Shown: positions 1-64,000 of the stretch, piece by piece
Position numbering within the stretch: the first letter of the stretch is position 1
Layout of the letters: each line of letters begins with the position of its first letter
Source of the DNA: a virus
Length of the DNA: 64,000 bases
Reading direction: 5' to 3' (one strand)
IMG/VR virus record: IMGVR_UViG_3300044970_001982
Span: 1-64,000 of that record
The notes under the pieces: generated by a model
Told to the model about the DNA's origin: nothing
The model's database searches: none
The model's input: the letters and a program-made list of their open reading frames with translations, nothing else
Program-made: the position numbers and the translations under genes

Positions 1-304
1 ACCTCTCCAGATATTTCTACCCAATATCCGTCATAATAACTATATAGCTTAGCTTCTGTTGAGTTAAACCATAAATCTCCAACATTTGGAGACACTGGAG
101 CTGTATCAGAAACCGATAACCTATCTGGACCTATAGCCCCTTGTGAACCTTGAGGTCCCTGAGAACCCTGGGGTCCAACCTCTCCAGATATTTCTACCCA
201 ATATCCGTCATAATAACTATATAGCTTAGCTTCTGTTGAGTTAAACCATAAATCTCCAACATTTGGAGACACTGGAGCTGTATCAGAAACCGATAACCTA
301 TCTG
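1..304. repeat. Exact 127-bp direct repeat (1-127 and 178-304) inside the fibre gene
   Basis: Two identical copies offset by 177 nt (in frame) and separated by a collagen-coding spacer. Confidence 0.95.
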
Positions 305-674
305 CACCAGCTGCTCCCTGTGGACCCTGGGGTCCAATGGTAGCACTAGATGGAGCAAACTTTGTTCCATTGAATACTAATGATTGACCATTAACTGCAC
401 CAGTTGTATCAACTTCAATATCATCAATAAATAAAGTTGTTAACTTAACTGTTGAAGGCAGGCTTATTGCAAAAGAACCAGATGTTTCGGTAACGGTAAC
501 CTGATCTGTAGTTCCTGTTATATTTGTTATAAGCTTTGCAGCAATTATTGTATTAGAGGAATTTTTGTAGAAAAGTTTACCATCAGCATAGTTGAGTGCT
601 ACTTCTCCGTGAGTTAAAGAATTAGGCGTAGACGTACTGGTGCCAGAATTCTTTACTAAAATAGTATTAGCCAT
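1..674 (-). CDS. Tail fibre / collagen-repeat protein, 5' part (runs off the window start)
   Basis: Not in ORF track. ATG at 674 gives MANTILVKNSGTSTSTPNSLTHGEVALNYADGKLFYK, a typical fibre N-terminus, followed by GPQG collagen triplets and repeated DTAPVSPNVGDLWFNSTEAKLYSYYDGYWVE modules. Confidence 0.8.
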   Translation of the reverse strand, partial: MANTILVKNSGTSTSTPNSLTHGEVALNYADGKLFYKNSSNTIIAAKLITNITGTTDQVTVTETSGSFAISLPSTVKLTTLFIDDIEVDTTGAVNGQSLVFNGTKFAPSSATIGPQGPQGAAGADRLSVSDTAPVSPNVGDLWFNSTEAKLYSYYDGYWVEISGEVGPQGSQGPQGSQGAIGPDRLSVSDTAPVSPNVGDLWFNSTEAKLYSYYDGYWVEISGE

Positions 675-716
675 GCCAAAAACCTCTATACAAACATAAA
701 TAAAGCGCTTATCTTA

Positions 717-723
717 ATAGTAA
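717..723 (-). promoter_or_regulatory. TTACTAT candidate late-promoter motif
   Basis: Intergenic, 43 nt upstream of the fibre ATG; same motif precedes other late genes. Confidence 0.5.
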
Positions 724-729
724 TATTTT

Positions 730-1527
730 TTATGATGTTATGCCAGAACCGACATTTAATTCTTCAAAACGTTTAGTAATTTGATTATCATAATCAGAAG
801 CTATTTCTGCAACGTGTTTTTGTATTAGACCGTTGCGTACTCGTTGAGCTGTTGATGGACCAATATGCTGCTTGTATATCATTTTTGGAATATATTTAAA
901 TTTAGTAGCTAAAAAAGTTCTAACGACTAATTCATAGTCATCTGCAACAATATAACTTGGATTATGACCATTTAACTGCCTATAAATATCAGCTCTCCAT
1001 GCTCTAACATGATTTGGTGCTGAAACAATATGTCTTATAGTAGTGGGATTAATTTCAGGTGCACGCATCGTCCAAACATTATGGTGTTCATCCCAATAAT
1101 CAGAACCATACCCAAAAGCCCAGCCATTTGGATATCTACCAGATTGACCATCTGGAAGGATTTCACACCAATCTGAATAAACAAATCCAACTTCTGGATC
1201 AGAAAACGCATCTACGACTAATGCCAGCGCGTCTGGAGTTAGTTCGTCATCATGATCTAATTCAACTAAAATATCACCCTCAGCTGCCATCATACACTGA
1301 CGCTTAACTTTTCCTATACTGCCAGAGTGAACGTGTGACTTATGAGCTATTAGTTTAAATCTTTCATCTGATGCAAAACCATATATCTGATTCCAGGCAT
1401 TGTTATTCGTTGAGTCGTCCCAAATAACCCATTCCCAATCGGTATAGGTTTGATTTTTAAGACTAGACCATGTTCTAGCTAGAATGCCTGGATCAGTATT
1501 ATAAACTGGCGTACAAATTGATATCAT
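730..1527 (-). CDS. GT2 (GT-A fold) glycosyltransferase
   Basis: ISICTPVYN...WDDS...ELDHDD (DxD)...ADDYEL motifs. Confidence 0.9.
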   Translation of the reverse strand: MISICTPVYNTDPGILARTWSSLKNQTYTDWEWVIWDDSTNNNAWNQIYGFASDERFKLIAHKSHVHSGSIGKVKRQCMMAAEGDILVELDHDDELTPDALALVVDAFSDPEVGFVYSDWCEILPDGQSGRYPNGWAFGYGSDYWDEHHNVWTMRAPEINPTTIRHIVSAPNHVRAWRADIYRQLNGHNPSYIVADDYELVVRTFLATKFKYIPKMIYKQHIGPSTAQRVRNGLIQKHVAEIASDYDNQITKRFEELNVGSGITS

Positions 1528-1648
1528 TTTAACCTCAAACTAATTAAATATAGATTAATATATTACCATAATTCATAAATGAATGCTAGTAATCCATCTT
1601 TTTTTAATGACTTTAGTCTTACTATTTTACACAAGGATGGGAGCCTTT

Positions 1649-3601
1649 ATGCGGAATTTTATTAGTAATTTATTTAGATTATCAACAGTTACCATAGCAG
1701 TTGTTGGATTTTTTGCACCAATGAATTCTGGTGCATCCGCAGAAACTTTAAGCGGACTCAGTGTTGTTGGTTATGAAATCAGTACAAACGCACCGCCAAT
1801 GGTTGACTCCGAAAATCCAAATTGCTCTGCACAGTATGCCAGCATTAATAACTGGCCAGATATATATATGGCTGGCTGTAGAACCAATCAAATAATGCTT
1901 CATTACACCGGGTATATTACAATTCCTACACAGTCTGCACAATTTAGAATATGGTCTGACGATGGTGGTTGGGCTACAATAGGGGATAATTCATTTGGCT
2001 ATTGGGGATTACGTGGCTGTAGTTATACAGAGTCTCCAGTTTATGAATTTACTGCTGGACAATCGGTTCCAATTGATGCGTGGTTTTATGAATGGGGTGG
2101 CGGAGAATGCTTTATATTATGGTGGAACATAGGCGATGGATGGGGGCCAGTTCCTGAATCAGCTTTTACTCAATCAGCTCCAGAAACTACTACAACTACC
2201 ACCACCACCACTACTACAACTATTCCAAAATTTCTTGGAAAACCACAAAATGTTTCGGTAACAGATAGTGGTTCTGGAATTGTTATTTCTTGGAATCCGG
2301 CAGATGACGACACTGGAATTTCTCCAGAACGATACGCAATTTCATGGAGGACAGGACAGTCTGGCTGGGGTATAGCAACAGGAAATGTCGGTGATGAAAA
2401 CGCTTTAAATACACAAGTTACTTTAGACTACCAAATGTTTGAATCAACCGGTGGACTAGATGCCGAGTATAACTTTACCGTAAGAGCTGACAACGATACT
2501 GAAGGTGTTTACTCTCAAGAATCTGATGCTGTTCAATTCATAGTTAATGCTCCACCGCCTCCAACCACAACCACTACAGAACCACCAACAACAGAGCCAC
2601 CAGCTACAGATCCTCCGGCAACCGATCCTCCGGTAACAGAACCGCCAACTCCTGTAACTACTGAACCAGAACCGCCCACTCAGACAACGCAACCTTCAGA
2701 TAACAATACGGATAATACAAATCCACAACCAGAGCCAGAACCTCAACCCGAGCCTGAGCCTCAACCAGAGCCGGAACCTGAAATAGCGCCAGAACCAGAA
2801 CCTGAAATAACTTCTCCTGAACCTGAAATTACGCAGCCAGAAACAAGTGTTCCTGAACCTGAAATTACATTACCTGAAGATATTTCTAATCAAGTAGATG
2901 AAATTTTATCTGGAGATTTGACAGAAGAACAATTTGCTAATGCTGTAGATGAAATATTAACTTCAGCTGATAATGAAGAAGAACTAGTTGCTGCAGCTAC
3001 AGAATTATTGTCTGGAGATCTTTCTACAGAGCAGTTTGCCGAAGTTATTGATCAAGTATTTACAGAGGAATTAAGTGACGAGGCCTTTGCTGAAGTGCTT
3101 GATACTGTTTTTGAAGAACCGCTAACTGATGAAGAATTTACTGCAGTTATTGATGCGGTTTTAGATCAGCCATTGAGTGACGAGCAGTTTGAAGAACTAG
3201 TTGATGTTCTTAGTAGTGACACAGTAACTGATGAGCAAGTACAGGAAGCAGTTGATGCAATTATAGAGAATGGAATAACAGAAGATCAGGCAACTGAGAT
3301 TGCTACAAGTGCAGAGGTACTATCTTCTATCGATGGGGATCAGGCGGCTGAAATCTTTGCTGAAGTTCCCATAGATGAAATAACTGAAGAACAAGCTTTG
3401 GAAATTATTGCTGCGGTACAAGATGCTCCAGAAGAAGTTCGTTCTTCATTTGAAGAAGAAATAAATATATTTGGTTCCGGAAGCCTAAATACCTATGTGC
3501 CTCTTGGTTCCAGCATAAATGTAGGACAAAGAAGAGCAGTTATAGCTGCCGGCGCAGTTATAGCTGTTGCTCCAGTAGCTGGAGCTTCAAGAAGAAGATA
3601 A
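1649..3601 (+). CDS. Secreted surface protein: signal peptide, PA14-like domain, FN3 domain, Pro/Thr linker, acidic ~17-aa helical repeats, hydrophobic C-terminus ending RRR
   Basis: Likely start MRNF at 1649 (GGGAG RBS). SDDG and YEWGGG PA14 motifs; FN3-like PQNVSV..W..P..Y..Y.F.VRA. Confidence 0.75.
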   Translation: MRNFISNLFRLSTVTIAVVGFFAPMNSGASAETLSGLSVVGYEISTNAPPMVDSENPNCSAQYASINNWPDIYMAGCRTNQIMLHYTGYITIPTQSAQFRIWSDDGGWATIGDNSFGYWGLRGCSYTESPVYEFTAGQSVPIDAWFYEWGGGECFILWWNIGDGWGPVPESAFTQSAPETTTTTTTTTTTTIPKFLGKPQNVSVTDSGSGIVISWNPADDDTGISPERYAISWRTGQSGWGIATGNVGDENALNTQVTLDYQMFESTGGLDAEYNFTVRADNDTEGVYSQESDAVQFIVNAPPPPTTTTTEPPTTEPPATDPPATDPPVTEPPTPVTTEPEPPTQTTQPSDNNTDNTNPQPEPEPQPEPEPQPEPEPEIAPEPEPEITSPEPEITQPETSVPEPEITLPEDISNQVDEILSGDLTEEQFANAVDEILTSADNEEELVAAATELLSGDLSTEQFAEVIDQVFTEELSDEAFAEVLDTVFEEPLTDEEFTAVIDAVLDQPLSDEQFEELVDVLSSDTVTDEQVQEAVDAIIENGITEDQATEIATSAEVLSSIDGDQAAEIFAEVPIDEITEEQALEIIAAVQDAPEEVRSSFEEEINIFGSGSLNTYVPLGSSINVGQRRAVIAAGAVIAVAPVAGASRRR

Positions 3602-3618
3602 CAATAGGGAGATTAATA

Positions 3619-3807
3619 ATGAAAAAATTTATGAAGAAATTAATAGCCGCCCTCTATGAGCAGGCTTGGACAATTGCTGGAACAATACTTGTTCTCATAA
3701 CTTTGTCTGGCGACATACAGACATGGGGTATAAAAATTAGTGTTATTACTTTGATAATAGTTCTGTTTGGCGCTGTAATCAAAAAAGAAATGGATGATTC
3801 TGATTGA
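3619..3807 (+). CDS. Small two-TM membrane protein
   Basis: Two hydrophobic segments; GGGAG RBS; co-oriented with the upstream surface protein. Confidence 0.75.
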   Translation: MKKFMKKLIAALYEQAWTIAGTILVLITLSGDIQTWGIKISVITLIIVLFGAVIKKEMDDSD

Positions 3808-3809
3808 TC

Positions 3810-4244
3810 TTATTTAACTATAAGATCTTCAGGAATAATCCATAACTTACAGATAGCGTTGGGCTCTATTCTTCCTGAAACTATTTCACAAGCTTGACCA
3901 CCCATAAAATAAACACAATTAGAACATACCATCCCATTTTTAATAAATGGATTTAAATTTGCTGGAGCGTAGTGTGCTCCATTGGCTTTACTTGTTTGGT
4001 CAAACTTGCCAAACATTTCTACCACATGTTCATAGTGTTCATACATCATTTTTTGACGAGGGTTTAATTTATTTTCAGGATCATCAGCGTCTTCTACGTC
4101 CTCTGGATCCTCTTCTGGCATCTCGTCTTCTGGTTCTTCTGAATCATCTGCCTGATTATAAGATTTTTGTTTTTTTGCTTTTTCAATATCATCCATAGAA
4201 ACAGAGATAATATCTCCATATTCTGTTAACCAGTAATTATTCAT
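3810..4244 (-). CDS. HiPIP-like 4-Cys domain protein with acidic linker
   Basis: CSNCVYF-x5-C-x-IVSGRIEPNAICKLW; probable start MNNYWLTE at 4244. Confidence 0.65.
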   Translation of the reverse strand: MNNYWLTEYGDIISVSMDDIEKAKKQKSYNQADDSEEPEDEMPEEDPEDVEDADDPENKLNPRQKMMYEHYEHVVEMFGKFDQTSKANGAHYAPANLNPFIKNGMVCSNCVYFMGGQACEIVSGRIEPNAICKLWIIPEDLIVK

Positions 4245-4560
4245 CTTTAGAATCATCCTTTACTGCACCCTGCCAAATAGCTGCTAAACGACAATAACCA
4301 TTTTCCTCAACTGATTGTGCAACTATTTTACACATACCATTACCCTCATAGAAGGCGCAATTGCCACACTTAACGCCCATGCTTAAATTGTCATTTTCAA
4401 TGCCGGGAACATATCCAACCCAGATACCATTCCCATCATTATTGGCTAACTTTCCATATTTACCAACAATACCCAACATTGCATTAACATACTCTGCCTC
4501 TGCAGGAGCAAGTTTTTTTTCCATCTGTTCCAAAAGTTCAGCTAACCAATAAATTGCCAT
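4237..4560 (-). CDS. HiPIP-like 4-Cys domain protein (paralog of the neighbour)
   Basis: CGNCAFY-x5-CKIVAQSVEENGYC; shares N-terminal YWL(A/T)E and (Y/F)GK motifs with 3810-4244. Confidence 0.65.
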   Translation of the reverse strand: MAIYWLAELLEQMEKKLAPAEAEYVNAMLGIVGKYGKLANNDGNGIWVGYVPGIENDNLSMGVKCGNCAFYEGNGMCKIVAQSVEENGYCRLAAIWQGAVKDDSKDE

Positions 4561-4593
4561 TAATCATCTCCTAGTTTTAATTTGTATTATATT

Positions 4594-4600
4594 ATAGTAA
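4594..4600 (-). promoter_or_regulatory. TTACTAT(AAT) candidate late promoter
   Basis: Offset 34 nt from ATG at 4560. Confidence 0.6.
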
Positions 4601-4606
4601 CTATAA

Positions 4607-5257
4607 TTACTTGATAATTCCTCTACGTTGCATTTCTAGTCTTCTGTCAACATTATCTTGCTGAGTTCTTCTTGATGATGCTGCACCAAAACCAGCCAAT
4701 CCAACAACAGATGCTACTCCTAGCATTTTTAGATTTCTAGATCCTTTTATCCCTTTTGCTACAGAAGCAGATAAATTATCCGCCATACCCCTTGTTTTTG
4801 ATGTTGCCTTTACTGGTGCGCCAGATGATTGTGATACTGGTGATGCTTTTGGTGCAGAAGAAACAACTTTAGCTTTTGGTGTAGCGTTTCCAGATTTTGT
4901 TACAGTTTCCGCAGTTTGTACAGGCGTTGTAGCACCCTGTCCAATAGATGTAACTGGTTTTCCAATTGGTTTAGGAGGAGAAGCTGTCGTTCCAGGTATG
5001 GGTAAAATTCTTCCAGCTGATGGCTCGTACTGCAAACCAATATCATCCATATGCTTTTCTAATGCCTCTAGAGTACCCCTAGTAGCCATATGCATAGGGC
5101 TACCAGATTTCACCGAGGAAGGATCAATCGATGCGTATGCTGGATCCTGTAATCTAGACACCAATGCTTTATGCTTTTCCAAAAGTTCTTCTGGTGACAT
5201 GTTTTTCCATGTTTTAACCGATGGCCTACCAGAAGATGATGGACTATTATTAGTCAT
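4607..5257 (-). CDS. Hypothetical low-complexity basic protein with C-terminal hydrophobic segment
   Basis: 216-aa ORF rich in S/P/K/A, tightly packed with neighbours. Confidence 0.7.
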   Translation of the reverse strand: MTNNSPSSSGRPSVKTWKNMSPEELLEKHKALVSRLQDPAYASIDPSSVKSGSPMHMATRGTLEALEKHMDDIGLQYEPSAGRILPIPGTTASPPKPIGKPVTSIGQGATTPVQTAETVTKSGNATPKAKVVSSAPKASPVSQSSGAPVKATSKTRGMADNLSASVAKGIKGSRNLKMLGVASVVGLAGFGAASSRRTQQDNVDRRLEMQRRGIIK

Positions 5258-5259
5258 AT

Positions 5260-5460
5260 CTATTTAATACACCTTCTTGAGCAATATCTTTCGTTATTAT
5301 GTTCGTATATCATACCTTTTTGGAACTCCCTAGCGCAGGAAATGCAGCTAAACTTTGTTCCAGAAATACCATAATACAGAATTGCTTTACCTTTTTCTTC
5401 TACTTTTGTTTGAACTGGCGTATTGGTTACGTTTCTCTTTGCTGGTTTTTTTCCTGCCAT
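5260..5460 (-). CDS. Small zinc-finger protein with basic N-terminus
   Basis: CISC...YCSRRC; MAGKKPAKR start; AAGGAG RBS. Confidence 0.7.
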   Translation of the reverse strand: MAGKKPAKRNVTNTPVQTKVEEKGKAILYYGISGTKFSCISCAREFQKGMIYEHNNERYCSRRCIK

Positions 5461-5493
5461 TACTTACTCCTTACATAATAAGTTCATGGCATT

Positions 5494-5500
5494 ATAGTAA
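5494..5500 (-). promoter_or_regulatory. TTACTAT(AAT) candidate late promoter
   Basis: Offset 34 nt from ATG at 5460. Confidence 0.6.
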
Positions 5501-6040
5501 TTAAATTTTAGTTGCAATTACTCCAAGATTAGGTATTGCTTTCCAAAAATCAGCACTGGTTTCTTCCGGCAAGATGTCGTCATCGATATCGTATTGCCAA
5601 TGTCCGGCATCAAAGCCTTCGGCTATCATACCAATAGCTAAGAAGTCTTTAATTAATTCTTCTTGAGACCACATGCTTTGATGCTGTTGAAGAATATTTG
5701 ATTTACACCTACTAGCTGGAGTAAATATTGGTGCTCTCATAGATCTAAATGAGATTTCTCCATCAACCCACATGCGAATTAATCTTCCTACATCTGTTTG
5801 AATAACTTTAATTATTCCCCCAACTTTCAGTTTAGTGTGCATGTGTGTTAAAAAAGATTTATACTCAGTCACTGGAATATGCTCTAATGTATGAGATAAA
5901 AAAAATTCATCTACAGAATTGTCTTTACAAAAAGAATCTAGATCCATAATATTAGCTTCAATATCACATATCTCTGCCAAGTTTACTGTTTTATATTCTG
6001 GATTATCTTTACCTATACCACCCAAATTATATTTTAACAA
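5501..6040 (-). CDS. Class I SAM-dependent methyltransferase-like protein
   Basis: NLGG...DNSVDEFFLSHTLEH...LKVGG pattern typical of glycan-cluster methyltransferases. Confidence 0.7.
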   Translation of the reverse strand: MLKYNLGGIGKDNPEYKTVNLAEICDIEANIMDLDSFCKDNSVDEFFLSHTLEHIPVTEYKSFLTHMHTKLKVGGIIKVIQTDVGRLIRMWVDGEISFRSMRAPIFTPASRCKSNILQQHQSMWSQEELIKDFLAIGMIAEGFDAGHWQYDIDDDILPEETSADFWKAIPNLGVIATKI

Positions 6041-6043
6041 TGT

Positions 6044-6721
6044 TTAGTCCTCTCTTTTATGGGCATTGATTCGAACCCAATTGTAGTCTCTAAAAGATTT
6101 TGGAAGTATATCTGGCTTATAACCAGTTTTCCATAGACAGTAAGGAAGACTTACCTGATCTTGATAAGACCATGCTATATTTTGTTCGTACCAAAGTTTA
6201 CCTAGTTCTTCTACCTGTTTATTTTTCATATCTCTAGCTGATACACCACATTCATATAATCCATAGTTTTCTGGAAAACCTTCAGACTTATAAAAAGATA
6301 CTTGCTCGTCTAATGGTTCATTTATATATTTTGCTGGTCTTATTGTTGACTCTCCATAGGCGCATGTCCTATTGTCAAAATGTGGCGATATAACAAATCC
6401 ATTTTCTAAATAAGAAAGTATCTCAGGAATAAATTCTTCCTTTAATATTTCCATATCACCATCTATCCATATTACATATTTATAGTTATTTAAAATATCT
6501 ATTGAGTGAGGATATAGTTTTGGTCTTTTGGATCTTCTTCTATTGTCAAGATGAGAATCTTCTAATATTATTTCTTTCCACGGATGTTCAATTTGAAACG
6601 GAGATTTTCCATCAGTAAAATATATATAATCAACATCATCAATAAACAACGATGATGCTCTATGATCATATCCACCTGTTACGGCAGTACACACTACTGT
6701 ATTATTCTTCCAGTCTAACAT
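6044..6721 (-). CDS. DUF616/TOD1-MUCI70-like glycosyltransferase
   Basis: TAVTGGYD, YFTD, K..PH, WIDG and DQVSLPY motifs. Confidence 0.8.
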   Translation of the reverse strand: MLDWKNNTVVCTAVTGGYDHRASSLFIDDVDYIYFTDGKSPFQIEHPWKEIILEDSHLDNRRRSKRPKLYPHSIDILNNYKYVIWIDGDMEILKEEFIPEILSYLENGFVISPHFDNRTCAYGESTIRPAKYINEPLDEQVSFYKSEGFPENYGLYECGVSARDMKNKQVEELGKLWYEQNIAWSYQDQVSLPYCLWKTGYKPDILPKSFRDYNWVRINAHKRED

Positions 6722-6725
6722 GATA

Positions 6726-7394
6726 TTACCTATAATTTATAGTTATTGGGTATGGCATGGTTTTAATAATATTTTCTGAATTAACAAAACAGAGTGGATG
6801 AAATATTTCTAACAAAATTTCTCCCCACTCTATAGGATAAGAAGTATGAACTGTATCGGCAGCTTCTCTAGGATGCTTTGCCGGATTTTGTTGCAGTTTT
6901 TCTAATTTAGAGTCCATTATTCTTAATAGTGTTGAATACCACATTTTGGTAAAATTAGTCTTAGGTTTAAAAATATATAAATCGTTACTTATTAAATGTG
7001 GCCAATATTTACCAAGCCATGGACGTTGCTTTACTGTTACTGAAAGCTCACCTTCGTCCTCTGGAGCACCTATTCCATAACAATCAGTTGATTCTAACTC
7101 ATCAAAATAAATATTCCAATTCCAAGAACATGGTTTAATATCAGTATATCCTCCACCATGGTTATGCATGAAGTATGTTCTAAGGTAATCTGCTTTATGT
7201 ACATCTGACAAATATTCAAATCCAGGGTGTAGAGGTTCTTCTGGCAATATGTACTCATCTAGATTATTATTATCAACTAAAACTACATTTACTCCCGAAT
7301 TGCGTCTAATTGATTCCAGGCCATTAAGTCTATTCTCGTTCATTACTGGATTGTTATGACCAACCCAAAAACAATATAAATTTCTATTTAACAT
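6726..7394 (-). CDS. DXD-type (GT32/capsule-synthesis-like) glycosyltransferase
   Basis: FWVG...HKADYLRTYFMHNHGGGYTDIK. Confidence 0.8.
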   Translation of the reverse strand: MLNRNLYCFWVGHNNPVMNENRLNGLESIRRNSGVNVVLVDNNNLDEYILPEEPLHPGFEYLSDVHKADYLRTYFMHNHGGGYTDIKPCSWNWNIYFDELESTDCYGIGAPEDEGELSVTVKQRPWLGKYWPHLISNDLYIFKPKTNFTKMWYSTLLRIMDSKLEKLQQNPAKHPREAADTVHTSYPIEWGEILLEIFHPLCFVNSENIIKTMPYPITINYR

Positions 7395-7409
7395 TTATAT
7401 CACCTTTAG

Positions 7410-7501
7410 CGGAGAGGGTGGGATTTGAACCCACGGATGCATTCAACATACATCGACATCTTAGCAGGATGTTCCATTCAACCGAACTCTGGCACCTCTC
7501 C
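7410..7501 (-). tRNA. tRNA-Ser(GCT), CCA not encoded
   Basis: GGAGAGG/CCTCTCC acceptor stem, anticodon arm ACATC-CTGCTAA-GATGT, long variable arm, GTGGG-TTCAAAT-CCCAC T arm, G discriminator. Confidence 0.93.
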
Positions 7502-7507
7502 AGTTTA

Positions 7508-8266
7508 TCACGGAACTATACCTGGACGTTCAACGTCTTCCATTAAACGAGTTCTGCTCCAAGCGCCACATGAGTTACAGTACCACTGTTGGTATGATCC
7601 TGTTTGAGTATACTTTTGCCCACGACGCTGCAGATCATCAGAGCCACAGGTCGGACAGTTGCATTCTCCATCATATACATTTAGATTCGGATGATTTGTC
7701 ATCCAAGGTCTTAGTTTCAAGTAAACATTTCTTAGCAGATCTACGTCCTGCTTTGCATACTTGATCATTAGTTTCCAGGCCTTCATATCTCCACGCATAC
7801 AGCCTGCCCACGTTTCAAACCCACCAGTATCTACTTTACGCCCAATACCTAAGTGCTGACCAAGATGATCTAATTTATTGCTATTAAACATAAAATATCT
7901 TCTAGCAACTTTGAGCGTATCTATTTGTCTAACTGGAGAAGTTGGACCTAGATTGTGCGCTATAAATCTAGCGTTTGCTTTTCTTATATCGAACTTATCA
8001 CCATTATGAGCTATTACAATATCTGCCTCATTTAATAGTTCCCATAATTTTTTTGTTACATTATAATCATTTTCTGGATCTTTTTTATAGTCATCAGGAA
8101 AATCTATTAAGGAACAAACGTGAGTAGTTTTTTCGTGTTCCCATCTATATGAAACACACAAGAGGTACCACTCACGCTCATGCTCTATAACATTCTGTTC
8201 AAAATGACCCCACACATAACTCAAGTTAGGCGCAGTCTCTATATCGAAATAAAGTATTTTGGGCAT
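7508..8266 (-). CDS. RNase H-like (DEDD/YprB-type) 3'-5' exonuclease with C-terminal zinc ribbon
   Basis: FDIET, AHNGDKFD, YAKQDV; CPTC...CNSC. Confidence 0.85.
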   Translation of the reverse strand: MPKILYFDIETAPNLSYVWGHFEQNVIEHEREWYLLCVSYRWEHEKTTHVCSLIDFPDDYKKDPENDYNVTKKLWELLNEADIVIAHNGDKFDIRKANARFIAHNLGPTSPVRQIDTLKVARRYFMFNSNKLDHLGQHLGIGRKVDTGGFETWAGCMRGDMKAWKLMIKYAKQDVDLLRNVYLKLRPWMTNHPNLNVYDGECNCPTCGSDDLQRRGQKYTQTGSYQQWYCNSCGAWSRTRLMEDVERPGIVP

Positions 8267-8336
8267 ATACCCACCAATCTTTAGGGACTAATTAAGTCGT
8301 TTGCTCATCTAGTATATCATCAATTATAACACAAAA

Positions 8337-8373
8337 GGTGGTATAGTGCTCACTTCTGTTGCACTATACCACC
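8337..8373 (-). terminator. Intrinsic terminator
   Basis: 13-bp perfect inverted repeat GGTGGTATAGTGC/GCACTATACCACC followed by TTTT on the minus strand. Confidence 0.75.
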
Positions 8374-8385
8374 CATCTTTTATGA

Positions 8386-8595
8386 TCAACCATTAATAAC
8401 TTTTAGTATTAGAAAAAATAAATTTTTAAGTTGATCATCTGACGCACTAAAAACTACCTCGGAGTCATCTCCAAAAGTAACTTTTAAAATGTGACCGCTA
8501 ATTAATCCACCCTCTGTAGTGATCATAGATGTAGGTGGAGTAATTTCTATATTTTTTACCGCTGGCATGAATCCAGAGAAATCAAAATCACTCAT
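8386..8595 (-). CDS. Hypothetical protein
   Basis: 69-aa ORF whose start overlaps the upstream stop (TAATG). Confidence 0.65.
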   Translation of the reverse strand: MSDFDFSGFMPAVKNIEITPPTSMITTEGGLISGHILKVTFGDDSEVVFSASDDQLKNLFFLILKVING

Positions 8596-8876
8596 TATCT
8601 CTTTTTCTTTTTCTTTTTAAAGGTAGCTACGTTTTTCGGAGCCTGTCCTTTTACACCTTTTGATGGTGTTCCTTGTGATCTTTTTCTTTGAACAGCACTT
8701 CTTCTTTGAGAAGTGGACATAGAATTGGCTTTGGCGACGGGCACACATTTAGCGTACCCGCCACCTTTTCCAGAAGTTCCACAAGGTTGCCACTTGCCGT
8801 TCTTTTTAGGTGCACCTATGTTTACCCATTTTTGGTTAAACCATTTAGTTAAACCAACTCCTTTTGGTCCAGCCAT
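8595..8876 (-). CDS. Small basic protein with poly-Lys tail
   Basis: GLTKWFNQKWV..PCG..CVP; ends FKKKKKKR. Confidence 0.75.
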   Translation of the reverse strand: MAGPKGVGLTKWFNQKWVNIGAPKKNGKWQPCGTSGKGGGYAKCVPVAKANSMSTSQRRSAVQRKRSQGTPSKGVKGQAPKNVATFKKKKKKR

Positions 8877-8882
8877 AGTATA

Positions 8883-9059
8883 TCACTTTTTCTTTTTTGG
8901 TGCAGAAGTTGTTCTCCAGCTCCCACCTTTGGACTTATACCATTTAGCAGCCCACGCATTTGCGTACGCACTTGGATAAACATCAAACTTAGATCTAGCC
9001 AATGCTTTAGCTTGACTCCAAAGTTTTGGATTTTTTGCTACGTTTCTTTTTTGTGCCAT
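8883..9059 (-). CDS. Small basic protein, 58 aa (not in ORF track)
   Basis: MAQKRNVAKNPKLWSQAKALARSKFDVYPSAYANAWAAKWYKSKGGSWRTTSAPKKKK; TAATG coupling to the upstream gene. Confidence 0.8.
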   Translation of the reverse strand: MAQKRNVAKNPKLWSQAKALARSKFDVYPSAYANAWAAKWYKSKGGSWRTTSAPKKKK

Positions 9060-9367
9060 TAATCTTGATCCTGATCATATATTCCGTTTCCAGAACCGCC
9101 TGGTTTTTCCTTATCCTTTAATCCATTTGCAGCTAGAACTCCAGATAAACAACCGGACAAGAATAAGACTATAGGAACCAGAAGTGAATCAATAAACGCC
9201 TTATCATTTGGAGATTGCTGATCAATTGGCTGAGTAACAAACACTAGCGCATACATTACTCCAGCAACAATAATTGCAAATGTAAGAGCTAATGTTGCTC
9301 CAACAATTAAAACCATTCTAGCCTTAATTTCACTATTTGTATATCTCTTTTTTTGATAATTACTCAT
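9059..9367 (-). CDS. Two-TM membrane protein in lysis cassette (holin-like)
   Basis: Probable start MSNYQKKR at 9367; two long hydrophobic helices. Confidence 0.7.
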   Translation of the reverse strand: MSNYQKKRYTNSEIKARMVLIVGATLALTFAIIVAGVMYALVFVTQPIDQQSPNDKAFIDSLLVPIVLFLSGCLSGVLAANGLKDKEKPGGSGNGIYDQDQD

Positions 9368-9560
9368 TAGGTACGCTCCCAAAAATATGTACAGGACATG
9401 TGCCTGATGCCTCACAAAGTGGAGGCTTGCACTCATCTTTTTCCCAATTAACTGGATCTTGACATGGGTATCTGTAGCGCTCAAGATCACTACAGCCACT
9501 AATTAAACCTAAGCCAAAAGCCATACATGCAACTAAAAATGTAATAATATATTTTTTCAT
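9360..9560 (-). CDS. Small Cys-rich lipoprotein
   Basis: Signal peptide ending in an ISGC lipobox, then four more Cys (PCQDP..ECKPPLCEASGTC). Confidence 0.75.
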   Translation of the reverse strand: MKKYIITFLVACMAFGLGLISGCSDLERYRYPCQDPVNWEKDECKPPLCEASGTCPVHIFGSVPNE

Positions 9561-10372
9561 TAGAACATTTTATCCCATGTGACAGGTCCAACGACACCGT
9601 CTGCTTTTAGACCATTAGCGGTTTGCCACTTCTTTAGTGCCTCAACAGACTTAGGTCCAAAATCTCCATCAGCCTTAGCGCCAATTATAGCTTGTACCAA
9701 CATTGCTTCAGGCCCCTTAGATCCAAGCTTTACTGGATTGCCAGGGTATTTGAATTCCATTGGGCCAGCTTCTACAGCTCCACCAGAAGGAGCAATTGAT
9801 TCTGTTACAGACGCTACAGAGCCGTCAGGGGTTTTATCTCCCAAACAGTACTGCCAGTGCCAAGCTTCAAACTCTTTTGAATTTTTATCTGATGTCTGCA
9901 AATAGAAACCCCACTTTGGAGCATTTGCGCACATCCATTCAAAACAAGCACCACCCATTGACTGCAGTTTGCCACCAGCTTCATAACCAAGATCTATAGC
10001 TAGTCCCCAACCATGATTTGAACCCTTTTTTCCAGTAGGATCGGGAGCTGCAGAAGGAGCTTTACCTGGCTTTAGATACCAGGTTTTTCCTTCGTATACG
10101 CGAGTTACCTGAGGTTTGCGCCCCTGATCTGCTGTTGTATATCTATCCATAAACATTGACAACTGACCCTCAAATGAACGGTAATCTCCTACGTTACGTA
10201 ACTTGTGACCAGCGGCTAGAGCTGCATCATACATTTTATTAAACTGCTCTGCGACTGGGGCATACATCTGTCCACCAGTTTTAACTTTTGCTAACAAATT
10301 AGCTGGTAATTGACCATTTTTATGTGGTGCCAATGCACTTGGCACAACTAGTTTAATATAAGGGTATATCAT
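9560..10372 (-). CDS. Endolysin: M15/VanY-like Zn peptidase plus C-terminal PG-binding domain
   Basis: YRS, SNHGWGLAID and EAWHW motifs; DGDFGPKS..WQ..NGLKADGVVGPVTW. Confidence 0.88.
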   Translation of the reverse strand: MIYPYIKLVVPSALAPHKNGQLPANLLAKVKTGGQMYAPVAEQFNKMYDAALAAGHKLRNVGDYRSFEGQLSMFMDRYTTADQGRKPQVTRVYEGKTWYLKPGKAPSAAPDPTGKKGSNHGWGLAIDLGYEAGGKLQSMGGACFEWMCANAPKWGFYLQTSDKNSKEFEAWHWQYCLGDKTPDGSVASVTESIAPSGGAVEAGPMEFKYPGNPVKLGSKGPEAMLVQAIIGAKADGDFGPKSVEALKKWQTANGLKADGVVGPVTWDKMF

Positions 10373-10405
10373 TATTAACTCCTATCATTTTATTCTAATA
10401 TCAAA

Positions 10406-10412
10406 ATAGTAA
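10406..10412 (-). promoter_or_regulatory. TTACTAT candidate late promoter
   Basis: Offset 34 nt from the endolysin ATG at 10372. Confidence 0.6.
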
Positions 10413-10440
10413 CGTTTTAACATGTGTAATACACGCGACT

Positions 10441-11280
10441 TTAACGTCGTCCCGTTCTTTTTAGTGAGGTTTTTACAGATGCGTTCTCACCAGATCCTAC
10501 TATAGAAACTATTCTCCATTCATTTCTTACATAGTTTATAAGTAGATTGTATAATCTGTTCAAAAATTCTTGCCCACCATTATATCCTTTTGGAGATACC
10601 TCAACGTGTATGTGTCTTTTTCCCTGATTATCTGGATCAGTATTTTCGTCCCATTTTTTCCAACCAGAAAAAGGAATATTTATCATAGCATTCCAAGTGG
10701 TGGCATTAACAATTCCACTTGGCACTATTTTATTTTCACGTTGCCAAACTTTTAATTGATTTTCAGTATTTTTATCAAATTTCCCAGTTGCGTTTATTCC
10801 AAGAGCTGACTGAAAAATTTTAACATGCTCTCCACTTGCACCTAAAGATATATCTGCAATAAATTGATATTGTGAACCTGTTACTGCAAAAGAATCTCTA
10901 CTGCACCTATAGGCTGCTCCCCAGTTATTATTTGAACCGCGAACCACTCTACCCATATATGTATATCTTGTCATGCTTTGCGGAAGATATATTCCAAAAT
11001 AATCATGAATCTCTTCTATTTCAAGAACTATACGATTTTTGTATAAGAAGTTAATTAAGTTCCAATTAATCTCTTCAAAATTTTCAAGAGGAATATTTTT
11101 TCTAAAGTTCCATGCTGCTACATCAAAAGCTCTTCCACGAGAATGAACAGAGTCAATATTCCCACTTGAAACACCTACGCTCGTCAGTCCAAAGAAATAT
11201 TCTAATGATTTAGAAAATTCTCTAACCACACTAGTTGGCGATTTTTGTGCATCTTCTAGTCCGGTATATGTTCTAATCAT
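10441..11280 (-). CDS. M15-like peptidase with inserted PG-binding domain
   Basis: SVHSRGRAFD...HIHVE Zn ligands flank GASGEHVKIFQSALG..TGKFD..WQ..SGIVNATTW. Confidence 0.65.
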   Translation of the reverse strand: MIRTYTGLEDAQKSPTSVVREFSKSLEYFFGLTSVGVSSGNIDSVHSRGRAFDVAAWNFRKNIPLENFEEINWNLINFLYKNRIVLEIEEIHDYFGIYLPQSMTRYTYMGRVVRGSNNNWGAAYRCSRDSFAVTGSQYQFIADISLGASGEHVKIFQSALGINATGKFDKNTENQLKVWQRENKIVPSGIVNATTWNAMINIPFSGWKKWDENTDPDNQGKRHIHVEVSPKGYNGGQEFLNRLYNLLINYVRNEWRIVSIVGSGENASVKTSLKRTGRR

Positions 11281-11287
11281 ATGTTAT

Positions 11288-11491
11288 TTATTTCTTTTTT
11301 CTTTTCTTTGATATTTTTCTTAACGTAGTTGCTAAGTTTGCTTGACGAACTGTTGTAGTACTGTACTTTGATGGATTTTTCTTTACAGCTGCAGCGAATG
11401 CTGGTACTGTCATTTTTGCCTTTTTTGCTTTTGCTGTAAAGGCGCCAGGTCTTTTAATTGCCCCTTGAATCCACTTTTTTTTACTCGCCAT
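11288..11491 (-). CDS. Small Lys/Ala-rich basic protein
   Basis: MASKKKWIQGAIKRPGAF...ANLATTLRKISKKRKKK. Confidence 0.75.
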   Translation of the reverse strand: MASKKKWIQGAIKRPGAFTAKAKKAKMTVPAFAAAVKKNPSKYSTTTVRQANLATTLRKISKKRKKK

Positions 11492-12734
11492 TTTCATTCA
11501 TCCTTTTATTAAATATAATAATTAAATATCCGACAAAGCATAGGAATACGCCTGCATAAAATATAGTAACGCTATTTCCAGTATTTGGTAGTTGACCTAT
11601 TGGAACCGTTGTCTCTGGCATTGAGGGTGGTGCCACTGTTGTTTGCGGAATGTCTACTACAGTTGTAGTTGACTCATTATCGTTTTCTGGACTTGGTTCG
11701 GGTGTAGTATCGATAACTGGTTCTGTAGTTGTGGTTGTACTTTCTTCAATTGGTGGATCTGTAACTGGAGGATCAGTTGCCGGGGGATCCGTAGCTGGTG
11801 GATCTGTAGCCGGGGGATCTGTAGCTGGAGGATCGGTTGCCGGGGGATCAGTAGGGGTTGGTGGTACTGTTGGTGCGTCTGGATTATTTGGTGGAACAGC
11901 CCCGAAAGATTCGCCATTTTTAGTAGTTCCACCTGGCTGACTATCAATAAGCAAAACTGGCGATAAAGCCGTATCATCAAGATTAAAAACAGCAAATCCT
12001 AATTTATAATCACCAGTTACAGAAACCTGATATGTAGATACCTGCCATCCTGTAGAGCCATATGTCCCAGTTGAATAGTCTCCAGTCCCAGGATTTGTAA
12101 AACCAAGCAGGGCATATCTTTGTGTCTGGTTGTTAACGGTAATTGTTGCAGATGAACTCGAATCTACTGGTGTTAAAGACGTTATGGAACCATCGTTAAA
12201 TGGCACGTAGTCAGTTCCTATATAGTTCCATGACATGGTATATGTAACGCCAGCACTTAATGTCACATTTCTAGTAATCCATGCGGCATCTGTGGGATTA
12301 CCGCTGCCCCAACCACTTGCTGATGCCTGAGATGTCATAATACCTCTTAAGAATGTATTTTCAGCGCTTGACAAACCAAGTGCTAATGTAGCCACATCGA
12401 AGTTTGCTTCATTAGCCGGTTGAAGTGCTGCAGCGTGTGAACCATACGGCGAAAACTGCCAAATAGTAGCGGGAGTTGCTGGCTGATAATACTGAGAACC
12501 AGGTGTTCCCACTTGACTTCCTGGTGGTGCATTAAAAGTTACAGTTCCATTTATTATGGAAACACCAGTTCCACTACCGGTAATTGTTGAGGTCATATTT
12601 TCAGTCTGCGCACCCTTCTCCCATCCAGTAAAGTCTCCAGATTCAAAGTTTGCATTAGATACACTATCAGCTGATACGATGCTCGGCAGCATAAATAAAC
12701 CTAACCCAAATAAAATATAAAAAAGCTTTTTCAT
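11481..12734 (-). CDS. Secreted LPXTG cell-wall-anchored protein with PATDP repeats
   Basis: Signal peptide; NANFESGDFTGW beta-sandwich-like domain; tandem PATDP repeats; LPNTG, then a TM segment and NKR. Confidence 0.8.
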   Translation of the reverse strand: MKKLFYILFGLGLFMLPSIVSADSVSNANFESGDFTGWEKGAQTENMTSTITGSGTGVSIINGTVTFNAPPGSQVGTPGSQYYQPATPATIWQFSPYGSHAAALQPANEANFDVATLALGLSSAENTFLRGIMTSQASASGWGSGNPTDAAWITRNVTLSAGVTYTMSWNYIGTDYVPFNDGSITSLTPVDSSSSATITVNNQTQRYALLGFTNPGTGDYSTGTYGSTGWQVSTYQVSVTGDYKLGFAVFNLDDTALSPVLLIDSQPGGTTKNGESFGAVPPNNPDAPTVPPTPTDPPATDPPATDPPATDPPATDPPATDPPVTDPPIEESTTTTTEPVIDTTPEPSPENDNESTTTVVDIPQTTVAPPSMPETTVPIGQLPNTGNSVTIFYAGVFLCFVGYLIIIFNKRMNENGE

Positions 12735-12767
12735 TTCTCCCTCATTCTATAAATTGTCCGCAATTAT

Positions 12768-12774
12768 ATAGTAA
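12768..12774 (-). promoter_or_regulatory. TTACTAT candidate late promoter
   Basis: Offset 34 nt from ATG at 12734. Confidence 0.6.
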
Positions 12775-12784
12775 TGTTTACAAT

Positions 12785-12816
12785 AAAAAAGAGAGACGCA
12801 TTTCTGCGCCTCTCTT
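12785..12816 (-). terminator. Intrinsic terminator
   Basis: Minus strand AAGAGAGGCGCA-GAAA-TGCGTCTCTCTT followed by a T run. Confidence 0.75.
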
Positions 12817-12838
12817 AGTAAATTATATAAATATTATA

Positions 12839-12958
12839 CTACTTTTTCTTTTTCTTTTTAAGAATAGCAGATTGTATAAAAGGTGGTAGTTTTTTCTGTG
12901 CGGCAGTTAGTCCATTTGCAGGCTTTTTAGCTGCAGCTTTTTTCTTTTTCATTGCCAT
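12839..12958 (-). CDS. 39-aa polycationic protein (not in ORF track)
   Basis: MAMKKKKAAAKKPANGLTAAQKKLPPFIQSAILKKKKKK. Confidence 0.7.
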   Translation of the reverse strand: MAMKKKKAAAKKPANGLTAAQKKLPPFIQSAILKKKKKK

Positions 12959-12996
12959 ATTTTTTCCAATCTTAAACTAAGAATGAGAAATTAATC

Positions 12997-13107
12997 TCAG
13001 TACATTTTCTTTCCACCCATTTTCTTGGAACCCATCTTCTTAGAGCCCATCTTCTTAGATCCCATTTTCTTGGAACCCATCTTCTTTTTACCCATGTGAC
13101 CAGCCAT
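12997..13107 (-). CDS. 36-aa MGSKK-repeat peptide (not in ORF track)
   Basis: MAGH-MGKKK-(MGSKK)x4-MGGKK-MY; GGAGG RBS; the four MGSKK units differ only at synonymous positions. Confidence 0.8.
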   Translation of the reverse strand: MAGHMGKKKMGSKKMGSKKMGSKKMGSKKMGGKKMY

Positions 13108-13109
13108 AA

Positions 13110-13370
13110 TTACACCTCCTTTTTTTTCTTAGCTTCGCTAGATTTCTTGTAGTGCCACATCATGTGATCTTGCATTTGATCATCTACCTTATCAACCTGT
13201 TCGTCAACATGATCTATTTTATGATGTAGATGAAGTATTTCATCTTTAACATCACCTAACATTGTTGCAACTACGTTGTGATCATTTTTATTTTCTGTTC
13301 TACTTTTCTGAACAAGCGCTGCGAGTATGCCCCCAACAGCAGCTATTGTTGCAACAATGATAGCTTCCAC
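13110..13370 (-). CDS. Single-TM coiled-coil protein (holin/antiholin-like)
   Basis: N-terminal TM, heptad region KIDHVDEQVDKVD and HMMWH. Confidence 0.65.
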   Translation of the reverse strand: MEAIIVATIAAVGGILAALVQKSRTENKNDHNVVATMLGDVKDEILHLHHKIDHVDEQVDKVDDQMQDHMMWHYKKSSEAKKKKEV

Positions 13371-13374
13371 GCTA

Positions 13375-13662
13375 TCACCACTTCACACGATCAGCCCAAT
13401 AGGCTGCAGACATTTTGCCTTTGGCAATGTTTTTAGCATGACGAGCTTTAAAAGATTTTCTTCTGGCGGCGTAGGATGCTGACTCGCCTTTTTTCTTTGG
13501 AGATCCCGATACACCCTGTTGTCCAAAGCGAATTGTCTTTACTTGATCCCCCTGCTTAGCTACAACAACATGCGATTTAGTGGGATGGTTTGGTGTCCTT
13601 TTAGGTTTGTTAAAACCACTTACACCAGCTCTAGCTAATCTTGGATCTTTTTTAGCTGCCAT
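13375..13662 (-). CDS. Small basic protein
   Basis: FNKPKRTP.HPTKSHVV..KTIRFGQQG..RRKSFKARH..SAAYWADRVKW. Confidence 0.8.
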   Translation of the reverse strand: MAAKKDPRLARAGVSGFNKPKRTPNHPTKSHVVVAKQGDQVKTIRFGQQGVSGSPKKKGESASYAARRKSFKARHAKNIAKGKMSAAYWADRVKW

Positions 13663-13775
13663 TACTTTTTCCTTTTAATCTTGGTTTTTTTATGTTTAAT
13701 AACTAGACCATTACTTTTTTGATTATTTGTACCCATTCTTGGTCCGCTAATATATATAAACTTTTTAATTGCCAC
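13662..13775 (-). CDS. 37-aa basic protein (GTG start, not in ORF track)
   Basis: MAIKKFIYISGPRMGTNNQKSNGLVIKHKKTKIKRKK; fills the gap between neighbours exactly. Confidence 0.6.
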   Translation of the reverse strand: MAIKKFIYISGPRMGTNNQKSNGLVIKHKKTKIKRKK

Positions 13776-13777
13776 TG

Positions 13778-13954
13778 TTATTTCTTTTTTCTTTTCTTTT
13801 TTAATTTTTGAGCCGATGATATTGCTATAGCTATAGCTTGTTTTCTAGACTTTACTACTGGCCCACCCTTTCCCGAATGAAGAGTGCCCCTGCCAAATTC
13901 TCCCATAACAGACTTAATCTTTTTTTGATAAGATGATTTCTTTTTGGAAGCCAT
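13778..13954 (-). CDS. 58-aa basic protein (DUF6496-like, not in ORF track)
   Basis: KIKSVMGEFGRGTLHSGKGGPVVKSRKQAIAIAIS; poly-Lys tail. Confidence 0.75.
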   Translation of the reverse strand: MASKKKSSYQKKIKSVMGEFGRGTLHSGKGGPVVKSRKQAIAIAISSAQKLKKKRKKK

Positions 13955-14097
13955 TATTTGCTCTTATTTTTTGTCCAACGACTGGAAATATGTCCACCAC
14001 TTTTTTTCAAATCAATAACATTCATTACAGAATTCTTTAATAAGTTACGATAACTCTTATCTGAAGATGTTTTAGAACCCCAACCTTTGTCCTTCAT
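13954..14097 (-). CDS. 47-aa basic protein (not in ORF track)
   Basis: MKDKGWGSKTSSDKSYRNLLKNSVMNVIDLKKSGGHISSRWTKNKSK; AAGGAG RBS. Confidence 0.65.
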   Translation of the reverse strand: MKDKGWGSKTSSDKSYRNLLKNSVMNVIDLKKSGGHISSRWTKNKSK

Positions 14098-14110
14098 GAA
14101 AACTCCTTAT

Positions 14111-14165
14111 AAAAAAAAGACACTGGATATATAGTAACATTTCATCACTATATAACCAGTGTCTT
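14111..14165 (-). terminator. Terminator hairpin containing a TTACTAT motif (14131-14137)
   Basis: AAGACACTGG.TATATAGT / ACTATATA.CCAGTGTCTT inverted repeat plus T8 on the minus strand. Confidence 0.7.
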
Positions 14166-14182
14166 ATTTGAAAAAAGCGATG

Positions 14183-14455
14183 TTACTTTTTATCTGATTT
14201 AGCTTTAGTACCTTGACCCTTTGGTCTTCCGGGCTTTTTTGAAGCCTGTGACTTTTTAGCTTGTACACCGTCAGTCTTTTTTGGCTGAACTGGCTTTTTC
14301 TGCTCTGCAGCTTTTGGAACTGACTGAACTTTTGGTGCCTCTTTAGGAGGAAGAAAATCAGAATTTTTAACAGGTGTAACAATATTTTCTGTTTTCCCAA
14401 TAAAATTAACTGGATTCTCTTTCTTCTTAAGAAGTTTCTTAATAAACTTAATCAT
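14183..14455 (-). CDS. Lys/Pro-rich protein with AT-hook-like PGRPK motif
   Basis: KKPGRPKG near the C-terminus. Confidence 0.65.
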   Translation of the reverse strand: MIKFIKKLLKKKENPVNFIGKTENIVTPVKNSDFLPPKEAPKVQSVPKAAEQKKPVQPKKTDGVQAKKSQASKKPGRPKGQGTKAKSDKK

Positions 14456-14464
14456 TATAACCTC

Positions 14465-14785
14465 TCATTTGCCTTGTTGTGAATCTTTAATGAGCATGTA
14501 TCGCTCACCCGTTTCTTTTGAAGCTAGTGAAAAACCGTAGGCTACAGCTTCTTCTACTGCAGTCTTTAAGGCTTCTTTATCCTCAAAAGAAACTCCATGT
14601 AATGGGATTGTTACTCCCGCATAGACATCAATATTTTCAAAGTTTCCAATATTGATTTTTCTATTTACCCCACATATTACTATGGGAGAACTTGCTAGCG
14701 TAATTTCATTGCTCAAAAGGTTCACCACCTGATCTAAAGGAGAATCTATTGATTGCTCCATTGCTGTTTTTGATATTTTAGGCAT
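14465..14785 (-). CDS. Hypothetical protein
   Basis: 106-aa ORF containing RKINIGNFENID. Confidence 0.7.
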   Translation of the reverse strand: MPKISKTAMEQSIDSPLDQVVNLLSNEITLASSPIVICGVNRKINIGNFENIDVYAGVTIPLHGVSFEDKEALKTAVEEAVAYGFSLASKETGERYMLIKDSQQGK

Positions 14786-15572
14786 ATACGTCTGTAAATG
14801 ATTGTATGAATTTTATTGTTTCTTTAGTTTGTTCTTCGATAGAAAGTCCATCAGTATTAATTATAGCAGAACAATAGTTTTTTACCAAGTCCATTTCTAA
14901 TTCAGACTTATGATTTGACTGCTCTGCTGTCATTAATCTACCATCTCGTTTCATCATTCTTTCTGACCTAACCTCGTCAGAAGCTTCGTAGCATACAACT
15001 ATACCATTTGGCTGCTTGGCTATCATGGCTGCTTCATTTTCAAATCTTACGTCAGAAACTATAATACACAATGGTGTTTCGTTTTCTGAATATTCTTGCG
15101 TTGACATATACTCACGAAACATTTGTGATGTTTTTATTATTGCCCATCTAGCAAAACACTGAGGGTCATACTCTCTGCAGAGATCCCCAGCTTTTTGGAG
15201 AAAAGATCTTGGCTTTATTCCTTCTGGCTCAATTGGAAGATTATATATATCCTTAACTAATTTGCAAAAATCATCATATGAAGGTATTGCGCCAAGTGCA
15301 TTTCTGCCATAAATATCATATACTACTTCATGTATAGAAAATAATTGTCTATCTTTTTGTCTTTGCCCAAGGCTATTCTTTCTTATTGATGCCAGTTCAT
15401 ATAAAGGTAGTGCAAAGAATATATGATCCCATGCAATATTATCCGTAACTGGTTTATTGATTTGAGCTTTCGGAACTATGCTTTCAGCAACAGATGTTTT
15501 ACCTGTTGCAGCTTTCCCTGCTAATCCCAATATAATTGGGTAATCTGGATAGAATTTTTTCTTATCAATCAT
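14778..15572 (-). CDS. Deoxynucleoside monophosphate kinase
   Basis: GLAGKAATGKT P-loop; R..LQ..G..R; SDVRFENE; HKSE. Confidence 0.85.
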   Translation of the reverse strand: MIDKKKFYPDYPIILGLAGKAATGKTSVAESIVPKAQINKPVTDNIAWDHIFFALPLYELASIRKNSLGQRQKDRQLFSIHEVVYDIYGRNALGAIPSYDDFCKLVKDIYNLPIEPEGIKPRSFLQKAGDLCREYDPQCFARWAIIKTSQMFREYMSTQEYSENETPLCIIVSDVRFENEAAMIAKQPNGIVVCYEASDEVRSERMMKRDGRLMTAEQSNHKSELEMDLVKNYCSAIINTDGLSIEEQTKETIKFIQSFTDVYA

Positions 15573-15579
15573 GACAACT

Positions 15580-15588
15580 ATTATATCA
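15580..15588 (-). promoter_or_regulatory. Extended -10 promoter (TGATATAAT), leaderless configuration
   Basis: Only 7 nt between TATAAT and the ATG at 15572; no SD. Confidence 0.65.
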
Positions 15589-15589
15589 T

Positions 15590-16024
15590 CTAACTCTTGT
15601 TCATGTATTCTTTTCTTAGCTCTAATTCATCTAAAAATGCATTTGCCAATGCATCGGGTTCCCAAACAAAAGATCTCTTAACCTGAACAACTCTGAAATT
15701 AAATTCATCTTTTATTTCTTCTATTGTCATCAATAGCGGCATAAGTGTAGGATTTTTGCACTTCCATTTACCGTTTACCTGATTAGCTACAACAGCTGAA
15801 TCGGTATATATAATTGGATCAGCAAGATCTGCCATTGAACAAATTAGCAGGCCGGCTATCACAGCTTCATACTCTGCTTCATTATTGGTTCTAGGACCTA
15901 AGCCTCTAGCAAATTGTGCTATCTTTTTTCTATTTTTATAGACGACAGCAGAACAAGCTGCCTCTCCAAACTTTTTTTGACCTTGTCCTCTTGAAGCTCC
16001 ATCACAAAAAACTTCTATATTCAT
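15590..16024 (-). CDS. rnhA: Ribonuclease HI
   Basis: CDGASRG, TNNEAEYEA, YTDS..V..Q..G.W and DALAN motifs. Confidence 0.9.
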   Translation of the reverse strand: MNIEVFCDGASRGQGQKKFGEAACSAVVYKNRKKIAQFARGLGPRTNNEAEYEAVIAGLLICSMADLADPIIYTDSAVVANQVNGKWKCKNPTLMPLLMTIEEIKDEFNFRVVQVKRSFVWEPDALANAFLDELELRKEYMNKS

Positions 16025-16042
16025 GTATGTAATACCAATCTG

Positions 16043-16198
16043 TTATTTATTATTTAGTAAAGAATATATATCTAGCAACATGTCTTCTATTTCTTGTCTA
16101 GAATAGAGTTCTCTATCCTGTTCAAAAATATTAAAGAGCCATTTTTCTATATACTCTTTTGCTTCATCAGATGGTGTCTTGGTCAATTCTAACGTCAT
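16043..16198 (-). CDS. Hypothetical 51-aa protein (not in ORF track)
   Basis: MTLELTKTPSDEAKEYIEKW...SLLNNK fills an intergenic gap. Confidence 0.55.
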   Translation of the reverse strand: MTLELTKTPSDEAKEYIEKWLFNIFEQDRELYSRQEIEDMLLDIYSLLNNK

Positions 16199-16385
16199 AT
16201 TCTATTCCAAATTTTTCAGCCGCTTCTTTAAGAAGTTCTTCATTTCTAGGCGATACCTGTATAGTTTTAGTTAACAGATATCTATTTCCCTTATACTCAA
16301 CTTGCATTGGGAAATTTAGATCTTCTCTTTTTTTAGAATAGAACTCTTTAGAAGAACTAACACTTTTATAGTAACCTATAAACAT
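16167..16385 (-). CDS. Hypothetical protein
   Basis: 72-aa ORF with AAGGA RBS. Confidence 0.65.
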   Translation of the reverse strand: MFIGYYKSVSSSKEFYSKKREDLNFPMQVEYKGNRYLLTKTIQVSPRNEELLKEAAEKFGIEYDVRIDQDTI

Positions 16386-16397
16386 ATAATATCCTTT

Positions 16398-16913
16398 TTA
16401 ATATGTACTGAAATCTGAATCAAGATAAGAACCCTTATCTTCACGTAGGGCAGCTATCTGCATCGACTGCACCTTATCCATTAATTTTCTGGCAGATTCA
16501 GATGCTATTCTTGCAGCAGACTCCATAGACTCCGCAAGGCTTACTACTGCATCACAAGTCGTCCAAGCCAAGTATTCGTCTTCTGCAGCTTTCATAGCGT
16601 TTGCTTCTCGCTCTGCGTCGTTTTTTCCTACCATATTATACTTGTACACTTTTTTATATCGTGCTTCAAGTATTTTATATTGGGCTCTTGCCATACCAGC
16701 AAACCTAGAAGCTCTACCATAAACGTTGGATGATCTGGCAACTAGAGATGCTATCTTGTCTATACCCAAGTCGATAACATCGGTTTCTGGTATTTCTATA
16801 AAATATTTGTAGTTAGATTCCATGTCTGCATATGCATCTAGCACCTCTTGAATTTGCGGTCCAAGAAAGTCTTTCAGAAGTTCTTGCAGTTTATAGAATG
16901 ACTGATCTATCAT
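16398..16913 (-). CDS. Helical coiled-coil protein (possibly UvsY-like)
   Basis: Long Ala/Glu/Lys helices; function inferred only from size and context. Confidence 0.55.
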   Translation of the reverse strand: MIDQSFYKLQELLKDFLGPQIQEVLDAYADMESNYKYFIEIPETDVIDLGIDKIASLVARSSNVYGRASRFAGMARAQYKILEARYKKVYKYNMVGKNDAEREANAMKAAEDEYLAWTTCDAVVSLAESMESAARIASESARKLMDKVQSMQIAALREDKGSYLDSDFSTY

Positions 16914-17770
16914 TTGTTCTCCATTTTAAACAAAAAAGAATATTCTTCTATATCCTCTTCTTTTATAATGTTTTTTACCTTTTCTTTAATCTTTGTTAAA
17001 TGTTCTCTGATTGTATTTGGATGCTCATTAATTGTTTGAGATATTTGACTGGATCTTTTTCCGTCTACGTATCTCCACTTTAGCAACTGCCTTTCTTGAA
17101 CCGTCAATTGATCAAATGGTGATTGAGTTTTTTCACCAAGAACCCAAAACTGATCTATTTTATTAGTCGCTAACATTTGCTCCATGCTGATTTCTATTGG
17201 ATCTGCCTTAAATCCTACCACATAATCCTCGTCACTTTCATCATTTGTTGCTTCATCATCTAAAAGTGGGAATGTTTTTCTTCCCAACTGATCTATTAAA
17301 AATGTATCAACATTCTTTTTTAGTAAATAAAAAAAGTAACTGTACAAAAATCCACTAAATGGTATTGGCCCTTTAGCGGAATCTTTTCTTTCATATCTAT
17401 TTATGCACTGAAAGAATGTCATATGGACTGTTTGCCTGATGTCTTCTTCATCTCCATATCTCTTTGTCATATAATGTATGCCACGCATAGTTTCATTTAC
17501 GGCCTTCATTGTATTGTTATTTACTTTGTTTTTCATCAGCGAGAATCTCACAAAAGGATCTTTAATAAATAAAGATATAAACCTTCTTATGTCATAATCG
17601 GAAAGGTTATATTTTCCATAATACAATAAAGAAATATATTTTGTAAGAAAGTTGCTAAAAACTTTTAGTATCTCTTCTTGAGAAGATCTAATACCTTTTT
17701 TAGTTTCAGCTATTAGCCTCTGCATTTCCTCTTCTTCTAGTGCGTAATACTGCTCTTTATAACTACTCAT
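16910..17770 (-). CDS. Phage sigma70-family sigma factor
   Basis: Region 2-like EDIRQTVHMTFFQCINRY..PFSGFLY; region 4 HTH LTVQERQLLKWRYVDGKRSSQISQTINEHPNTIRE. Confidence 0.75.
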   Translation of the reverse strand: MSSYKEQYYALEEEEMQRLIAETKKGIRSSQEEILKVFSNFLTKYISLLYYGKYNLSDYDIRRFISLFIKDPFVRFSLMKNKVNNNTMKAVNETMRGIHYMTKRYGDEEDIRQTVHMTFFQCINRYERKDSAKGPIPFSGFLYSYFFYLLKKNVDTFLIDQLGRKTFPLLDDEATNDESDEDYVVGFKADPIEISMEQMLATNKIDQFWVLGEKTQSPFDQLTVQERQLLKWRYVDGKRSSQISQTINEHPNTIREHLTKIKEKVKNIIKEEDIEEYSFLFKMENK

Positions 17771-18333
17771 CTTTTTCCTTCCCAGTTAACTATATAGCTA
17801 CTGTAATAATCTCTTATGTCTTCGTAATAAACTATAAATGGTACTTCTATTTCTTTCATAAAATTTTTAGCGTCATTTGAATATTTGCTTATGACGCATG
17901 TTAGGTTCTTAAACTCCTCGGGGTAATATCTTTTAAATCTTTTTAATTTTATCTTACTTTTATCGTCTAAATAACCTTTAATTTCAATCCATAAATTGTT
18001 TCTGGATAATAAAAAATCTGGAGTGTAACCTTTTGTTCCCCTTTTAACTGGGAAAGAAAAAACTGTAGGCTCAAATTGAAAATCTATTTTGTAGATATTT
18101 AATATTCTTACAAAATTAGCTTCCCAACTAGATCTAACATTCATCTTAATGTCTTCTCTGTATCCAGTTTTTGTGTATTGATAGGCGTTACCCTTTTTCC
18201 TGACTATTATGGCGTCGTTTTCCAATATCTCTTTTTCAATACTTTTGTTTCTTATATTGTTTAAGTTTGGATGTTTTTTCAAAGAAGATTTTTCCAAAAA
18301 AAAGTCTTCTGGCTTGACAACATGTGCTTCCAT
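17767..18333 (-). CDS. PD-(D/E)XK endonuclease
   Basis: RSSWEANF..FEP..YTPDF..WIEIKG; probable start MEAHVV at 18333, with TGTATAAT upstream. Confidence 0.8.
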   Translation of the reverse strand: MEAHVVKPEDFFLEKSSLKKHPNLNNIRNKSIEKEILENDAIIVRKKGNAYQYTKTGYREDIKMNVRSSWEANFVRILNIYKIDFQFEPTVFSFPVKRGTKGYTPDFLLSRNNLWIEIKGYLDDKSKIKLKRFKRYYPEEFKNLTCVISKYSNDAKNFMKEIEVPFIVYYEDIRDYYSSYIVNWEGKR

Positions 18334-18412
18334 TGTGATATCCTTTATACCTGAAAAATATATTATCTTATTATACACCAAAAAATAAAAAAAAGAAAAT
18401 TCACAACAAAGG

Positions 18413-18441
18413 TTGTGAGTAGACACAAAAGGCAGTATAAT
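18413..18441 (+). promoter_or_regulatory. Housekeeping-sigma promoter, leaderless
   Basis: TTGTGA-17 nt-TATAAT, 7 nt before the ATG at 18449. Confidence 0.7.
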
Positions 18442-18448
18442 AGAAGAC

Positions 18449-18625
18449 ATGAACACACTAACAACAATAATCAATAGCATCAATCAGAACATCAACGAAG
18501 AGATCATTGACGATCTAACCTCTAATCTTGGCTTTAACCATGGAACAGCGGTTAAGATGGTTACTGAGTTCGAGGATTTTGATCTTTGGCTTTCTGCCGA
18601 AAAGAATCCAGTTCAGAATTTCTGA
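18449..18625 (+). CDS. 58-aa acidic protein (not in ORF track)
   Basis: MNTLTTIINSINQNINEEIIDDLTSNLGFNHGTAVKMVTEFEDFDLWLSAEKNPVQNF; has its own promoter and terminator. Confidence 0.7.
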   Translation: MNTLTTIINSINQNINEEIIDDLTSNLGFNHGTAVKMVTEFEDFDLWLSAEKNPVQNF

Positions 18626-18652
18626 TTCTTTCTACTGATACTTAAAGAAATT

Positions 18653-18678
18653 GGACCGGGAAACCGGTCCTTTTTCTT
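18653..18678 (+). terminator. Intrinsic terminator (possibly bidirectional)
   Basis: GGACCGG-GAAA-CCGGTCC-TTTTTCTTT between convergent genes. Confidence 0.85.
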
Positions 18679-19490
18679 TATCTAAAACTATTGTTCTTAT
18701 TTCTAAAAACACCTGTTCCACAAGCGCCAGAAGCTGCGTGATCACAATAGCTACATGCTCTGACATTTGAGGTTGGCAGGAAGTTTTTGTCTTCAATAAT
18801 ATTATTAATTGAACTAATTAGCTTAGTCTTTACATTATCTATATCGTCTTTAGAAAAAAGATGACCCTTCTTTCTACCTGATCTTAGATAATAAAGCTCT
18901 GCGTATATTTCTTTTTCTGGAAATATATTGTGCATCGCTAGTGCATATATCCCTAGCTGTAAATTGTTTGGAACCTCTTTTGCTGAGACTTCCCATTTGC
19001 CAGTTTTGTAATCAGTTATATTTACACGATCACCTATAATATCTACTCTATCTATGAAGCCTATGATTCTATAAACTCCAATAATAAAATCGAAAGCCAT
19101 TTCTTTTTCATAGATATGAAATTCCTTATCGGAATGTTGATCATAGAACTCATCTATAATTACAGAACCAACCGAAATAAGCTCAGATGGTATTAAACTA
19201 TTCGGATCCCAAATAGGAATGTTTTTGTCATACTCATCTTTTAATTCAGATAAATCTAAAACCTTATCATTATCTAATATATTTTCCAATACAGCGTGCA
19301 CTATATTACCGAGAACGGCTGGAGCATTAAACTGTCTAGGCTCCTTTAATATATATGAATAAAAGTATTTAGCTGGACACTGATTATATGTGTCTATTCT
19401 AGAGTATGAAAAATCTACTAAAGCTAATTTTTCTAAATCTGTAAGATTATTATAATTTTTAATTAAAACTACACTCAAAATATTCCTCAA
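18678..19490 (-). CDS. Cas4/RecB-like PD-(D/E)XK exonuclease with Fe-S cysteines
   Basis: SYSRI..CP, GNIVH, E, GFIDRVD, DYKTG, QLGIYA, CSYC....C. Confidence 0.88.
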   Translation of the reverse strand: MRNILSVVLIKNYNNLTDLEKLALVDFSYSRIDTYNQCPAKYFYSYILKEPRQFNAPAVLGNIVHAVLENILDNDKVLDLSELKDEYDKNIPIWDPNSLIPSELISVGSVIIDEFYDQHSDKEFHIYEKEMAFDFIIGVYRIIGFIDRVDIIGDRVNITDYKTGKWEVSAKEVPNNLQLGIYALAMHNIFPEKEIYAELYYLRSGRKKGHLFSKDDIDNVKTKLISSINNIIEDKNFLPTSNVRACSYCDHAASGACGTGVFRNKNNSFR

Positions 19491-19654
19491 TCATCTTCTA
19501 ATGGATCGTATATAAGATTTCCATTCTCATCAAATTCTCTGCCCATTTCGTCCATAGTATGCTTAGTGTGCATGTTAACGAAGCATCCGTTTTTAGTTGG
19601 GATCCAGCCAGTTTCGCCAATCTCCATATGATCACTTTCTTCATAGGGCCACAT
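19487..19654 (-). CDS. Hypothetical 55-aa protein (not in ORF track)
   Basis: MWPYEESDHMEIGETGWIP...YDPLEDD; GGAGGT RBS. Confidence 0.6.
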   Translation of the reverse strand: MWPYEESDHMEIGETGWIPTKNGCFVNMHTKHTMDEMGREFDENGNLIYDPLEDD

Positions 19655-19871
19655 GTTCACCTCCTACGGTTACTTCTACCTCAGAATAATCCTCTGCGTT
19701 TAAATAGTAACTTACAACTGTATGTAGATCTTTTAAATCTTTTTGCGTTAAATAAAACCCAACACATGTACACTGAATAAATAGTTTATCTTCATAATTA
19801 TATGTTGAATCAGAATACTCTGTTAGCTTTATATTTCCTTTTTGAACAACTGCTGGTAATAACATATTCAC
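19641..19871 (-). CDS. Hypothetical protein
   Basis: 76-aa ORF in a coupled operon. Confidence 0.6.
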   Translation of the reverse strand: MNMLLPAVVQKGNIKLTEYSDSTYNYEDKLFIQCTCVGFYLTQKDLKDLHTVVSYYLNAEDYSEVEVTVGGEHVAL

Positions 19872-20233
19872 TCCTCGTATATAGTAATTGGGTTCCAGTT
19901 TGGGTCGTCTAATTTTTCTCGCATGTCTTTTACATATGCGTCCCAGTCTCTTTCGTCTTCTGTTTTTCTTTCGTATTTAACTTGACCCTTAAATGGATTA
20001 GACTTAAATCTTGTCATGACTAGTTTTCCTTGCTGAGTTTTCCAGCGTAGTACGCCATTTTTGCAGTCGCAGAAATCATCGTTGTCAACCGCAATTTTTA
20101 AGTCTGGATCGTATCTTCCACTACAATCATTACACTTTGTGTATCTGCCTTTGTCTTGACATCTATTGCAAGATGTACAAAAAGTCCAACACCATTTCTG
20201 AACTGGGTTTATAGTTGGCCCTACACTAGACAT
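19868..20233 (-). CDS. Cys-rich (metal-binding) hypothetical protein
   Basis: CWTFCTSCNRC..CNDC..CDC. Confidence 0.7.
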   Translation of the reverse strand: MSSVGPTINPVQKWCWTFCTSCNRCQDKGRYTKCNDCSGRYDPDLKIAVDNDDFCDCKNGVLRWKTQQGKLVMTRFKSNPFKGQVKYERKTEDERDWDAYVKDMREKLDDPNWNPITIYEE

Positions 20234-23200
20234 TGATATCCTCCATTTTTAGTATATTTTCTATAATGTTTTTAGTTTTTAGACTAGTATTTTTGTTAAA
20301 TTTATAAATATATTTATGAGACCCATCCTGCATTTCTATGTATACAGGCTTGTCACCTTTAGATGATTCTATTATATCATATATTTTAGATATAGTTGAT
20401 GGACTAATATTTCGATTAACAGTAAAGACCATTGCCTTACCGCTAGAGAATAACCTAGAGTCTACCGTCTCATATGAGTTAAAGAATATTTTTGTAATTA
20501 AATTTTCTTCTTCACTTTCCCTATTTATTGAGCCGGATATTATTAATATGTCACCCTTTTTTATTGATGACTCAGATAAAGCCTTGGCTGAATTTGGAAA
20601 TATTATTATCTCTACATCAGAAGAGATGTCTTCTAATATTAGTTTGTACATTTTAGCCCCCTTCTTTGTTACAAGGGACTTTATATCTGTGACTATTCCT
20701 CCAACTTTAACATTTGAACCACTTGGAATTTCTGAAAGTTGAATTATCTCACACGTAATTTTTTTAGATAGAATATCCCAAACACCATTAACTGGATGAT
20801 CTGTAACATAAATCCCAAGTTCTTCTTTTTCTTTTTCTAAGATAGAAATTTCTTGTATTCTGTTTAATTCTATATCTTCAAAATTACTGAAAAGCTCATC
20901 TAGGGCACCGGCTGCGGCAAGGTGTTCTATTGTGCTTTTTTTCAAAGTAATTGGATCGCATCTTCTAAAGAAGTCATATATATTTAAATATGGTTTTTCT
21001 TTATCTCTAGCTTCAACTATGTTTTCAGCTATAGAATCACCGATTCCACTTATTGCTGATAGTCCAAATATAATTTTATTATCATCAATAACTTCAAAGT
21101 CTATTCCCGAATAGTTAATTGATGGTGGCAGAACATTTACCCCCATCTTTCTACAATCAGCTAGATACAAAGACTGCTTATCTTTATTTCCTACTACAGA
21201 AGACATTAATGCTGCCATATATTCAACTGTATAATTCGTCTTTAGGTATGCGGTAATATAACTAATCATTGCGTAGCTGGCGGCGTGTGCTCTGTTAAAT
21301 CCGTATCCACCGAAATACTCAATATCAGAGAATATTTTGTTCGCTAAACGTTCATCTATTTCAGAATACTTAACACAGCCATCAACAAACTTACTGCGCA
21401 TGCTAGCTATTTTGTCCATTAGCTTTTTACCAATAACCTTACGTAGATCATCAGCTTCAGCAGATGTAAATCCAGCTAGTTCTCTTGCTACTCCAAGAAC
21501 ATCCTCTTGATATAGCATGATTCCTAGGGATGGAGAGAGTACTTTTTCCAATTTAGGGTGCTCATACCTAACGGTACTTCTACCATGTTTGCGGTCAATA
21601 TATTCTTTGTCCATACCAGATCCCATCGGACCAGGTCTGTATAGAGAAATCAATGCCATAATGTCTTGGATATTTTTTGGCTGAAGCTGCGTCATCAATT
21701 GACGCATGCCAGAAGATTCCAATTGGAATACTCCAGCACTATTTCCTTTACACAGTTCTTCGTAAGTCTTCTCATCAGTAATAGGTATGTCATTGACATC
21801 TATGTCTATACCTCTGTGTTTTTTTACTAACTTAATACAGGAATCAATTACTCCTAGATTTCTTAATCCTAGGAAATCTATTTTTAATAGGCCGCATTGC
21901 TCAACCCTACCCATGTCCCACTGAGTAATAATTGGATTGTCTACACCCTTTTGCATAATAGGAAGGTATTCTATTAGAGCGTCTCTTGATATAACAATTC
22001 CAGCAGCGTGCATGCCAGTCTGTCTAACCAAACCCTCTAGTCCAAACGCAGCGTCGACTATTTCTTTTGCGTTATTATCCTTTTCATAAAGAGATTTAAA
22101 TTCCGCAACGTCCATACATTCAGTTAAGGTTTTTGATACACCCAGAACTGGTGGAGGCACTAGTTTTGCTACAGAATCTCCACCAGAAAAATCATAACCA
22201 AGGGCTCTTGCTGCATCTCTGATTGATTGTCGTGCGCCAGTTTTATTAAATGTACAAATATGGGCGACGTGATCGTGCCCATATTTATTTCTAGCGTACT
22301 CAATAACTTTATCCCTATGTCTATCATCAAAGTCTAAGTCAATATCTGGCATTGACTTACGACCTTCTACTAGGAATCTTTCAAACATTAGACCAAACTT
22401 AATTGGGTCTAAATTAGTTATATTAAATGCATACGATAGCACACTACCTGCTGCTGAACCTCTTCCCCATCCAACTCTAATATCATTATCTTTAGCCCAA
22501 TTAACCAAGTCTGATACTACTAGGAAGTATTCAGGGAAACCCATTTCTTTTACTACTCTTATTTCATAGATAGCTCTATCTATAATATGCTGTGGAAGTG
22601 GGTCGCCATATCTTTCTTTTAATCCCTGCCAAGCCAGTCTTTCAAAGTAATCTACAGATGGCTCTTGTGTTGGTATTGGAAAATTAGGAAAATATATATT
22701 ACCAAAAGACAAATCTACATCTACCATGTCGCATATGTCCATAGAATTCTTTAGCCATTCATGACTAAATCTACTATTCATTTCATCATATGACTGAAGA
22801 TAGAATTCATCACCACTAAAAGAAAATCTATTTGGAGTATGAATATTACAGTTTGTAGCAACGCATAGCATTATGTCATGAGCTCTGGCGTCGTGTTTAT
22901 GCACATAGTGACAGTCACCGGTTGGAACTATTTTAGCGCCAATAGTTTCTGCTATCTGCACTAATTGATTAAATACTTTTTTCTGCTCTCTAAGACCATG
23001 ATCTTGAACTTCGATAAAGTAGTTTTCCTTACCAACAATATCTTGCATTTTTTTTGCAGATGCGAGAGCAAATTGGTAATCGTCTCTTAGTAGTGCCTGG
23101 CATACTTCACTATTCAAGCATCCTGAAAGAACAATAATTCCTTCGGAGTGTTCTGCTATCAAATCATGATCAACACGTGGCTTTACATAATAACCCTCAA

Positions 23201-23561
23201 GATATGATCTTGAAGATAACTTGATTATATTATTATAGCCAGTATTATTCTTAGCTAATATTGTTATGTGATATGGCCCTCTTTGTTCCCACTCATTTTT
23301 TGCTGGACCAGATCTTTCTTCTTCATCCTTATCAAATCTAGTTTTTCTAGCTTGATAGAATTCAGAACCTAAAATTGGTTTTACTCCAACAGCTTTTCCT
23401 GCATCATAGAAGTCTAGCCACGAGTGTATATTGCCGTGATCAGTAGTAGCAAGTCCTCTCATGCCCAAAGACTTAGCTCTTTCTAAATACTCTTCAACTC
23501 TTCCATGGCCATCTAGCATAGAAAAAATGGTATGGTTGTGCAGGTTAGTCCAGTTTTTCAC
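20226..23561 (-). CDS. dnaE: DNA polymerase III alpha subunit (DnaE1-like, PHP ligands intact)
   Basis: LHNHT..SMLDG, TDHG, GRGSAAGS, MPDIDLD, LLKIDFLG, FNRAHA; C-terminal OB fold; no intein. Confidence 0.97.
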   Translation of the reverse strand: MKNWTNLHNHTIFSMLDGHGRVEEYLERAKSLGMRGLATTDHGNIHSWLDFYDAGKAVGVKPILGSEFYQARKTRFDKDEEERSGPAKNEWEQRGPYHITILAKNNTGYNNIIKLSSRSYLEGYYVKPRVDHDLIAEHSEGIIVLSGCLNSEVCQALLRDDYQFALASAKKMQDIVGKENYFIEVQDHGLREQKKVFNQLVQIAETIGAKIVPTGDCHYVHKHDARAHDIMLCVATNCNIHTPNRFSFSGDEFYLQSYDEMNSRFSHEWLKNSMDICDMVDVDLSFGNIYFPNFPIPTQEPSVDYFERLAWQGLKERYGDPLPQHIIDRAIYEIRVVKEMGFPEYFLVVSDLVNWAKDNDIRVGWGRGSAAGSVLSYAFNITNLDPIKFGLMFERFLVEGRKSMPDIDLDFDDRHRDKVIEYARNKYGHDHVAHICTFNKTGARQSIRDAARALGYDFSGGDSVAKLVPPPVLGVSKTLTECMDVAEFKSLYEKDNNAKEIVDAAFGLEGLVRQTGMHAAGIVISRDALIEYLPIMQKGVDNPIITQWDMGRVEQCGLLKIDFLGLRNLGVIDSCIKLVKKHRGIDIDVNDIPITDEKTYEELCKGNSAGVFQLESSGMRQLMTQLQPKNIQDIMALISLYRPGPMGSGMDKEYIDRKHGRSTVRYEHPKLEKVLSPSLGIMLYQEDVLGVARELAGFTSAEADDLRKVIGKKLMDKIASMRSKFVDGCVKYSEIDERLANKIFSDIEYFGGYGFNRAHAASYAMISYITAYLKTNYTVEYMAALMSSVVGNKDKQSLYLADCRKMGVNVLPPSINYSGIDFEVIDDNKIIFGLSAISGIGDSIAENIVEARDKEKPYLNIYDFFRRCDPITLKKSTIEHLAAAGALDELFSNFEDIELNRIQEISILEKEKEELGIYVTDHPVNGVWDILSKKITCEIIQLSEIPSGSNVKVGGIVTDIKSLVTKKGAKMYKLILEDISSDVEIIIFPNSAKALSESSIKKGDILIISGSINRESEEENLITKIFFNSYETVDSRLFSSGKAMVFTVNRNISPSTISKIYDIIESSKGDKPVYIEMQDGSHKYIYKFNKNTSLKTKNIIENILKMEDINV

Positions 23562-23767
23562 TAAATTCCTCTACCTTTATCTGAATCATCTAGAGCACGA
23601 TCTCTTGTTTCTCTATAAGTTATTATAACAATTCCGCCACAATACTTGCATGGTACTGGCTTACCTTCTTGGGCAAATGGGCTATTGATCATATATCTTT
23701 CTGGTTGATCAGACTTACATTCTGAACAAACGCCAATAACATCATCTGGATTTTGAATATTTGACAT
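23561..23767 (-). CDS. Small zinc-ribbon protein
   Basis: CSEC...CKYCGG; probable start MSNIQ at 23767 with GGAGGT RBS. Confidence 0.7.
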   Translation of the reverse strand: MSNIQNPDDVIGVCSECKSDQPERYMINSPFAQEGKPVPCKYCGGIVIITYRETRDRALDDSDKGRGI

Positions 23768-24962
23768 TTTCACCTCCTTTAGATTGTGAGATATATGCAA
23801 ATCTTACTGGAGATGGAGAGGATGGTTCATCGGTTTCAACAAATTTATCCCCAACTTGAACCCATCTATTCTTTTTTTCTAGAGAACATTCTCCGCAACC
23901 AACACCAACGGAATTAGCTCTTTCACATGTGTACGGTCTACCACCAATTCCTAACTGTCTTCTCTTAACCCAATCATTGATGTGACTATTTGTTTTTTCT
24001 ACATTATAGTCATCACAATTGCTAAGAATCCCGTGCAAAAACTCTATTGATTCTGGTGTATAAGTAAGTATAGAACACAAAAATAGTCTTGCCTCATGCT
24101 CTAAAAATTTATTATCGATAGCTTGTTGCCATAATCTTTTAATTGCAGAACAGCTTTCTAATAACTTTTTAGGAGTAAATACCTTATCCTTTTGCTCAAT
24201 ATCTTTAAAAGCGGATGAGCCATGTTTGCTAAAGTATTCTATGAAATTTTTAGATCTTTCTTTTTCTATTTCTAGCTCATATGTAAAGTTGCGAAACCAC
24301 TCATTTGCTTTTGCATTGAACTGCTGCTCTTTAACTGTATTATCTCTTTCTACTGAGCAATAAGTTATAAGGTCATCCTTTTCGGAATATAATATATCTT
24401 TTGGCAAAAGAGTTTTATATAGGCCAGTACTTTGATGCTTGCTACCAGGAAGTCGCCACATTCTTCTTGGATCATAAACGCTGAAGTCTAGGCACTTGAG
24501 ATTTAAGTTGCTCTTCAGCGTCTCGGCAATAAATCTAAAGATATTGGGAAGATTATTAGACGGATTGATACCCAGTGCTACAGCTTCGCATTCTATGTGA
24601 AATCCCTTTTTTCCAGTAAAGTACACTACAATAGAGTCTGAAGGAAGGTGAAAAGCTAAATATTCATATAGTTTAATTGCTTCCTGATGTGCTTCTTCAA
24701 AAGAAGAACTGTCTATATCGAAATACAAAGATGATAAACGAGTAGCGGAAGATATGTCTTGACTATTGTAGTGCCAAACAGATGTATATAGACCTTCGTT
24801 GTTATTTTCTTTGCGAAAATTTTCTACATTAGAAATATCTAATATTACTGGATTTTCCCCGTCTTTAATACGTATTACTCTATCTATTTTAGGTACATAC
24901 TTTGCTACTTCTACATACTTCCATGAAGACAGAAACTTACTATCGTCATTCGGAATTTTCAT
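23742..24962 (-). CDS. Archaeo-eukaryotic primase with PriL-like Fe-S C-terminal domain
   Basis: LYFDID, FTGKKGFH, DFSVYDPRRMWRLPGS; C-terminal C..IK..HEARLFL..YTC..GCGEC. Confidence 0.8.
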   Translation of the reverse strand: MKIPNDDSKFLSSWKYVEVAKYVPKIDRVIRIKDGENPVILDISNVENFRKENNNEGLYTSVWHYNSQDISSATRLSSLYFDIDSSSFEEAHQEAIKLYEYLAFHLPSDSIVVYFTGKKGFHIECEAVALGINPSNNLPNIFRFIAETLKSNLNLKCLDFSVYDPRRMWRLPGSKHQSTGLYKTLLPKDILYSEKDDLITYCSVERDNTVKEQQFNAKANEWFRNFTYELEIEKERSKNFIEYFSKHGSSAFKDIEQKDKVFTPKKLLESCSAIKRLWQQAIDNKFLEHEARLFLCSILTYTPESIEFLHGILSNCDDYNVEKTNSHINDWVKRRQLGIGGRPYTCERANSVGVGCGECSLEKKNRWVQVGDKFVETDEPSSPSPVRFAYISQSKGGENVKYSKSR

Positions 24963-25147
24963 ATAAGCTTTGCCTTCATTTCTGAATCAGATAAAACAAC
25001 CGAAGCTATTTTGTTACAGTCCTGTATTTCCTGTGAATAAGTTCTATAGTACACAGATTCTTTAATCATGTGTTCTATGTTAGATAGAATAAATATTCTA
25101 TTGTTTATTCTATCTTCTTTGTCAAGAATTCTTTCTCCACTTTTCAT
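24959..25147 (-). CDS. Hypothetical protein
   Basis: 62-aa ORF overlapping both neighbours. Confidence 0.5.
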   Translation of the reverse strand: MKSGERILDKEDRINNRIFILSNIEHMIKESVYYRTYSQEIQDCNKIASVVLSDSEMKAKLI

Positions 25148-25793
25148 TAATTAATTCACTATCCTCTATTACCGTATGTATTTTGCTTGCTATGTTATCA
25201 GCCAAATGAACAATATAGTCCATATATGTTATTGGATATGTTTCTGGAACGGGGGACCATGGACCGAGGTGACATCTCACTAATCTAAGTATTGTTTGAA
25301 TTGCTTCTTCAGATATAAATAGACTTGTTGATTGAGCGTCGTTTCCATATTCTTTATCTATTGATTGACATTTAGATACAAATTTTCCAACTGTATATGG
25401 ATGCATAGGATCATATACAAAGCTTTCGCCATCTGCGGTTGGAGTTCCTTTTGTGATATCATGCAGAATACATGCAGCGGTCAGCATGTCTATCTCATCT
25501 TGGCTTAGAGAGTATGAGTCTGCCATTATTCTAGCTATTCTAACAACTCTCTTAGTGTGAATAACATTGCCGCCAGGGCCATGTTCATCTGATGGATGAT
25601 ATTTGCCAGAAAAACTAGACGGAATCATCCAAAAAGATTCAGCTTTTAATAGCACAGATCTTACAAAAGAAGCTATGCTATCGTCCTGAATTAAATCTAT
25701 TTCTTCTAATAGGTCTTTTAGAACTTCATTTTCACTAGTAAAAACATCGCTAATGTCTGTCTTTAAAATTTCGTCTAATATATTTTTAGCCAT
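25122..25793 (-). CDS. HD-domain phosphohydrolase (YhaM-like)
   Basis: PSS..KYHP..GG..IHT..LHDI..CHLG..HLAD; probable start MAKNIL at 25793. Confidence 0.8.
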   Translation of the reverse strand: MAKNILDEILKTDISDVFTSENEVLKDLLEEIDLIQDDSIASFVRSVLLKAESFWMIPSSFSGKYHPSDEHGPGGNVIHTKRVVRIARIMADSYSLSQDEIDMLTAACILHDITKGTPTADGESFVYDPMHPYTVGKFVSKCQSIDKEYGNDAQSTSLFISEEAIQTILRLVRCHLGPWSPVPETYPITYMDYIVHLADNIASKIHTVIEDSELINEKWRKNS

Positions 25794-26565
25794 TCCAACC
25801 ACTCCATTTAGAACAAGGTGTATCAAAGGGACACTTTTTGCAGTAAGAGGTTAAACCTCTTCTAGGAACAAAGATTTCTTTTGAATATATTGTATCACAC
25901 CAGTATTCTATTGAATCTACATCTTCTTGCGTAATTTTGTATTCGTTAAAAGAAAGATTGTTAGATAATAAATCTATGTAACCAAATTCTGTTTCAGATA
26001 TTCTTTCACCATAATGATTTTTGAACAATAAATACATTACAGAGAAATCTACCTGATATAAATATCTTTGATTATTTTTATAGTTAAATATGAATTTTAT
26101 AACATAATTCTTATTATTTTTTCTATAAACAATATCTATCTTGTCTTCTACTCTTATTTTTGGATTTAAATTTATAATAAAATCTTCAGATATAGACATT
26201 GGGATTATGTCCATCTCACTATATAGCTCATGAAAGCGTAATAGGATTCCAGCTGCTTGAGTAGTCAAGCTTGAAACATTACCATATGCACTCTCGTGCT
26301 GTTCAGTAATTATGTCGTAGTGACTAGTATCTTTAGGAAACCAAATTTTTTCCCAACGATTAAGTAAAGACGAGTATGATGGAGTTATTCCACCCTGCTT
26401 TTTAAACCAAAAAAAATGTATTATATTTTTTATACTGTTTTCAAATTTTTGCGTATATAAATCTCTAGAGTAGATTGTTTCTGGTTTTTTTTCCAGATAT
26501 CTATAGTCATATAATCTTTCGCATAATTGAAAATCTTTTATTGCTTCAGATGTTAGTGTTAGCAT
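25786..26565 (-). CDS. Cas4-like protein with degenerate nuclease motif
   Basis: N-terminal CERLY and C-terminal CKKCPFDTPC retained; DxK replaced by IKFIF. Confidence 0.6.
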   Translation of the reverse strand: MLTLTSEAIKDFQLCERLYDYRYLEKKPETIYSRDLYTQKFENSIKNIIHFFWFKKQGGITPSYSSLLNRWEKIWFPKDTSHYDIITEQHESAYGNVSSLTTQAAGILLRFHELYSEMDIIPMSISEDFIINLNPKIRVEDKIDIVYRKNNKNYVIKFIFNYKNNQRYLYQVDFSVMYLLFKNHYGERISETEFGYIDLLSNNLSFNEYKITQEDVDSIEYWCDTIYSKEIFVPRRGLTSYCKKCPFDTPCSKWSGWNG

Positions 26566-28025
26566 TAATCAAATCCTTCTCCATTTAAAAGACTCTGAAG
26601 ATCTGTTTCTCTAGAATAAGAACTAGCAGTAACATGTTCATATTCTTCATAAATCTTTTTTTCGTCGTTATATCTAACTAGCGGCGGATCATACATAAAA
26701 GCAGATCCTGTTATTCTATTCTTAGGAATTTGCAATTGCATTACGTGCTCATCCTCTGTCTCATCTTCTGATATGAGTCTTTTTTCTGTAATAAATATTG
26801 TTACAGCACACTTTTGTTGAATAGCCAAAGACCCACCAGTATCTGACTGTTGTACAACTTCTCTTTTTTCTTTCATTCTATTAGCGTTTTCTTGAGCTGT
26901 AATAATCAATACGCAATCCATATCTCTGGCTAGTTTTTCTAATCTAACCATCATTTCTTCAAACTCGCCCCATCTAGGCTTACCCTTGCCATTTCCTCTG
27001 GTAAACATTGACTGTATAGTATCTATTATTACTACATCGGGTATTTTATCTGCGTGTCCGATTAGATCTCTCAACCAAAACTCTAGATCTTCAAAGTATG
27101 GAGTATCCGGATCATGGCGAACCATCAATCTGTCCCCCCACTGCTCAAGCTTCTTTTTAAAAGTCTGCAAATAAGATTGCTTCTCTGGCTCTGACCACTT
27201 ATCTGATTCAGAATAAACATTCTTTCCAATTATCTGAGTCATTAGGATTCTCTCCCAATGGCCTATTGCTTCCTCAAAATTAACATATAGAACTCTATAG
27301 CCATTATCTAGCCAATTATTCGCTAGGCATTTAGCAAATGTACTTTTGCCCTTGCCAGAGGGAGCAATTATTGCATGAACTGCACCCTTAAAGAAGCCAC
27401 CATCATCAGTGTATCCCATTGCTCTATTTAAGGATTTAAATTGAGTTGGAACAAAACTGGGTATATCTAGAAGCTTATCTGCTCTACCCAAAATATCGCT
27501 AGCAGTTGTTAACTTATCAAATGGATTATATTTAATAAGATTTTCTAGCTCTTTTATTTCTGAAGTTATTTCGCCAATTCTAGAAATATCTTCCTGAGTC
27601 TTTAAACCCTTTTTACTAAGCAGGATTTGAAGCTCCTGCAGATAATTAATCTGCTTTCTTTTATTAGCCTTATACTTCAATAATTCAACTAAGGATTCTT
27701 TATCGCTAGTCTCTAAATCCTGAATGTATTGAAGCATTATTGTTACACGGGGACTACCGCCCAACGCCTCATGAATATCTGTTTCTGACTCTAGCCAAGA
27801 CTTAAACGCTATTGAGTCTACATAATCCAGATTTGTGGCTTTATGAAAAGCTAATAAAGCTTCATAAAACTCATTAACACCTTTATCACCATGAATTGTT
27901 CCAACAATATCTGTTGATAGATTTTCGCTGAAATAGTTAATTGCCCCTTTTTCTTTAAAGCATAGGGAGAACACCTGATACTCTAAAGGGCTATCTTCCA
28001 TTTCATGGAGATCTTCTTTTATCAT
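26565..28025 (-). CDS. dnaB: DnaB-like SF4 replicative helicase
   Basis: APSGKGKST Walker A, NFEE, IIDTIQ, TAQENA, KNR. Confidence 0.85.
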   Translation of the reverse strand: MIKEDLHEMEDSPLEYQVFSLCFKEKGAINYFSENLSTDIVGTIHGDKGVNEFYEALLAFHKATNLDYVDSIAFKSWLESETDIHEALGGSPRVTIMLQYIQDLETSDKESLVELLKYKANKRKQINYLQELQILLSKKGLKTQEDISRIGEITSEIKELENLIKYNPFDKLTTASDILGRADKLLDIPSFVPTQFKSLNRAMGYTDDGGFFKGAVHAIIAPSGKGKSTFAKCLANNWLDNGYRVLYVNFEEAIGHWERILMTQIIGKNVYSESDKWSEPEKQSYLQTFKKKLEQWGDRLMVRHDPDTPYFEDLEFWLRDLIGHADKIPDVVIIDTIQSMFTRGNGKGKPRWGEFEEMMVRLEKLARDMDCVLIITAQENANRMKEKREVVQQSDTGGSLAIQQKCAVTIFITEKRLISEDETEDEHVMQLQIPKNRITGSAFMYDPPLVRYNDEKKIYEEYEHVTASSYSRETDLQSLLNGEGFD

Positions 28026-28662
28026 TTAGTTTTTTTTCCTTAATTTTTTGATATAGATTTTTTTTGTATTCAGAGTTTCTTTTTTTTGCTTCTAAATAAA
28101 ATGGATTTTGTTTGATTGACTTTTTGAATGAGACATCTTTTGGAATGTGTTCGCTGTCCCTAATTGCTTCCAATATTCTATCATAAACACTGTCTTCTGT
28201 TAGGGAGTCGTTGTAGCGAAAAACGACTAATGCAATGCCATTATCTTTGCAGTATTGGACTTTTTTAGCGTCTCTTTTTTGAGCTTCTAAAAACTCATAC
28301 TTAGATTCAAAGAATCTACTAGTGTAATAAAAGTGTTGTCTTCCGTGATACTCGGCTGCAATTTTATAAGTAGGGCAATAAACATCAAACTTTAACCTAT
28401 CACCTATATGATATTCATTAACAATTTCTTCTCCAGGAAGAAGTTTTTTCATAATAGAGGTTAGAGCTGTTTGTCCTCTAGACATTTTTCTTCTAGAGTT
28501 TTTTAACCAATTTAATCCAAGTTGATTTATTTTTTTATTGACGTCAGAAACATTGACGTCAATTTCTTTAGCAATGTCTGCAATGGACATGTTGGTGTCC
28601 ATTAATAAATCAATAAGAAATTCTATATCATCTTCTTCAAACTTTTTATTACTTGATGACAT
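28003..28662 (-). CDS. HTH plus PD-(D/E)XK/Vsr-like endonuclease
   Basis: SIADIAKEI HTH; FDVY..AAEYHGRQHF..RDAKK..C..NGI; probable start 28662. Confidence 0.75.
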   Translation of the reverse strand: MSSSNKKFEEDDIEFLIDLLMDTNMSIADIAKEIDVNVSDVNKKINQLGLNWLKNSRRKMSRGQTALTSIMKKLLPGEEIVNEYHIGDRLKFDVYCPTYKIAAEYHGRQHFYYTSRFFESKYEFLEAQKRDAKKVQYCKDNGIALVVFRYNDSLTEDSVYDRILEAIRDSEHIPKDVSFKKSIKQNPFYLEAKKRNSEYKKNLYQKIKEKKLNDKRRSP

Positions 28663-28663
28663 A

Positions 28664-29299
28664 TCATGCTGGATTATATGTAGTCTTGCTAAGAGACAAA
28701 GTTTTGCCAAGATCTATAATTGACATATTTAGATTTTCCCAAACCTTTGACATTAAGGCTAAACCAAGAACTCCACAATCCATCAAGCAGTAATCTGCTC
28801 CGCCTTCAAACTCCGACAGCTGTGCATAGATGTTGTCTAACTTTTCGTAATAATTTGTGTAGGCAACGTTGATGACGTGAATGCTAGATCCAAAGTGTTT
28901 TTGGATTAGCTTTTTATCATGAAAACTAATAATAACACTTGGAGTATTTTTTACGAAATAGTTTACAGTACTTGTATAAATGTCTTTATTATTCATGTAA
29001 TAATATTCAAATATATTAGAATAATAATACTCTGCGTTTTTGTGTAGACCTATTTTATAGTGTTTGCCGTCTTCTATTTCTGGAACTAAAGTATGAGAAA
29101 TTGCTTTCATAACATTCTGCTCTGAGTTTTTCAGAGAAGCTACAACACTTTTGGCAAAATGACTAGGAAAAGAATTGTCTGCGTTTTTAGATAGCGCTAT
29201 GATTGAAGATTTGGGTACATTAATGTACGCAAACTTTTGCTTAGTATTCATAGCCAATGTTAACTTGGTTATGGATTGAGCTGGATTTAAACAAGTCAT
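28664..29299 (-). CDS. Putative GT-D-fold-like glycosyltransferase-related protein
   Basis: C-terminal NYYEKLD..LMDCGVLG..IIDLGKTL pattern; adjacent to a GT2 gene. Confidence 0.45.
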   Translation of the reverse strand: MTCLNPAQSITKLTLAMNTKQKFAYINVPKSSIIALSKNADNSFPSHFAKSVVASLKNSEQNVMKAISHTLVPEIEDGKHYKIGLHKNAEYYYSNIFEYYYMNNKDIYTSTVNYFVKNTPSVIISFHDKKLIQKHFGSSIHVINVAYTNYYEKLDNIYAQLSEFEGGADYCLMDCGVLGLALMSKVWENLNMSIIDLGKTLSLSKTTYNPA

Positions 29300-29309
29300 T
29301 TTATACCTT

Positions 29310-30002
29310 TCAGATGCCGAATGTTCCCCAGTTAATTAAAACTGGATCTTTATCAATAATAGAATTAATATGATTTAAATTGTGAAATTGACCACCATCA
29401 AGTTCTGAATATCTTTTATATTTAGCTAGTTTATCTTCATCATTAATATAGCCTAGGTGCTGCATAACTAAGCCTGACTCTATCCAGAAATTTCTCTGCT
29501 TAACCCAGTCTACTACGTATGTAGGTTCAGATCCACATGCTAACTTTCTATTAGCAAATCCTCCACCTTCAACAAATCTAAATATTCTAGAACTATTATT
29601 TGGAGTCCATAGTTTATCTACTCTATACTGCGTATCATTCCACATATGATAAAAGCGAACATTGACTACATCATATGGAGATGAAGCTAAAACTTTAGCT
29701 ATTTCTAAATTATCTATATGATATAACTTTTCGTCACAATCTATTGCAATAATCCAATCACCCTTTTTGGCAAACTTCTCCATATTTCCCCACGCATATG
29801 CGCGGAGCTTGCCCTCATGAGCTGCAAACAATGGCTCTGGAGTACGAAATACTTCTGCATATTTGGCAGCTATTTCTGGAGTGTTGTCGTCTGAACAATC
29901 ATCGGTAAAAATAATTTTATCTACTTGCGTAGATAGTCTTTCAAGTATATCTTCTAGAAATCTAGATGATTCATTTCTACCAATTACTTGTGCGTATATC
30001 AT
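29310..30002 (-). CDS. GT2 glycosyltransferase
   Basis: RNE..DDCSDDNT..WIIAIDCDE..HLGY. Confidence 0.85.
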   Translation of the reverse strand: MIYAQVIGRNESSRFLEDILERLSTQVDKIIFTDDCSDDNTPEIAAKYAEVFRTPEPLFAAHEGKLRAYAWGNMEKFAKKGDWIIAIDCDEKLYHIDNLEIAKVLASSPYDVVNVRFYHMWNDTQYRVDKLWTPNNSSRIFRFVEGGGFANRKLACGSEPTYVVDWVKQRNFWIESGLVMQHLGYINDEDKLAKYKRYSELDGGQFHNLNHINSIIDKDPVLINWGTFGI

Positions 30003-30021
30003 AATCTAATCCTATCTGAAA

Positions 30022-30054
30022 AATGGTTTGAGGGGGATTACTCCCCCTCGCACC
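30022..30054 (-). terminator. Hairpin, probable terminator
   Basis: GAGGGGGA-GTAA-TCCCCCTC with downstream TTTT on the minus strand. Confidence 0.55.
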
Positions 30055-30078
30055 TAGCTTACGTCAGTATTTTGTATT

Positions 30079-30273
30079 TCAGCCAACGAGCTGCTCGTGT
30101 GCCTCTACGGCTGAGATGCGCTCAATCTCTACATCCTTGAAAATGAGCTCACCAGGAACACCGGCGGGGCGACGACCATTGCTCATTGCAATCTTCTCTG
30201 CCTGTGTCTTATTGTTAGCCTTCACGATAGCAGTTGTTGTTACTGTGAAATACTTGAACTTATTGTCTGACAT
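30079..30273 (-). CDS. Hypothetical protein
   Basis: 64-aa ORF with GAAAGG RBS. Confidence 0.65.
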   Translation of the reverse strand: MSDNKFKYFTVTTTAIVKANNKTQAEKIAMSNGRRPAGVPGELIFKDVEIERISAVEAHEQLVG

Positions 30274-30287
30274 TTCTAGCCTTTCGT

Positions 30288-30692
30288 TTATTTTGTTGGA
30301 TAATTGCTTGCGATATATTCTATCGCATCTTGCATCGATGATGCAAGTTTTGTTGCCATATATTTCAAATAAACTCTATTTTTATTTGAATCACAGCAGA
30401 AAACTACTGCGGGTTGATTATTGAGTTTAGCCCAAGCCAACTCAAAATCAGTTCCTATATATGGACGATTTGGTATCATATATTCTACCAGAAGAATATC
30501 CGCTCTGCGTTGCATAAACAGATTTTTTTCTACAATTTCTTCTGGAGTTTCATACTCCTTGTCTGCAATAGTTGTTGGATCTAGAACATCGTATCCATTT
30601 AGATGGAGCAAGCCTGTTGCCTGCTTTCTCCAGTTTGATGCGTATGATCCAACTTCTTCTATTGCGCCTGACAAAAATACTTTAAGCGGCAT
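30288..30692 (-). CDS. Nucleoside 2-deoxyribosyltransferase / N-glycosidase family protein
   Basis: VFLSG..WR..DP..ADILLV..GTDFELAWA. Confidence 0.8.
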   Translation of the reverse strand: MPLKVFLSGAIEEVGSYASNWRKQATGLLHLNGYDVLDPTTIADKEYETPEEIVEKNLFMQRRADILLVEYMIPNRPYIGTDFELAWAKLNNQPAVVFCCDSNKNRVYLKYMATKLASSMQDAIEYIASNYPTK

Positions 30693-31101
30693 AGTTTGCT
30701 CCTGGCCAATAATATTCTAGATCATTGGGTTCATCAAAGAATTGTGAGTAGTAATCAGCGTCTTTGCGAAGAAGATTTGATCTATGAGATCTATGAAATA
30801 AATCGTTACCAAACCATGGTGGCATTACTACACTACCAGGCTCTATTTCTTCATATGACATATTGTTATTATATCCTCTACGAGTCCATTCACGAATAGT
30901 TATATTCTGATATAACTTCAAAGCTGACTCATAGCCAGTCCACATTATCGTGACTGGATGATTTCGCCAGCCTTTCGTAGGCGTTCTTTGAAGTAAAATA
31001 TTAAGAACTTGAAATGTTTCAACACGTTGTTTTCCTAGTCTACGATAGTCTAATACTTCTACTGATTTCTGAAAATCAGCATAAGGTAGAAATGTTTGCA
31101 C
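30682..31101 (-). CDS. Pyrimidine-dimer DNA glycosylase family (MSMEG_6728-like)
   Basis: GTG start, QTFLPY..LDYRRLGKQRVE..GWRNHP..MW..HRSHRSNLLRKD..YYWP. Confidence 0.85.
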   Translation of the reverse strand: MQTFLPYADFQKSVEVLDYRRLGKQRVETFQVLNILLQRTPTKGWRNHPVTIMWTGYESALKLYQNITIREWTRRGYNNNMSYEEIEPGSVVMPPWFGNDLFHRSHRSNLLRKDADYYSQFFDEPNDLEYYWPGANYAA

Positions 31102-31102
31102 T

Positions 31103-31501
31103 TTAGTCCTTCTTGAATTCTGTCCATGTCTTGTCGCCAACACCATAGTATTCTCTGGCTAATCCAGCAGCAACTATATCAGTGTTTAAGCAATTTCCGG
31201 CTTCGTTCCACACTTTAGCTAAAACTCTTCCATACTTTTCATTCTTATCAATGATTGTTTCTATCTTAACTCTGTGATTAGCGGCTGTCAACCATTGATC
31301 GGTAAATTCTTTTGCTGCTAATCCTTTTTGCTTTTCTTCGACATTAGAAGTTCTACTCTCTGGAGTGTTAACGCCATATAAGCGAACTCTACCTTTCTTG
31401 AGAACATCAAAGCCAAGATCAATGATAATATCAAATGTATCACCATCAATAACCTTTTTTACTTCTGCATTATATATCCATGGGTTTAACTTATCTGACA
31501 T
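31103..31501 (-). CDS. Staphylococcal-nuclease (thermonuclease)-like protein
   Basis: VIDGDT..DLGF..RVRLYGVNTPE..KYGRVL..GLA. Confidence 0.88.
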   Translation of the reverse strand: MSDKLNPWIYNAEVKKVIDGDTFDIIIDLGFDVLKKGRVRLYGVNTPESRTSNVEEKQKGLAAKEFTDQWLTAANHRVKIETIIDKNEKYGRVLAKVWNEAGNCLNTDIVAAGLAREYYGVGDKTWTEFKKD

Positions 31502-31502
31502 T

Positions 31503-32294
31503 CTAATCTCTTTCTATTCCTATGTAATCACATGCTTTTCTAAATATTTCTCTACTGACTGAAAATTTTGAATCAGCTTCTCCACCAACTGGTGATGACT
31601 TATGCCAACTATGACCTATGGATACGCTACCATCATAAACAACATTGTATCCACGATGTCTGGCAAAATATGAGCACCAAGTCTCTTCATAATAGTGAGG
31701 GGTTGGCAGAAATGCTCCTGTAGCGTTGGGGTATATTTCTCTATATTGAGGGTCATTTGTTAGAGAATCCCAAACCGATCTTCTGATAAAGTATGCTGAA
31801 CCAGACACTGTTACGCAGTTAACTCTATCTTTGTAAAGTAAATCTTTTGGATCGTGTTCTCTCCACGCCCTATGTTTTGGGGCAGTGTTACTTCCAATAA
31901 TTCCTGCGTGGGTTATGTGTCCAGCTTCGTCTCTTTGCTTTGGTCCAAGTATATGTATATCATTATTTTCAAGAAAAATATTTTCTATTTTAACCAGATC
32001 AGCGCTGCTCATCCATACATCTGAGTTTAAAAGAGCTATAATATCAGATTCTCCAGAAGCCGCTAACTGATTGCAGGCGGCAGAATATCCTATATTGTCA
32101 TTGTCATAGAATTTCTTTATTTTATATCTGCCATAATTATATTTTAACCAGTAAACACTATCATCTTTTGATCCATTATCCGCTATGTGCAAATTCCATA
32201 CCTTAGGCGTTTCATGAAGATCATGATGGAGACAGTCTAGAAACCTATTTAATAATGGCCTAGTGCCATAGTTTACTACGCAAAGATCTATCAA
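31503..32294 (-). CDS. GT2 glycosyltransferase (WbbL-like)
   Basis: VVNY..DNGSKD..NIGYSAACN..LLNSD..GSA..YYEE. Confidence 0.87.
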   Translation of the reverse strand: MIDLCVVNYGTRPLLNRFLDCLHHDLHETPKVWNLHIADNGSKDDSVYWLKYNYGRYKIKKFYDNDNIGYSAACNQLAASGESDIIALLNSDVWMSSADLVKIENIFLENNDIHILGPKQRDEAGHITHAGIIGSNTAPKHRAWREHDPKDLLYKDRVNCVTVSGSAYFIRRSVWDSLTNDPQYREIYPNATGAFLPTPHYYEETWCSYFARHRGYNVVYDGSVSIGHSWHKSSPVGGEADSKFSVSREIFRKACDYIGIERD

Positions 32295-32300
32295 ATTAAA

Positions 32301-32567
32301 TCACCACTTTACAACTGTTTTAAATGCTTCTGATGGACTAAATCCAAAGTCTACTAGGGTAAGAAATTCATCCTCTATATAATCTAGTTGATATGTGGGA
32401 TAAAATTCTATTAACCTATTTAAGTATTGGCCTATAGACGGATCTAATTCTTTTCTATCCAATTTTTTTCTAGAGTTTCTACTACCAATGCTAGCGCCCA
32501 AGATAAACATGAACGTTATAAACGCTAGTTTATCACCATTCTTCATAGTTCTCTTCGGAATTGTCAA
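32301..32567 (-). CDS. Hypothetical protein with N-terminal hydrophobic segment
   Basis: ORF track; start uncertain. Confidence 0.6.
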   Translation of the reverse strand: MTIPKRTMKNGDKLAFITFMFILGASIGSRNSRKKLDRKELDPSIGQYLNRLIEFYPTYQLDYIEDEFLTLVDFGFSPSEAFKTVVKW

Positions 32568-32766
32568 AATAGTTTTCGTATGCTTGATTACGGACCATAT
32601 CTGCTACTGCCCTAAAAGAATCTGAATATTCATCTTCCTGTTGAGTCGCTAAATAATCATAGGTTTCAGCTATATGTAAAGCTGTATCATAGTCTACAAC
32701 TATTGCCGTTTGACCATGAAGAAGTTTTACACTTAACTTCTTCTTATTATTCTGCTTCTTTGACAT
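32533..32766 (-). CDS. Hypothetical protein
   Basis: Probable start MSKKQNN at 32766. Confidence 0.6.
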   Translation of the reverse strand: MSKKQNNKKKLSVKLLHGQTAIVVDYDTALHIAETYDYLATQQEDEYSDSFRAVADMVRNQAYENYFDNSEENYEEW

Positions 32767-32965
32767 TATCTTCTTTCTCACTATCTATTTTATAAAATGA
32801 AATATTATCTGTATCTGGTTCAAATGTAATAAAAAATATATTCTTGTCTTCAGGTTTATATCCTTCTGGCGGTGGAGTTTCCACTGCTATCTTTTTAGAA
32901 GAACAACCATATACTTGACTGTGATTTTTGTAGATTACTACATAATTAAGCTTTGATGCCGGCAT
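32747..32965 (-). CDS. Hypothetical protein
   Basis: 72-aa ORF in operon. Confidence 0.6.
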   Translation of the reverse strand: MPASKLNYVVIYKNHSQVYGCSSKKIAVETPPPEGYKPEDKNIFFITFEPDTDNISFYKIDSEKEDNVKEAE

Positions 32966-33425
32966 TTTGTACCTGTATTACCTCAATATTGTTTTGTCTT
33001 AAGAATTTTTTTACATCTTCCCATTGTGCGTAAGCGGTGTCTGCCATATAGTATATTGTACTTACGGTTGAATTAGCTATTAGCTTTGCACAGGAATAAC
33101 AGGGTGGTCCATTTATGTATATTTTTTTTGCCCTAGCAGAATAATCTGAGTGAAGTAGAGCGTTTGCTTCTGCATGAATCGCTATGCAGTTATCATAGTT
33201 GGATCCGTTTTCTGAATTTTGCAACAGTCTTGGACAACCGCCATCTTCACAATGAGTTGAGTTTCTTGGGCCACCATTATACCCCATTCCAACTATATGA
33301 CCTAGCTCATCCACTAATACTGCAGCGTATTTTCTTTTGCCACATGTAGAGAATATCTTAGATGCCTCAATACAAAGTTGCATGTATTGCATATCTTTTC
33401 TAGATACGTCTGGATAAAATCTCAT
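32946..33425 (-). CDS. dCMP deaminase
   Basis: STC, GYNG, HAEANA, PPCYSC. Confidence 0.92.
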   Translation of the reverse strand: MRFYPDVSRKDMQYMQLCIEASKIFSTCGKRKYAAVLVDELGHIVGMGYNGGPRNSTHCEDGGCPRLLQNSENGSNYDNCIAIHAEANALLHSDYSARAKKIYINGPPCYSCAKLIANSTVSTIYYMADTAYAQWEDVKKFLRQNNIEVIQVQNAGIKA

Positions 33426-33580
33426 AATACAACACTGGCAGCTGCTAGTGCTCCAGTCATAAGGGCTAAGAATACTGCTAACGATCTTTGTCTGCTATTT
33501 TTTAAATTTTGATTTAGCATTTGCATACTTATAGACCAGTTAATTAGAACTGTAAAAACAACTATTCTGAATATATCCAT
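33422..33580 (-). CDS. 52-aa two-TM protein (not in ORF track)
   Basis: MDIFRIVVFTVLINWS...AVFLALMTGALAAASVVL; coupled to neighbours on both sides. Confidence 0.6.
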   Translation of the reverse strand: MDIFRIVVFTVLINWSISMQMLNQNLKNSRQRSLAVFLALMTGALAAASVVL

Positions 33581-34302
33581 TACTGCGTTTTCGTTAAGAG
33601 TTGAATTGAAACAGGGAACTTTTCCATTGCAAGAATACTAACTGCTTTAGCGTAGTCTTGTATTTCTTTTTGAGAATCTTCAGCCAATCTCTGACTTAGA
33701 AATAGGGCTACAGATTGCAAGCTACAAGACCACCTATATACCACGTGCATGGCATATGCTGGTAAAAACAGTCTAGCCTGCTCTGGTGCAACACCATTCT
33801 GCATGGCCATACTATATAGGGCTTCTCCCTGTTTAATATAATCTTGCAGTTCTTGTGTAATCAGAGATCCAGTCCATGGATCTATTGGACCGCCAGATCC
33901 CTGCTTCTTGTTGTCGGGGGCTAATCTCCACTGCTCACTTGTTGGTATATAAAATTCAGGTTCCATTGTTATGTATCTTCTACTAGATTCATTCCAGGAA
34001 TCCATGGTGTGATCTGAACCAACAACATATTTCCAGTGTTGACGTGCAACCATTAATGGAGCTTTAAATTCAAATGTCATAAAAGCATGTCTAAACGGCG
34101 ACATATGGTTTTCTCTAACCAAAAACTCTAGAAGTCTACCATCTTGAACAGACATTTCTTTTGACTCTTTTGCAAAAGAAGCCCTAGCAGCGTTGACTAC
34201 AGATAGGTCTGATCCCATCCAGTCAACTAATCTTACATATCCATTGTTCAATACTGTTATGATTCTATCTTCAGTAAAATCCGTCTCCGGTATCATCTTC
34301 AT
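33580..34302 (-). CDS. thyX: Flavin-dependent thymidylate synthase
   Basis: GSDLSVVNAARAS, H.SPF.H, ARQ..WNESSRRY, EQARLFLP, QKEI. Confidence 0.92.
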   Translation of the reverse strand: MKMIPETDFTEDRIITVLNNGYVRLVDWMGSDLSVVNAARASFAKESKEMSVQDGRLLEFLVRENHMSPFRHAFMTFEFKAPLMVARQHWKYVVGSDHTMDSWNESSRRYITMEPEFYIPTSEQWRLAPDNKKQGSGGPIDPWTGSLITQELQDYIKQGEALYSMAMQNGVAPEQARLFLPAYAMHVVYRWSCSLQSVALFLSQRLAEDSQKEIQDYAKAVSILAMEKFPVSIQLLTKTQ

Positions 34303-34666
34303 CCTCTATGTTCATCATATCATCATGATCATCTTCATCACAATCTTCATCTATTATAGCAAGTTCTACAAATTTATCCTGCATACAATCGTTGAAATCT
34401 TCTGATATTTTGTATATTGACGCTATCAACTCAGCAACCTCTCCCTCTGGATCCTTTAATAAACTTTCGTCTTGAAGGATTGATAGTATAATCTCACTTA
34501 TATGAGATACGCAGTCAGAAAGAGATTGCTGAACCAATACCAATTCTTTAATACCAAGTGTTATGTCAGATTTATAAGTTTCAGACATGTTTTTTAAATC
34601 TTCCGAATTAACTATTTCGGAAAATATTTTTTCAAAATCTTCGTTATCAAAGTTTTCTTTTGACAT
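34271..34666 (-). CDS. Acidic hypothetical protein
   Basis: 131-aa ORF with AAGGA RBS. Confidence 0.65.
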   Translation of the reverse strand: MSKENFDNEDFEKIFSEIVNSEDLKNMSETYKSDITLGIKELVLVQQSLSDCVSHISEIILSILQDESLLKDPEGEVAELIASIYKISEDFNDCMQDKFVELAIIDEDCDEDDHDDMMNIEDEDDTGDGFY

Positions 34667-34687
34667 TGGGCGTCCTTTATCGTTAGA

Positions 34688-36622
34688 TTATTTTATTGGA
34701 CAATATCCACCTTCGCACTCCAGGCTATCAATTAAGTCAAGATTACTAGAATCTGTAAAGGTTAGATCTGATTTAATTTTTGACTTAAGTTTGAGATAAG
34801 TATCTGAATCAATCTCTTCATATGGAGCAAGATTGAAACCATGATCGCTATGAAGAAGGAAAGATACTGATTTGACCTTATTCTTATAGTTCTTTTTCAT
34901 CCACTCTTGAATTTCAGGAAGTTCTTCTTTTCTATAGTAAACTGTTACTGAAACATTGTTATCTGCCCATATTGACTGAGCTTTAACAACCCATTCCAAT
35001 TGCTGGATAGCTGTTAAGTCTTTTGCAAGAGTTGCATGCTCGGGTGTTTGACATGGGAACTCAACTACACATATGGTGTGATTTTCTTTTCCATCTAAAC
35101 CAATGTCGTATTGGACCTTATAACCTTTTTCTCTACAATAGTTAACGAGTGGATCATTAGATCCCATTCTAACTCGTCTAATGTAGTACTTGGCGTAGGC
35201 TGGATGAATTCCAGGCGTAACACCAGCTAGAAGACTTAAGGTTCCACTAGGCTTCACTGTTGTTAGTTTTATTGAAGGGTTAATATTGATATTTTTTGAC
35301 CAGTCAATATCAAAATTCTTTAAACTTTTATAAGCTTCATCAACCCAAGAAAGCTGTTCATCTGTTGCTTGCAACCACCCAGTAATACCCTGGCCTAGTC
35401 TTCTATTCTTTTCGATGACATCTTGACTCTTTTTATACGGATAAGATAGGGTTGTTATAGCCTTTTGAGTCTTGTACAAAAGCTTGCTAAGATCTAATAA
35501 TTCTTCTTTTGAAGATATATTAGGAAGGAATATCTCCGCTAGATTGCATGGTTCGCCATCCTCTAATCCAATTTCTCCACAAGGATTTGTTCCAATAACC
35601 TTGCTATCGTTTGCCTTTTCTCCTAAGCGACCATTCTTGCGAATCAGATTTCTATTAATAAGACCATAAGGCTCTCCTGATCCATCGTAGCCCTTCCAGA
35701 ACTCATCAATAATTTCTTCATAGGAGTCCGCATATATTGAATTATTTGAGTTGGCACGCCATGCTGGAATATCGCCCTTACCCCAATTCTTTGCTCTTAA
35801 GAAAAGAAAGTCATCAGGATCACCTATAGCTATTTGTGCTGATCTTCTAGCTGACCCTGCAACTACAATCTTTCCAATAATATTAGCTATGTCAAGCGCG
35901 TCAATAGATCTAATCTTTTTACCAATTCTTGAATCTAGTATGTCGCATATATTCTTTATGCCCTCAATTAATACCTCTGGTCCGGATGCTGTTCCGCCAA
36001 ATGTCTTTAGTGGAGCACCGTATCCTCTAATTAAAACTGTGCTATAGCTAAATGATTCACCTGTAAAGAAATAGCTATCCAGCACTCTACCAATTAGAGA
36101 TGACCAGCCTTTTCTAGAATCGGGAACAATAAAGTCTGCGTCATTTGATTTGATATGTTCAATTTTATCTACTTGTTTAACTTTTGGAAAATCATGGACG
36201 TTTGCTCTTTCAACAGTAAACCCTACTCCACCACCAACCATTAAGTGGTCCATTAAGAACTGAAAATCTTCTACCTTAGATATAGTTGTCATCCAACAAT
36301 TTACTAACGAAACCCCACTCATCTTCTCAACTAACGGAGTGCCTAACTGCCACAAGCAGCGTCCAGCAAAAATGCCCTTTAGATTGAAGATGTAATCAAA
36401 CAATCTTTCGGCTTCATCCTTAGTGTACCCAGCACCTATTGCCTGGGCTCCGTTTATGCAGCGTGCTATTGTTTCATGCCAATATTCTTTTCTGCCAAGA
36501 GACTCTATATCTCTAGAATATGTTCTTCTATAGACTATTTCTCCCAATCCATTAAAGCCCCATGGTGCGATTTTATCTGCGTAGGAATTTACAAACTCCT
36601 CAGAAAGAATATTGCTTTGCAT
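34688..36622 (-). CDS. nrdJ: Class II (B12-dependent) ribonucleotide reductase, monomeric RTPR type
   Basis: RRTYSR, NC, GGGVG, TNPCGE, KPSGT, C-terminal CEGGYCPIK; no nrdB nearby. Confidence 0.92.
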   Translation of the reverse strand: MQSNILSEEFVNSYADKIAPWGFNGLGEIVYRRTYSRDIESLGRKEYWHETIARCINGAQAIGAGYTKDEAERLFDYIFNLKGIFAGRCLWQLGTPLVEKMSGVSLVNCWMTTISKVEDFQFLMDHLMVGGGVGFTVERANVHDFPKVKQVDKIEHIKSNDADFIVPDSRKGWSSLIGRVLDSYFFTGESFSYSTVLIRGYGAPLKTFGGTASGPEVLIEGIKNICDILDSRIGKKIRSIDALDIANIIGKIVVAGSARRSAQIAIGDPDDFLFLRAKNWGKGDIPAWRANSNNSIYADSYEEIIDEFWKGYDGSGEPYGLINRNLIRKNGRLGEKANDSKVIGTNPCGEIGLEDGEPCNLAEIFLPNISSKEELLDLSKLLYKTQKAITTLSYPYKKSQDVIEKNRRLGQGITGWLQATDEQLSWVDEAYKSLKNFDIDWSKNININPSIKLTTVKPSGTLSLLAGVTPGIHPAYAKYYIRRVRMGSNDPLVNYCREKGYKVQYDIGLDGKENHTICVVEFPCQTPEHATLAKDLTAIQQLEWVVKAQSIWADNNVSVTVYYRKEELPEIQEWMKKNYKNKVKSVSFLLHSDHGFNLAPYEEIDSDTYLKLKSKIKSDLTFTDSSNLDLIDSLECEGGYCPIK

Positions 36623-37322
36623 TTTTTTCTCCTAAATTACTGATATATTTTTTGTTTGTTTTTAATAATTCTGCTGACTTAATCTTAACTATTTGATCTA
36701 TATTATATACCTTATGTATCTGCTTCTCAAAGAAATAGCCACTTCTCCAATTAAACACTTTATCTACATAAAGTTTGTGATTAATAAACACGTTACATAT
36801 AACTGCTCCGCCATATGCTTTAACTAAGTTTGCAAATTTTGTTTTTAAATCTGGTATATCAACATTTTCTAAATCTTCTAGATCTTCTGCTTTTCCATAG
36901 ATCCAGTTAAAAGCTTGTCTAGTAATAGGTGATATGTCTATTGGATCTATTACACCAATTGATATAACGCTACTTCTATTTTCGGAAATTTTTATATCTT
37001 CCTTTAAAACATCTATATACATAGAAAACCAGTCGTGCTGATCGAATTGCTTCCATCCAGTACACCAGAATAGTAAATTTTTTGGCTGTTCTGGTATTGG
37101 TGTTTTTTCTACAAATGGTAGTAGGGTTGCGCAAGCGATAGCTCTCTTAACATAGTTTTTTGCATCTTGTTCGTTTTTGAATTTATTTGTAGAATTCTTC
37201 CACAATGATGCTATGTGTTCTGACCAATCTATATTTGCTACATATAACTTTAGATACTTTTCAGCAACTGCGATTGATAGATTGTTTGTATCTACCACTT
37301 CTTTTGCTTGCTGTATAGACAT
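36600..37322 (-). CDS. Hypothetical protein
   Basis: 240-aa ORF heading the nrdJ operon. Confidence 0.7.
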   Translation of the reverse strand: MSIQQAKEVVDTNNLSIAVAEKYLKLYVANIDWSEHIASLWKNSTNKFKNEQDAKNYVKRAIACATLLPFVEKTPIPEQPKNLLFWCTGWKQFDQHDWFSMYIDVLKEDIKISENRSSVISIGVIDPIDISPITRQAFNWIYGKAEDLEDLENVDIPDLKTKFANLVKAYGGAVICNVFINHKLYVDKVFNWRSGYFFEKQIHKVYNIDQIVKIKSAELLKTNKKYISNLGEKNAKQYSF

Positions 37323-37377
37323 TGTAAATCCCTTATAAGTTCAGATAAAATTATGTAAACTTGTATACTAGTGTCAG

Positions 37378-37416
37378 AAAACAAGCAACCCCGTCTATTC
37401 TGACGGGGCAACTTGT
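37378..37416 (-). terminator. Terminator-like hairpin
   Basis: ACAAG..CCCCGTC-loop-GACGGGG..CTTGT followed by TTT on the minus strand. Confidence 0.65.
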
Positions 37417-37466
37417 GTTCTAAGATCTCATGCTACCATTATAGCATGGTCTTGAAGAAAATGTTG

Positions 37467-37667
37467 TTAGCTTTTGAGTGTAGCTGCAGATTCTGGGTTT
37501 CCAACTTTTGTAGCCACAAAACCCTTTATTACGCTTATGCCTGCTGCTACTGCTGCAGTCGCTGCTGACTTCAGTTCATCAACACCACCTACAGTATACA
37601 CTGCAATAAACGCCTGAGCTGCTGTCCATATTGCTCTTTCGATAATATCTTTGTGTAATTTTGTCAT
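37467..37667 (-). CDS. Holin (r1t-like)
   Basis: ERAIWTAAQAFIA...AAGISVIK. Confidence 0.7.
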   Translation of the reverse strand: MTKLHKDIIERAIWTAAQAFIAVYTVGGVDELKSAATAAVAAGISVIKGFVATKVGNPESAATLKS

Positions 37668-37677
37668 TTATAATCCT

Positions 37678-37959
37678 TTACTTTGAAAAACTTTTTCTAA
37701 CCAGCTTCTCTATAAGAAGATGAAATGTTAAACCTAGCCACACTCCTGTAAAAATACTTCCTGATAATGGTTTTTCTGTTAATCTCCAAAAAGATCTAGT
37801 TAATGTTTCAATCTTTTTAGACTTTATAGCATAAATATCGTATGCTATAATTCCTAATGCCAACCCACCCCAGGCAATGGTGCCACTTTTCCTATCTTGT
37901 TTATCAAGAATTAGGGGAGTGGAGAGGGCATCAGAGAGCTTGTGCTGAAGGGACGCCAT
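37678..37959 (-). CDS. Two-TM membrane protein
   Basis: AWGGLALGIIAYD..ETLT..W..LTFHL; probable start 37959. Confidence 0.65.
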   Translation of the reverse strand: MASLQHKLSDALSTPLILDKQDRKSGTIAWGGLALGIIAYDIYAIKSKKIETLTRSFWRLTEKPLSGSIFTGVWLGLTFHLLIEKLVRKSFSK

Positions 37960-38557
37960 ACCATTCTTGGACTTTTTCGCGACCATACTCACTCGTTACA
38001 TTAGCTTGACCATAATCAGCTGTGAATACAACTGAACTGGTGACGCCGTTATGACGAGCTGGCTGGAAGAATCCGAATGAACTAGGAGCTCCCTCTGCTT
38101 CAGTTCTTTGACCATGACCGGTGTTTGCAAAAACATTTGATGATGTAACACCGTCGAAAATATAATTGTTATAACTATAATCACTTGTTCTATCTGCATG
38201 ACCAAAGTCTGACGGGAAGGCCTTAGCTCCTGTTAATCCCTTAAACTCTAGTGGACGGAATCTTGCGCCTTCATAAGTTGCTGTACCATCAGCAAAAGTT
38301 CCTGATAGTGGATGAATGTATAGTGTAGATCCAACAAATATCTGTGACAAGAAACGATTACCAGGATGCTGACCAGTACCTGGTACATAGTGATTGTCTG
38401 GTGCACCGTCCAAAACATGGCTTGTGCTATACAAAGGATAGAATGAGTAAGTGCCTGTGCCCTTGCTCTTTCCAGTCATTGTGGTATATGGATTGACCAT
38501 TTCCGCAGTTGATCTGCCCTTTAGAACTGGTCTAGGTCCTACATAAAAAGTGGCCAT
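37931..38557 (-). CDS. Probable virion structural protein (Gly/aromatic-rich)
   Basis: AAGGAG RBS, TTACTAT upstream, adjacent to the structural module. Confidence 0.6.
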   Translation of the reverse strand: MATFYVGPRPVLKGRSTAEMVNPYTTMTGKSKGTGTYSFYPLYSTSHVLDGAPDNHYVPGTGQHPGNRFLSQIFVGSTLYIHPLSGTFADGTATYEGARFRPLEFKGLTGAKAFPSDFGHADRTSDYSYNNYIFDGVTSSNVFANTGHGQRTEAEGAPSSFGFFQPARHNGVTSSVVFTADYGQANVTSEYGREKVQEWYGVPSAQAL

Positions 38558-38589
38558 TTTATTTCTCCTTATAAAAATATTGTATGGTT

Positions 38590-38596
38590 ATAGTAA
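38590..38596 (-). promoter_or_regulatory. TTACTAT candidate late promoter
   Basis: Offset 33 nt from ATG at 38557. Confidence 0.6.
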
Positions 38597-38616
38597 TTAA
38601 AAATAAGATTTTTAAA

Positions 38617-39882
38617 CTAGTTATATTCAACAATTAAGTCTGACAAAATTGGTGGGGTACTGTCATTTGCCATATTTAAAGTAACCTCAATCCAAACATG
38701 GTTATTTGCACCGGGGTTTTCCAAAGAGTATGTTCCGCTGTCGTCGTATATTATTCGATAACTAAAAACATCATCGATTTGACTCAGGGGAACATTATAT
38801 ATCTTTGGTGTTACATTTGTAATTTCATTTATAATATCTCCAGAGGCGGGAGTATACTTAATTATTGTTCTTCCTGTTGGGAGGAACTTCTCATATCTTA
38901 TATCCAAATCTGAAAGACCATAGGTATAAATAAACTTACCTAGTTCTGTCATATAATTTCTTTGATTAAACTTTATTCTTATTGCAGTTATATCTGTTTC
39001 TGGAAATAGAAAATACAAAGGACCAGAATTTCTAACTGTATCAGATCCAGCCGTGTACCAACCACCAGGTGCAACTTTGCCAACAGCTGAAGTATCTGAA
39101 TCATAGTACGCATTTTTGTTTAGTGGTATCCAAGTATCCGAAGAAGATAGTGTAGGATTTGCTTTTGTTGTATATTCTATTGAATAAATATCGCATCCAA
39201 AAGCTGGATATGGATTTAGCTTAATCATGTTTGTTTTCAATGATCCAGCTAACTCAGCAGGTATTTTTATGTACAGCATCATTTGCGCACCAGTAGTTGG
39301 GTTTGTTTCAGAGATTACATTTCTTCTCCAAACCTTATCTGAGGCATCTAGTATTGCATTGTAGATTGGCGTTGTGTCTACGACTGCGCCAGTAGTGTCA
39401 ACTCCAGGGTATGATAGGTCTATTGTTGCCTTAAAATAGTCTGGAACTATTTGGCCTATTCCAGCTTGTCCAAACTTTAATTTTGAAAATGACCCACTGG
39501 ATACCCTGGGTAAAGATATTACATTATAGGTTGGATCAAAGCTTAACAGCTCTGTGCCAGCTACAGCAAAACTTGTTGAGATAAAACTTGAATAGTCCAA
39601 TTGAGAGAATGAATGTATGGAAAGATATCCGCTCGCCTGTTCTAATGCCGAGACTCTATCTCCAAGATCTTTTATGGCGTTTGTTAAATAAATATGATCT
39701 TTAAGTACTCGTTCAAAAACGGTACTTAATCTATTGTCTACAATGTTTGATTTATTATACAAGTATACTAAATCTTGATAATTTTCTTCTATCCTAGCAT
39801 TATAGTCTGAGCTATCTACTGGACCATTATATTTATAATCTCTTTTTTGAGTTCTGATTATATCAGCCATGTTATTCGCCAT
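38617..39882 (-). CDS. Tail/baseplate-associated structural protein (paralog family)
   Basis: N-terminal coiled coil, YTYGLSDL motif, beta-rich body. Confidence 0.65.
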   Translation of the reverse strand: MANNMADIIRTQKRDYKYNGPVDSSDYNARIEENYQDLVYLYNKSNIVDNRLSTVFERVLKDHIYLTNAIKDLGDRVSALEQASGYLSIHSFSQLDYSSFISTSFAVAGTELLSFDPTYNVISLPRVSSGSFSKLKFGQAGIGQIVPDYFKATIDLSYPGVDTTGAVVDTTPIYNAILDASDKVWRRNVISETNPTTGAQMMLYIKIPAELAGSLKTNMIKLNPYPAFGCDIYSIEYTTKANPTLSSSDTWIPLNKNAYYDSDTSAVGKVAPGGWYTAGSDTVRNSGPLYFLFPETDITAIRIKFNQRNYMTELGKFIYTYGLSDLDIRYEKFLPTGRTIIKYTPASGDIINEITNVTPKIYNVPLSQIDDVFSYRIIYDDSGTYSLENPGANNHVWIEVTLNMANDSTPPILSDLIVEYN

Positions 39883-40264
39883 TCTCTAATCTGGTAACTT
39901 TATTGAATAATCTAGATAACTTACCACTTAATTTATCGGTGGCATCTATCTGTAGGTCTTGTAGTGATGCGCCATCTTCATCTATATATATTTGTATTCC
40001 ATCTATCTCAGTAGACACTCCATCTTCCAACTTAACTTGTTCGGTATAATTTGACAGATTTGCTATAAAATAATTTAATTTATCTAAAATAGATTCATCT
40101 ACTTGATTTAACTCATTTAGTATTCTAGTAAAATCTATTTTAAGTACATTTGTTTCCACATTCTCTAATAAGCTACTTCTATTAGATTTAAACTTTAGCC
40201 TATTTATTTGCATTAAGGGTTCTCTGGGCGGATTAGCACCCGGTTTCCTATAAGTTATTGACAT
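39872..40264 (-). CDS. Small structural protein
   Basis: Coiled-coil; N-terminus resembles 38617-39882. Confidence 0.6.
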   Translation of the reverse strand: MSITYRKPGANPPREPLMQINRLKFKSNRSSLLENVETNVLKIDFTRILNELNQVDESILDKLNYFIANLSNYTEQVKLEDGVSTEIDGIQIYIDEDGASLQDLQIDATDKLSGKLSRLFNKVTRLENGE

Positions 40265-40265
40265 T

Positions 40266-42410
40266 CTAACCTTCTTCGTTATGCTTAAACTTTACTCTAA
40301 TACTGTCTATAGATGGAGATACTAATGGGTTATTGCCCCTGTATAAATCTGCTCTATACCTTACAGCTGTTATTGGATTTGATATTTCGCTAAAATACTT
40401 TATTTGAGATCTACCCTCTAGATACTTGGATGAAATAACATATCTTGATCCAAATACATTATCTATAGTAAATACAAAAGAATTATCTGACACACGCTGT
40501 CTAAATTCATATGGATCTAAATATGAAAAATAATTAATAAATAAAGTTCCATAATCTGATATATTTTTTCCAGACATAATATTAAAGGATACTAAACCTT
40601 CAAAATTCTTATCATAAGTTATTTTAATATAATTAATTCCAGTTTTAAAGTTCCATTCAATATCTCTAGATAAAGTTCCAGATGGAATATCTGCTATCAA
40701 AGTTTCATTTAAGTAGATCCCTAAATTAAAGTCAGATCTACTTTTTGAAACAGTGTGTATAACTGATATATCTCTATCACAAATTATTTTTCCATCTAAT
40801 AAACCAGAACAAATACCATTCAATCCAGGACTTATGGAACCTAACTGATTTTCTATTGTTGAAGAAACTAGAACATCAGATGAAGTTACTCCAGAAACTG
40901 ATTCCGCCCATACATTCAGTGATTTATATATTTCAACGGTATTTATACTAGACGACCTGACAATTGCATAATTCTTAAATGAATTCAATCCATTTAAAAT
41001 AAATGGTTGATTTATAACATCTTCTCCAACATTACAAATCTTATAAACAGTTTTTCCAGAATAAATAGATGTACTTGGATTCAAATCATTTATGTTTTGA
41101 GATGTTGTATTCAAATCTATTAATTCTAGGCCACCAACGATACTTGCTTGATCATATATTAGTTTAGAAATTCTATTAGTAGATTGAATATTTACTATTG
41201 TTGGATTTACATTATTATTTGCATTTGTTGGATCTATAGCTATCCAGTTGAAACCTTCTATGCCAGAAGCACCCGGTGTATCTGCTGCAACAAAGTAGTT
41301 TACTTCATAACCAGATCCAACTTGATGATCAACTTCTAGACTAACTGATTCTATTGATAATAACTTATTATCTTTTGTTGGTATTGTTATTGGTTGTGAC
41401 ACTATTGTAGATCTTTTATCGTGATACTTAGCGCCGATAAATAGATCTCTCAATCCAAAGGAGTACGAGTATGGCCTACTTGAATTATTTGAAACTTCAT
41501 CTGCTAAAGTTTTAAATAACGTTAGCCTAATACTTGAATATGTCAGAGGATTTAAAACAAAGGAAAATCTATCATAATCTTCGCGAGCATTTTTAAACTT
41601 TGTTTGAATTGGAAGATTTATATCTGACGGTGTTGCCTCTAGGATAACACCGCAGGGTGATGAAGTAAGTATGATGCCTTCAATTTTTGATACAGTTGCA
41701 TTCGATGCGACTGGTATACTAATTTGTATAGAAACAATCGAAGGACTTGAAGTGGTGTGGGTATAACTCCAGTAGGTGTCAGTTAAACCATCAAGAGCAT
41801 TATCAAAATTAGTTATTTGACTATTCTCAACAGCGGTTGTGCCATTTTCTACTACTGAAAATTTTGCTGAAGATATATTTAATATTGACGAACTGATCAT
41901 ATCAAAAACACCAGATGATATTTTTGGTATTGATGCGTTACCCATTTGGGTGTCTATATACGAACTTGTAAGATTTAAGTCAATGTTTTTTGTGGAGGAA
42001 AAATTTTCTACAAATGAATAAAAGAAACCATCAGTATTATTATTTGCAAATAGTAGTTGGTCTACTTTTCCTTCTAGTTCTCTTCTTTTTAGCTTTAAGT
42101 TTGACAACTTATTGTTAAGTGAAGTAATTGTAGACATAAGTTCATAATTGTTTTCATTTATACAATCATATAGAACTTCCATATTAAAGATGCTATTAAT
42201 CATTAATTCGTTAAGCATCATAGCGTCAACTACTTCTGAAAAATTGATTTCGTTATAATCTACTGGAAGTGGTTGTCCAAATTTATATCTAGAAAAATAT
42301 GAATTAAATATAGATCTAACAGATTGTTCTGATGGCCTTGATCCAGAAGAATAATATAGCTTATAAATATTGTTCAAAAATTTTCTTTTTTGTATAGTTG
42401 CTATATTCAT
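40266..42410 (-). CDS. Tail/baseplate-associated structural protein (paralog family)
   Basis: Coiled coil, DGLTDTYW, YSFGLRDL, SPSIDSIRVK. Confidence 0.65.
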   Translation of the reverse strand: MNIATIQKRKFLNNIYKLYYSSGSRPSEQSVRSIFNSYFSRYKFGQPLPVDYNEINFSEVVDAMMLNELMINSIFNMEVLYDCINENNYELMSTITSLNNKLSNLKLKRRELEGKVDQLLFANNNTDGFFYSFVENFSSTKNIDLNLTSSYIDTQMGNASIPKISSGVFDMISSSILNISSAKFSVVENGTTAVENSQITNFDNALDGLTDTYWSYTHTTSSPSIVSIQISIPVASNATVSKIEGIILTSSPCGVILEATPSDINLPIQTKFKNAREDYDRFSFVLNPLTYSSIRLTLFKTLADEVSNNSSRPYSYSFGLRDLFIGAKYHDKRSTIVSQPITIPTKDNKLLSIESVSLEVDHQVGSGYEVNYFVAADTPGASGIEGFNWIAIDPTNANNNVNPTIVNIQSTNRISKLIYDQASIVGGLELIDLNTTSQNINDLNPSTSIYSGKTVYKICNVGEDVINQPFILNGLNSFKNYAIVRSSSINTVEIYKSLNVWAESVSGVTSSDVLVSSTIENQLGSISPGLNGICSGLLDGKIICDRDISVIHTVSKSRSDFNLGIYLNETLIADIPSGTLSRDIEWNFKTGINYIKITYDKNFEGLVSFNIMSGKNISDYGTLFINYFSYLDPYEFRQRVSDNSFVFTIDNVFGSRYVISSKYLEGRSQIKYFSEISNPITAVRYRADLYRGNNPLVSPSIDSIRVKFKHNEEG

Positions 42411-44608
42411 GATCTCTTTACCTTAGCTATTAATTGATATGAGTATATATTTGGTGTAAAATTTTTAGAAGAAGCTTTTCTTACTTTTATCTTAACTATT
42501 ATATTTTTAACTTCTTTTGGAATTCTTGGGTCGTTTGCATAAAAAGCTCCACTTAACTGAAACTCATTAACTGTTGATTGATTGAAGTAAATTACCTCTG
42601 GGGTACTGTTAAAGTCTAGTTGAATAGGAGAAATATCTATCCAACTAGATCCACCATCTACAGATATTTGAGACTGAACAGTGCAGTCTTTTAATAGCTG
42701 TTCATCCAAAGAGGATTCCAAGCTTAACATAACAGCTTCTACAGGAAGATCAAATAAAAATGGTAGTGATACAATTTCTAGTTCATCTTGGAAAACTTCT
42801 GAATATAATTCCACATCTCTAAGGCCTATCGCCCACCGTTTTGCAGAGTATAGTTCTTTTTCGGTTTTTACTGGTACTCTATAAGTTTTGACTCTTTCAA
42901 CTGGAGTAATCGTCTGTGAGATAACCTGTACTGCAGTAACTGTTCCACCAGAAGTAATACCTTCTATAGGGTTTATAACGTACGGCGTCTCGTTTAGATA
43001 TGTAGCTACTAATGAATCATAATCCTCTTGCGCATCTTCTTCAGTTGGATAATTTATTGTTTGAATTTCATCATCAGAAACAACAATATTTTTAGTAAAT
43101 AGAGCTGTCTTTATAACTATTGGATCATTATTTTCATCTCTACCAGATTCACTAAACCACTGCTGGAAATATATATTTTCAACAGGACCCTCTTCTGGAG
43201 TTATTGAAAACTGTATAACAAAAAAGTTTCTTGCAGTTGGCTTTTTCTTAATCGAAACATTTACTGTTTTAAAAATGTCTCCAGACTTTTTAAATTCCAC
43301 AGGATTAGCTGAAGTTGGAAGAAGAGAATATCTATTGTATTCAATGCTTTCATAAATATCCCTACTTAGGGCATCTGGATTAAATCTTTCTGCATCTACG
43401 AAGGGGTTGTTTGCGTTGGCCTCTGTTGGTTTCCAATATATATGCTGTATTTGTATATCGGAACTTTCTGATTGCTTAAATTTTATTTCTGCTTTTAGTA
43501 CTTCTCTCTCCCTAAATCTTATCGTAGCCTTATTGTAGTAATAATATTTAGCCATCTGAAGATTTATGGGAATTATAGATGATCCTATAAATATGGGATT
43601 GTCTATAACATTTTCCGAAGAACCAGATTTATCATATATATTAATTTCGCTTACTTCTATAAATTTACAAGAACCAAAATATGGAGTTATATCTATACTG
43701 TTTATTTTTCTCGGTGTTCTTGTTGACAATTGTAAATTCATTTCTAGCGGCTGATCTATATTGTGACTTGACCAATCTACTAATGTAGATTCATTGGTGC
43801 TAGAGTTGCTTGTTGATGACTTTATGTACTTGAATTCATTGTCCCTTGGCGGAATAGATGGAATCGGAGAAGCTGTTGTTTTATCAACGTTTATTGCTTC
43901 ATACTCAAAATATGTTAAAGGATTAGCGTCTCTAACACTATTAAGGTTATTTAATGTTTCGCTATTTTCAAAAACAAACTTATATTCACTAGATTGATCG
44001 TCATTTACCGATCTAATAACCTGATGACTATTTCCTATGAACCCGTTAGAATCCAATATTGAAATAGCACTTACTAACATTTTTTGAGCAGATGATACAG
44101 GGAGTGATGCGATTCCATTTTTTATTAATGGATTTAAACCCTTGGTTATTTTAGTATAATCAATTAGATCATCATTTTCAAAAGAATCACCTACGTAAAC
44201 TAAATCATCAGACGGACTACGTGAATACATCTGTAATATTTTTGCTTTAGATGCTATTCTTTCTGCAAACTTTTTTTCATTTTCTATTTCTCTATTGAAT
44301 AAATTAAAAACATCAACCGTTTTTGCATTCATTAGGTCTAACTGTCTAGCTATGATTGATATATCATCTTTGCAGCTTCTAAAGAAGTTATTCATCTTTG
44401 ATGATACTGGCGGCTCCCCGTTTATGAACGGGTCATATTTTGTTAGCGTAGAGCCCAAACTATTTTTTACATCGGTAATAAGTGAAGAATATTGTTCTGC
44501 TATTTCTTCTTTTGTTATTCCAGACCTCTGATTTAATATTAGTAGAAGCTTATTAACTTTTACTAAAAGCTGCTCATATGTAAGAAGGTTGGACGATAAT
44601 TGTGTCAT
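42407..44608 (-). CDS. Tail/baseplate-associated structural protein (paralog family)
   Basis: DANPLTYFE, WAIGLRDV, TPNIYSYQL. Confidence 0.65.
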   Translation of the reverse strand: MTQLSSNLLTYEQLLVKVNKLLLILNQRSGITKEEIAEQYSSLITDVKNSLGSTLTKYDPFINGEPPVSSKMNNFFRSCKDDISIIARQLDLMNAKTVDVFNLFNREIENEKKFAERIASKAKILQMYSRSPSDDLVYVGDSFENDDLIDYTKITKGLNPLIKNGIASLPVSSAQKMLVSAISILDSNGFIGNSHQVIRSVNDDQSSEYKFVFENSETLNNLNSVRDANPLTYFEYEAINVDKTTASPIPSIPPRDNEFKYIKSSTSNSSTNESTLVDWSSHNIDQPLEMNLQLSTRTPRKINSIDITPYFGSCKFIEVSEINIYDKSGSSENVIDNPIFIGSSIIPINLQMAKYYYYNKATIRFREREVLKAEIKFKQSESSDIQIQHIYWKPTEANANNPFVDAERFNPDALSRDIYESIEYNRYSLLPTSANPVEFKKSGDIFKTVNVSIKKKPTARNFFVIQFSITPEEGPVENIYFQQWFSESGRDENNDPIVIKTALFTKNIVVSDDEIQTINYPTEEDAQEDYDSLVATYLNETPYVINPIEGITSGGTVTAVQVISQTITPVERVKTYRVPVKTEKELYSAKRWAIGLRDVELYSEVFQDELEIVSLPFLFDLPVEAVMLSLESSLDEQLLKDCTVQSQISVDGGSSWIDISPIQLDFNSTPEVIYFNQSTVNEFQLSGAFYANDPRIPKEVKNIIVKIKVRKASSKNFTPNIYSYQLIAKVKRS

Positions 44609-44618
44609 AATATTCTCT

Positions 44619-47222
44619 TTAACTAATCGATGAATTTATTTTATCATAGTATGGATCATAGTTTAGTGTTTTCATTTTTAATATAACACTATCTATTGAT
44701 ATAGGATCATTTGTATCTAAAAAGTTCTTTCTTAAAATAAGTCTAAATCTTAAGTCATTTGGAGTATACTGATAATAAACCCTAAAAGGCGTGTTAATAT
44801 TTCTATTAAAAACAATCCCATTACCATTATGTATGAATAGAATATTGTTTGTGTTATAAAACTTAACGCTTTGAGTTCCAGTGGTATAGTTAGTTAGATT
44901 AACGGCGTAAGATCCATCTGACAGTTGTATTTTTACTGGAGAGTATCCGGAAAAATTACCGATAAAACTAGTTCCACCTATTGAGTTGTACACAGCCTGA
45001 GAGGCAGCTAGTTTATTAATATATGGAGTATAGCTTAGTTTAATGTATGAGTTTCTGTCAGTCTGAATGAATCGTTCGCCAGGTCCATCGGAAGATGTAT
45101 ATGACTTTATAGATTCTATATAAATATTTCTTTTAATAAAATCTATTTCATTTGGAGTATAATTCGAATAGTCTAACTTATAAGATGCCACAAATAGACT
45201 ATTAGGAGAATATACATTGTTTGATAATGTAATAGTTTTTAACTGAGGATTATATGAATAGTTTGCAGTTCCTCTAGTAACTAACATTCCATCTTTATAG
45301 ATGGTAATAGAGTCTGGTATTGCATGGAACCTAATTTCAGCTTTATTATTGCTTGAATTAACGAATAAAACTTCAGAATCAATATACTCCAAACCATAAG
45401 GGGTTATGGGAATCCAATCTTGCTCTTGATTAGGTACTGATTTGTTTGATACCGATAGTTCGTAAGACGCTAATATCTTTAAATCTTTATCAGCTCTTGA
45501 AACATCTACGGAGTTCAAACCACTATTAACCTTTGCCTTAACTGCTAATATTTGTCCGTCAACAGGTATCTTTCTACTTACATAAGCTGCTTTTGTCGTA
45601 TTTTGTGATAATGTTTCTATAAACTCTATAGAATTTAAAGAAAAAGAATATTCATAACTATTTTCAGATTCTTGTGTTAAAGTAGAACTAACTGAAGTGT
45701 ATTGACTGTTTGCAATAGTTGGAGCTATAGACTGTGTGTTATATCCACTTATGCTATTAGATCCATTTGATTTTATGAAAGATGGATCTGATAAAGAATT
45801 TGGCGCGCTGCCAGAACTTAGTCTTTCTATAAATTTTTCATTATTAAATAGATTTAACTTACCGGAAAAACTATCTAACATGTTGTTCATTAAGTTAATA
45901 AATATAGGTGTATTGGTGTAGATGTTTCTATCTTCAATAACTAAAGTATTAAAATCTTTTATTTGTTGACTCAAATTTGACAAATAACTATCAAATTCTT
46001 GAGGGAATCTATAGCTATAATAGTCAGTATCTGAATAGTTATTTTTTGAAATTCCTGAGATTGTATTTTTTTTCTTAAAGAACCAAAATACTACATCTTG
46101 ATATTTACTGAATCTAGTCTTTCTATCATCAATGATTGATCTGACAAATAGATCTAAAACTTTTGCGTTTAGTTCTGAACTAACCGGCGTTTTATTACTT
46201 CTAATATAATTAGACTGGTTAAATATAAAAGTAACTTTACTAATATTTCTTTTATCAAATTTAAGATCTAATGTACCATTTATAAGTGTTGGTGTTTGAA
46301 GTAATTTGTAATAATTTTCTGATGGGGTTAGATTGTTCGACTGTTGTGGAGAATCCGTGTATACAATAACTTGTAAGAGTTGTAAGTTATTTGAATAATT
46401 AGGATTAACTCTTATTGTATCAATAGATACCGGTCTTTCAAATTCAACCTCAGATAAAGTTGCTGCTCCTGATAATAATGTATAGTCATATCCAAGCAAG
46501 GACTTATACTCTTCTAGTTGCGCATTTAGTATTGCTGGCGACTTTACTGTGATCGTCCATGAGTCTGAAAAATTCTCATTAAATAGATTTTCAAAATCAG
46601 TTTTTGTCGTAATATAATTGTTGTAATTATTTTTTATTTTTATAGATTTTATATTTCTAATTACATTTTTTGAATCTTGAGTTTTACCAATTTTTAAAAC
46701 TCCAGCCTTACCATCTATGAAAGAATTTCCATTTTCTACAAAAGCAGCTCCGTCTCTATCTGGAATGGAAATAATTAAATTATCAAACTTATAATCATTA
46801 ACAAAACTATCGAACTTTTCTATATAATTAGAATTGTATAAATCATCTTTTCCTGAGATAAATTCATAATTATCTATAAATAGTTCTAGTTTGGAAAGAT
46901 CATTTTCAGCTTTTTCTATTTCAGAAGAAAATACATCCACCATAGAACTTAATGCTATACCTGTAGCATTTGCTGCTGAATAAAAACTTTGTAATCTCAA
47001 AAAGATATTTCTAAATGAGTCGATCATTATTTCTTTAGATAGGACAGAAAACATTGGAATGTTTGCTGCAGAGAAATTTTGGTCAACGACGGTATTAGAA
47101 ACTCTATTAACAAGAGTAGACAAATCAGATTTCCCAACCTTCATTTGTCTAATTAGTGAAGCGACTGTTGTTCTGGTTGAAGACGAGTATTGATTAATTG
47201 TTTCCGGCAAATAGTTTATCAT
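44619..47222 (-). CDS. Tail/baseplate-associated structural protein (paralog family)
   Basis: YEYSFSLNSI, WIPITP, PISIDSVILK. Confidence 0.65.
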   Translation of the reverse strand: MINYLPETINQYSSSTRTTVASLIRQMKVGKSDLSTLVNRVSNTVVDQNFSAANIPMFSVLSKEIMIDSFRNIFLRLQSFYSAANATGIALSSMVDVFSSEIEKAENDLSKLELFIDNYEFISGKDDLYNSNYIEKFDSFVNDYKFDNLIISIPDRDGAAFVENGNSFIDGKAGVLKIGKTQDSKNVIRNIKSIKIKNNYNNYITTKTDFENLFNENFSDSWTITVKSPAILNAQLEEYKSLLGYDYTLLSGAATLSEVEFERPVSIDTIRVNPNYSNNLQLLQVIVYTDSPQQSNNLTPSENYYKLLQTPTLINGTLDLKFDKRNISKVTFIFNQSNYIRSNKTPVSSELNAKVLDLFVRSIIDDRKTRFSKYQDVVFWFFKKKNTISGISKNNYSDTDYYSYRFPQEFDSYLSNLSQQIKDFNTLVIEDRNIYTNTPIFINLMNNMLDSFSGKLNLFNNEKFIERLSSGSAPNSLSDPSFIKSNGSNSISGYNTQSIAPTIANSQYTSVSSTLTQESENSYEYSFSLNSIEFIETLSQNTTKAAYVSRKIPVDGQILAVKAKVNSGLNSVDVSRADKDLKILASYELSVSNKSVPNQEQDWIPITPYGLEYIDSEVLFVNSSNNKAEIRFHAIPDSITIYKDGMLVTRGTANYSYNPQLKTITLSNNVYSPNSLFVASYKLDYSNYTPNEIDFIKRNIYIESIKSYTSSDGPGERFIQTDRNSYIKLSYTPYINKLAASQAVYNSIGGTSFIGNFSGYSPVKIQLSDGSYAVNLTNYTTGTQSVKFYNTNNILFIHNGNGIVFNRNINTPFRVYYQYTPNDLRFRLILRKNFLDTNDPISIDSVILKMKTLNYDPYYDKINSSIS

Positions 47223-47223
47223 A

Positions 47224-50200
47224 CTAGCTCCAAGAGTTTCCTTCTAGATCTTGTAGATCAAAAACCACTCCAGCTGTTAAGTTATTCCGAATAACATCAT
47301 AAATTTGTTTAGGATCAACAAAGTTTTCTTTTACTTCTTGTGGAATTTGAATAATCACGTAGCCACCTCTGTTATAAGTATTTCCCTGTGGTGGATAAAC
47401 GTCCCAATAAGATAGTACATCATATTCCTCTGTCAACGAGTTATTGTTTAGAGAATCTAAAATTTCCGAATTATCCAAATCACCTCTTAATCCGCCACCT
47501 CTAACTCTTAGGTCTACGAAGTTTGTTGCTATAGAATTTGGCTTATTGGTGACATAGATAACTGCTATTGTTAAAGCAAATGGATTATAGTTTATTGATG
47601 TGCTGTCGAAAATGGAAGAATCATATGTAAAGTTTATACCACTATTATATGAATAATCATCTATTTTTTCATAAGCTAAACTAGAAACTGGAATTCCATT
47701 TAAAAGCGATTCATTGTAGTTTGCGTATCTATATACGTTATTTGGAAGAATATAAATATAAAGTGGTTTATCAAAACGAATCGTTTCTTGATTAAGAAGC
47801 GGATTTAATGGAATTGGAAAACCATCCACTTCTCTTAATAGAAGGTTATTATTTTCTGTACTATAATTAACCTTTATTAATGATCTGCTAGATGGAACTA
47901 TAGCCTTTTTAAAACTAATTAATCCAGTATAACAATTTACATCCTTTATTATTGAATAATCTACTTCTACCCATGCACTAGATATGGATTCTCTTGTATA
48001 TATTTTTATTTCTGGCTTAATTATTCCAACTATAGAATTCAGATTATCTGTAGGATGATTCCATGCAACTATTGGAGCTCTTCTAACTTGAATTGTTTTT
48101 GTATCTATAATTGATGGATTTTCATCAACAACATCATAGTATCCATAGCCAAATACTGTTGACCAAGCTATGTTTGGTGTATCCAAAGTAGAATACTGGC
48201 CAACTAAACGTTGTCCCATATAATTCCACTTCCAATCGTGCCATTTAATATTTGGATCTATATATATTTCCTTATTAAAGGATCCGTTAGAAACTGGAAG
48301 CTCCCAAGTATCAAACTTAGAAATGTTTTGACTAATAGAGCCGACATTTATAGATGTATTTGATTTGTATTTAACAGAATATACAGGCACTAAGTATTTT
48401 AGTGGAACTCTTGATGGAATAAATGTATTTGTATTGTTTAAGCCAAAGAATTCACCATCTCCACTTTGTCCATCAGCATCTAGTGCGCATATAGCTATGT
48501 ATATGTTTGCTGAACTCCTAGAGAATGCTTCCCCTGACCTTGAATACAAATCAATATAGTTTATATAATTTCCTAAGAACTTTCTTTCGGAAACATCATA
48601 GAAGCCATATCTAATTCCATCATCTGGTAATTCGTTATAAACAGAGAAGTAACCATATCTTAGATCTGTTTCTTGAGAAGATATATTTTGGTAGGTCGAC
48701 GCATCAATTGCGGCTCTGATCTGCGAGTAAGTTGGTAGCCCAACTGGTGCGCCCGCGTCATTGCATAATAATAAAACGCCATCTCCATAATTAATAGTAT
48801 TCTTACCAGAAGGGAGAATGTTACCAGATAGTGTTTTGAGTCTAAAATTACTTGATAGATCTATTGGTTGAGTTCTAACCAAAGATGTTCCATAGTATGT
48901 TGCTGATGTGTCAAATGTTATTGTATTTGAAGTATTTGTGTATGAAACGGCGTTTGAAGAAACTTCTGCCCCAGTTGAAGTTCGTATGTTAGATACGGAA
49001 AGGTTGCTAAGAGTTACTGATCCAGTGCTATTTGTAAAAGACTCTACTTTGATTCTGGAGTTTTCAAAACCATCAGACCCAATTTCTAATTCACCTTCAT
49101 CTATCTCTATTGTGGAATTGCCAAAAGATAAAGAGGTAATATAATTAGATAATCTAGACAGCTCGTTAACGTTTCTTACATTTAAATTCTTTGGAACGCT
49201 TGGAGATAAATCAGATATAGAAGTACTAAAAACAACTTCTACATCTACAGATATTGGAGTATTTTCATCCTCATATCCAGTTTCTGTTCCACCATCAACT
49301 GTTCCATTAATTTTAATTCCAGAAATTCCGAAACCTTCACCTTGACCAAAGCCAGGAGAAATTGCCAAACCCTCTATTCCTACAATTATATATCTACAGC
49401 TATTTGCTTCTAGATTATTTATTGGTATATTTATATCTCCTGAGGCAGCCGATAGGTTAAGGGCTTCAAGTTTAGAATATTTAAATATATTTGTTTCAAA
49501 TGTTGGACCCCAGCCAACTGAAACTACTTTGAAGTTTCTCCATCTAGCGTCTTGTTGATCAGGGGTAATTGTTATCCCAGTAACATTTATCATTGAACTT
49601 GGAACTTGCATAAACAAGATGTCTGCTCCGAGTTTAGGTCCAACTGTTCCTGTGAAAGTTATCTTTCTGTATGGTCTTCCGGAGTTAACATCTGGCGCTA
49701 AAGACATTGTTTCAACTTTAGATATATATTTTCTTATGTCTGGAGTAGCAAATGCTTTCCAATCATCTAAAGCTTTTTGTCCCTCAAAAGCTCTTTTTAT
49801 TAACCACACAAGAGCTAAATACCATTTAGTCTCACTATCAACTTTGTAATCTTTAAATCTTTGATTATTAGCTACTTGGAAATTGTATACAGCCTGAGCA
49901 GTAACTGGCCCATATGATCCATCTATAGCCCCTTTATATTTCCCAGCTGCTGCTAAAGTATACTGTATATATTTTACATATTCATGTGTTGGCGAACCTT
50001 GAACCCAAATTCTAGGATCTCCATGTATATCTATATCACCTGTGTAAGGGAATATGTTTGAGGCATCTGCTACGTTAGTTGATCTACTGGTTTGATAGTC
50101 ATCGATTCCAGACTTTACATTTTCTGCGGGAAGTGTAGCTGGTTTTGGTCCAACAGGAATGTCTATTTCTTTTTTACCCTTGTATGTGGCGTTGACAGTG

Positions 50201-52695
50201 TAGTTTGCTTTTCCTGTAAAATTGAAGTTAAAGCTGTAAGGAACATCGCTTCCTTCATACATGGTATATAGGGACTTTAGTCTAAATGGATATGAATTAA
50301 ACCCTAAAGATGGACTTAATAAGTTTGTTAAAGATCTTGATGAACTACTATTAACTGGCCTTTCGAGCAATATATGTGGGCCCAAACCTAGTATTCTTGA
50401 CAACGATCTACTATATTTTTGCGTGTATGCATATAGTGGTCTTGTGGCTGGATTTGAAGAACTTGAAGTATTTATCTTATATAACGTATAAGAAGAAGGA
50501 ATATCTACAGAAGCAGAATTTGGATCAGCTACTTTTGTAGAGTCTTTAATTGTTACATCTGGATTAGTAATTTCAACATAGAATTCAATGTCGTCTACAG
50601 ATAATTCTTCTATTATTGACCTTTGGAATTGCGACATCTTTAATGTAAGCTGTGATTTAAAGTAGTCAAATATGCTTGTATTAGTAGATGCTGAATTTTT
50701 CGTTAAATTCCTTGCATAAAGAGACGTACTAGAGTTTATTGATATAAGATCAAAATCCGGCTTTTCACTGTCTTCAAGAGCTGAGGAATACATAACCCAA
50801 GAGGAAGACCAGTCTGTAATAAAATTGATTATTGAAGAGGCCAAACTTGTTTGTCTCATCGACAGAGCTTTGCAATACATGGCGTATGAGATGGAGTTAA
50901 ACAACAACTTGAATGGCCCTTCTATAACAGAAGAAAATAGAGTTGTACTACTATTAATTGTACCAAAATGTGATGTTCCATTATTAATATTTAATACTTT
51001 GTCTGGATTTGCAATATCATAAATACTGTTACAGTATGACATTAGCCCAAATGTTGTGGCTAATATATTTCCTTTTGTAAGGCTATCATTTTGACGCGGA
51101 TATGATAATAGAACGCCAATTGACTTAAGATCAGAAGAACTAGGTCCAGCTTTAACAAATGTATTTGAACTTACTGCATTAGCAAAGTACTTATAGCTTT
51201 TGGGTGAAACTCCATTTATTTTACTAGAGCCTATAACGCTATAATAATTTTTTTCAAATATTGTATCATTTATAGTCCATCCACCATTTTTTGTTGCATC
51301 AATACAGATACTGCTATCTATCATGTCAACATTATTGGCTACTACAGAAGATGTCATATTTAGTTGTCCTCCGGAGTTTACATTAGATGCATTAGGGCAG
51401 AAGGACAGGTCTAGGATAAGTGTTCCAAAATTATTGGCAACAAAGTTATTTATAAGACTAGCTTGACTAGAAGTTATTGTAGAGTCAGGAGACCAAAGAA
51501 GCACATCGAATTGACTTAACTGGGCTGAAGTAACTGAGTCTATATTTACTTTCCAATAATTAGCTAAAGATTTGTCTGTTAATGTCGTAAGTGGATTTTC
51601 AAATACAAGCTTAGTTAAATTAAATGGAGAATTTTCTAATCTATACAAAACGTATGGATTAATATTTTGATTTGTTGAGCCTGAATAAAGAATTCCAGCT
51701 TTGACAGTTCTTATTCTAACTGGAGAATCTGGATTAGAATCTATTTCATAATCTATGTCTTGTAAATTAATATTTCTTCTTATTTTTCCTATTATTCTCC
51801 AATTGAAAACTTCATAATTTCTATAGTCTTTAATTGCCTTGCTTGGTACAAGAGCTTGATATCCGTTTGTTATAGAAACATGACCTGTGTTTACACTGGA
51901 ATAATTTTCGTCAATCTTTTTAATTGAAAAATTTCTAGATCCATAATAATTAGGATCTATAACAAAAGACTCTTCTGGAATATTATTAAAGTATTTAACA
52001 GCATTTATAGTTTCTGTATATCTTAACTGTTGATTGCTAAATTTTCCGTTTTCATCAGATTCAACTTTATTGTACATTAACTTAAGGTTTAAAGGATAGG
52101 AGCTATCCAGTACAACTATAACTCTGTATGGTATTTCCTCTAGATTAACGTTTGCACTAGTTTTATATGGTTCTAATAGAATCTTATATTTTTTTCTATT
52201 TGTATTTAGATCAATATAATCTTTTCCAAATTCATCTAAAACCTTTATGCCAAGATTATATATTTGATCTTGGTCAGGAAGATTGTTGTAAGATGTAAAA
52301 TTAAAAATTGCAGGAGCGGCAGTAAAGTATCTACTTATATAAACATAGTGACCAAAATCGTTAGCGTTTATTTCGGTAGGATTCAGTGTTTCAGATACTG
52401 TTGGCCTGTGTAGAAATAGGTTACTTATCGTAATGTCATCAGTTGATAATACTGATGATCCGTTCATTCTTCTTAAGATTCCCAACTCATCTGCGTACAT
52501 TAGTTCTGCGTCATAGGATTCTTTTATTTTATTTTCTAGAATTGTTTCTGAAACATTTACTGTAACTATGTTATTTTTTGGAGAAATTGATTCTGATGTA
52601 TACCAAGATAAAACTGCTGCGTCTGCAGGAACGTTTGTTCCTATTTTGATTGCTTTTTCATTTTCGTTTGTAGTAATGTTGGTAAATTTTTTCAT
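47224..52695 (-). CDS. Large virion protein with an internal peptidoglycan-binding domain
   Basis: VKYIQYTLAAAGKYKGAIDGSYGPVTAQAVYNFQ; 1823 aa, beta-rich. Confidence 0.7.
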   Translation of the reverse strand: MKKFTNITTNENEKAIKIGTNVPADAAVLSWYTSESISPKNNIVTVNVSETILENKIKESYDAELMYADELGILRRMNGSSVLSTDDITISNLFLHRPTVSETLNPTEINANDFGHYVYISRYFTAAPAIFNFTSYNNLPDQDQIYNLGIKVLDEFGKDYIDLNTNRKKYKILLEPYKTSANVNLEEIPYRVIVVLDSSYPLNLKLMYNKVESDENGKFSNQQLRYTETINAVKYFNNIPEESFVIDPNYYGSRNFSIKKIDENYSSVNTGHVSITNGYQALVPSKAIKDYRNYEVFNWRIIGKIRRNINLQDIDYEIDSNPDSPVRIRTVKAGILYSGSTNQNINPYVLYRLENSPFNLTKLVFENPLTTLTDKSLANYWKVNIDSVTSAQLSQFDVLLWSPDSTITSSQASLINNFVANNFGTLILDLSFCPNASNVNSGGQLNMTSSVVANNVDMIDSSICIDATKNGGWTINDTIFEKNYYSVIGSSKINGVSPKSYKYFANAVSSNTFVKAGPSSSDLKSIGVLLSYPRQNDSLTKGNILATTFGLMSYCNSIYDIANPDKVLNINNGTSHFGTINSSTTLFSSVIEGPFKLLFNSISYAMYCKALSMRQTSLASSIINFITDWSSSWVMYSSALEDSEKPDFDLISINSSTSLYARNLTKNSASTNTSIFDYFKSQLTLKMSQFQRSIIEELSVDDIEFYVEITNPDVTIKDSTKVADPNSASVDIPSSYTLYKINTSSSSNPATRPLYAYTQKYSRSLSRILGLGPHILLERPVNSSSSRSLTNLLSPSLGFNSYPFRLKSLYTMYEGSDVPYSFNFNFTGKANYTVNATYKGKKEIDIPVGPKPATLPAENVKSGIDDYQTSRSTNVADASNIFPYTGDIDIHGDPRIWVQGSPTHEYVKYIQYTLAAAGKYKGAIDGSYGPVTAQAVYNFQVANNQRFKDYKVDSETKWYLALVWLIKRAFEGQKALDDWKAFATPDIRKYISKVETMSLAPDVNSGRPYRKITFTGTVGPKLGADILFMQVPSSMINVTGITITPDQQDARWRNFKVVSVGWGPTFETNIFKYSKLEALNLSAASGDINIPINNLEANSCRYIIVGIEGLAISPGFGQGEGFGISGIKINGTVDGGTETGYEDENTPISVDVEVVFSTSISDLSPSVPKNLNVRNVNELSRLSNYITSLSFGNSTIEIDEGELEIGSDGFENSRIKVESFTNSTGSVTLSNLSVSNIRTSTGAEVSSNAVSYTNTSNTITFDTSATYYGTSLVRTQPIDLSSNFRLKTLSGNILPSGKNTINYGDGVLLLCNDAGAPVGLPTYSQIRAAIDASTYQNISSQETDLRYGYFSVYNELPDDGIRYGFYDVSERKFLGNYINYIDLYSRSGEAFSRSSANIYIAICALDADGQSGDGEFFGLNNTNTFIPSRVPLKYLVPVYSVKYKSNTSINVGSISQNISKFDTWELPVSNGSFNKEIYIDPNIKWHDWKWNYMGQRLVGQYSTLDTPNIAWSTVFGYGYYDVVDENPSIIDTKTIQVRRAPIVAWNHPTDNLNSIVGIIKPEIKIYTRESISSAWVEVDYSIIKDVNCYTGLISFKKAIVPSSRSLIKVNYSTENNNLLLREVDGFPIPLNPLLNQETIRFDKPLYIYILPNNVYRYANYNESLLNGIPVSSLAYEKIDDYSYNSGINFTYDSSIFDSTSINYNPFALTIAVIYVTNKPNSIATNFVDLRVRGGGLRGDLDNSEILDSLNNNSLTEEYDVLSYWDVYPPQGNTYNRGGYVIIQIPQEVKENFVDPKQIYDVIRNNLTAGVVFDLQDLEGNSWS

Positions 52696-55600
52696 CAGTA
52701 TTCCTCATGATCCGGATGCAATAGCGAGTAGTCAACGACTATATTTGGAGTTGTTCCCATTATTCCCATCTGATACTGTGTATATTTATTTAACATAGTC
52801 CATACTGGGGGTTGCCAGTTTGGTGTTGTATCTAATGAATATAGTACCGATGGATTAGTGTGGTTGTAAACAAAATTAGGAGTTGCTATTAGCTCTGAAT
52901 TGTCTTGCTTGTTTACTGTATATATGTTTGGAAGCGGGATATCCGATTCATTGCTATATTGAATTGGGTCATAGGATTCATACCAATATATAACATCTCC
53001 AGCTATAGTAACGTCTGTTGAATCAACAGTTTCCCCATCTTCTTCTAAAAGATTTCGAACAATTTCATCATTAACTATATTAACTCTAGCAAACCAATAT
53101 CCTGGAGCGCCAACTTCCTGTGAAGTCATTGCAGTATCTATTTCAAAACTACCATCAGCCTGTGAGGTAATTAAATAATCTGGTGTTGCAGCAAAGAGGT
53201 CTTTTAGGGTTCTTGCCTTATTCCAAGCTATCTGAACTTCGTGGTTAAATGAATCATTTTTCCACAATATTTTTCCAGATATTCCTATTGAGCTAACTCC
53301 GTCGGCATTTACTATAAAATCTGTGGGAGCTGCTTTTATCCAAACTCTATTTGGTTCAGTTCTTCTAATATTAAAGGGTATACTTTCAACGTAAGATCCT
53401 GTCTGGCTATTAGATCCACCATTTGGTGTAGCCGATCCTATACCAGTAATGGTAATTGTTGAAGAAGTTACCTCGGCTGGCTGAGGACCTGTATATCTTA
53501 TGAGTGTTTTTGCTAATCCATTATCATTCGTTGTTACATAATTTGGTGTAGCTAATATTAGGTTACCTGAAATTTCAAAAGTTTGACCAGGCTTTATGTT
53601 ATCATTTTCATCATAAGAAACTATGGAGAGGTGCATTATGTCAGAGTATGCGTCGGAGATATACCCTGGAGATAGGTATGTTTCTGTATGAGAGAAATCA
53701 TATTCACTTAATGATACATAAACATACCCCTCATCAATGGGGTTAACATCTGGGCTTACATCTAAATCTATTGTCTGAGTATTGTCATTAATTGCTGATT
53801 CATATGTAATTGAATATATTTCTTCATAGTTAGGTGTTGTACTAAAGTAAATATATGTATTATATTCATCGTTTACAGAATCATAAACACGATTATCTAT
53901 ACTCCATGCCTGATTAACTGTATAAGTTACTTCATATTCTCTTCCAATAATTGATGGAGTTGACTGATCGAAGCACTCTAGCTTATTTGTTGCGGTTGAT
54001 AAATCTGAGAATAATATTTCGCCAGTATATTTATCTGCAACCGTAATATTAAATACATCTTCATAGGCTAAGTATAGCGAGTTGCCAAAATTCCCATAAA
54101 CAGACTCTGTATTTACAAAGGATAAATTACCAGGTGTTGCGCTATCTTCAAAAACTATATTTCTATACTGTGTTTCATGAACATTAACAATAATTGGAGA
54201 TCCGTTGGTAGGCGTAGAGTTCAACTTTATAGAGAAGAATTGACCATTAAATGTCTCTGTAACTGGTTCTGAATAAACGTAATATTCATCTTCATTTAAG
54301 AACAGATGGCCAGTGTGAATTGCTCTTCTCTTGGCCATTAGTGCAGCTGTGTCTTTTTTAGCATGCAAAGAGACTTCTATTGAATCAGAGTTTTCTACAG
54401 CGTTGTTTATGTTTTCAACTAGTTGATCCTTATTTTCTACGTATACAATAATATCATTTGTATCAGAAAGAAAGTTAATGTCTTTAATATCATATATATA
54501 TTCCAAGTTCAAATTAAAACTATTTGAATCTAAATTAATAGTCTTTAAAAATGTGTCTGAGTTGAAATAAGAAACTAAATATTGTTCCTCATTTTCATAA
54601 ACATTATCTAAAGAATCTATAAATCCACTGAACAACTGAGGTGTTGTTTGCGCTGAAAAAGAAAAATATTCCTCTCTATATAGAGGATAATAATTTCCAG
54701 ATGCCGACTCAAATTTAATATAACTTGGAGTAGATGAGAAGTTAATTGTTGCAGAATCAAAATACTGCGGAGTGGTTAGCTGAACTCCACTTTCATCATA
54801 AAATGAGTATAATATATTTGGCGAAGATGGAACAAGATATCTATTATTGTCTACAAAATCAACAACAGCACCACCAGCAGTGTTGTTAATTATATTGTCT
54901 GTGCCAAAGTAAGCCAACCCTACTGGTGCAGCAGAATTAATATACAAATACTCTGGAGTAGCGTTAGGTGGATATATGATTAGATCAACTAGATCATCTA
55001 CATATATAATTGGTGTTGTTAAACTCTGCTCAAACCTACTATTTCCTTCGTTCAAGTACACATAAGAAGATATTTGGTTAGTGTCTTGAATAAAGACATC
55101 ATCATTATATATGGTAGATCCTATTCTAAGATTAACATTATCTGCAGTTATATTTGGAGATGCTATAGATGTTTCTGTTCCAGCAGAAGGATTTACATAG
55201 TAGTTTGGAGTGGATAGATTAAATCCCCCCCAATAATCGCCAATGTCAATAGTTGTATCATAATCTTGAGTTAGATAATCCCAACCACCATTAGAAAATA
55301 CTATCTTAACTTGAGATACATCTTCTATAGATATAGAAGAGAAATTAGGGGATGATGGGTTGTTGTATACTTCATTGTATGTTTTATCTCTAAACTCAAT
55401 ATCATTTAAAGTATTACCTTCTTGCGTGAATATCTTAATAAGATTAAATTCTGGACTTGATACATGATCCTGTCCATATCTATTGTAAACATAAAAATCT
55501 TCTCTATTCAAATAGTTAAGATTTGCATAGAATGTCGATGGAGTGGCGTAATTTGCATGCGCTTTGGTTGTTACCTCATAGGTAAGCCCAACTCCACCAT

Positions 55601-57263
55601 CTATACTTTCTACTGAATAACTACTTGCTGTTTGCAAGTAAGATAGATACCAAGAAAAATCTAACTTAATTGGATTATAATAAGTTTTGTCAGCGCTTCT
55701 GTATACACCAGATATCTCAGCATAGCCGTCAAAAGATATGGTAGATTTTTCTACTGACTCAACTATAAGTCTTGCATCAGAGAAATCTCCAATACCAGGT
55801 TGATATAGATCTGTTAATGGAGAAGATGCCGCATCATATATTGCAGATATTCTAGATACGCCTTCATTTTCCATTCCAGCGTAATCCCAGATTCCCTCTT
55901 CCCATCTTACGTATCCAATATTTGTGGGATATCTTTTATTTATGTCTAATACTATGTCTTTAAATTTTTGAAGAGGTATTCCAGAATCACTAAAATATGG
56001 AGTTGATACTTCCATATCTGAAATTTCAATAATTTCTGGAGTTGCACCTGCGTAGTCAGAGTCTGGAGTAGCTCCATACGCTTTCCATATGTCCAGTTCT
56101 CGTCTTAAGGTTCTTTGAAGTGCTTCTTTGTATACTCCAGGTAAATTTCTGTAAACGTCTAATATTCTCTTTTTATATCTCGAATTATCTTCAAGGAATA
56201 ATCTTGGCAGACCGACTCTGACTCCAAACTCATCAAAAATATTAAAAACATTTGTTGGATATTGATCAAACGCAATTCCATTAACCAATAAAGAATCATA
56301 TTGTCTAATGGTTAAAATTTGCTTATCTATAGGATTATAGAAATACGCATGATCTGTTGGTTTTAAGTTGTAAAAATAACCAAGATCATGAACTGCAGAT
56401 AGCTTTACGCCATCTCCAACTACACCAATTACATTGACGGGAATATTATACGAAACATAAACCCAGGTTAATATTTCCTCATTCGCGCTTGCTATATAAT
56501 TATTTATATTTTGTAAATCTATTTTAGTTACAAATTGATCTATAGAATCTTGCAAAAGTGCTGAAAGGAACTTTCCTCCAGAAGAATTTGGAGTAGCTGT
56601 ACTTGGTGTAGCATTTTCTTCTGAGTCTTCAAAAAGCGAAGTCCATGTAGGGAATCTTCTTAATATATTTTTAGTATTTTGAGATACTACAGGAGACGTA
56701 ATATCGTGAATGCCAATCTCTAAATAAAATAGCAAACCTAAGTCAGATGTATTTCCAGTTTCTGTAAATATTTCTAACTCAATTTTAATCCAAGGCTTAG
56801 AGTTTCTAATAAATATTGCATTAGAATCAAAGGAAACTTTAGACTGAAGCCATGGACCATTTTCTTCGTCTGATTCATATATTTGAATATTAAAAGTTGG
56901 GACTTCGTCTCCGGCAACATTGGTAAATGTATGCTTATAGGCTAAGATATCTATTCTAGAACTTGTATCTACGAACCTGAGTAAGTCAGGGGTTGCAGCA
57001 TCATATATAACTTCTCCGGCATCTGTCATATAAACAGAGTTCTGGACTAATGGTGTTGCGTGGTCTTCCGAGAAAGAGGGGGAGGTTAACTCTATTCCGG
57101 TATAAATATTGTCACCAATAAGGTTTAAGCCATATCTAGACCGAGTGTATGAATAGTTGGTATAAGCTGTATTATGGTACAGGTTAATTGGATTACTGGT
57201 CCAGACATTACTGGACTTATTAAAATCTGAACTTCTCAGAAGTAACAAATATTGTTTCATCAA
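52695..57263 (-). CDS. Large baseplate wedge/tail protein with dispersed Ala-Thr-Pro motifs
   Basis: Follows baseplate J; FDEFGVRVGLPRL..EDN..YK.RIL wedge-like motif; C-terminal Ig-like segments. Confidence 0.7.
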   Translation of the reverse strand: MMKQYLLLLRSSDFNKSSNVWTSNPINLYHNTAYTNYSYTRSRYGLNLIGDNIYTGIELTSPSFSEDHATPLVQNSVYMTDAGEVIYDAATPDLLRFVDTSSRIDILAYKHTFTNVAGDEVPTFNIQIYESDEENGPWLQSKVSFDSNAIFIRNSKPWIKIELEIFTETGNTSDLGLLFYLEIGIHDITSPVVSQNTKNILRRFPTWTSLFEDSEENATPSTATPNSSGGKFLSALLQDSIDQFVTKIDLQNINNYIASANEEILTWVYVSYNIPVNVIGVVGDGVKLSAVHDLGYFYNLKPTDHAYFYNPIDKQILTIRQYDSLLVNGIAFDQYPTNVFNIFDEFGVRVGLPRLFLEDNSRYKKRILDVYRNLPGVYKEALQRTLRRELDIWKAYGATPDSDYAGATPEIIEISDMEVSTPYFSDSGIPLQKFKDIVLDINKRYPTNIGYVRWEEGIWDYAGMENEGVSRISAIYDAASSPLTDLYQPGIGDFSDARLIVESVEKSTISFDGYAEISGVYRSADKTYYNPIKLDFSWYLSYLQTASSYSVESIDGGVGLTYEVTTKAHANYATPSTFYANLNYLNREDFYVYNRYGQDHVSSPEFNLIKIFTQEGNTLNDIEFRDKTYNEVYNNPSSPNFSSISIEDVSQVKIVFSNGGWDYLTQDYDTTIDIGDYWGGFNLSTPNYYVNPSAGTETSIASPNITADNVNLRIGSTIYNDDVFIQDTNQISSYVYLNEGNSRFEQSLTTPIIYVDDLVDLIIYPPNATPEYLYINSAAPVGLAYFGTDNIINNTAGGAVVDFVDNNRYLVPSSPNILYSFYDESGVQLTTPQYFDSATINFSSTPSYIKFESASGNYYPLYREEYFSFSAQTTPQLFSGFIDSLDNVYENEEQYLVSYFNSDTFLKTINLDSNSFNLNLEYIYDIKDINFLSDTNDIIVYVENKDQLVENINNAVENSDSIEVSLHAKKDTAALMAKRRAIHTGHLFLNEDEYYVYSEPVTETFNGQFFSIKLNSTPTNGSPIIVNVHETQYRNIVFEDSATPGNLSFVNTESVYGNFGNSLYLAYEDVFNITVADKYTGEILFSDLSTATNKLECFDQSTPSIIGREYEVTYTVNQAWSIDNRVYDSVNDEYNTYIYFSTTPNYEEIYSITYESAINDNTQTIDLDVSPDVNPIDEGYVYVSLSEYDFSHTETYLSPGYISDAYSDIMHLSIVSYDENDNIKPGQTFEISGNLILATPNYVTTNDNGLAKTLIRYTGPQPAEVTSSTITITGIGSATPNGGSNSQTGSYVESIPFNIRRTEPNRVWIKAAPTDFIVNADGVSSIGISGKILWKNDSFNHEVQIAWNKARTLKDLFAATPDYLITSQADGSFEIDTAMTSQEVGAPGYWFARVNIVNDEIVRNLLEEDGETVDSTDVTIAGDVIYWYESYDPIQYSNESDIPLPNIYTVNKQDNSELIATPNFVYNHTNPSVLYSLDTTPNWQPPVWTMLNKYTQYQMGIMGTTPNIVVDYSLLHPDHEEY

Positions 57264-57276
57264 TTAACCTTAATTT

Positions 57277-58446
57277 TTAATAAACTGAAGTACCCATTAT
57301 AACAGAATTTACCGTTATAGTTCCAGCTGCTAAGTATTTTTTAACACCATCTGGAGTATAATCTGTCAAAGGAATTTCTCTTCCATCAGCTGTCATTGCA
57401 GTTATTACTACACCCCTAATGTAGTCGGAAGCTGTCTTTATTTGACGCTCTAACTCACCAACGGAGAGAGTTTCTCCAACAGATAGAGAATTTAAATACC
57501 TTTTAACGAATAGCACAGATTGATTTCGTATACCAGCTGCCAATGTTTCGTTTACTCCCATAGGAATTCTTATTGTATAAGACAATCCTATCCCAACTTT
57601 TTCGGCTATTCTTACATTAAATTTAACACCAACTGGTTTTACTTGTGAAGTTGCAAGTATGATGTTTTGAGGTAAATTTGATAAGGCTGAAGAATTTTCA
57701 GGAACAACAATAATGTCACAAGAACCAACCCCATAAGATCCTTCTCTAATTTTTACATCCCTAACACCTCTAACAGACAAGGCTGCGAAGCGTACGGACT
57801 CAACTGTTCCAACAGCTTTAGACTTTATAGATGCTACTATTCTTCTTCTATAATTAGAATCTGACTCTGAATTTACATTTGAATAAACTTCTTTTGGATT
57901 ATTACAAAACAGTATTACTCCAGCTGGAGAAAAAAAGCTATGTTTAGTTAGCGAATTAACTGGTGCAACGTAGGCATTGTCAGTGAAATTTGGCTCTACT
58001 CTACCATAAGCTTTTAGATTTCCCCTGGCGATAGTGACGTCTCCAACTAGCTTAAATGAATACTGTTTTGTAACAAAGTTGCTAACATCATTGTAAACAA
58101 GTGTTCCGCTAGGAATTAGTACATCAGAGCTGTGAGCTTTATTTATAAAAAATTCTATATTGAAAGACTGTCTATCTTCTGCGGAATAATCTGTTATAGT
58201 TTTTCTTTGTATCCCATAAAGATCGCCAATAAGGTCTAAATTTTTTCCAGAAGCTGTCAGTAAGTTATTTTGATTAATATTAAATCTAAGAGACTCATAA
58301 AGGTCAGATATTTCAGAAGTAAATGCCTCAGCAAACGCTCTAGCTATCGACCCTGGATATATCGCAGTAATTCCTGCGTCTTTCTGGAGTGAGTTTAGTA
58401 CATTTACTAAAATATCAGACTTATTTTTAATACCGTATACAGTCAT
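57277..58446 (-). CDS. Baseplate J-like wedge protein
   Basis: GSIARA, ASGKNLDLIG..YG..R, IPSGT, ESDSNYRRR, GT..S. Confidence 0.88.
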   Translation of the reverse strand: MTVYGIKNKSDILVNVLNSLQKDAGITAIYPGSIARAFAEAFTSEISDLYESLRFNINQNNLLTASGKNLDLIGDLYGIQRKTITDYSAEDRQSFNIEFFINKAHSSDVLIPSGTLVYNDVSNFVTKQYSFKLVGDVTIARGNLKAYGRVEPNFTDNAYVAPVNSLTKHSFFSPAGVILFCNNPKEVYSNVNSESDSNYRRRIVASIKSKAVGTVESVRFAALSVRGVRDVKIREGSYGVGSCDIIVVPENSSALSNLPQNIILATSQVKPVGVKFNVRIAEKVGIGLSYTIRIPMGVNETLAAGIRNQSVLFVKRYLNSLSVGETLSVGELERQIKTASDYIRGVVITAMTADGREIPLTDYTPDGVKKYLAAGTITVNSVIMGTSVY

Positions 58447-58447
58447 T

Positions 58448-58828
58448 TTAATCTCCTAAATTTTGACTGACAGATAGCATGATTGGTTCATCTATATCGG
58501 ATATAATATGTATATCAAATCTTATTGTATCTGGACTTGTTGGAACTGCTTTTATTTGAATATTTCTTCCCTTAAAAAGACCTTCCCTCTGTATCCCAGC
58601 TCTAATTAGAGCTTTTCCAAACTCTGCCGTTTCTCTAGACTGTGGCATTCCGTATAGCCTGGATAAGTCTATTCCTAACTGTGGATATATATAAAAATCT
58701 CCTGGCTCTGTCATCATCCTTAAGTATATTTGCTGAATGTCTTCATGCATAGATGAAGGAGCTAACGCTATATCTTTTAATCCAGATATAACAATATCTC
58801 CATCTAAAGTAAAATATAAATCACTCAT
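58448..58828 (-). CDS. gp25/GpW-like baseplate protein
   Basis: GDI..Q.I.LRMMTEPGD..YPQLG. Confidence 0.8.
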   Translation of the reverse strand: MSDLYFTLDGDIVISGLKDIALAPSSMHEDIQQIYLRMMTEPGDFYIYPQLGIDLSRLYGMPQSRETAEFGKALIRAGIQREGLFKGRNIQIKAVPTSPDTIRFDIHIISDIDEPIMLSVSQNLGD

Positions 58829-59468
58829 TACTTTCCCTTAAAGCGGTGATGTGTGCCTCCTCAAAAGTAAGGCCTGTTTTTATTAAATCGACTACTCGTA
58901 GAATATGTTCTGGGGAATAGTCTGTTCTATAAGCCTCTATAAGTTTTATTTGCTCTTCTGTCAAACCATCAGTGCTATATTTGGATATATAATCCTGTGT
59001 AGGAACTGTTTGATTGTCTGAAGATAATCTATAGTCACCAGTAATAGTAATGGGAGTTTGGCTTTGTTCTTGTTCATTTTCAATAATAGCTTGAAGATAA
59101 TGTGTTACTCCATTTTGGGATGAATGGATAAGTTTGTTATTTAATTTAACTAAAGTAGGCTCCACATATGTAGAGGCAGAGTAGTTAAAATTAAAACTAT
59201 TCCATCTCAATCCGTCTTCTTTTGTAAACATTTTGATAGAGTCTGCAAATAATGATATTGACTTTCCTTTTGCACTGATTATTATTCCAATTCCAGGAGC
59301 TGCAAATATTTCAATGTCTCCGTCATCCGTAAGACGAATAAAGCTACTTAAATCTGGATGAGTCAATCCGACTTCTCTGTCAGAGAATTCTTTTCTTTTT
59401 TTTATTTCAGAAGAAACTGGGTAGGTTTTTTGCTGATAATTTATTCTATCTATAGAGTCTTTAGTCAT
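58821..59468 (-). CDS. Putative baseplate spike-associated protein
   Basis: HP..SFIRLTDDGDIEI beta-repeat; position between the OB-fold gene and gp25. Confidence 0.5.
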   Translation of the reverse strand: MTKDSIDRINYQQKTYPVSSEIKKRKEFSDREVGLTHPDLSSFIRLTDDGDIEIFAAPGIGIIISAKGKSISLFADSIKMFTKEDGLRWNSFNFNYSASTYVEPTLVKLNNKLIHSSQNGVTHYLQAIIENEQEQSQTPITITGDYRLSSDNQTVPTQDYISKYSTDGLTEEQIKLIEAYRTDYSPEHILRVVDLIKTGLTFEEAHITALRESNE

Positions 59469-59836
59469 CAGTACACCATAAATTTCGGTATTCCAGTATT
59501 AAGAGTATAATTATAATTGTAGTTAGCGTTAGATCCAAGATCTTGATAGATATTTATAATATAAGGTTTTGCCTCATTATTATCTCTAAATCCTACTAAA
59601 CATCTTTCTCCAGGAACTGGAGAAACAAATTGGACTCCTCTAGTATAAGGGCACGCAACATTTTTGATTACATTTCCTACACTGTCAGAGTACTGATCTT
59701 CTAAAACTACTATTGCAGTATTTGTTACTTTATCATAAGACATAATAACACCAGGCCTTGTTCTAGCCTTCTGCATTTCTGTTGTTGTTATTTGGTCTTG
59801 TATTTTTTTGTCAAATTTTGGATAATTTACTGGCAT
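59468..59836 (-). CDS. Baseplate spike OB-fold (gp5/gpV N-terminal-like) protein
   Basis: GVIMSYD..A.V..NV..P.PGERCLVGF...P.I. Confidence 0.7.
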   Translation of the reverse strand: MPVNYPKFDKKIQDQITTTEMQKARTRPGVIMSYDKVTNTAIVVLEDQYSDSVGNVIKNVACPYTRGVQFVSPVPGERCLVGFRDNNEAKPYIINIYQDLGSNANYNYNYTLNTGIPKFMVY

Positions 59837-59850
59837 ATGCTTCTCCTTAA

Positions 59851-62130
59851 TTACGGATTAGTAAACAATTGACCATTCAGCCATTGATCAATGTATGGCC
59901 TAGACCAAACTGTATCTCCAAATGTAGCTGGGTCATCACGATAAACGGCTTTGACCCATTCTTTAAGATCATTTTCTGTTTTTCCTATAGTTTTATAAAC
60001 CTCTACACAATGCACAAACTGTACACCGCTTATCCATCCATAAGGTTGCTTCCCCCTATAGTCTCCCCATGCCCCAAATTGATAACCATTAGAAGGTTGG
60101 GTTCCCAATCTCTGTAGGCCAAACTGAGGAGGCTGTCCAGTTCTAAATGTATATAAAGCCCATGCCTGATTAATCGGTATCCAAAATCTATGATCAACCA
60201 ACTCTCTCATGATCTCTACAGTTGCATTGTAACTTCCTGTATAAAATCTTAGTGTTTCATATTTTTCTGTCATAACTCTATTGTAGTTATCTATGGTTGG
60301 TTTTGTTTCTCCAGGAAAAACAGTGTCCCAGTTTTTAATTGCAATTTGCCAACCTTGAAGAAGTTCTTTACCATTAGAATCTGTTAATTCATATGTTTTT
60401 TTTCCATGAGCTGCTCCAGATGAGGCGCTGGTGCTAACTTCACCTTGTCTATTTTTTCTATAACCACCAACTCCCATGTTTATTTGAAAAATACCTAAAG
60501 ACATAAAGTCTCCACTAAGTGCATTTGGATTGCATGATGTTGGGTGGCCATTACTTTCTCTAACTATAATTCCAGCAAATATAGCAGCTACTTCATCAGA
60601 GAAAGCTGTTGTCCTTAACATATTAAATACATCTAAACGAGTTAGCTCAGCACCCCAGTCACCATAATAATTTTTTCTTATATTCTCTGGAGTTGGATTA
60701 TATGGAACAACGCCTATTCCTGGAATTTCCACATTTATAGTCCCATACGTAGATGTCCCTCCTGATGTTCCTGTACCAGTATTCGTTCCAGCAATTGCCA
60801 TTGCTCCTCCAGGGCCAACATATCTACCAGATCTCATACCGCTAAAACTAAGGTGTATGTGATTTCTATGGTCAGCATCTCCCATAAAGTTAATATACTC
60901 TAGATATGGTTTATTTAACTTTAAAGCAGATGTCATTGGTTCAAGGCCAGAATCAAGAAGTCCATAATCAGAAATTAAATCACTACTAACAACAACCAGA
61001 TCTGGCAATAGATATTGGGGAACCTCAGCCAAAGCTTCAATTAATATTTGAACAGCCTTATCGTAGGTTTCTTTTGGCGGAATAGTAGATAGTTCTATTA
61101 TTTCTCCATTTATTTTTCCAACCCGCTTAATATCTATTGCTCTACCAAAAACATGATCGCTTAAAAATGTCCTGTCTTTTCCTGCTGCAACAGCTTTGTC
61201 ATAATATCTTTGCGGACTTCTTCCAGCATCTAAGCCACCACCTATGTATATATTTTTTTCATGCATAAGTAACAAAAATTCTATTAAGGCTGGGCATATA
61301 TATGCGTTTGCTCCGCCACCAGGTGAGTCTAAAATTACATCACTTGATAAAAATCTTTCTTCACTAGGAATTTTTGCGTCAGGGAAGAATGTATCTTCGC
61401 CATTACCTATTCTTATTGGTCCATTCGCCCATTCATTTGGAATGTCAAATCTAAATCCACCTATTTTAGCGTTGTCTGAAATAACTGACTCATATTTACT
61501 TCTAAGAAGTGTTAATCTTTCTTGAAACCAGGCGTTTTCTTCTGCTGACAATTCTGATATATATGCAACATTTCTTTTTCCAGCGCTTTGCATTTCTGCA
61601 CTTGGCTGACCTGCATTTCCGTTTTTAGAGTTATTTCCACTATCGCCAGTTGCTGCAGATTCTCCAAGTTTTCTTTCAATTTCAATCTGCTGCATATTTT
61701 GTATGGACTGATCTACGAATGAGGCTCCTAGGTTTTTTCCGGCTATAGATTGAGCTATTATTCTATTATAGGCTGCGGCACCAGTTAATTTTATACTATC
61801 TTCACTTTCATATTGTGTTTCAGGATTGTTAACGGGTTGATCAAAAGATTCGCTAGCAACAGATGCTCCACCAGTTATTAGTGTATTAAGTGAAGTAGAC
61901 ACAGACATACTTAAAGCTTTTGTTGCGTATTTTGGATGCCTATTAAAGATATCTCCATTTATCATGGAGCTAACAGTTGAGGTACTTAAGGTTCTACCTA
62001 AAACTGGAGCAGCTTTTGAAGCGCTTGTATTTTTTACTGGAGACTTTCCACCAGGATAATAATCATTAAATACTGTATTTGCAAAAGATACAGAATCAGA
62101 CAGAGCTGCATTATTAATATTAAAACTCAC
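59851..62130 (-). CDS. Tail-associated lysin: M15-like peptidase plus lytic transglycosylase
   Basis: SDHVFGRAID..HRNHIHLS; RESNG..SLGIFQIN. Confidence 0.75.
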   Translation of the reverse strand: MSFNINNAALSDSVSFANTVFNDYYPGGKSPVKNTSASKAAPVLGRTLSTSTVSSMINGDIFNRHPKYATKALSMSVSTSLNTLITGGASVASESFDQPVNNPETQYESEDSIKLTGAAAYNRIIAQSIAGKNLGASFVDQSIQNMQQIEIERKLGESAATGDSGNNSKNGNAGQPSAEMQSAGKRNVAYISELSAEENAWFQERLTLLRSKYESVISDNAKIGGFRFDIPNEWANGPIRIGNGEDTFFPDAKIPSEERFLSSDVILDSPGGGANAYICPALIEFLLLMHEKNIYIGGGLDAGRSPQRYYDKAVAAGKDRTFLSDHVFGRAIDIKRVGKINGEIIELSTIPPKETYDKAVQILIEALAEVPQYLLPDLVVVSSDLISDYGLLDSGLEPMTSALKLNKPYLEYINFMGDADHRNHIHLSFSGMRSGRYVGPGGAMAIAGTNTGTGTSGGTSTYGTINVEIPGIGVVPYNPTPENIRKNYYGDWGAELTRLDVFNMLRTTAFSDEVAAIFAGIIVRESNGHPTSCNPNALSGDFMSLGIFQINMGVGGYRKNRQGEVSTSASSGAAHGKKTYELTDSNGKELLQGWQIAIKNWDTVFPGETKPTIDNYNRVMTEKYETLRFYTGSYNATVEIMRELVDHRFWIPINQAWALYTFRTGQPPQFGLQRLGTQPSNGYQFGAWGDYRGKQPYGWISGVQFVHCVEVYKTIGKTENDLKEWVKAVYRDDPATFGDTVWSRPYIDQWLNGQLFTNP

Positions 62131-64000
62131 TAGATCACTCTCCTTGGCATAAGGGCTGATTCTTCTGCAGAAATAACAGACTCAGATTCTATCTGCACTT
62201 GCTTAGCGTATACTTGAGCTAAATTATTGGATACTAGTTCCCAGTTTAATGTAACTGGATATCCATCTTCATAATATTCATCCCAGAATATAGTAGGCCA
62301 TTCGCTTGTTTTTTCGTAAGTTGCGTTTAAGATTCTGTATGCAACTAGAGCATTATACAGTTTAACTACGTCATCTTCAGATATTCCATAATTGGTCTGA
62401 GCGTTGTCTCTTAAATATTCGGGAGCAAAGTAAGACAATTTACTATTAATAATTTCATTATATATTGAAAGTTTCTTTACATTCATTGGAGAATCTTCGT
62501 AAATTCCCTTAAAGAACTCTAAACATATAAGATTATTAATTGAGTCTACACTTCCTATATTTTTTTCTTTATTCTTTATAAAGCAGGATGTAACAAATTG
62601 TTCGGCCTGTTGAACAACTGATTCGGGCTGGTAATACCAAATTGTGCCCAAAACTCTTTCTGATGCGGTGACGTCCTTGGCATAATTTGCCACTGTATTT
62701 TCATTTGCACCGGGTTGAAATTGTTGCTCAAATATAACATCATCAGTTGCTGAGTTACTTATTTTTGTTCTAAGAACAAATATTCTATTCTTAAGCTTTT
62801 CTTCTGTATAGAGTTTTGCCCTTCCACCAGGAGTACTTATTGAAGTAAGCTGCGTTTGATTATCTTGATTACCTGGTTCATTTGGAATGCCGCCAACTCT
62901 AATTGTATTAGTTTCTCCAGTATTTATTCCATCAAATCTAACCTTAAATGTAGATCCAGAAATTATATCTTGAACCCAGAAAGTGTCACCGTCAATAAAT
63001 TCGGTAACTTTTACGATCACCCTGAATAGTGATGGTTGGAGATCTGCTTTTTCTGGACCAAGACCGCTTAATTGCAAAACTCTTGCGTGTGTTATTGCAT
63101 TTTCATAGTCTATATGTCTAACTAAATCTTTTATTTCTACTTCTTGCCAGCCAAGACTCTTTAATAAATCGTCACTTCTAATGAATACATTTCCTTCTGG
63201 AGTTTTTACTTTAGTTCTTGCTCCCAACAAACCTGGAAGAAGTGCCTTGGAATGATATCTACCTACAACCATGCCTTGATTATATGACAAGCCGGCATCC
63301 ATTGGCTGGCCATTCTTATTTAGGTATTGTATATAACAACCATGCTGATCAAGTACGTTGTCCCTAATCCATTTCCAGCCCTTCCAAGCTAGCTGTCCAA
63401 CTATAGGAAGTGCAATTGCTGCGGCTGCTCCGCCTGCTGCAGCTGCTATTAGGCCAGAACCAGCTATTAATCCACCAGCAACTGCCTTAAATCCAGTATC
63501 TGAACCACTCTTATTTGCGTCAATTAACTGTTGAGCTTTTTGTGGTAATGTTAATGCAGTTTGATTAGCCATAATATCTTTAACTAAAGATGTAGATCCA
63601 TGCGTATATTCAATTCCACCCATCATTTGTGGCATTAGGGCATCTGATAGGGCGTCTACTGATATATCACCGCCAACATTTATTCCAGTATTTGACGCCA
63701 TAATATTGTCTATATAGAATCTAGTATCATTTCTAATATTTTGTAGCCCCAGCCAGGATCTTAACCATGAAGATAGGAACCAGCGCGATGGGTCATTAAC
63801 AGTAACTAAAGCGTTGGGTGTAATTGATGTTATGTAGCCCATTTCCGGAGTAAAGTGATGAACAACCTGTTCAACTTCAAATAGTCCATACATTCTTTCA
63901 TAGACGTCTGAGAGATATACTAGGTCATGCGGTCTAATATCTGCATTTCCTATGATGATTAGTTCGCCACCATAAATATCTTTAATAGATTCTTTTAGGT
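62130..64000 (-). CDS. Baseplate hub-like protein with C-terminal staphylococcal-nuclease domain (5' end outside window)
   Basis: Frame is open to 64000: GELIIIGNADIRPHDLVYL..YGLFEVEQVVHHF (hub motif); later IDGDTF..VRFDGINTGE..ERVLG. Confidence 0.7.
   Translation of the reverse strand, partial: LKESIKDIYGGELIIIGNADIRPHDLVYLSDVYERMYGLFEVEQVVHHFTPEMGYITSITPNALVTVNDPSRWFLSSWLRSWLGLQNIRNDTRFYIDNIMASNTGINVGGDISVDALSDALMPQMMGGIEYTHGSTSLVKDIMANQTALTLPQKAQQLIDANKSGSDTGFKAVAGGLIAGSGLIAAAAGGAAAAIALPIVGQLAWKGWKWIRDNVLDQHGCYIQYLNKNGQPMDAGLSYNQGMVVGRYHSKALLPGLLGARTKVKTPEGNVFIRSDDLLKSLGWQEVEIKDLVRHIDYENAITHARVLQLSGLGPEKADLQPSLFRVIVKVTEFIDGDTFWVQDIISGSTFKVRFDGINTGETNTIRVGGIPNEPGNQDNQTQLTSISTPGGRAKLYTEEKLKNRIFVLRTKISNSATDDVIFEQQFQPGANENTVANYAKDVTASERVLGTIWYYQPESVVQQAEQFVTSCFIKNKEKNIGSVDSINNLICLEFFKGIYEDSPMNVKKLSIYNEIINSKLSYFAPEYLRDNAQTNYGISEDDVVKLYNALVAYRILNATYEKTSEWPTIFWDEYYEDGYPVTLNWELVSNNLAQVYAKQVQIESESVISAEESALMPRRVI

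Follow-up and report, generated by a model that had tools for sequence, protein, structure and literature searches.

An [Ala/Ser]-Thr-Pro motif enriched in the baseplate wedge protein of an uncultured phage, a candidate recognition site for virion modification

The baseplate wedge protein and the glycosyltransferase genes

The window analyzed here, the 64,000 nucleotides at positions 1 to 64,000 of the IMG/VR virus record IMGVR_UViG_3300044970_001982, belongs to an uncultured phage with a genome of about 200 kb (G000) and a contractile tail. The gene for the protein under study, P0001, lies directly downstream of a Baseplate_J gene on the same strand (Table 1), which places it within the baseplate operon. 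Its true start is probably the ATG at position 57260, because homologs begin MKQY. P0001 matches phrog_21059, annotated as 'virion structural protein' (E 1.9e-14), as well as ORF162 of Bacillus phage 0305phi8-36 and the relatives of that protein (tblastn E 1e-15 to 7e-8; BLASTP E 2e-12). Since P0001 both follows Baseplate_J in the operon and is homologous to ORF162, we assign it as a baseplate wedge protein in the gp7/gpI position (0305phi8-36 ORF162 family, phrog_21059). A Pfam search returned no family for P0001 at an E-value of 0.01 or better, no sequence relative was found in the PDB, and a Foldseek search with the N-terminal 980 residues gave nothing significant.

P0001 carries 24 [AST]-T-P and seven [AST]-S-P sites. 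The conserved core contains motif sites at residues 189, 218, 223, 398, 407, 420 and 480. The Ig-like part, for which the AF2 model has pLDDT values of 80-94 and Foldseek matched InvE, intimin D0-D1 and InvD at E 1e-7, has seven TP sites (1016-1359). The C-terminal tail bears three strongly conserved sites, namely IATPNF, TPNW and GSTPN, as reflected in the conservation of the alignment columns at site 1460 (T in 64/88, P in 77/88), site 1479 (T in 75/88) and site 1504 (T in 85/88, P in 83/88).

Table 1. Features of the window and the head-module gene outside it
Feature	Coordinates	Strand	Basis or remark
P0001 gene, baseplate wedge protein, 1521/1522 aa	52695..57260	-	ORF list and translation
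Baseplate_J (gp6-like) wedge gene	57277..58446	-	Pfam PF04865 E 5e-9; phrog_6 E 2e-33
P0001 residues 187-486, conserved core common to 0305phi8-36 ORF162	55806..56705	-	tblastn and BLASTP, 23-25% identity
P0001 residues ~990-1420, string of Ig-like (invasin/intimin-type) beta-sandwich domains	53004..54296	-	AF2 and Foldseek
P0001 C-terminal tail, residues ~1434-1522	52698..52964	-	low-confidence prediction, pLDDT below 50
Accessory GT2	730-1527	-	Pfam E 3e-17; in closest relative G001 only
Accessory TOD1/MUCI70-like GT	6044-6721	-	passes Pfam cut-off; in G001 only
Accessory Caps_synth, weak	6726-7394	-	just below Pfam cut-off; in G001 only
Core GT-D-like	28664-29299	-	just below Pfam cut-off; adjoins GT2 29310-30002
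Core GT2	29310-30002	-	passes Pfam cut-off
Third core GT2	31503-32294	-	passes Pfam cut-off
Head-module GT-A gene, 259 aa	G000 102075-102854, outside window		about 2.5 kb from capsid gene

The first-pass annotation of the window had counted at least five glycosyltransferases (GTs), which is roughly right, as four genes pass the Pfam cut-offs and two fall just below them. Among the core genes, the GT-D-like gene and the GT2 gene adjoining it are conserved in the genomes G001-G003 at 41-79% and 66-78% identity, respectively, the latter also being found at 54-58% identity in distant tier-2 genomes, and the third core GT2 is conserved at 65-81% identity. The sole PDB sequence match of the GT2 at 29310-30002 is the Listeria flagellin O-GlcNAc transferase GmaR (E 1.3e-6), and the atlas clusters of the GT-D-like/GT2 pair are viral GT2 and GT-D. 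The gene neighbors of the conserved window GTs encode Nuc_deoxyribosyltransferase-like, Pyr_excise (DNA glycosylase), SNase, dCMP deaminase, ThyX and RNR proteins. Phage GT-A enzymes glycosylate DNA, and their genes occur next to ThyS/5mYOX (bioRxiv 10.1101/2023.12.21.572611). Since the conserved window GTs are set among nucleotide and DNA genes, they may modify DNA, and the GT2 at 31503-32294 is a possible DNA glycosyltransferase.

Enrichment, conservation and turnover of the motif

All of the 13 Ala-Thr-Pro (ATP) contexts reported in the first-pass annotation are present in P0001, at residues 69, 90, 218, 223, 398, 407, 573, 768, 1042, 1238, 1278, 1359 and 1460, together with five STP and six TTP, in agreement with its figure of about 11. 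Its rough estimate of under one ATP by chance is borne out as well: the composition of the protein predicts 0.29 (Poisson p 1e-17), 20,000 shuffles gave at most five, and even a first-order Markov model expects 2.9. When all tripeptides of P0001 are ranked, ATP is the most enriched. Every one of the 24 TP dipeptides is preceded by A, S or T (p 3e-16), as are seven of the ten SP dipeptides. For [Ala/Ser]-Thr-Pro ([AS]-T-P), about 24 copies are found where fewer than two are expected, and the enrichment is 20-45 fold. The large neighboring proteins contain 0-1 ATP each, as had been noticed before, and the proteome-wide tripeptide enrichment check that had been suggested ranks the baseplate homolog first in five other proteomes.

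The excess belongs to the protein and not to the DNA. GCN-ACN-CCN occurs 28-45 times in frame 0 versus 0-9 times in frames 1 and 2; this restriction to the sense reading frame, together with the variable wobble bases (the varied codons remarked on earlier), rules out a DNA-level signal. An artefact of composition is ruled out by the shuffles, by the Markov expectation, by the 33-50% GC range of the genomes and by motif-less proteins with a similar A/T/P content. A cryptic sequence repeat is likewise ruled out, since BLAST of P0001 against itself reveals no internal repeat, consistent with the non-repetitive contexts originally described, and the sequences around the sites resemble one another hardly more than those around random positions do (1.17 of 16 versus 1.05 +/- 0.06). 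The spacing of the sites is irregular, ranging from 5 to 175 residues, and the positions after the motif Pro are only weakly biased, with a weak alternating hydrophobicity. The AF2 models (pLDDT 76-80) place 28 of the 31 [AST][ST]P sites in loops, and the distance from a site to the following strand varies. The earlier expectation of surface loops is thus borne out for the loop location.

We collected 236 distinct full-length homologs of P0001, and the motif excess is kept in 231 of them, including proteins with as little as 22% identity and over a genomic GC range of 33-50%. It is kept in 120 homologs at 36-92% identity, in 80 IMG/VR loci down to 32% identity, and in 59 of the 64 tier-2 homologs (22-28% identity), which together have 757 ATP versus 36.9 expected. 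Individual sites, on the other hand, turn over: an alignment of 28 diverse homologs has 106 motif columns, about 12-15 of which are ancient and 35 private, so that in each protein about half of the sites are ancient and half are lineage-specific. C-terminal modules that have been swapped in carry 9.9 motifs per 1000 aa, a density equal to that of the conserved part, and at least one column, site 701, shows Ser/Thr interchange (S 42, T 42). We found no cultured member of this motif-rich clade.

The motif also occurs on several other folds of the virion. One to three fixed sites are found in the sheath, two neck or sheath-like proteins, a 257-aa head-module protein and the capsid protein. Across the four genomes compared, the 257-aa protein has three invariant ATP sites, and [AS]TP is conserved at two sites each in a 539-aa and a 320-aa protein while the flanks diverge; the two copies in the 320-aa protein lie at its C-terminal tail (LATPN...ATPN). 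The ATPS of the sheath is conserved in the three true orthologs compared, again with diverging flanks. Three giant tail-module proteins (the 3745-aa hub and proteins of 2220 and 1549 aa), which are probably internal, have no ATP in about 7500 aa. In a fibre-like protein of G003, ATP occurs within classical repeat units such as ATPTFTG.

Two kinds of relatives are devoid of the excess. The tail and baseplate proteins of 0305phi8-36, 16,000 aa in all, contain three ATP versus 2.7 expected; its ORF162, which corresponds to the conserved core of P0001, has no [AST]TP, and the 11 residues of P0001 that include sites 218 and 223 have no counterpart in ORF162. In addition, five full-length homologs nested inside the motif-rich clade (P0171, P0175, P0182, P0194 and P0195) have 0-1 ATP each. 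The closest motif-rich sister of this group is P0161. In the nine core columns compared, which give 43 cells for the five proteins, Thr is retained in two cells, Pro in 21 and Ala/Ser in 20. They remain full-length and alignable, and composition does not explain their loss of the motif. When [AS]TP is counted in the first 1000 residues, the motif-less five stand at 1, no homolog stands at 2, and the other homologs have 3-17. The pattern is near all-or-none, and it therefore argues for one trans-acting reader. A scan of IMG/VR and JGI metagenomes with the alignment of the motif-less proteins recovered motif-rich relatives only, and a search of IMG/VR for P0103, a motif-poor homolog, found nothing.

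A candidate reader and competing explanations

The suggestion in the first-pass annotation of short sites under independent selection, recognized by another factor, is thus well supported by the positional conservation, the new lineage-specific sites, the swapped-in modules, the other virion proteins, the lack of the motif in the outgroup and its loss in the nested subclade. As a putative acceptor motif, [AS]-T-P is over-represented and conserved in the way by which a sequon-directed glycosylation system is recognized. The proposed tie to the window GTs, by contrast, is not supported: the three accessory GTs (730-1527, 6044-7394) are ruled out as the reader, as they are absent from G002 and G003 where the motif is kept, and the three conserved ones sit among nucleotide genes. 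A better candidate for the reader than the window GTs is the conserved GT-A gene of the head module, which has invariant DSD and QGED motifs and whose profile matches procollagen galactosyltransferase, a protein O-glycosyltransferase (E 1e-8). It is not recognized by a local Pfam search at curated thresholds; precomputed PF13704 assignments are present on most of its listed homologs, the list covering 120 of 258. All six motif-rich genomes examined encode it, 0305phi8-36 does not, and we found no close homolog in cultured phages. Together with the core GT2, it thus occurs in all motif-rich genomes examined and is absent from the motif-less outgroup, a correlation that amounts to a single phylogenetic contrast (0305phi8-36).

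We propose that [Ala/Ser]-Thr-Pro, at times with Ser in place of Thr, would serve as a short recognition site on the loops of the baseplate wedge protein, to be read in the cytoplasm by a single trans-acting factor before or during assembly. This factor would most likely be an enzyme that modifies the Thr hydroxyl, with O-glycosylation as the leading candidate reaction and the conserved head-module GT-A near the capsid gene as the best candidate enzyme. The glycan might be extended by other phage GTs, and the periphery of the baseplate would end up densely decorated. We give this explanation as a whole, i.e. a recognition site with a single reader and likely O-glycosylation by the head-module GT-A, a probability of roughly 45%. 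More tentatively still, this phage group might possess its own cytoplasmic, sequon-directed virion O-glycosylation, in which the small head-module GT-A would place sugars on 20-30 sites of the wedge protein and on one to three sites of each of the other outer virion proteins, and loss of the enzyme or a change of host would lead to wholesale shedding of the tags.

Alternatively, the motif might be purely structural and have no outside reader, with Ser/Thr capping a turn (ST-turn or SPXX-type), Pro stiffening it and the small preceding residue packing against it, an element that would be reused in beta-rich virion proteins. Ser/Thr followed by Pro is a common loop or turn element, and classical tail-fibre repeats contain A-S/T-P-x-F; since, furthermore, most sites are conserved in position across the P0001 family, such a role is possible. 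It is also consistent with the Ser/Thr interchange at the same columns, as at site 701, with the loop location of 28 of the 31 sites and the weak alternating hydrophobicity after the motif, with the frequent retention of Pro where Thr is lost, and with the ATPTFTG repeat units of the G003 fibre-like protein. However, ORF162 of 0305phi8-36 has the same fold without the motif, and the nested subclade shed nearly all of its sites together while its proteins stayed full-length and alignable. Unrelated swapped-in C-terminal modules are equally enriched, the motif keeps no consistent register relative to the strands, and the 45-fold excess is limited to one protein, with a few fixed sites elsewhere and none in the giant tail-module proteins, three in number and about 7500 aa in total. 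We therefore consider a purely structural role unlikely.

The evidence for a trans-acting reader, namely the several folds, the turnover and the near all-or-none loss, would equally fit docking of a common partner that is not an enzyme acting on the motif. A decoration or cement protein, a fibre, an assembly chaperone or a prolyl isomerase might act in this way, by binding many baseplate loops and, at a few places, the proteins of the sheath, neck and head. The tail of the 320-aa protein (LATPN...ATPN) does resemble a linear docking motif, and the last three sites of P0001 lie in its low-confidence tail. Yet a motif of three residues provides little affinity or specificity for a stable structural contact, a very abundant partner would be required to fill 24-31 sites per chain, and no candidate for this partner was identified. 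Moreover, Thr is strongly preferred over Ser and is the very residue that the motif-less clade has shed, in better agreement with an acceptor hydroxyl, and hence docking seems quite improbable.

Least probable is another covalent modification, either Pro hydroxylation by a P4H-type 2OG-Fe(II) oxygenase, possibly followed by glycosylation, or Pro-directed Thr phosphorylation by a host kinase: plant glycoproteins are hydroxylated on Pro at Ala/Ser/Thr-Pro, PF13640 oxygenase genes are found in G001 (two) and G003 (seven, of which the one at 104236-104844 lies exactly between two accessory ATP-rich genes), and the closest solved relative of the head-module GT acts on a hydroxylated collagen residue, but no PF13640 gene is present in G002, which is 100% complete and has a motif-rich baseplate protein, none was found in G005 or a 109-kb record, and Pro survives far more often than Thr in the motif-less clade, suggesting that Thr is the functional residue. 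A phage-encoded P4H is accordingly unlikely as a universal reader, and a phage-encoded Ser/Thr kinase is rejected, as a search for Pkinase genes in five genomes found none.

Comparison with known systems

Glycosylation guided by sequons is well understood in the case of N-X-S/T and of some O-linked systems in bacteria. To our knowledge, almost nothing has been learned about glycosylation of phage virions outside the mycobacteriophages, nor has a sequon been defined for any phage. In the present case, a candidate three-residue tag, its substrates, a few candidate enzymes and lineages that amount to natural knock-outs emerge from sequence comparison alone. If confirmed, O-glycosylation at [Ala/Ser]-Thr-Pro would provide a compact, orthogonal cytoplasmic tag for protein engineering, and it would mean that phages decorate their host-recognition apparatus, with a bearing on adsorption, stability and recognition. 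Should the motif turn out to serve structure or docking instead, it would still be an unusually clean example of three residues favored by selection, 20-45 fold over chance, in deeply diverged proteins.

Within phage tails, the nearest comparison for the protein itself is ORF162, a low-copy virion protein of 0305phi8-36 that is homologous to residues 187-486 of P0001 and, as P0001 does, follows the gpJ/gp6-like gene in the baseplate operon, in a P2 gpI/T4 gp7-type wedge position. It differs in its length (372 aa versus 1522 aa) and in having no [AST]TP, and 0305phi8-36 encodes neither a GT2 nor a homolog of the head-module GT. The tail fibre repeat (Pfam PF03406-type) has the consensus A-S-P-x-F-T-G-x-P-T-A-P-T, and ATPNF, ATPNY and ATPDY in P0001 as well as ATPTFTG in G003 resemble its core, A-[ST]-P plus an aromatic residue. 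Nevertheless, P0001 has no match to the profile, no periodicity (its spacing of 5-175 residues is irregular), no internal repeat and no F-T-G-x-P-T continuation, and we do not classify it as such a repeat protein.

Mycobacteriophages (Che8-type) use phage GTs to decorate virion proteins, with glycans on capsid and tail-tube subunits, and we know of no short dispersed sequon described for this system. One study infers capsid glycosylation from two phage GTs. The system proposed here would differ in that its sites lie mainly on a baseplate protein and form a defined tripeptide, and in that the ~200-kb myophages concerned are an unrelated group. As for the enzymes, the only solved-structure sequence relatives are GmaR, for the core GT2 at 29310-30002, and human COLGALT1 (GT25), for the head-module GT-A, both of which are GT-A protein O-glycosyltransferases; the likeness spans only the nucleotide-sugar-binding half, about 90-115 residues, and thus says nothing on acceptor specificity. 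The acceptor of COLGALT1 is hydroxylysine, not Thr.

General O-glycosylation in Bacteroidota takes place in the periplasm, where a lipid-linked glycan is attached to many proteins at the sequon D-(S/T)-(A/I/L/V/M/T). Like that sequon, [AS]-T-P comprises three residues around Ser/Thr and occurs on several proteins, but the sequon is a different one, and phage virion proteins fold and assemble in the cytoplasm rather than the periplasm. A cytoplasmic parallel is offered by the HMW1 adhesin of Haemophilus influenzae, in which HMW1C (NGT), a soluble cytoplasmic GT (GT41), modifies ~30 dispersed Asn-X-Ser/Thr sequons through N-linkage. The present case differs from HMW1/HMW1C in its candidate acceptor, Thr in [AS]-T-P, its candidate small GT-A enzyme and its putative phage virion substrate. 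On the other hand, P0001 is, like HMW1, a very large beta-rich protein with a similar number of sites, dispersed as non-repetitive three-residue contexts.

The motif in the baseplate protein P0001

We counted 13 ATP, 5 STP and 6 TTP tripeptides in P0001, the large baseplate wedge protein encoded in the window, where 0.29 ATP is expected from composition (Poisson p 1e-17). ATP is the most enriched tripeptide of all in this protein, never exceeding five copies in 20,000 shuffles, with 2.9 copies expected under a first-order Markov model. Every one of the 13 ATP contexts quoted in the first-pass annotation was found, and its estimates of about 11 STP/TTP, of less than one ATP by chance and of at most one in each large neighbouring protein (0-1 counted) were accurate. 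The residue before Thr-Pro is Ala (13), Thr (6) or Ser (5) in all 24 cases (p 3e-16), and 7 of 10 Ser-Pro obey the same rule; preferences outside the tripeptide are weak, with Ser/Gly before it and Asn/Ser after it, then alternating hydrophobic residues. The contexts are indeed non-repetitive and the codons varied, as had been claimed: BLAST detected no internal repeat in P0001, sequences around the sites resemble one another hardly more than those around random positions, and wobble codons vary at all three motif positions. Since, in addition, GCN-ACN-CCN is enriched in the sense frame only (28-45 in frame 0 versus 0-9 in frames 1 and 2, four genomes), the signal lies at the protein level.

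The first codon of the ORF is TTG, with ATG next, and because the homologs begin with MKQY, the true start is probably at 57260. The sole family match of P0001 is phrog_21059 'virion structural protein', and it matches no Pfam family. We built two AF2 models from family alignments, covering residues 1-980 (mean pLDDT 80) and 961-1522 (mean pLDDT 76.5). The C-terminal part is predicted to be a chain of Ig-like domains of the invasin/intimin type (Foldseek E 1e-7), and a Foldseek search with the N-terminal model returned nothing significant. As the C-terminal third is exchanged for other modules in about a quarter of homologs (P0012, P0018, P0022, P0032, P0066 and others; precomputed Pfam PF07603, PF14312, PF02018 and PF17164), the C-terminus seems to be a swappable part, probably for host recognition. 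Many distant relatives have their first 50-140 residues outside the main open frame (loci L085-L095 of the related genome G003, 41259-45876; L022, L025, L029, L033, L036, L049 and others), possibly because the gene is split, carries an insertion or has undergone a frameshift; in G003 the N-terminus is a separate 147-aa ORF, 240 nt upstream of a 1311-aa ORF.

Features of the record (G000) and of the related genome G003 discussed in the text
Feature	Location	Strand	Remarks
GT-D-like glycosyltransferase (GT)	window 28664-29299		conserved in all compared genomes
GT2	window 29310-30002		conserved everywhere; 54-58% identical even in genomes of distant (22-28% identity) P0001 homologs
GT2	window 31503-32294		conserved in all compared genomes
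P0001 ORF	window 52695-57263	minus	translation, 1522 residues
Baseplate_J (gp6/gpJ-like) gene	window 57277-58446		directly upstream of P0001 gene
Three giant tail-module proteins (3745, 1549, 2220 aa)	G000 62130-85142 (window 62130-64000 + L002)		ATP-free, in sharp contrast with the adjacent baseplate protein
259-aa head-module GT-A gene	G000 102075-102854 (L003:18075-18854), outside window		about 2.5 kb from capsid gene
P4H-type 2OG-Fe(II) oxygenase	G003 104236-104844		flanked by two accessory ATP-rich genes (925-aa, 125-aa proteins)

Conservation across the family and the virion

All 120 homologs of the first search (36-92% identity) carry 6-17 ATP versus 0.15-0.8 expected. Of 80 IMG/VR loci with identities down to 32%, those with a complete gene have 6-20; profile-search homologs at 22-28% identity contain 757 versus 36.9 expected in total. 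The excess is present in both 33-37% GC and 48-50% GC genomes. Near-invariant sites lie at P0001 residues 90, 218, 398, 407, 420, 573, 602, 813, 1042, 1142 and 1504. A comparison of 28 diverse homologs yields 106 distinct motif columns, of which only about 12-15 are ancient and 35 occur in a single sequence each, so about half of each protein's sites are lineage-specific; swapped-in C-terminal modules have a motif density of 9.9 per 1000 aa, equal to that of the conserved part. On these alignments, the excess is highly non-random, and selection still acts on the motif, a family trait conserved in a large uncultured phage group (no cultured relative was found in the phage collection). One distant homolog, P0133, lies on a 255-kb contig whose NCBI entry (HJS83577.1, 'invasin domain 3-containing protein') belongs to a 'Nitrososphaera sp.' MAG, probably a phage contig binned into an archaeal MAG.

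The window covers the initial 64 kb of the 109.1-kb IMG/VR record, which is estimated to be 52% complete, near-complete related genomes measuring 194-211 kb. Apart from P0001, the proteome of the record has 15 ATP versus 5.9 expected, 10 of them in six structural proteins at 88.8-100.3 kb, and there is none in the about 7500 residues of the 3745-aa hub, the 2220-aa tape-measure-like and the 1549-aa polymerase-like proteins. The baseplate homolog is the most ATP-enriched protein in three other near-complete and two distant genomes. A 257-aa protein encoded beside the capsid gene comes second in G001 (the closest relative), G002 and G006 and third in G003. In alignments of four genomes, this protein has three invariant ATP sites, a 539-aa sheath-like protein two conserved [AS]TP sites, and a 320-aa protein keeps [AS]TP twice in its C-terminal tail (LATPN...ATPN); the 3 sheath orthologs compared share W..ATPS, the fourth aligned sequence not being the ortholog. 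Flanks diverge around the conserved motifs.

Joint loss of the motif and its placement in loops

Five full-length distant homologs (P0171, P0175, P0182, P0194 and P0195) have 0-1 ATP and 2-8 TP, with ordinary Ala, Thr and Pro content. A FastTree analysis of the first 1000 residues puts them deep within the motif-rich clade, P0182 being sister to motif-rich P0161 (99% local support) and P0195 lying on a long branch with unsure placement; the loss therefore appears secondary, and was possibly repeated. In nine core columns they retain Thr in 2/43 cells, Pro in 21/43 and Ala/Ser in 20/43; at site 407, for instance, GATPEI becomes GAYPEF, GAYPEI, AAHPEV or GALPEV. Among 236 distinct full-length homologs, these five have one [AS]TP in the first 1000 residues, none has two, and the remainder have 3-17. 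IMG/VR and JGI scans with the motif-less alignment found only motif-rich relatives. Acidic residues are unusually abundant in some motif-less proteins (Asp+Glu 17.5% in P0182 and 23.4% in P0194, versus 10-15% in motif-rich sisters), which may hint at an environment or host shift accompanying the loss.

Since at least 15 independent sites are kept together and lost together, the pattern points to one external selective agent acting on them. A structural loop motif is the next reading, though an unlikely one. In the models, as the first-pass annotation expected, Thr/Ser falls in a loop at 28 of 31 [AST][ST]P sites, versus 57% loop among all residues; the distance to the next strand is not fixed, and the last three sites lie in the low-confidence C-terminal tail. 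A purely local structural role would not yield the joint retention and loss of sites. Moreover, P0001 residues 187-486 are homologous (23-25% identity) to ORF162 of Bacillus phage 0305phi8-36 and relatives, and [AST]TP, abundant in P0001, is absent from ORF162; the motif is thus not required by the fold. Sites 218 and 223 fall where the alignment with ORF162 has a gap, and the tail and baseplate module of this outgroup phage (about 16,000 aa) has 3 ATP versus 2.7 expected.

Candidate readers of the motif

Conservation, lineage-specific turnover and joint loss lend good support to the earlier proposal of independently selected short sites read in trans, and a trans-acting reader is well supported at the sequence level. 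That these sites are docking motifs is improbable, and that they mark another modification still more so: a search of five genomes turned up no Pkinase gene, and the P4H-type oxygenases (two genes in G001, seven in G003) cannot be the general reader because the complete genome G002 has none. The G003 stretch 101457-105320 (L090:1457-5320) encodes the accessory 925-aa fibre-like protein, with 8 ATP within repeat units (..NNSGEGATPTISI.., ATPTFTG), and the 125-aa protein with 3 ATP.

A glycosyltransferase is a plausible candidate reader, to which we assign a probability of 0.35-0.45; the proposed link to the window's own GTs came out weak. Its three accessory GTs (730-1527, 6044-6721 and 6726-7394) occur in the closest relative only, without correlation to the motif, and were rejected. 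The best candidate is the 259-aa head-module GT-A, found at the same place in 6/6 motif-rich genomes examined (43-79% identity) and absent from motif-less 0305phi8-36, an association from one phylogenetic contrast. Its DSD and QGED motifs are invariant; local Pfam cut-offs were not reached, precomputed PF13704 is on most of the 120 homologs listed, and the only PDB match of its profile is the procollagen galactosyltransferase COLGALT1 (E 1e-8). The three conserved GTs of the window are ambiguous candidates because of their nucleotide-gene neighbourhood, where phage GT-A enzymes are known to glycosylate DNA (10.1101/2023.12.21.572611). Window 28664-33425 may be a DNA sugar-hypermodification cluster: it also encodes proteins resembling nucleoside 2-deoxyribosyltransferase and the denV pyrimidine-dimer glycosylase, together with an SNase-type nuclease and dCMP deaminase, and ThyX and RNR adjoin it. 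GmaR, which transfers O-GlcNAc to Listeria flagellin, is the sole PDB sequence relative of the GT2 at 29310-30002.
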